Positions 1-24,000 of a DNA stretch of 24,000 bases are shown in pieces. The translations under genes were made by a program, and so were the position numbers. The stretch is from Paludibacterium yongneupense DSM 18731 (GTDB lineage: Bacteria > Pseudomonadota > Gammaproteobacteria > Burkholderiales > Chromobacteriaceae). The stretch lies in contig NZ_AUGZ01000005.1 of the NCBI RefSeq assembly GCF_000422925.1, forward strand, positions 384,081 to 408,080, in the 5' to 3' direction. A model generated the notes under the pieces. That model did not search any database. It was not told where the DNA came from and worked only from the letters and a program-made list of their open reading frames with translations. Positions within the stretch are counted from its first letter, which is position 1. Each line of letters begins with the position of its first letter.

Positions 1-2
1 TT

Positions 3-326
3 CTGCTGCCGCCGCCGTCGACAGCGTCATGGGACATCCTGCTGGTCGCGACGCTCATCCACTTTACCCTGTCCATCGTCTACGCGGTCATTCCGGCGCA
101 CTTGGCCGGCCGCCTGCGCCTCTCGCCGTTTCTCATTTTCGGCGCCGTGTACGGCTGGATGATTTACGTGGTCAATCTATACGGATTCACGCTGTTGTTT
201 CCCTGGTTCGCCGTCGCCCGAGACGGCGTGACCCTGGCGGCGCACCTTGTTTTTGGCGTGACCCTGGTAGCGGGATGCAGGCTGTTTGTCAGTCGTTCGG
301 CGACGAACGCGGGAATAATGCCATGA
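3..326 (+). CDS. hypothetical integral membrane protein, C-terminal fragment (5' end outside window)
   Basis: Frame 3 is open from the window edge to TGA 324-326. The translation (...WDILLVATLIHFTLSIVYAVIPAHLAGRLRLSPFLIFGAVYGWMIYVVNLYGFTLLFPWFAVARDGVTLAAHLVFGVTLVAG...) consists of helix-length hydrophobic segments. The stop overlaps the next ATG (ATGA, 323-326). No family recognised. Confidence 0.45.
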   Translation: MLPPPSTASWDILLVATLIHFTLSIVYAVIPAHLAGRLRLSPFLIFGAVYGWMIYVVNLYGFTLLFPWFAVARDGVTLAAHLVFGVTLVAGCRLFVSRSATNAGIMP

Positions 327-1024
327 GGTCCTTGCATCGCCACGCCGAACATCATCACACTGAGCGCATCGGCTGGCTGCGCGCCGCTGTATTGGGGGCC
401 AACGATGGCATTGTGTCTACCGCCAGCCTCATTGTCGGAGTCGCCGCTGCCAACGCCAGCCCCGCCAGCATCTTGGTGACCGGCGTCGCGGCACTGGTGG
501 CTGGGGCCATGTCGATGGCCGCTGGCGAATTCGTATCCGTCCATTCACAAGCCGACACCGAGAAGGCCGACCTCGCCCGCGAACAAGCTGAACTCGACAA
601 AAAACCGGCCGCCGAAAAGAACGAGCTTGCGGCCATCTATGTCACCCGCGGTCTGAAGCCGGATCTGGCGCAACAGGTGGCGGAGCAACTGATGGCGCAC
701 GATGCGCTGAGTGCCCACGCGCGTGACGAGCTTGGTATCTCTGAAGCCCTCAGAGCACGACCGGTGCAAGCCGCCTTGGCTTCTGCCGCCAGTTTTGCAG
801 CGGGCGCTGGACTTCCGCTAGCCGTGACCGCAATCGCGCCGGTATCGGTTGTGATTCCCTTTGTTTCGATCGCTTCGCTAGCTTTCCTGGCAGTATTGGG
901 CGCCCTCGCCGCCCGAATAGGAGGCGCCAGCACGATGCTTGGCGCATGGCGGGTCACATTCTGGGGGGCTCTCGCAATGACGATAACGGCAGGTGCCGGC
1001 GCACTGTTCGCTGGGTTGGTCTGA
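323..1024 (+). CDS. VIT1/CCC1-family iron/manganese transporter
   Basis: Start is ATG 323, inside track ORF 29..1024. MRSLHRHAEHHHTERIGWLRAAVLGANDGIVSTASLIVGVAAA... is followed by a charged helical middle segment (ADTEKADLAREQAELDKKPAAEKNELAAIY) and C-terminal TM helices, the architecture of the VIT family. The 98 upstream in-frame codons are Arg/Pro-rich and overlap the better-supported membrane ORF in another frame. Confidence 0.85.
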   Translation: MRSLHRHAEHHHTERIGWLRAAVLGANDGIVSTASLIVGVAAANASPASILVTGVAALVAGAMSMAAGEFVSVHSQADTEKADLAREQAELDKKPAAEKNELAAIYVTRGLKPDLAQQVAEQLMAHDALSAHARDELGISEALRARPVQAALASAASFAAGAGLPLAVTAIAPVSVVIPFVSIASLAFLAVLGALAARIGGASTMLGAWRVTFWGALAMTITAGAGALFAGLV

Positions 1025-1164
1025 GCACCCGTTGCGAAGGGAGACCCTACCGGGCGGCTTCTACTGAAATCGTCAGGAGCTTGGTTCGCTGACGAACCGA
1101 CCCCGCCATCAGGAGGACGTATTTTCGGGTATTGACATCCCATCCACTCCCAAGGGAGAAGACT

Positions 1165-1899
1165 ATGCTGAAGTCACGAGAAGGCCAAAAAGTTCCCAAC
1201 GTCACATTCTCCATCCGAGTCAATGATGAATGGCAGAAGGTCGGCAGCGACGACTTGTTCGCGGATAAGACCGTGGTTCTGTTTGCACTGCCGGGCGCCT
1301 TCACACCGACCTGTTCCAGCACGCACCTGCCGCGTTACGCAGAGCTGGCGGGGGTCTTCAAAGCAAATGGGATCGATAGCGTCATCTGCCTCGCCATCAA
1401 CGATCCCTTCGTGATGGAAGCCTGGAAACAAGAACAGAACGCCGAGGACATCTACTTTCTACCCGATGGCAACGGCGAATTCACCGAAGGCATGGGCTTC
1501 CTGGTGGATAAGTCGGAAATCGGCCTGGGTAAACGTAGCTGGCGCTATTCCATGCTGGTGAAAGATGGTCTGATTCAAAAGATGTTCATCGAGCCGGAAG
1601 AACCGGGCGATCCCTTCAAGGTCTCAGATGCCGACACCATGCTCAAGCACATCAACCCCGATGCGATCATCCCGCCACGAATTACTTTTTTCAGCAAACC
1701 GGGCTGCCCGCATTGCGCGCGTGCACGCAAGATGTTGCGCGAGAAGGAGCATCGCTTTGAGGAGATTGTGTTAGGCAGCCATGGCGTCAGCTACAGCTCT
1801 CTGCAATCGGTGACCGGTCGCGGCACAACACCTCAAGTGTTTATCGATGGACAGCACATCGGCGGCGCCGATGAACTCGCAACCTGGTTGGCAAAGTGA
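1165..1899 (+). CDS. peroxiredoxin (Prx5-type)-glutaredoxin fusion peroxidase
   Basis: ATG 1165 has GGGAG (1154-1158) 6 nt upstream. The N-terminal domain carries the Prx5-type peroxidatic Cys context FALPGAFTPTCS. The C-terminal domain has a glutaredoxin fold signature (KPGCPHCARARKML ... TTPQVFIDGQHIGGADEL). Domain order matches the known hybrid Prx-Grx (PGdx) enzymes. Confidence 0.9.
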   Translation: MLKSREGQKVPNVTFSIRVNDEWQKVGSDDLFADKTVVLFALPGAFTPTCSSTHLPRYAELAGVFKANGIDSVICLAINDPFVMEAWKQEQNAEDIYFLPDGNGEFTEGMGFLVDKSEIGLGKRSWRYSMLVKDGLIQKMFIEPEEPGDPFKVSDADTMLKHINPDAIIPPRITFFSKPGCPHCARARKMLREKEHRFEEIVLGSHGVSYSSLQSVTGRGTTPQVFIDGQHIGGADELATWLAK

Positions 1900-1990
1900 G
1901 CCCGTTCGGGCCTGGCTCATGATGGCGACGCAAATGATGCATACCGGCGGCATTCCATCGCTCCCGGAATGACGATGGGAGCAAATCAGC

Positions 1991-3433
1991 ATGACCTCAA
2001 TTCAAGTCGATGTCGCCATCATTGGGGCAGGTACCGCCGGCATGGGCGCCTATCTGGCCGCACGAAAACAGACAGACTCGGTCTTGGTAATCGAGGGGAG
2101 AGCCTATGGCACAACGTGCGCTCGCAACGGCTGCATGCCCAGCAAACTGCTGATAGCCGCAGCGCAAGCCGCTCATCAGGCCCGGCATGCCGCACCGTTC
2201 GGCATCAATGTAGCCGGGATAAGCATAGACGGCGCGGCGGTGATGGCGAGAGTGACGCGCGAACGAAACCGCTTTGTCGGATTGGTGCTGGCGTCGGTTG
2301 AAGCCATTCCCAAAGAGAGCCGATTGAAGGCAATGGTCCATTTTCAAGATGCCAATACCCTGGCGACGGAACAGGGGCAGTTGATTCATGCGAAACGCGT
2401 CGTCATCGCCACTGGCAGCATTCCGGTCCTTCCACCCATGTTGAGGGCGTTGGGCACGCATCTGCTGACCAACGAAAGCATCTTCGATTTGCCCTCTTTG
2501 CCGAAAAGTCTGGCGGTGTTCGGCTCGGGCGTGCTTGGAATGGAGCTGGCACAGGCGATGAGCCGCCTGGGGGTCAGTGTCAAGGTGTTCGGCATAGGCG
2601 GTGGCATTGCCGGCATCCATGACCCGGAAATGCTCGACTATGCCGACAATTTATTCAATGAAACGTTTTATCTGGATGCCTCGGCACAGTTGGAATCGGT
2701 CAAGAAATCCACAACGGGGGTCGATGTCCATTACCTGAATAAGGATGGCGCCTGGCAAACCGAACCGTTCGATTATGCACTGGCGGCTACCGGTCGCGCT
2801 CCTGATGTCGCTCGGTTGGCGCTGGAGAACACAGGGCTCGCGTTGAATGACCTCGGCGTGCCCTTGTTCGATCGCGATACCGGGCAGTGCGGCAACAGTT
2901 CGATCTTCATCGCCGGCGACGCCAGCAACGAGATACCCCTGCTGCACGAAGCGGCCGATCAGGGTCACATCGCCGGCGAGAATGCCGGACGTCATCCCGA
3001 TATCCGGCCCGGCTTGCGTCGCGCGCCTCTGGCCATTGTCTTCACCGACCCGCAAGTGGCGTCGGTGGGTTTGAACCTGAAGCAATTAAACCAGCATTTC
3101 AAGGGTCGGTTCGCCGTGGGGCAGGTGTCCTTCGAGAATCAAGGCCGCAGTCGGGTCTTGCTGTGCAACAAGGGAATGCTGAAAGTCTATGCTGAGCATG
3201 GCAGCGACATGTTCCTGGGTGCAGAAATGTTCGGCCCCGCCGCGGAGCACATCGCGCATCTGCTGGCCTGGGCGGTGCAAGCCCGCATGACTGTTTCGCA
3301 AATGCTGGACATGCCTTTCTATCATCCGGTCATCGAAGAAGGACTGCGTACGGCACTCCGGGAACTGAACCATAACCTGCATAACACATCGGAAAACATT
3401 GAGCATAGTATGGATTGCGGGCCTGGCACTTAA
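1991..3433 (+). CDS. FAD-dependent pyridine nucleotide-disulfide oxidoreductase (dihydrolipoyl dehydrogenase / glutathione reductase superfamily)
   Basis: N-terminal FAD Rossmann motif VAIIGAGTAG. Redox-active C-x4-C in GTTCARNGCMPSKLL. Second dinucleotide fold VFGSGVLGMELA. C-terminal FYHPVIEEGL (His-Glu of the dimer-interface active site). GGGAG lies 9 nt upstream of ATG 1991. Physiological substrate not determinable from sequence. Confidence 0.85.
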   Translation: MTSIQVDVAIIGAGTAGMGAYLAARKQTDSVLVIEGRAYGTTCARNGCMPSKLLIAAAQAAHQARHAAPFGINVAGISIDGAAVMARVTRERNRFVGLVLASVEAIPKESRLKAMVHFQDANTLATEQGQLIHAKRVVIATGSIPVLPPMLRALGTHLLTNESIFDLPSLPKSLAVFGSGVLGMELAQAMSRLGVSVKVFGIGGGIAGIHDPEMLDYADNLFNETFYLDASAQLESVKKSTTGVDVHYLNKDGAWQTEPFDYALAATGRAPDVARLALENTGLALNDLGVPLFDRDTGQCGNSSIFIAGDASNEIPLLHEAADQGHIAGENAGRHPDIRPGLRRAPLAIVFTDPQVASVGLNLKQLNQHFKGRFAVGQVSFENQGRSRVLLCNKGMLKVYAEHGSDMFLGAEMFGPAAEHIAHLLAWAVQARMTVSQMLDMPFYHPVIEEGLRTALRELNHNLHNTSENIEHSMDCGPGT

Positions 3434-3669
3434 CAGAGCCATTGAACATACGCTGTTACTGCTCCATCCGAGTTCGGCATGCACAAGGCTGTCCGGCGGC
3501 GGTTCTGTCTCTGTAGATCCCACCTCGGCGCCCCGTTCGAACGTCGGTAATAGCCTACCGCCGGGTCGGCCTTGCCAGTTGCAAGTCATCGGCCATTGCG
3601 GCCGTTGGCGCTTTCCTGCAGGGCCGTCTGGCATGGAACCATGACCGGCCGGAGGCCACGGGCCCGCAG

Positions 3670-3684
3670 TTTAAAGTCGTAAAC
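3670..3684 (+). repeat. short repeat copy A (TTTAAAGTCGTAAAC)
   Basis: Member of a 4-copy family with core AAAGTC[G/A]T[G/A]AA. See copies at 3740, 3791 and 4387. Confidence 0.6.
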
Positions 3685-3739
3685 ACGGCCCCTTGCCGCG
3701 ACGGGCTTTCAGAACACCTCGGCCCTGAACACCATGAGT

Positions 3740-3756
3740 CAAAGTCATGAACAGGT
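3740..3756 (+). repeat. short repeat copy D (CAAAGTCATGAACAGGT)
   Basis: Matches the reverse complement of 4385-4400 (AAAGTCGTGAACTGGT) at 14 of 16 positions. Confidence 0.5.
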
Positions 3757-3790
3757 CTCATGGCTAACGGCAACAATGGCACAAGCGAAA

Positions 3791-3805
3791 AATTAAAGTC
3801 GTGAA
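3791..3805 (+). repeat. short repeat copy B (AATTAAAGTCGTGAA), left arm of a perfect 15-bp inverted repeat
   Basis: Exact reverse complement of 4387-4401. The two arms bracket 581 bp containing the vapBC remnant. Confidence 0.7.
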
Positions 3806-3861
3806 TAACACACGCCCGCGTAGCCGCAGTAGCGTACGACTCGCCGATGGTCCAAGCCCCC

Positions 3862-4047
3862 TCATGCCGCCCATTCCCATGGATTGAAGAGAGCGACGCC
3901 GCCGGGCTGAAAATCGGCTACGTTGCGAGTGACAACCGTCATGCCATGCACAAGCGCCGTCGCCGCGACAAGCGCGTCACGCTCGCTGCGCCGATTGCGA
4001 GCATGCCGTCGTGCGCAACGAAGTGCACCAGCAGAATCCACGGGCAA
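3862..4047 (-). pseudogene. vapC (PIN-domain toxin) C-terminal fragment
   Basis: The translation PVDSAGALRCARRHARNRRSERDALVAATALVHGMTVVTRNVADFQPGGVALFNPWEWAA matches the conserved C-terminal third of VapC/FitB-type PIN toxins (...RDALIAATALVHGMTVVTRNVxDF...NPW). An in-frame stop lies 2 codons upstream (4051-4053). The N-terminal ~75 aa carrying the first catalytic acidic residues are absent. Confidence 0.75.
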
Positions 4048-4171
4048 TGCTCAACAGCACATGGGCGGGCTTGCCGCGATCGGCGATGATCACGGGGCCG
4101 CTCCGAGACACTTTCCTCGCCCGGGAAACGTCCTGGTTCAGCTCCCGACGGGATAAGGTCGTGATGGTCAT
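4046..4171 (-). pseudogene. Phd/YefM-type antitoxin N-terminal fragment (vapB-like)
   Basis: ATG 4171 has GGAG 9 nt upstream. MTITTLSRRELNQDVSRARKVSRSGPVIIADRGKPAHVLLSI is a typical antitoxin N-terminus. After residue 42 the frame runs out-of-frame across the vapC fragment (ARGFCWCTSLRTTACSQSAQRA, stop at 3977) with no antitoxin-like C-terminus. Confidence 0.7.
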
Positions 4172-4348
4172 GATAGCGGTCTCCATGCGAGCATATGCAG
4201 GCGCATTGCTACATATTGACAAGAAGGGCAATCGCGGAGCCCCCCTATCCGCGCACGCCGACACGGCAGGCGCCGCATCATGGATTGGCGCGTCGAACGA
4301 CAACGCCAGGCGCCGATCCCCCTCGACCCGGCCTGGCCAATGGGCAGT

Positions 4349-4378
4349 CAAACGCCCCGCACGTAGCGGGGCGCGTTT
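4349..4378 (-). terminator. probable intrinsic terminator of glmS
   Basis: 8-bp all-GC stem (4353-4360 / 4366-4373) with a 5-nt loop. On the minus strand it is followed by TTTGACTG. Located 58-87 nt downstream of the glmS stop. Confidence 0.55.
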
Positions 4379-4386
4379 CCAACCAG

Positions 4387-4401
4387 TTCACGACTTTAAT
4401 T
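4387..4401 (-). repeat. short repeat copy C (right arm of the 15-bp inverted repeat)
   Basis: TTCACGACTTTAATT on the plus strand equals the reverse complement of 3791-3805. Lies 34 bp downstream of the glmS stop codon, between glmS and its putative terminator. Confidence 0.7.
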
Positions 4402-4435
4402 GGCATGAATACCAGTCAAATCAAAGTCCCCCGCC

Positions 4436-6265
4436 CTACTCCACCGTCACCGATTTAGCCAGATTGCGCGGCTTGTCGATATCGGTGCCGCGTATCACGG
4501 CCGTATGGTAGGCGAGCAACTGCAGCGGTACCGTGTGCAGAATGGGCGACAGCAAACCGTAGTGCTCGGCCAGCCGGATCACATGCACGCTCGGGCTCGC
4601 GGTCACCGCGCTGTCGGCATCGGCGAATACATAAAGCTGGCCGCCGCGGGCATCGACCTCCTGCATGTTCGACTTCAGTTTTTCCAGCAGCGCGTCGTTG
4701 GGCGCCACCGTGACCACTGGCATGTCTTCGCTCACCAGTGCCAGCGGCCCGTGCTTGAGTTCGCCGGCGGGATAGGCTTCGGCATGCAGATACGAGATCT
4801 CCTTCAATTTGAGCGCCCCTTCGAGCGCCACCGGGTAATGCATGCCGCGCCCGAGGAACAGCGCATCGTTGCAGCGGGCGAAACGCTCGGCCCAGGCGAT
4901 GATCTGCGGCTCCTGCGCGAGTACGGCCTGCAGGGCCAGCGGCAAGTGGCGCAAGGCTTTCAGATGTTCCGCCTCCTCGCTATCGCTCAGGCGACCGCGT
5001 ACCTGGGCCAACGACAAGGCGAGCAGAAACAGCGCCACCATCTGGGTGGTGAAGGCCTTGGTCGAGGCTACGCCGATTTCGACGCCGGCATGGGTGATGA
5101 AAGACAACGCGCATTCGCGCACCAGCGAACTGGACGCGATATTGCAGATCGCCAGAGTCATGTCCATGCCCTGTGCCCGCGCATGGCGCAGCGCGCCTAG
5201 CGTGTCGGCGGTTTCGCCGGATTGCGACACCGCCACGACCAGCGTATCGGGGTCGGTCGGGCTATCGCGATAGCGGTACTCGCTGGCGATTTCGACCGTG
5301 ACCGGGATGCGGGCGAGCGTTTCTATCCAGTACTTGGCGGTCAGGCCGGCGTAGTAGCTCGAACCGCAGGCAATGATCAGCACCGTCCGCACGCGTGCGA
5401 AAGCAGGCCAGGCCTTGTCGCCGAACAGCTCGGGCATCACGCCTTCCACGTCTTTCAGGGTGTCGGCGACGGCGCGCGGCTGTTCGAAGATTTCTTTCTG
5501 CATGAAGTGGCGGTAAGGGCCGAGTTCGGCGGCGCCGGTGTGGACTTGCACCGTCCTCTGCGGGCGTGTGACGGCGCGCCCGTCGGCATCGGCCAGCCAG
5601 TAGCGTTCGAGCTGGATATCGACGATATCGCCATCTTCGAGATAGACGATCTGGTCGGTGACTCCAGCCAGGGCGAGGGCATCCGAGGCCAGATAGTGGC
5701 CGTCGGCGCCGACGCCGACCACCAGCGGCGACCCCTGGCGCGCGCCGACCACGCGATGCGGCTCTTCCGGGCTGCACACGGCCAGGGCATAACTACCGTG
5801 CAATTGGGCGACCGCTTGCGCCACCGCCTCGAACAGATCGCCGCGGTACAGATGATCGATCAGATGGGCGATGACTTCGGTATCGGTCTGGCTGGCGAAC
5901 ACATACCCGGCTTCTTCGAGCCGCCGCCGCAGCACCTCGTGATTCTCGATGATGCCGTTATGGCACAGCGCGATGCGCGGCTGCGCTTCGCTGGGCGAAA
6001 AATGCGGATGTGCGTTGTGGGTGGCTGGCTTGCCATGCGTGGCCCAGCGGGTATGGGCGATGCCGGTCAGCCCCTGCAAACCCAGATCGGCCACCCGTTG
6101 CGCGAGGTCGCTGACACGGGCGGTGCTGCGCGCCGATTGCAAGCGACCATCGTCATACACGGCCAGGCCGCATGAATCGTAGCCCCGGTATTCGAGCCGT
6201 TGGAGTCCTTCGAGTAGCAGAGGGACGATATTGCGCCGGGCGACGGCGCCGATGATGCCGCACAT
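4436..6265 (-). CDS. glmS: glutamine--fructose-6-phosphate aminotransferase (isomerizing)
   Basis: MCGIIGAV... has the obligatory Cys2 nucleophile. The sequence shows a full-length glutaminase domain plus two SIS domains and ends ...[12 protein letters not shown]. The true start is ATG 6265 (AGGAG 6 nt upstream), 2 codons inside the track ORF, whose first M is a TTG. Confidence 0.97.
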
Positions 6266-6299
6266 AAGCAACTCCTGGTCAGCGGTAAGTGATGTGCCG

Positions 6300-6420
6300 A
6301 TGGTAGAATGCGCGATAAGAAGTTAAATTTCTAATTATCAATATTTTTGAATTATTAAATCACACAAGCACCATTATCATTTATAAATTCATATCTACTA
6401 TATATTTGAAATTATAAGTC
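6300..6420. promoter_or_regulatory. AT-rich divergent promoter/regulatory region between glmS and the Lrp/AsnC gene
   Basis: Hand count for 6321-6420 is 18 G+C in 100 nt, against roughly 60-65% in flanking genes. Contains two similar direct repeats, ATATTTTTGAATTATTAAATC (6341-6361) and ATATATTTGAAATTATAAGTC (6400-6420), and an extended -10-like TGGTAGAAT (6301-6309, plus strand). Exact promoters not assignable by eye. Confidence 0.5.
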
Positions 6421-6511
6421 ACCGATCAGTAGCGACTCTCCCCTCAAGCCGTGGCGCAGCGCGACGGCGCCCTGACGGACGGGGTTTCGACTACCGAAGG
6501 AAAAGGAATGA

Positions 6512-6991
6512 ATGATGAGCACTCTACCGATCGAACTCGACGACCTCGACCGCCGCATTCTCAAGCTGCTGCAGAACGATGCCTCGCTGAGCAATGTCGA
6601 ATTGGCCCTGCGCGTGCATGCCTCGGCGCCGACCTGCCTGCGCCGGGTCAAGCGCCTGCGCGACAGCGGCGTCATTGCACGCCAGTTGGCCTTGCTGGCA
6701 CCGGAAAAGCTGGCGCCCAGCCTGACCGTGATTGTGGAAATTTCGCTTGATCGGCAATCGGCCGAGGATCTGGCCGCGTTTGAAGCGCTACTGGCACCCG
6801 AGGATGCCGTACTGCAGTGCTACCGTGTTTCTCCTGGACCGGATTTCGTCGTACTGCTGTGCACGACCGACATGGGGGACTACCATGCTTTCGCGCAGCG
6901 GGTCTTCGCCGCCGCGCGCAACGTCCGCAATGTGCGTGCGTTCTTCGCCACCCACTGCAGCAAGTTCGAGATCAATCGCCCGCTGCAATGA
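6512..6991 (+). CDS. Lrp/AsnC-family transcriptional regulator
   Basis: N-terminal HTH LDDLDRRILKLLQNDASLSNVELALRVHASAPTCLRRVKRLRDSGVI followed by a C-terminal RAM/AsnC_trans_reg-like domain. Length is ~158 aa. Tandem ATGs at 6512 and 6515; AAGGAA at 6503-6508 favours either. Confidence 0.9.
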   Translation: MMSTLPIELDDLDRRILKLLQNDASLSNVELALRVHASAPTCLRRVKRLRDSGVIARQLALLAPEKLAPSLTVIVEISLDRQSAEDLAAFEALLAPEDAVLQCYRVSPGPDFVVLLCTTDMGDYHAFAQRVFAAARNVRNVRAFFATHCSKFEINRPLQ

Positions 6992-7018
6992 CATGCGGCC
7001 GCCCGGGGCGGCCGCATG
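6992..7018. terminator. GC-rich perfect hairpin between convergent genes (possible bidirectional terminator)
   Basis: CATGCGGCCGCC / GGCGGCCGCATG forms a 12-bp perfect stem with a 3-nt loop, starting 1 nt after the Lrp stop and 14 nt from the lipoprotein stop. There is no U-tract on either side, so intrinsic termination is uncertain. Confidence 0.4.
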
Positions 7019-7031
7019 CGGATACGGGGGA

Positions 7032-7496
7032 TCAGTGTGCGGCGCTTACTGCCGTCTTGCCCCAGCCGGCTTGCAGATACATGGCATCCATCAGCTGCTG
7101 TACCACTTCACCGGTATTGGGAAAATGGTGGAATATCGAATTTTCCCAGCGGCCAGTGACAATCAGGGTGCCAGTCTTGGCGTCGAAGATGGACACATCG
7201 AGCGCCTGCAGATACATGGTCAGATCCCAGCGCCACGCATCTTCATAGGTGACGATGGCATCGACTCCCGGCACGCTGCGCACGCCTTCGCTGGCATTCT
7301 GTTTTACGACAAGGCCGTGCGAGTGCATACCTCGCAGCATGGCTTGATCCATATCGACAGAATTCCCCCCTTTGCTGACAAAAGCAGCACTATGAATCGG
7401 CGCTGTCTGGCCAGTGTTGCCCATCATGACCCGGGTGGAGGTTGAACACGCAGCCAACCCGAGACACAGGCAGAGTGAAACGAGAATTTTTTTCAT
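7032..7496 (-). CDS. lipoprotein of unknown function
   Basis: The signal peptide MKKILVSLCLCLGLAAC ends in a lipobox (L-A-A-C). The mature part has no family I can recognise. An AT-rich putative promoter lies immediately upstream (7497-7555). Confidence 0.75.
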   Translation of the reverse strand: MKKILVSLCLCLGLAACSTSTRVMMGNTGQTAPIHSAAFVSKGGNSVDMDQAMLRGMHSHGLVVKQNASEGVRSVPGVDAIVTYEDAWRWDLTMYLQALDVSIFDAKTGTLIVTGRWENSIFHHFPNTGEVVQQLMDAMYLQAGWGKTAVSAAH

Positions 7497-7733
7497 AATG
7501 TTTTTAGGTTAAAAATACATATAGATTATGCCTAAAAATTTATGAAAAAACACGTAAAGATGCGCAGGCACACCACCGGCCAGGCCTCGGGGCATGAAAG
7601 CGCTCCCTCCTCTCATCCGAGCGGCAGAAGTCGCCCTTGGGACGCGCCGGAATTCGCCGGGTACCCGGCCGACTAGCGCTTTGCGCTCCTCCCCTGGGCG
7701 GCCGTTCTCGCCATTCGCGCGGATCCGCGGCCT

Positions 7734-7761
7734 GCCGCGCCTCGATTGGCGCGGCATTTTC
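7734..7761 (+). terminator. intrinsic-terminator-like hairpin in the long non-coding region upstream of the PTS operon
   Basis: GCCGCGCC (7734-7741) / GGCGCGGC (7748-7755) forms an 8-bp perfect GC stem with a 6-nt loop, followed by ATTTTC. No plus-strand gene lies upstream, so its role (attenuator, sRNA end, or nothing) is unknown. Confidence 0.3.
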
Positions 7762-7935
7762 GCAACGCCACCGTCCATCCTCCATCCCCACTGCCCGAGC
7801 CCCTGCCACGGCTGCTTTTCTCTCGCCGCGCCCCTGCCTCCCCACAGCTGCACGCCCCGGATATTGCATTGCAACACAAGATATTGTTACCCATTTCAGA
7901 TTTTCCATATCTATCCCAAACGCCTTGTGGTAGTC

Positions 7936-7962
7936 TGTAACCGGTTTCTGAGACCGGTTTCA
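7936..7962. promoter_or_regulatory. two abutting LacI-family operator sites upstream of the PTS operon
   Basis: TGTAACCGGTTTCT (7936-7949) and TGAGACCGGTTTCA (7949-7962) share one base. Both fit the TGnAAnCGnTTnCA LacI/GalR operator pattern and the exact copies at 17162, 17193 and 21160. They lie 70-96 bp upstream of the IIB ATG. Confidence 0.7.
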
Positions 7963-8031
7963 TTAATGCACACCGGCCTGGATGACTGGTTAAATTTATG
8001 GCACGACTCATTGCACTTGGAGGAGATAGCG

Positions 8032-8340
8032 ATGGTAAAAATATTCCTGTGTTGCGCCGCTGGGATGTCGACCAGCATGGTTGTCAGCAAGATGCGCCAG
8101 GCAGCCGCCCAACAAGGCGTCGAAGCCGAGATCACCGCAGTCAGCATGGAGGACTTCGATCGGACCTTGCCCGACTATGACTGCTGCCTGCTCGGACCTC
8201 AGATCAAATACAAACTCGACGAGTTCAAGACCAAGGGCGCCGCCCTCAACAAGCCGGTATCGGTCATCAACTCGATGGACTACGGCATGATGCGCGGCGA
8301 CAAAATCCTGAAAGAAGCGCTCGCGCTCCTGGCCCACTAA
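8032..8340 (+). CDS. PTS lactose/cellobiose-family EIIB component
   Basis: ATG 8032 has GGAGGAG (8019-8025) 6 nt upstream. MVKIFLCCAAGMSTSMVVSKM carries the phosphorylatable Cys in the C-x-x-G-M-S-T-S loop. Length is 102 aa, typical of ChbB/CelA-type IIB. The upstream part of track ORF 7594..8340 is not protein-like. Confidence 0.92.
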   Translation: MVKIFLCCAAGMSTSMVVSKMRQAAAQQGVEAEITAVSMEDFDRTLPDYDCCLLGPQIKYKLDEFKTKGAALNKPVSVINSMDYGMMRGDKILKEALALLAH

Positions 8341-8359
8341 ACAGAACAGGGAGCCCGCC

Positions 8360-9685
8360 ATGTCAACTAGCCAAGCCTTTTTCGAGTTCATCGAAAACAC
8401 CATCACGCCGATAGCCGCCCGCGTCGCATCCCAGCGCCATGTCATGGCCGTCCGCGACGGCTTCATTGCCGCCATGCCATTCATGATCGTCGGTTCCTTC
8501 TTGCTGGTTTTTGCCTTCCCGCCATTTTCCGCCGACACCCAGCTGGGGTTCGCCCAGTGGTGGTTACGCATCGCCAAGGAATATCAGGGGCAGATTCTGA
8601 CCCCGTTCAATATGAGCATGGGGATCATGGCCTGTTACATCAGCGCCGGGATCGCTTATAACCTCGCGCAGAGTTACAAGCTCGAGGCATTCCCGATTTC
8701 GATGCTGGGTTTGATGGCATTCCTGCTCATCGCCGCACCGCTCAAGGATGGCATGCTGCCGGCCTCCAATTTGGGCGGAACCGGCATTTTCACCGCCATC
8801 ATCGTCGCCATCTTCACCGTCGAACTGGTCCGTTTGCTCAAGGCATACAACATCGGAATCAAACTGCCCGAGCAGGTGCCGGAGAAAATCCGCCACTCGT
8901 TCAACATGCTGATTCCGGCCCTGGTCATCATCCTCACGCTCTACCCTCTGAATCTGTTCATCCAGCATCAGTTCGGCATGCTTCTACCCGAAGCGATCAT
9001 GGCCATTTTCAAGCCGCTGGTTTCGGCCAGCGACACCCTGCCTGCGATTCTGCTCGCAACCCTGCTATGCCATATTCTCTGGTTTGCCGGCATTCACGGA
9101 GCGGCCATCGTCGGCGGCATTCTGCAACCGTTCTATCTGGTCAACCTCGGTGCGAACCAGGCCGCGCTGGCAGCGGGCCATCCGCTGCCGCATGTGTTTA
9201 TCGAAGCGTTCTGGAGTTTCTTCATCACGCTAGGCGGTTCGGGCGCCACGCTGGGACTGGTTTTACTGTATATGCGCAGCAAGTCGGCGCACCTTCGCTC
9301 AGTCGGGGGGCTGGGCATCGTGCCCGCGCTGTTCAATATCAATGAACCCATCATTTTCGGCAGCCCGATCGTGATGAACGCGACCATGTTCATTCCCTTC
9401 GTCTTCGCCCCGATGATCAACGCCACGATCGCCTACTTCGCCATCCAGGCCGGTCTGGTCGGCAAAGTCATCGCCCTCGTGCCGTGGACTGCACCCGCTC
9501 CGATCGGTGCGGCCTGGGGCGCAGGCTGGGTCATGGGCAACGGCATTCTGGTCCTGCTGCTTATCGCGCTCGACCTGCTGATCTATCTGCCCTTCTTCAA
9601 GATTTATGAAAAGCAGTTGCTGGAACAGGAAGCGCTCGAAGAGCAGGACACGCCCGAACACGGCGGCGTCGCTCAAACCGCGTAG
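8360..9685 (+). CDS. PTS lactose/cellobiose-family EIIC permease
   Basis: 441 aa, polytopic. The N-terminus FIENTITPIAARVASQRHVMAVRDGFIAAMPFMIVGSF and the overall pattern are typical of ChbC/CelB-type IIC. GGGAG lies upstream of ATG 8360. Confidence 0.92.
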   Translation: MSTSQAFFEFIENTITPIAARVASQRHVMAVRDGFIAAMPFMIVGSFLLVFAFPPFSADTQLGFAQWWLRIAKEYQGQILTPFNMSMGIMACYISAGIAYNLAQSYKLEAFPISMLGLMAFLLIAAPLKDGMLPASNLGGTGIFTAIIVAIFTVELVRLLKAYNIGIKLPEQVPEKIRHSFNMLIPALVIILTLYPLNLFIQHQFGMLLPEAIMAIFKPLVSASDTLPAILLATLLCHILWFAGIHGAAIVGGILQPFYLVNLGANQAALAAGHPLPHVFIEAFWSFFITLGGSGATLGLVLLYMRSKSAHLRSVGGLGIVPALFNINEPIIFGSPIVMNATMFIPFVFAPMINATIAYFAIQAGLVGKVIALVPWTAPAPIGAAWGAGWVMGNGILVLLLIALDLLIYLPFFKIYEKQLLEQEALEEQDTPEHGGVAQTA

Positions 9686-9758
9686 ACGTCAGACGGTCCG
9701 GCGGCGAAGGCCGGACCGGAACACCCACCCTGTCAGGGTTATACCCGGAGTCACGGTA

Positions 9759-11482
<1,724 letters not shown>

Positions 11483-11549
11483 GGCAGATGCCGTCGATGC
11501 CGGGGGGCGTCGGCGGCAGAATGACCCGACATGACAAAAGGAGAGTGAA

Positions 11550-11810
11550 ATGTTTGAATCCAGCGTAATGATTGCGGCGGAGAACGGATTCCACACCCGT
11601 CCGGCTTCGATCTTCGTCAAAGCAGCCAAAGCGTATCAAAGTGAAATTTCCGTCATCAGCGGCGAAAAATCAGCGAACGGCAAAAGTCTGTTCAAACTGC
11701 AGACCCTGGGTCTGAGCAAGGGCACGACCATCACCATTCGTGCCGACGGCCCCGACGCCGAACAGGCCGTGAGCGCCCTGAGCGAACTCGTCGAAACCAT
11801 AGAGGATTGA
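11550..11810 (+). CDS. ptsH: phosphocarrier protein HPr
   Basis: 86 aa. His15 sits in ENGFHTRPA and Ser46 in ANGKSLFKLQTLGL. AAAGGAGAG lies upstream of ATG 11550. Confidence 0.93.
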   Translation: MFESSVMIAAENGFHTRPASIFVKAAKAYQSEISVISGEKSANGKSLFKLQTLGLSKGTTITIRADGPDAEQAVSALSELVETIED

Positions 11811-11825
11811 AGAGCGACCGCGACC

Positions 11826-13583
11826 ATGACATATATCGAACCGCTCAGCGGGATTCCCTGCTCTCCCGGCGTCAGCATCGCCCGCGCGCTTGTGATAGGC
11901 GATGACGATATCGTCATCAATCCGACGCCGATCGAAGATGGCGCGGTCGAAGAAGAGATCGCGCGTTTTCACGCCGCCCGCGACGCGGCGCTCAGTCAAG
12001 TGCGGGCGATCTCGGACCACCTGGCCCTGTCCGGCAAGGTGGAACAGCAGGCGATTTTCGAAGGCCATCTTGTGCTGCTCGAAGACGAAGAACTGGAGCA
12101 CGATGTACTCGCGCTGATCCGCCAGTCGCACTACCGCTCCGAGCAGGCTATCCACGAGGCGATCGAGAGCTATGCCAAAATGGTGTCCGATCTGGACGAC
12201 CCTTATCTGCGCGAGCGCGCGACCGACTGCCGCGACATCGGCGCGCGCCTGATCCGCAATGTACTCGGCGTGCAGACCTTCGACCTCGGCTCGATCGCAG
12301 AAGACACGATACTGGTCGCGCGCGACTTCACGCCATCGCAGACCGCGCAGATCAGCCTCGAGCATGTCAAGGGATTGATCTCCGAACTCGGCGGCCGGAC
12401 CTCGCACTCCGCGATCATGGCGCGCTCGCTGGAGCTGCCGGCCATCGTCGGCGTCAAAAACGCGACCCTGCATATCCGTAGTGGCGACCTGATCGCGCTC
12501 GACGTCGAGCACAATCAGATCTGGGTGCGGCCGGATGCGGCCAGGCTGGCCGACATCCGCGCGGTTCAGCGGCAGTACGCGCTGCAGCGCGAGAAATGGC
12601 AGGCTTTGCGCGATTTGCCTGCGCTCACGCGCGACGGACATCGTGTCGAGTTGTGCGCGAATATCGGCACGGTCCGCGACGCCGATAGCGCGCAAGCCAA
12701 CGGGGCTGAGGGCATAGGCTTGTATCGCACCGAGTTCCTGTTCATGGACCGCCCGACCCTGCCGGGCGAAGAAGAGCAATATCTGGAATACAGTGCGATT
12801 GCGCGCGCGATGTCCGGCAAGGCCGTCATCGTGCGCACGATGGATATCGGTGGCGACAAGGAACTGCCGTGCCTGGACTTCCCCAAAGAACTCAACCCGT
12901 TTCTCGGATGGCGCGCGATCCGCATCTTCTTCGACCGCCCCGACATCATGCTGCCGCAGCTGCGCGCCATCCTGCGCGCCTCGGCCCACGGCCCGCTGCG
13001 CATCATGTTTCCGATGGTCGCTGCCGTTGAAGAGTTTCGCGCGCTGAAAGCCCAGGTCTGCGCCCTCAAGGACGAGCTGCGCGCAGACGGGGTCCCTTTC
13101 GACGAGGCGATCCCGCTCGGTGTGATGATAGAAACGCCGGCGGCGGCGGTGCTCGCGCGCTTTCTCGCACGGGAAGTCGATTTTTTCAGCATCGGCACCA
13201 ACGATCTGACCCAGTACACCCTGGCGGTCGACCGCGGCAATGAACAAATCGCCCGGATGTACCAGCCACTGTCGCCGGCCGTGCTCGGCCTGATCCAGCA
13301 GGTGATAGACGCCAGCCACGCCGCAGGCAAGTGGACCGGCATGTGCGGCGAACTGGCCGGCGACGAGCGCGCGACCGCGCTGCTGGTCGGCATGGGCCTG
13401 GACGAATTTTCGATGAGCGCCATCGCGCTGCCGCGCATCAAGGCCATCGTGCGCAGTCTGGACTATGAGGCGGCGCGGCAGTTGGCGGTACAGGTACGCG
13501 AATGCGCGACGCTGGAAGAGGTCGAAGACAGGCTGCAGGCCTTCGCACGCCAAAACAGCGGCGCCTCGGAGGCTTACGAGTGA
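11826..13583 (+). CDS. ptsI: phosphoenolpyruvate-protein phosphotransferase (PTS Enzyme I)
   Basis: 585 aa. N-terminal LSGIPCSPGVSIA, phospho-His loop GGRTSHSAIMARSLELPAIVG, and a PEP-utilising C-terminal TIM-barrel region (EGIGLYRTEFLF ... FFSIGTNDLTQYTLAVDR). Confidence 0.95.
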   Translation: MTYIEPLSGIPCSPGVSIARALVIGDDDIVINPTPIEDGAVEEEIARFHAARDAALSQVRAISDHLALSGKVEQQAIFEGHLVLLEDEELEHDVLALIRQSHYRSEQAIHEAIESYAKMVSDLDDPYLRERATDCRDIGARLIRNVLGVQTFDLGSIAEDTILVARDFTPSQTAQISLEHVKGLISELGGRTSHSAIMARSLELPAIVGVKNATLHIRSGDLIALDVEHNQIWVRPDAARLADIRAVQRQYALQREKWQALRDLPALTRDGHRVELCANIGTVRDADSAQANGAEGIGLYRTEFLFMDRPTLPGEEEQYLEYSAIARAMSGKAVIVRTMDIGGDKELPCLDFPKELNPFLGWRAIRIFFDRPDIMLPQLRAILRASAHGPLRIMFPMVAAVEEFRALKAQVCALKDELRADGVPFDEAIPLGVMIETPAAAVLARFLAREVDFFSIGTNDLTQYTLAVDRGNEQIARMYQPLSPAVLGLIQQVIDASHAAGKWTGMCGELAGDERATALLVGMGLDEFSMSAIALPRIKAIVRSLDYEAARQLAVQVRECATLEEVEDRLQAFARQNSGASEAYE

Positions 13584-13704
13584 AGAAGGCATCCCTTATG
13601 TTAAGCTTGGTCTTTTGTGCACGACCGCATTAGCGGACCGGGCGGCCACGGTCGGCCGTCCGCCTCGATTGCCACCGAACGACGCATGTGAAGAGGATGA
13701 ATCC

Positions 13705-14757
13705 ATGGCCACGATAACCGATGTCTGCCGTGTCGCCGGCGTATCCAAGGCCACGGTGTCGCGGGTGCTCAACAACACCGGCCAGGTCAAGGAAAGCACC
13801 CGTGAAATCGTCATCCAGGCCATACAGGCGCTGGATTACCGGCCCAACACCCTGGCCCAGGCGCTCGCCAACCAGCGCTCCGACACCATAGGCCTGATCA
13901 TCTCCGATTTCGCCGGCGGCTATTTCGGACGGCTGCTGCGCCAGGCGACGCGCAGCGCGGACGAAGCCGGCATGCAATTGATCGTGACCGACGGCCATGA
14001 AGATGCGGAGCGCGAGCGCAAGGCCATCGACATGCTCGTGCATCGCCGCTGCGATGCCATCGTGCTCTACAGCCGCTGCATGGGGGATGCCCAGCTCACG
14101 CAATTGACGCGCGAGCTGCCGGTTCCGCTGATCGTATTGAACCGCTACCTGCCCGAGGCTGCCGAGCGTTCGGTCGTCTTCGAGCAGTCCGGTGCGGCGC
14201 GGATGGCGACCGAACATCTGATTGCACTCGGCCATCAGCGCATCGCCTGCATCACCCCCAAGCTGGCTTCGCGCACCGGCCAGCTGCGCTTGCAGGGCTA
14301 TAAGGACGCGCTCAACGCTCACGGCATCGCACTCGACGAAGATTTGATCAGCGCAGGCGCGTTTTCCCCGTCAACCGGCTACGAGGCATGCAGCAAGCTG
14401 CTGCAGACGGGCAAATCCTTCACCGCCCTGCTCTGCTGCAGCGACATGATGGCCGAAGGGGCCTATCGCGCGCTGGCCGAACGCGGGCTGAAAATTCCCG
14501 AAGACGTCTCGGTATTCGGTTTCGACAACGATCCGGCCACGGCCTACATGATTCCGGCACTCTCCACTGTGAAGCTGCCTATCAGTGAAATGACCCGGCA
14601 GGCGATCCAGCAGGCGGTCAAACTCTCGAACGGGCTGCCGGTCTCGCCGATCCCGCCCTTCATCGGTCAGCTGATCCTGCGCGAATCGGTGGCCAGCGCC
14701 TCCGGGCAGGTCTCGCAGGAAAAACTCGCGCCTCCGACCGAGATCGAAGACGACTGA
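13705..14757 (+). CDS. LacI-family transcriptional repressor (predicted regulator of the operator sites in this window)
   Basis: ATG 13705 has GAGGA 7 nt upstream. The HTH is MATITDVCRVAGVSKATVSRVLNNTGQVKESTREIVIQAIQALDYRPN, followed by a periplasmic-binding-protein-like sugar domain. The first 80 codons of track ORF 13465.. overlap the ptsI end and are not LacI-like. Confidence 0.9.
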   Translation: MATITDVCRVAGVSKATVSRVLNNTGQVKESTREIVIQAIQALDYRPNTLAQALANQRSDTIGLIISDFAGGYFGRLLRQATRSADEAGMQLIVTDGHEDAERERKAIDMLVHRRCDAIVLYSRCMGDAQLTQLTRELPVPLIVLNRYLPEAAERSVVFEQSGAARMATEHLIALGHQRIACITPKLASRTGQLRLQGYKDALNAHGIALDEDLISAGAFSPSTGYEACSKLLQTGKSFTALLCCSDMMAEGAYRALAERGLKIPEDVSVFGFDNDPATAYMIPALSTVKLPISEMTRQAIQQAVKLSNGLPVSPIPPFIGQLILRESVASASGQVSQEKLAPPTEIEDD

Positions 14758-15689
14758 AACGCCGCATCCAGCTGTGGGGCCCCGCGCATATCGCTTGCGA
14801 CCTGGCGCAGCCAGTTGGCGAGCGCCTGGTAGCGCGGACGCTGGGCGTGATCGCGCGAACAGCACAGACTGTAGCTGCGCTCGGCCGGGATCGCTTCGGT
14901 GAAAGGCAGAGTCAACTCCCCTCTGAGCACGGCCGGTTCAACCAGATGCCAGCGCCCCATGGCGAGCCCCATGCCGTGCTTGGCCGCCTCGATCGCGACC
15001 GCGTGCTGATTGAAGACATACTTGCGATTGCGGTGCGGCAATTCGATACCGACCACCGTGCTCCATTGAGTCCACTCCTGTGCCAGATCGCGGTTCTCTA
15101 TCGATTCGGTGCAGTGCAGCAAGGAACAGCCGCGCAAATCGCGCCGTCCGGTCAAGCCGTGATCGAGCGCGTAGGCCGGACTGCACACCGGCAACAGCCA
15201 TTCGTCGAACAACGGCCAGACCTGCAAGTGCGGCATGTCGGAACGGCCATAGTGAACGGCCATATCGATAGGATCGGCTTCGAAATCAGGCAAGCCGCTC
15301 TGCGTCTGAAACACCAGATCCAATGATCGATACTGGGATTTGAAGCCCTGCAGCAGCGGCATCAGCCACAATTGCCCGAAAGCCGGCGGCAGACCGATGA
15401 CCAGGGTGCCCCGCAACTCCTGAAAACGGATATCGGCGATGACTTCGTTGATATGCTGCAACGAAACGGACAAGGCGGCCAGCAACTGTTCGCCCTCGGC
15501 CGTCAGCGACAGTCGGCGCGAGAGGCGCAAGAACAATTTGAACCGCAGCATCGCTTCGAGCCGCTGCACGCGCTGGCTGATCGCCCCCTGGGTCAGATGC
15601 AGCTCCTCCGCCGCACGGGTAAAGCTCGAATGCCGTGCGGCGACTTCGAATGTATGCAGCAGAGCCAGCAGGCTTTGTTCAACGAGCAC
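14667..15689 (-). CDS. LysR-family transcriptional regulator (GcvA-like)
   Basis: HTH LLALLHTFEVAARHSSFTRAAEELHLTQGAISQRVQRLE followed by a LysR substrate-binding domain. The preferred start is GTG 15689 (AGGGGGA 4 nt upstream); the track start GTG 15731 adds 14 non-conserved residues. The 3' end overlaps the LacI gene 3' end by 91 bp. Confidence 0.85.
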   Translation of the reverse strand: MLVEQSLLALLHTFEVAARHSSFTRAAEELHLTQGAISQRVQRLEAMLRFKLFLRLSRRLSLTAEGEQLLAALSVSLQHINEVIADIRFQELRGTLVIGLPPAFGQLWLMPLLQGFKSQYRSLDLVFQTQSGLPDFEADPIDMAVHYGRSDMPHLQVWPLFDEWLLPVCSPAYALDHGLTGRRDLRGCSLLHCTESIENRDLAQEWTQWSTVVGIELPHRNRKYVFNQHAVAIEAAKHGMGLAMGRWHLVEPAVLRGELTLPFTEAIPAERSYSLCCSRDHAQRPRYQALANWLRQVASDMRGAPQLDAAFQSSSISVGGASFSCETCPEALATDSRRIS

Positions 15690-15739
15690 AGCATCCCCCT
15701 TTCCGTTCCGTTTCCGGTGTCCCCAAACCACGCGCGCGA

Positions 15740-15767
15740 CGAAGCCCGGCGCGGCGGCCGGGCTTCG
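15740..15767. terminator. perfect GC-rich hairpin between the GH4 and LysR genes
   Basis: CGAAGCCCGGC (15740-15750) / GCCGGGCTTCG (15757-15767) forms an 11-bp perfect stem with a 6-nt loop. There is no adjacent U-tract, so terminator function is uncertain. Confidence 0.4.
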
Positions 15768-15790
15768 ACACGCGTCGGCAGCGCCCGTTC

Positions 15791-17125
15791 TTACATCAGA
15801 TGGCGCGCGCAGTACTCTTTGAACTGCGGCAGATAACGGATGTTCTCGCGAATCGTTTCATCCAGCGCCGTCTCCAGCACCTGCCCGGTCTTGACCAGCG
15901 GATTCAGGTTCAGGGCGCGCAGGGCCGACTGATAACTTCCGGTCACCGCCGCATCGATGGTGAACCGTTCGTAGGCCTTCATCAACACCAGCATGGCCTC
16001 GGTGTCTTCATCGAAGCGCGCCACATTGAGCGGCAGCGGGCCGGCGCGGGTTATCAGCGACGTGGTCTCGATCGCGCAATCGTCGGGCAGGCAGGCGATG
16101 GTGCCGTTATTGCGCACATTGACATGCATGAGCACGTGCTTGTCGTTGTAAATCGCGCTCATCAAATCACATGCCGCGTCGGAGTAATACTGACCGCCGC
16201 GCCCTTCGAGTTCGACCGGCTTGCTGTACAGGGACGGATTTGCATAGATCTCGAACAGCCGGGTTTCCAGCGCCTTGACCACTTCGCCGCGGGTGCCCTC
16301 CTTTTCGGCTTCCTCGACGAAATGGGTATAGGTGTCGTCGGCCTGAAAATAGTAGCGATGATAGGGGCAAGGAATCTGGCGCCGCTGTTCAAGCAATTTA
16401 CGCGGCCACTGCGCGTGCGGAATGTTTTTCGGGTTGAACGCTTCGTTGTCTTCGAGAAACAGTTCCAGAACCTCGGGCAGCACATCCTTGCCATGCAGCA
16501 TGACCTGGCGCGCAAAAATAAAGTGGTTCAGACCCGACACCTGCAGCACAACGTCCTTTTCCTCTGCCTGCAAGGCCTTGGCGATCCCCTTCTGCATCAG
16601 CACCGGCACATTGCACAAGCCAACCGCCTTGACTTTGGAATGACGCAAGATGGCCTCGGTCACGATGCCCGACGGGTTGGTGAAATTCAACAACCAGGCA
16701 TCCGGGCACAGCTGTTCCATTTCATGACAGATGTCCAGCACCACAGGAATCGTGCGCTGTGCCTTGGTAAAGCCGCCGAGGCCGTTGGTTTCCTGGCCCA
16801 GCATGCCGTACTTCAAGGCGATGCGCTCATCGCGGATCCGCGCTTCGAGCAAGCCGACACGAAATTGCGAACAGACAAAATCGGCGCCGGCGAGCGCCGC
16901 CTTGCGATCGCGAGTCAGCACCACCCGGGTATCCAGGCCCGCATGCTCGATCATGCGCCGTGTCAGCGCGGCGATGATTTCCGCCTTATGCCAGCCGTCA
17001 TCGATATCGACCAGACACAATTCGCCTATCGACAGTTCTCCGCGCCGGGCGATAAGACCATCGACCAATTCCGGGGTATAGCTGGAGCCGGCGCCTATCA
17101 CGACCACCTTGATTTTGCCTTGCAT
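15791..17125 (-). CDS. GH4 6-phospho-beta-glucosidase (CelF/ChbF/LicH type, NAD+/Mn2+-dependent)
   Basis: MQGKIKVVVIGAGSSYTPELVDGL N-terminal NAD fold and the metal-binding Cys context AVGLCNVP. Length is 444 aa. GAGGAG lies 7 nt upstream of ATG 17125. Confidence 0.9.
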   Translation of the reverse strand: MQGKIKVVVIGAGSSYTPELVDGLIARRGELSIGELCLVDIDDGWHKAEIIAALTRRMIEHAGLDTRVVLTRDRKAALAGADFVCSQFRVGLLEARIRDERIALKYGMLGQETNGLGGFTKAQRTIPVVLDICHEMEQLCPDAWLLNFTNPSGIVTEAILRHSKVKAVGLCNVPVLMQKGIAKALQAEEKDVVLQVSGLNHFIFARQVMLHGKDVLPEVLELFLEDNEAFNPKNIPHAQWPRKLLEQRRQIPCPYHRYYFQADDTYTHFVEEAEKEGTRGEVVKALETRLFEIYANPSLYSKPVELEGRGGQYYSDAACDLMSAIYNDKHVLMHVNVRNNGTIACLPDDCAIETTSLITRAGPLPLNVARFDEDTEAMLVLMKAYERFTIDAAVTGSYQSALRALNLNPLVKTGQVLETALDETIRENIRYLPQFKEYCARHLM

Positions 17126-17161
17126 CTTCCCACTCCTCTGTCATTGAACGTACAATACCGA

Positions 17162-17175
17162 TGTAACCGGTTTCA
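17162..17175. promoter_or_regulatory. LacI-family operator (exact TGTAACCGGTTTCA)
   Basis: Lies 37 bp upstream of the GH4 ATG, in the GH4 / membrane-protein divergent region. Identical to the sites at 17193 and 21160. Confidence 0.75.
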
Positions 17176-17192
17176 AAAGACAACAAGCTAAT

Positions 17193-17206
17193 TGTAACCG
17201 GTTTCA
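17193..17206. promoter_or_regulatory. LacI-family operator (exact TGTAACCGGTTTCA)
   Basis: Its start is 31 bp (about three helical turns) from the start of the 17162 site. It lies 168 bp upstream of the membrane-protein ATG. Confidence 0.75.
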
Positions 17207-17373
17207 AAACAAGGAGAAGCGAAAAATCCTCCACCATGGATTAGCCATACTAATGCCAGTACCGAATATGAAGACAGTGAGCACCCCGATCTCCCATTCC
17301 GGATAAGGACACAGCGGCAAGCGGGCCGTTGCGCGCAGGAGGCCACAGCGATTCGAAAAGGAAGACTGCCCCA

Positions 17374-18075
17374 ATGTATGTATCCCGACTTTTGAAAGGC
17401 GCCGCGGCCGGCGCACGTGCGAACCTGGTGCCCGGCCTGATCCTGCAGTCCGCCGCGGCCATCATTCTGGCTCTCTATTACCTCGCGCCCGGATTGCGTC
17501 CGGGCTTCGAGTTTTTCTCGACACTGAAAACGCAGTGGGGCTATCTGTACTCGGCGCTCACCACGGCGCTATGCGGCGGGCTGGTGCCCTATCTGTTCTT
17601 GCGGCTGACCGGGCGAGGCCAGGCCAGCGCCGGGCGCGAATTGAGTTTCTACCTGCTGTTCTGGGCCTTCCTCGGCATCCAGGTCGATGCGCTCTACCGC
17701 GGCCAGGGTGTGATGTTCGGCAATGACGTGACTCTCGCGGTACTGGCCAAGAAAGTGGCTTTCGATCAATTCGTTTTCACCGCCTTCTGGTCGGTACCGC
17801 TGGCGACGATCTGTTATATGTGGAAAAACGCCGACTACCAACTCGCGGCGCTGCGCCTGCAACTGCGCCGCGAGTTCTTCGTACTGCACCTGCCGACCAT
17901 GGTGGTCTCGGCCTGGCTGATCTGGATCCCGGGGGTTGCCATCATCTACAGCCTGCCTCCGGCCCTGCAGATTCCGATGTTCAGCCTGGTGCAGTGTTTC
18001 TGGTCGCTGCTGGTCGAAGTGCTCAATAGCGCCAAGACGGCCAGCGGCGCGACCCCGGCGCGGATGACCGCGTAA
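17374..18075 (+). CDS. integral membrane protein of unknown function (possibly Mpv17/PMP22-like)
   Basis: ATG 17374 has AAGGAAG upstream. Length is 233 aa with several hydrophobic helices. The blocks AFDQFVFTAFWSVPL and WLIWIPGVAIIYSLPPALQIPMFSLVQCFWSLL resemble Mpv17/PMP22 conserved blocks from memory, unverified. It is followed 42 bp later by the GH1 gene with its own GAGGAG RBS, so co-transcription is likely. Confidence 0.7.
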   Translation: MYVSRLLKGAAAGARANLVPGLILQSAAAIILALYYLAPGLRPGFEFFSTLKTQWGYLYSALTTALCGGLVPYLFLRLTGRGQASAGRELSFYLLFWAFLGIQVDALYRGQGVMFGNDVTLAVLAKKVAFDQFVFTAFWSVPLATICYMWKNADYQLAALRLQLRREFFVLHLPTMVVSAWLIWIPGVAIIYSLPPALQIPMFSLVQCFWSLLVEVLNSAKTASGATPARMTA

Positions 18076-19529
<1,454 letters not shown>

Positions 19530-19577
19530 TGGGCAAGCGCCGGCCGCGCGGACGCGAGCGTCCGTGCGGCCGGACAC

Positions 19578-20000
19578 TCAACGGCAGGCGTTAAAATAAA
19601 CGGTCACGTCATCTTTCCCGACCTCGATATTGAGCTGCTCAATCGCCAGAGTCAGCAAATTGGAAAGCGTGATCGACTTCTGCTCGGTGGTGCCAGCGAT
19701 ATCCACCACCGCCTGCGTGGAACCCGCGAGCAGCACGCCGGAAACATAACGCGCATCTTCAAGATCCCACAGGACGTAGTCGTCGATGTTATCGCCAGTA
19801 GAGTAAGTCTCGACGACCCGACTATCCACTTTCGTAAATTGGCTGGCGGCCAGTTCGGCATAGATCTTCTCCGACGTCGGGTAATCGAGTTCCTCCCCTT
19901 GTCGGACAAAGAACATGAAGCGCCATTTCCCGGCAACCGGAAACGGCACCTTGTCCCTGACTTGCGCATGCCCCGAAACCTGCAGAACAAACTTGGCCAT
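19578..20000 (-). CDS. hypothetical 140-aa protein (orphan, lower GC)
   Basis: ATG 20000 has GGAGG 4-5 nt upstream. The sequence MAKFVLQVSGHAQ...DNIDDYVLWDLEDA...VTVYFNACR-stop looks like a soluble globular protein, with no signal peptide or TM segment. The 60 upstream codons in the track ORF are not protein-like. Hand count is 231/423 = 54.6% GC. No family recognised with confidence. Confidence 0.6.
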   Translation of the reverse strand: MAKFVLQVSGHAQVRDKVPFPVAGKWRFMFFVRQGEELDYPTSEKIYAELAASQFTKVDSRVVETYSTGDNIDDYVLWDLEDARYVSGVLLAGSTQAVVDIAGTTEQKSITLSNLLTLAIEQLNIEVGKDDVTVYFNACR

Positions 20001-20162
20001 ATCGCCTCCGCAAAGCAATGAATGGAAATGCCGTACCGCGGATGGCGGTACGACAAGAACCGGCCCGGGAAGGGTAAAGCCGGAAATCCCGGATGATGAA
20101 CGGCCCTCAGAGTTGGAACGCGGCAGACCGACGTGTGTGAAGCCATGCCGCACAGGCAGACG

Positions 20163-20198
20163 AAAGCGGGCCGGGGGCATGGCCCCCGACCCGCTTTT
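20163..20198 (-). terminator. intrinsic terminator after the SMP-30 gene (bidirectional shape)
   Basis: 16-bp stem with one mismatch (20163-20178 / 20182-20197) and a 3-nt loop. An A-tract lies on one side and a T-tract on the other, so a U-run follows the stem on both strands. It starts 23 nt after the SMP-30 stop on the minus strand. Confidence 0.7.
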
Positions 20199-20220
20199 AG
20201 TCCGGCGAACCCGCCCTCGT

Positions 20221-21087
20221 TCAACCGGCGAACTTGACTTCCGGCAGGCCGGCCACGTCCACCTGGAACAGGATGACCGCGCCTTCGTTGGGGTTGGCCG
20301 CCAGTTGTTCCGGCGTCATTTTCTGGCAGGCGCTGGTCACGAACATCGTCTTGTAGTCGGCGCCGCCGAAACACGGCATGGTCGGAATCGATACCGGCAG
20401 CTCGACGGTTTGCAGCAATTCTCCCTGCGGACTGATGCGCAGGATCTTGCCGCCCGCGTACAGCGCGGACCAGTAGCAGCCTTCGCTATCGACCGTACCG
20501 CCGTCGGGACGGCCCCAGCCTTGCGGGACGACGAAGAACTCGCGCTGATTGCTCGCATCGCCGGTCGCCGGGTCGTAATCGCACTGGTAGATGGTCAGGC
20601 CCGGGGTATCGGACCAGTACAGGGTCTTGCCATCCGGGCTGAAGGCCATGCCATTGCAGGTCCAGCTCTTGCCGATCAACTGGCGCACGGCCAGCTTGGC
20701 ATCCAGCTGATAGAAGGTGCCGTAGGAGTCGTCTTTGCGGCCATTCATGGTCCCGGCCACCAGTCGGCCCTGACGGTCGCAACGGCCATCGTTGAAGCGC
20801 TGATGCGGTTTGTCCGCCTCCGGGTCGACGATCGGACGGACGACCGGATTGAGCAGATCGTCGATAAACGCCAGGCCCGACTGCAGTCCCACCACCATGC
20901 CGCCCTTTTCGCGCAAGGCGAAGCAACCGATTTCTTCTTCCAGCTGGATCACATGACGCGAACCGGTAGGCAGATGATGTCCGAGGATCTGGTGTTGCAG
21001 GATATCGACCCACCACAGGGTATTCGTCTGTTCGTCCCAACGCGGGCACTCGCCCAGCTGATAGCGGCCTTCGGATAGTGTTTTCAT
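20221..21087 (-). CDS. SMP-30/gluconolactonase/LRE-family protein (putative cytoplasmic sugar lactonase)
   Basis: ATG 21087 begins MKTLSEGRYQLGECPRWDEQTNTLWWVDI. Further family motifs are RFNDGRCDRQGR, NGMAFSPDGKTLYWSDT and PDGGTVDSEGCYW, which are six-bladed propeller lactonase hallmarks. No signal peptide. The 56 extra N-terminal codons in the track ORF are Arg/Pro-rich and cover the operator site. Confidence 0.88.
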   Translation of the reverse strand: MKTLSEGRYQLGECPRWDEQTNTLWWVDILQHQILGHHLPTGSRHVIQLEEEIGCFALREKGGMVVGLQSGLAFIDDLLNPVVRPIVDPEADKPHQRFNDGRCDRQGRLVAGTMNGRKDDSYGTFYQLDAKLAVRQLIGKSWTCNGMAFSPDGKTLYWSDTPGLTIYQCDYDPATGDASNQREFFVVPQGWGRPDGGTVDSEGCYWSALYAGGKILRISPQGELLQTVELPVSIPTMPCFGGADYKTMFVTSACQKMTPEQLAANPNEGAVILFQVDVAGLPEVKFAG

Positions 21088-21159
21088 CGATCGTCTCGTG
21101 TCAGTAGTAATAAGGCTGCGGTCCATCCGCGGCCCCGGGCGGCGCAAAGGGCAACAAAA

Positions 21160-21173
21160 TGTAACCGGTTTCA
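21160..21173. promoter_or_regulatory. LacI-family operator (exact TGTAACCGGTTTCA) upstream of the SMP-30 gene
   Basis: Exact 14-mer identical to 17162 and 17193. Lies 73 bp upstream of ATG 21087 in the narL-SMP30 intergenic gap. Confidence 0.7.
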
Positions 21174-21284
21174 TGTCTGGCAAGATCATAGCACCGCCGG
21201 ACGGCCCCGCCAAGCGGCGGCAACGCGGCCAGCGATCCCGTTTGCGATCGGTCAACAGACGCCGCCCGCGACGGGGACTCGGGC

Positions 21285-21944
21285 CTAGCCTCCCATGCCA
21301 TGCTCGACCGCGTACACGGCGGCCTGCACCCGGCTGGAAAGGCCGAGCTTCTTGAGAATATTCTGCACATGAATCTTGACTGTGCTTTCGGCCAGATCGA
21401 GATCACGCGCGATCAGTTTATTGCTGTCGCCGCGGGCCAGGCAAGCCAGCACCTCCCTTTCGCGAGCGGTCAAGCGCTCGTGGTCGGCAGCCCCCGCCGG
21501 CGCATTCGCCTGACCGGCCAGGCGAAACTGCTGCACCAGCTTGTCGGTCATGGCTTCCGAGACCACGGCCTCGCCGGCGCAGACGCGACGAATCGCGCCG
21601 GTCAGACTATCGGCATCGATGTTTTTCAGCAAGTAGCCGCGTGCCCCCGCGTGCAGCGCGGCAGCCAGATCGGCAGCGTCCTCCGACACGGTCAGCATCA
21701 GTACCGCCTGAGCCGGATGATCCTGCAGCATCAGGCGCAGCGTCTCCACTCCGCTGAGTCCCGGCATGTTCAGATCGAGCAACACGATGTCGGGCGCCAG
21801 TTCGCTCACCCGCTTGATGCCTTCGCTGCCGTCCGGGGCCTCCCCCACGACATTGAAACCGGGCTGGCGGGTCAGCAGCAAACGCAAACCGCTGCGAAAC
21901 AAGCTATGGTCGTCGACCAGCAGAATCGTGATGGCATCGCTCAT
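21285..21944 (-). CDS. narL: nitrate/nitrite response regulator, NarL/FixJ family
   Basis: ATG 21944 begins MSDAITILLVDDHSLFRSGL. The receiver Asp is in IVLLDLNMPG, and a C-terminal LuxR-type HTH is present (LTAREREVLACLARGDSNKLIARDLDLAESTVKIHVQNILKKLG). The start overlaps the narX stop (ATGA, 21941-21944). Confidence 0.88.
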   Translation of the reverse strand: MSDAITILLVDDHSLFRSGLRLLLTRQPGFNVVGEAPDGSEGIKRVSELAPDIVLLDLNMPGLSGVETLRLMLQDHPAQAVLMLTVSEDAADLAAALHAGARGYLLKNIDADSLTGAIRRVCAGEAVVSEAMTDKLVQQFRLAGQANAPAGAADHERLTAREREVLACLARGDSNKLIARDLDLAESTVKIHVQNILKKLGLSSRVQAAVYAVEHGMGG

Positions 21945-23875
21945 TCTTTTTCTTCTCCTTCCCGCCGCGGCAGGAACAGACGCACCTCGGTGCCGCCGCC
22001 CGGGCCGGGCAGCCAGTCGAGTTCCGCCCCCAGACGCTGGGCGCGTTCTTTCATGATACGCAGGCCGACATGCTGCTCGGGCAACACGGCGGCCGCATCG
22101 AAGCCGCAACCGTCGTCGCACACGGTCAGGCGCACGTCCGTCCCCTGGGCATAGACGACGTCGACCTTGCGCGCGTGCGCGTGTTTACGGACATTGGACA
22201 AGGCCTCCTGCAGAATGAACAGCACCTGCAGTTGCGCATCCGCCGGTAGCGGCGCCCCCTGCCCGCCGGCTTCGAAATGCGTGTCGACGCCGGACTGCTG
22301 ACCGAATTTATCGACCGCGATGCGCATCGCATTGGGCAGGTCGCCCTCTTGTAAACGACTGCGAAAATTCAGCAACAGCTCGCGTACGTCGTCGTAGCTC
22401 TCCTGCACCCCGGCCTTGAGCATGGGGACGATGTCCAGCCCCTCCGCCAGCTGCCCTCGGGTGAGCGAATCCTCCAGCATCTGCACCTGCAGATTCAGGA
22501 AGCTCAAGCCCTGCGCAATGCTGTCATGCAAGCCCTGGGCCAGTAGCCCGCGTTCTTCCGAGACCGCCAGTTCGCGCTCGCGCGCCGCCAGCCTGACGTT
22601 CTCCAGCGCGGTTCCGAGGTGGTTGCCCAGGGTATCCAGCCATTGGCGTTCGCGCGCGCTGAAGGTGCGCGTCGTGCGGAAATGCAGATTGAAGGTGCCG
22701 GTCTGGCGGTTGCGCGCGCGCAGCGGGAATACGCCGAGCTGCAAAAACCCTTCATCAAAGCAACCGGGACGGCGCAAGGGAAGCTGGCGCCGCAGATCGT
22801 AGAGCGTCGCCATGGTCCCGCCGACATTCTCGCTGCACAGACAATCCCCTGGCATCAGGCACTGCTCGGCGGCGATCAGGGCCGGCGACAGGCCGCTGTG
22901 CACCGTCAGAAACGACGCGCTATTGAGAGGATCGAGCGTACGCACGCTGCCGCCATCGGCGCCGAAGCCCTCCATCACCCTGTCCAGGAAACCGCGGCAC
23001 ATCGTCTCGGCATTCTGGGTATCGTTCAAAAAGGCGGCAATATCGTATAACAGGGCCAACTCGCGGTTATGGACATTCAACGCCGCCGTCTTGTCGGCGA
23101 CCCGGCTCTCGAGCGTGGCGTAGGACTCGGCGAGCCGGGCAGCCATGCGGTTGAACCCGGATGCCACCTCGCCGAACTCGTCACCGGATTCGACAGGAAG
23201 GCTGACGCTGAAGTCCTGCTCGGCCATGCGGGCGATCCCCTCGCGCAAGCGGCCGAGCGGGCGAAACACCAGCAGGAACATCAGATATATCTGCGTGACG
23301 GTCCCGACGACCGCCAGCGCCACCAGTAGCATCTGCGAGGCGCGCAACCACAAGGTGTGACGTTCGTTAGTCTGCTCGATGGAGAGCACCAGGCCATCGA
23401 CCTCGTGCACAAACGCATCGAGATCGGTGCGCAAAGCGAGCCAGTCTCCCAGCCGTTCGCCGCCGAGTACCGCCTCGGCGCGCGCAGCGACGTTTTGCTG
23501 ATAATGCCGCTCGACGCGGGCGAAGCGCGCCCGCACGTCGGCGTCGGCCGGCAGGTACAGCGGTCGTCCCGGGTCGCCGTTGCGCAGCAGGGCCAGAGTC
23601 GCGTCGAAACCCCGGCGTTGGCGCAGGATTTCGACGCGCAAGGCCTCATCGGGCGCCACCGCATAACGTTGCAGGGAGAGTCCCAACTGATAGCTTCGCA
23701 TGCGCAGGCTGCCGGCGGCATTGATGGCGGCACCCCCGCCCTCGAGCTGCCACGACAGGTACAACGTGCTGCCGATGGCGAGCAGGCCGAGCAGCAGCGC
23801 ACCGAGCAGCATGGCACTGACCCGGATCGCCAACTGCCGCCGCAGCGGCAGCGCGCTGGCGACGGCCGCCATCAT
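21941..23875 (-). CDS. narX: nitrate/nitrite sensor histidine kinase, NarX/NarQ type
   Basis: Two N-terminal TM segments flank a periplasmic domain with the P-box-like GGAAINAAGSLRMRSYQL. HAMP, a central GAF-like region, the HisKA_3 H-box (GLHDSIAQGLSFL) and the HATPase_c region (N/G boxes) follow. Length is 644 aa. Confidence 0.88.
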   Translation of the reverse strand: MMAAVASALPLRRQLAIRVSAMLLGALLLGLLAIGSTLYLSWQLEGGGAAINAAGSLRMRSYQLGLSLQRYAVAPDEALRVEILRQRRGFDATLALLRNGDPGRPLYLPADADVRARFARVERHYQQNVAARAEAVLGGERLGDWLALRTDLDAFVHEVDGLVLSIEQTNERHTLWLRASQMLLVALAVVGTVTQIYLMFLLVFRPLGRLREGIARMAEQDFSVSLPVESGDEFGEVASGFNRMAARLAESYATLESRVADKTAALNVHNRELALLYDIAAFLNDTQNAETMCRGFLDRVMEGFGADGGSVRTLDPLNSASFLTVHSGLSPALIAAEQCLMPGDCLCSENVGGTMATLYDLRRQLPLRRPGCFDEGFLQLGVFPLRARNRQTGTFNLHFRTTRTFSARERQWLDTLGNHLGTALENVRLAARERELAVSEERGLLAQGLHDSIAQGLSFLNLQVQMLEDSLTRGQLAEGLDIVPMLKAGVQESYDDVRELLLNFRSRLQEGDLPNAMRIAVDKFGQQSGVDTHFEAGGQGAPLPADAQLQVLFILQEALSNVRKHAHARKVDVVYAQGTDVRLTVCDDGCGFDAAAVLPEQHVGLRIMKERAQRLGAELDWLPGPGGGTEVRLFLPRREGEEKE

Positions 23876-24000
23876 CGGCCGCCGGCCGGCGCCGGCCTTG
23901 CTCTATGCATCATGCCCAGCCTTTCTCGATCAGCGCGGACGTACCAGTTGCCAGGCCCGCGTCAAATAGCCCACCGTGGCGAAACCGCTCCAGACATGAA

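What the first reader, a model, noticed from the sequence alone, without database searches (positions are those of the whole stretch)
20221..21173. A cytoplasmic SMP-30/gluconolactonase-family gene carries the beta-glucoside PTS operator
The textbook pathway is PTS uptake and phosphorylation, then phospho-beta-glucosidase cleavage. It has no lactonase step. Yet this gene, separated from the PTS genes by about 1.7 kb and by an unrelated orphan gene, has an exact operator copy in its promoter region and its own terminator (20163-20198). The protein starts MKTLSEGRYQLGECPRWD with no signal peptide.

Hypotheses, all speculative:
- (i) The system imports C1-oxidised beta-glucosides or cello-/chito-oligosaccharide aldonolactones, such as those produced by oxidative polysaccharide cleavage.
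- (ii) The enzyme opens a lactone aglycone released by the phospho-beta-glucosidases.
- (iii) It acts on 6-phosphogluconolactone generated from the glucose-6-P burst.

Any of these would be an undescribed extension of a Lac/Cel-family PTS pathway.
Basis: inference. Interest (0 to 1): 0.65.

Follow-up and report, generated by a model that had tools for sequence, protein, structure and literature searches.

The report
Sugar lactonase gene under beta-glucoside repressor
A cytoplasmic sugar-lactone hydrolase gene carries the same repressor-binding site as the neighbouring beta-glucoside uptake genes, and that site is conserved in other bacteria where the gene lies far from them, so beta-glucoside breakdown in these bacteria probably has a lactone-opening step that the textbook pathway lacks.

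Summary

- **The gene.** 20221-21087 (-) encodes a 288-aa SMP-30/gluconolactonase protein. Its closest solved relative is Caulobacter xylonolactonase XylC, and the metal ligands are intact.
- **The site.** An exact copy of the 14-bp palindrome-like site lies at 21160-21173, just downstream of a predicted sigma-70 promoter. The same 14-mer occurs twice in front of the GH4 and AscB-like genes. Two near copies precede the PTS operon.
- **The regulator.** The LacI-family regulator at 13705-14757 has the same recognition helix as E. coli AscG. The ascG-ascF intergenic region carries the same core motif.
- **Conservation.** The site is kept upstream of the lactonase gene in a relative with about 82% DNA identity. 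It is also kept in six Tolumonas-type lineages, including T. auensis DSM 9187. In Tolumonas the gene is not linked to any PTS gene, and the site is the only match in 7-21 kb.

Regulon membership is therefore well supported. The enzyme's substrate is not established. The best-supported idea is hydrolysis of glucono-1,5-lactone-type products, possibly from C1-oxidised cellobiose, because E. coli AscB is needed for growth on cellobionic acid. I file it as a new variant of a known regulon, of moderate interest.

The parts
20221..21087 (-). SMP-30/gluconolactonase-family gene (288 aa), cytoplasmic, XylC/SMP30-type lactonase
   Evidence: PF08450 at 270 bits. Best solved relative 7PLB XylC, E 1.7e-45. 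AlphaFold model pLDDT 95.3; Foldseek TM 0.93-0.96 to XylC and SMP30. Metal triad E13/N145/D195 and substrate residues R97/N99 are conserved.
21160..21173 (.). AscG/CelR-type operator (TGAAACCGGTTACA on the coding strand), 72 nt between it and the ATG
   Evidence: Exact copy of the sites at 17162 and 17193. Conserved in relative L104 and in six Tolumonas-type lineages.
21185..21213 (-). Predicted sigma-70 promoter: -35 TTGGCG (21213-21208), 17-nt spacer, TG-extended -10 TATGAT (21190-21185). The operator would then span about +6 to +19.
   Evidence: Consensus scan. Both hexamers are identical in L104 although the flanks have diverged and 66 bp are deleted upstream. The transcription start is not mapped.
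20163..20198 (-). Strong G+C-rich hairpin after the stop codon; probable terminator with a weak U-tract
   Evidence: Fold -46 kcal/mol, z -3.97; weaker form listed by the scan.
13705..14757 (+). LacI-family repressor (350 aa), AscG/CelR-like; the presumed binder of all five sites
   Evidence: Pfam LacI plus Peripla_BP. 43% identical to E. coli AscG and 52-53% to a Cedecea lapagei protein named 'cryptic asc operon repressor'. HTH AGVSKATVSRVL is invariant with AscG.
7936..7962 (.). Two overlapping near-consensus operators upstream of the PTS operon (TGTAACCGGTTTCT, TGAGACCGGTTTCA)
   Evidence: conserved in L104.
8032..13583 (+). PTS operon: IIB, IIC, IIA (Lac/Cel family), GH1 6-phospho-beta-glucosidase, HPr (11550-11810), Enzyme I
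   Evidence: Pfam and NCBIfam; HPr ORF; same gene order in L104.
17162..17206 (.). Two exact operators (17162-17175, 17193-17206) in the divergent GH4 / orf233 intergenic region
   Evidence: conserved in L104. A 72%-identical LacI locus (L091) has the same site upstream of its GH4 gene.
15791..17125 (-). GH4 6-phospho-beta-glucosidase-type gene
   Evidence: PF02056 and PF11975.
17374..19529 (+). orf233 (membrane protein, no family match) followed by an AscB-like GH1 gene (18118-19529, frameshifted near 18410 in this assembly)
   Evidence: the GH1 gene is intact (469 aa) in L104.

Best explanation
The gene is a single-gene transcription unit. It encodes a cytoplasmic, metal-dependent aldonolactone hydrolase of the XylC/SMP30 type.

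Its sigma-70 promoter is followed directly by one 14-bp AscG/CelR-type operator, which covers roughly +6 to +19. The LacI-family repressor encoded at the end of the PTS operon (13705-14757) binds this site, the two sites before the PTS operon, and the two sites between the GH4 gene and the orf233/AscB-like genes. All four units are therefore switched on together when the inducer releases the repressor. The inducer is most likely a phosphorylated beta-glucoside such as cellobiose-6'-phosphate or its C1-oxidised form.

**Shown here**
- The family, fold and active-site residues of the enzyme.
- The identity of the operator copies.
- Their conservation across genera.
- The shared recognition helix with AscG.

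**Inferred**
- Binding by this particular repressor.
- The position of the transcription start.
- The inducer.

**Proposed role (inferred, about 0.3-0.35 on its own).** The enzyme opens glucono-1,5-lactone-type rings that arise when the system handles C1-oxidised beta-glucosides. Cellobiono-1,5-lactone would be phosphorylated on uptake and cleaved to glucose-6-P plus gluconolactone, which the lactonase converts to gluconate.
For: **Enzyme**
- PF08450 match at 270 bits.
- XylC is the best solved relative, E 1.7e-45, 36% identity, TM 0.93; SMP30 gives TM 0.94-0.96.
- The XylC ligands E18/N146/D196 and substrate residues R99/N101 (PMC8820113) align with E13/N145/D195 and R97/N99. All are invariant in 21 homologues.
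- Beta-proteobacterial homologues at 42-46% identity sit beside GH31, aldose 1-epimerase, SDR and HpcH/HpaI aldolase genes. This is an oxidative sugar pathway in which a lactonase acts on an aldonolactone.

**Operator**
- Three exact and two near copies in 24 kb, against 0.76 expected at 3 or fewer mismatches.
- It lies just downstream of the predicted -10.
- The E. coli ascG-ascF intergenic region holds GGTGACCGGTTTCA and TGAAACCGGTTTCT.
- The HTH AGVSKATVSRVL is identical in the window's regulator, Tolumonas orthologues and AscG.

**Conservation**
- Relative L104 (82-83% DNA identity) keeps all five sites and the -35 and -10 hexamers of the lactonase promoter while the flanks diverge.
- T. 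auensis DSM 9187, T. osonensis and four metagenomic lineages (64-73% protein identity) each have T(A)AAACCGGTT(T/A)CA 59-66 nt before the lactonase ATG.
- That is the only site with 2 or fewer mismatches in 78.6 kb of these loci, where about 0.25 is expected anywhere. In these loci the gene is unlinked to PTS genes.
- Tolumonas has the orthologous repressor (61%) in an IIB-IIC-IIA-GH1 operon preceded by TGTAACCGGTTACA.

**Role**
- E. coli ascB is required for growth on cellobionic acid, and asc is not cryptic on that substrate (PMC4403981).
- The window has an AscB-like gene (56% identity) under two operators.
Against: - No binding or expression data exist.
- The regulator is assigned by proximity and motif only. 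T. auensis has 16 LacI-family factors (supplement of PMC4052901), and relative L104 has a second LacI paralogue next to the operon. Another paralogue with the same motif could be the real binder.
- E. coli AscG also binds sites outside sugar metabolism, including the propionate operon. The SELEX table lists 13 sites, and the propionate link appears in the title of reference 91 (PMC4797297). A site therefore need not mean pathway membership.
- No gluconate kinase, gluconate transporter or glucose dehydrogenase is visible in the window or next to the Tolumonas genes.
- Cellobionolactone hydrolyses spontaneously, so a lactonase may not be needed for that route.
- Homologues at 47-64% identity (an Aeromonadaceae MAG, Psychromonas, Corallincola, Agarivorans, Teredinibacter) are stand-alone genes without the operator. 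The enzyme therefore probably has a general role that was later placed under this control.
- XylC Glu120, which binds sugar O3/O4, aligns with an invariant Lys118 here. The substrate may therefore differ from plain aldonolactones.
Confidence: 0.7

Rival explanations
1. The lactonase removes lactones made from the sugar half of ordinary beta-glucosides. One candidate is 6-phosphoglucono-1,5-lactone, formed from the burst of glucose-6-P. The other is glucono-1,5-lactone, formed from the free glucose released from cellobiose-6'-P. Such lactones resemble the transition state of (phospho-)beta-glucosidases, so clearing them would also protect the co-induced GH1 and GH4 enzymes from inhibition.
For: - The enzyme is of the XylC/SMP30 type, and both of those enzymes hydrolyse D-glucono-1,5-lactone (PMC8820113).
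- An invariant Lys118 stands where XylC has Glu120, which would suit an anionic (phosphorylated) substrate.
- The Tolumonas operon carries a SemiSWEET-type gene, which hints that free intracellular glucose needs special handling.
- Glucono-delta-lactone is a classical beta-glucosidase inhibitor. This rests on my own knowledge and was not verified in the library (one search found nothing useful).
Against: - No SGL-family enzyme is known to me as a 6-phosphogluconolactonase; bacteria normally use DevB- or YbhE-type Pgl.
- No glucose dehydrogenase is seen in the regulon.
- Whether these genomes lack pgl could not be checked.
Confidence: 0.25
2. The enzyme acts on the aglycone rather than the sugar. 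It would open or detoxify lactone or ester aglycones released inside the cell by the phospho-beta-glucosidases, for example coumarin-type or butenolide aglycones of plant glucosides.
For: - The PTS/GH1/GH4 set is typical of aryl-beta-glucoside use, and the AscB-like enzyme is 56% identical to E. coli AscB.
- SGL-fold enzymes can be broad lactonases or esterases. Rhodopseudomonas RPA3624 hydrolyses many lactones, and DFPase and PON share the fold.
Against: - The closest relatives by sequence and fold are sugar-lactone enzymes, not the broad-specificity group, to which identity is only about 20%.
- The sugar-binding residues R97, N99 and aromatic Y210 are conserved.
- Distant homologues lie in sugar oxidation clusters.
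Confidence: 0.12
3. The site is functional but belongs to a different LacI-family paralogue, or to a broader regulon that shares the TGAAACCGGTTTCA motif. In that case the lactonase is not specifically tied to this PTS.
For: - The motif is shared by AscG in E. coli and by several related regulators.
- T. auensis has 16 LacI-family factors.
- L104 has a second LacI gene beside the operon.
- Only 24 kb of this genome was visible.
Against: - In the window the only LacI-family gene is the AscG-like one, and the window lacks the second paralogue.
- The lactonase site is letter-for-letter identical to the two sites in front of the GH4 and AscB-like genes.
- Orthologous repressor loci elsewhere carry the same motif before their PTS or GH4 genes.
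Confidence: 0.12
4. The match is a chance or non-functional sequence, and the gene is regulated independently.
For: The site is a single copy, whereas the other two promoters each have two sites.
Against: - An exact 14-mer is repeated three times in 24 kb.
- It is conserved with the core promoter in L104 while the flanks diverge.
- It is conserved at the same distance from the ATG in six Tolumonas-type lineages, as the only match in 78.6 kb.
Confidence: 0.03

Closest known systems
E. coli AscG repressor and the asc (ascG-ascFB) beta-glucoside operon; RegPrecise CelR/AscG group of LacI-family regulators
   Same: - LacI-family repressor with an identical recognition helix.
- Same operator core, ACCGGTTTC, within a 14-bp palindrome.
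- Two sites at the main promoter, as stated for ascFB in PMC3505978.
- Controls an AscB-like 6-phospho-beta-glucosidase, 56% identical.
- The predicted effector for the group is cellobiose-6-P (PMC4052901).
   Different: - Only 43% identity to E. coli AscG.
- The transporter is a three-component Lac/Cel-family PTS, not the Glc-family IIBC AscF.
- The operon also carries HPr and Enzyme I.
- The regulon includes a GH4 enzyme, an uncharacterised membrane protein and the lactonase. No lactonase is mentioned for CelR/AscG regulons in the text and supplements I could search.
Caulobacter crescentus xylonolactonase XylC and mammalian SMP30/regucalcin (gluconolactonase)
   Same: - Six-bladed beta-propeller fold (TM 0.93-0.96).
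- Planar Glu/Asn/Asp metal triad and Arg/Asn substrate contacts.
- Cytoplasmic location.
- Both hydrolyse aldono-1,5-lactones, including D-glucono-1,5-lactone.
   Different: - 32-36% identity.
- XylC Glu120 aligns with an invariant Lys here.
- XylC lies in an oxidative xylose operon, whereas this gene is a single unit under a beta-glucoside repressor.
Ula system for L-ascorbate (PTS UlaABC plus lactonase UlaG)
   Same: It is a precedent for a PTS-dependent pathway with a cytoplasmic lactone-opening step under a sugar repressor. This rests on established knowledge; the ula operon is described in PMC4324149.
   Different: The PTS family differs, the lactonase fold is unrelated (metallo-beta-lactamase type), and the imported substrate is itself the lactone. 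It is an analogy only.
Cellobionic acid use by E. coli through AscB (Desai et al. 2015, PMC4403981)
   Same: An AscG-controlled phospho-beta-glucosidase is linked to a C1-oxidised cellobiose, with proposed products glucose-6-P plus gluconate.
   Different: No lactonase is involved or proposed there. The transporter is unknown and the biochemistry has not been shown.

Membership tests
SMP-30/gluconolactonase/LRE family (PF08450), XylC/SMP30 three-ligand subgroup | Sequence match to the family profile above the curated threshold | tested here: met
   270.2 bits against a cutoff of 26.3, covering profile positions 1-245 of 246.
SMP-30/gluconolactonase/LRE family (PF08450), XylC/SMP30 three-ligand subgroup | Six-bladed beta-propeller fold | tested here: met
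   Model pLDDT 95.3, pTM 0.92, all-beta with about 24 strands. Top Foldseek hits are XylC, SMP30, AGR_C_1268 and LRE, TM 0.90-0.96.
SMP-30/gluconolactonase/LRE family (PF08450), XylC/SMP30 three-ligand subgroup | Planar metal triad Glu/Asn/Asp (XylC E18, N146, D196) | tested here: met
   Aligned to E13, N145 and D195. All three are invariant in 21 homologues. Ligand residues are taken from PMC8820113.
SMP-30/gluconolactonase/LRE family (PF08450), XylC/SMP30 three-ligand subgroup | Sugar-contacting residues (XylC R99, N101, E120, W211) | tested here: inconclusive
   R97, N99 and aromatic Y210 are conserved, but E120 aligns with an invariant K118, followed by a nearly invariant D119. The loop alignment could be off by one residue.
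SMP-30/gluconolactonase/LRE family (PF08450), XylC/SMP30 three-ligand subgroup | Lactone hydrolase activity | not testable with these tools
   Needs an enzyme assay.
AscG/CelR-type LacI-family regulon | LacI-family repressor with the AscG-type recognition helix encoded in the locus | tested here: met
   PF00356 plus Peripla_BP. AGVSKATVSRVL is identical to E. coli AscG. 43% overall identity.
AscG/CelR-type LacI-family regulon | 14-bp palindromic operator TGAAACCGGTTTCA-like in the promoter region of the target gene | tested here: met
   Site at 21160-21173, 2 mismatches from the perfect palindrome and identical to the sites at 17162 and 17193. The same core is present in the E. coli ascG-ascF region.
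AscG/CelR-type LacI-family regulon | Operator placed where a bound repressor blocks transcription | tested here: inconclusive
   The predicted -10 at 21190-21185 puts the site at about +6 to +19, and the promoter hexamers are conserved in L104. The transcription start is not mapped.
AscG/CelR-type LacI-family regulon | Site conserved upstream of orthologues in other genomes (the comparative-genomics criterion for regulon membership) | tested here: met
   Conserved in L104 and in six Tolumonas-type lineages. Absent from homologues at 64% identity or less outside this group.
AscG/CelR-type LacI-family regulon | Binding by the repressor and derepression by the inducer | not testable with these tools
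   Needs EMSA or footprinting and expression assays.
Lac/Cel-family PTS beta-glucoside pathway | IIB, IIC and IIA of the Lac/Cel family plus a 6-phospho-beta-glucosidase in one cluster | tested here: met
   PF02302, PF02378, PF02255 and PF00232. TIGR00410 lacE subfamily is above its cutoff. GH1a carries the ...LSW..GY.K.Y... motif that I take to be typical of phospho-specific GH1 enzymes; the sequence is, and the motif assignment rests on my own knowledge.
Lac/Cel-family PTS beta-glucoside pathway | A lactonase step as part of the described pathway | tested here: not met
   No such step appears in the literature searched. This is the feature that makes the locus a variant.

The most novel reading that the evidence does not exclude
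AscG/CelR-type beta-glucoside systems, including the long 'cryptic' asc system, are really systems for C1-oxidised cello-oligosaccharides. These are the cellobionolactone and cellobionate made by lytic polysaccharide monooxygenases and cellobiose dehydrogenases. The conserved co-regulated cytoplasmic lactonase would be the missing step that turns the lactone released by the phospho-beta-glucosidase into gluconate. That would define a PTS-based route for oxidised cellulose fragments.
Probability: 0.2. Interest if true: 0.7.

Novelty: new variant of a known kind. Interest (0 to 1): 0.5.

Why it matters
The textbook PTS beta-glucoside pathway ends with phospho-beta-glucosidase cleavage. A lactonase kept under the same repressor in at least two bacterial genera, whether or not it lies near the PTS genes, points to a lactone intermediate or by-product that the standard scheme omits.

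It also gives a concrete handle on two open points. One is what AscG-type 'cryptic' systems are really for. The other is how bacteria consume the oxidised cellobiose produced during oxidative cellulose breakdown.

All of this can be tested with a few enzyme assays and expression measurements in a culturable organism, Tolumonas auensis DSM 9187.

Tried and rejected
- **Linkage in other genomes.** tblastn with the window's PTS, GH1, GH4 and LacI proteins against 80 loci holding lactonase homologues found no PTS or GH neighbour. Conserved gene neighbourhood is therefore rejected as evidence; the support comes from the operator.
- **Context of gamma-proteobacterial homologues.** Corallincola, Agarivorans and Teredinibacter show unrelated, non-conserved neighbours and give no functional clue.
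- **NCBIfam.** No model hit for the lactonase, the Stv-like gene or orf233.
- **Literature.** Searches for a lactonase in cellobiose or beta-glucoside PTS regulons found nothing relevant. A search for lactone inhibition of 6-phospho-beta-glucosidase found nothing usable. The primary AscG paper (PMC2747900) is not held, so the AscG sites were read directly from the E. coli sequence.
- **Organism name.** The genome is GCA_018802645.1 / CP069162.1. No paper cites it and cluster look-ups gave no names. A Niveibacterium hit to orf233 hints at a beta-proteobacterium, but this is not established.
- **Cra/FruR as the binder.** Rejected on spacing. From my own knowledge, the Cra box TGAAAC-GTTTCA is 12 bp with no extra central CG pair, whereas this site is 14 bp.
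- **The second Tolumonas element.** ATGTTACCGGRAACA has 4 mismatches to the operator and is absent from the window, L104 and L097, so it is not treated as part of the feature.
- **Homologue search with orf233.** Only hypothetical proteins came back, with no help on the substrate.
Full report
**1. What is in the window**

The 24-kb window has 61% G+C. Its gene content from 8 kb onward is as follows:

| Coordinates | Strand | Content |
|---|---|---|
| 8032-13583 | + | PTS operon: IIB, IIC, IIA (Lac/Cel family), GH1 6-phospho-beta-glucosidase, HPr, Enzyme I |
| 13705-14757 | + | LacI-family regulator |
| 14667-15731 | - | LysR-type regulator |
| 15791-17125 | - | GH4 glycosidase |
| 17374-18075 | + | 233-aa membrane protein, no family match |
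| 18118-19529 | + | Second GH1 gene |
| 19578-20000 | - | 140-aa Stv-domain gene |
| 20221-21087 | - | The gene in question |
| 21285-23875 | - | narL and narX |

The genome is GCA_018802645.1 / CP069162.1. I could not obtain its organism name.

**2.

- The gene encodes 288 aa starting MKTLSEGRYQLGECPRWD and matches PF08450 at 270 bits.
- The 14-mer TGTAACCGGTTTCA lies at 21160-21173. There are 72 nt between it and the start codon.
- The identical 14-mer occurs at 17162 and 17193, between the divergent GH4 and orf233 genes.
- Two overlapping near copies lie at 7936 and 7949, before the IIB gene.
- With up to three mismatches there are 11 strand-matches where 0.76 is expected, and no shuffle reached that number.
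- A consensus scan finds one promoter-like site in the region: -35 TTGGCG, 17 nt, TG-extended -10 TATGAT, ending 12 nt before the operator. The operator would then cover about +6 to +19, a classic repressor position.
It has only a short U-run on the gene's strand.
- The Stv-like gene downstream has its own ribosome-binding site and a second hairpin in front of it. The lactonase gene is therefore most simply a single-gene unit.

**3. The enzyme**

- The best solved relative is Caulobacter xylonolactonase XylC (E 1.7e-45), followed by mammalian SMP30/regucalcin.
- An AlphaFold model built on 21 homologues has pLDDT 95.3. It superposes on XylC and SMP30 with TM 0.93-0.96.
- The XylC paper (PMC8820113) names Glu18, Asn146 and Asp196 as the planar metal triad. 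It names Arg99, Asn101, Glu120 and Trp211 as sugar contacts.
- In the alignment the triad corresponds to E13, N145 and D195, and the contacts to R97, N99, K118 and Y210. All are invariant across homologues down to 44% identity.
- The Glu-to-Lys change at position 118 is a feature of the clade. It could reflect a different, perhaps anionic, substrate, but the loop alignment is not secure enough to lean on.
- XylC and SMP30 both hydrolyse D-glucono-1,5-lactone.
- In about two dozen beta-proteobacterial loci, homologues at 42-46% identity lie beside GH31, aldose 1-epimerase, SDR dehydrogenase and HpcH/HpaI aldolase genes. This is the pattern of a non-phosphorylative oxidative sugar pathway. The family context is therefore sugar-lactone hydrolysis.

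**4. The regulator and its motif**

- The LacI-family protein is 43% identical to E. coli AscG. It is 52-53% identical to a Cedecea lapagei protein that its source names 'cryptic asc operon repressor'.
- The helix-turn-helix segment AGVSKATVSRVL is identical in the window's protein, its Tolumonas orthologues and E. coli AscG.
- I read the E. coli ascG-ascF intergenic region directly. It contains GGTGACCGGTTTCA and TGAAACCGGTTTCT, matching the two AscG sites mentioned in PMC3505978.
- Orthologous regulator loci elsewhere carry the same motif. It precedes the IIB gene in a Tolumonas IIB-IIC-IIA-GH1-SemiSWEET-LacI operon, and it precedes a GH4 gene in a locus whose LacI is 72% identical.
- The five sites in the window are therefore best read as operators of this AscG/CelR-type repressor. 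Ravcheev et al. predict cellobiose-6-phosphate as the effector of that group (PMC4052901).

**5. The decisive comparative test**

They keep the operator but not the linkage.

- *Close relative.* A metagenomic contig (L104, 82-83% DNA identity) has the same gene order. All five sites are there, and the -35, -10 and operator of the lactonase promoter are unchanged. Meanwhile the bases between and around them have diverged, 66 bp upstream are missing, and two extra genes have been inserted between the Stv-like gene and the lactonase gene.
- *Tolumonas.* Six lineages were examined: T. auensis DSM 9187, T. osonensis DSM 22975 and four metagenomic lineages, at 64-73% protein identity. In these the gene sits among an amino-acid permease, nif accessory genes, a bile-acid-type transporter and a GAPDH-family gene, with no PTS or glycosidase gene within 3-10 kb (the flank fetched for each locus). 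Yet each has T(A)AAACCGGTT(T/A)CA 59-66 nt before the start codon.
- *Statistics.* In the 78.6 kb of these loci, these are the only sites within two mismatches of the palindrome, where about 0.25 is expected anywhere. In the multiple alignment the operator is the only conserved block shared between the window and Tolumonas.
- *More distant homologues.* Those at 47-64% identity have no such site and no conserved neighbours. They come from an Aeromonadaceae MAG, Psychromonas, Corallincola, Agarivorans and Teredinibacter.

The picture is of a widespread stand-alone lactonase that was placed under AscG/CelR-type control in one group of bacteria and has stayed there.

**6. What it most likely does**

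- *Shown:* a competent-looking cytoplasmic aldonolactonase, and a conserved operator shared with the beta-glucoside genes.
- *Inferred:* repression by the AscG-like protein and induction together with the PTS.

For the metabolic role I favour lactones of the gluconolactone type. The most interesting lead comes from Desai et al. 2015 (PMC4403981). E. coli grows on cellobionic acid, ascB is required for that growth, and asc is not cryptic on that substrate. The authors propose cleavage of the phosphorylated compound to glucose-6-P plus gluconate.

The window has an AscB-like gene (56% identity, including the same [15 protein letters not shown] motif) directly under the double operator. If the imported form is the lactone, the phospho-beta-glucosidase would release glucono-1,5-lactone inside the cell, and the lactonase would complete the route to gluconate. 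I put it at about 0.3.

The main alternative is clearance of 6-phosphogluconolactone or gluconolactone derived from ordinary beta-glucosides. This would also protect the glycosidases from a transition-state-like inhibitor. I put it at about 0.25. Action on lactone aglycones is less likely given the sugar-type active site.

**7. Caveats**

- No binding or expression data exist.
- Other LacI paralogues could share the motif. T. auensis has 16 LacI-family factors, and L104 has a second one next to the operon, which the window lacks.
- E. coli AscG has targets outside sugar metabolism.
- No gluconate gene is visible near any of these loci.

**8. Novelty and score**

The parts are known kinds: an SGL-family lactonase, an AscG/CelR-type repressor and operator, and a Lac/Cel PTS. 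What is new is the conserved placement of a lactonase in this regulon. I found no description of that in the library.

I file it as a new variant of a known kind and give it interest 0.5. It would moderately surprise a specialist, it is directly testable in a culturable species, and it could bear on the natural role of 'cryptic' asc-type systems and on bacterial use of oxidised cellulose fragments.

Noticed in passing
window 18118-19529 (+), break near 18408-18412: The AscB-like GH1 gene is split into two frames. A run 'CCC' appears to lack one C: with CCCC the protein reads ...[15 protein letters not shown]... without interruption. The close relative L104 has an intact 469-aa gene. This is either a sequencing error in a homopolymer or a very recent pseudogene.
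   Followed up: partly
window 17374-18075 (+): A 233-aa membrane protein with no Pfam or NCBIfam match lies between the double operator and the AscB-like gene, where E. coli has the transporter gene ascF. Homologues (for example Niveibacterium, 56%) are all 'hypothetical', and one carries a precomputed Mpv17/PMP22 (PF04117) hit. It is conserved in L104. It is a candidate uncharacterised member of the same regulon.
   Followed up: partly
L001 9948-9962, L103, L081, L096, L100 (Tolumonas lactonase promoters): A second conserved near-palindrome, ATGTTACCGGRAACA, lies 6 nt downstream of the operator in five Tolumonas lineages. It is absent from the window, L104 and L097. It differs from the operator at four positions and may be a site for another factor.
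   Followed up: no
L104 1-311, compared with window 7000-7750: The close relative has a second LacI-family gene immediately upstream of the PTS IIB gene (41% identical to the C-terminal part of the window's regulator). The window lacks it and instead has an A+T-rich stretch around 7450-7560.
   Followed up: partly
L087 9632-9898 (Tolumonas PTS operon): A PQ-loop/SemiSWEET-type gene (88 aa) sits between the GH1 gene and the LacI gene of the orthologous Tolumonas operon, at the point where the window has HPr and Enzyme I. It may handle the free glucose released from cellobiose-6'-P.
   Followed up: no
L096 10972-11982; L097 10974-11987: In two Tolumonas-type lineages a GAPDH-family gene follows the lactonase gene by about 105 nt on the same strand. 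In T. auensis and T. osonensis a transporter gene on the other strand is inserted between them. Co-transcription is possible but was not examined.
   Followed up: no
window 19578-20000 (-): The Stv-domain 'orphan' gene is 140 aa, starting at ATG 20000 after a GGAGG, and not the 200-aa ORF that starts inside the hairpin at 20180. It is conserved next to the AscB-like gene in L104.
   Followed up: yes
window 11550-13583 (+): The general PTS proteins HPr and Enzyme I are encoded inside the beta-glucoside operon, between the GH1 gene and the repressor gene. The same arrangement is found in L104. This is an unusual place for ptsHI.
   Followed up: no
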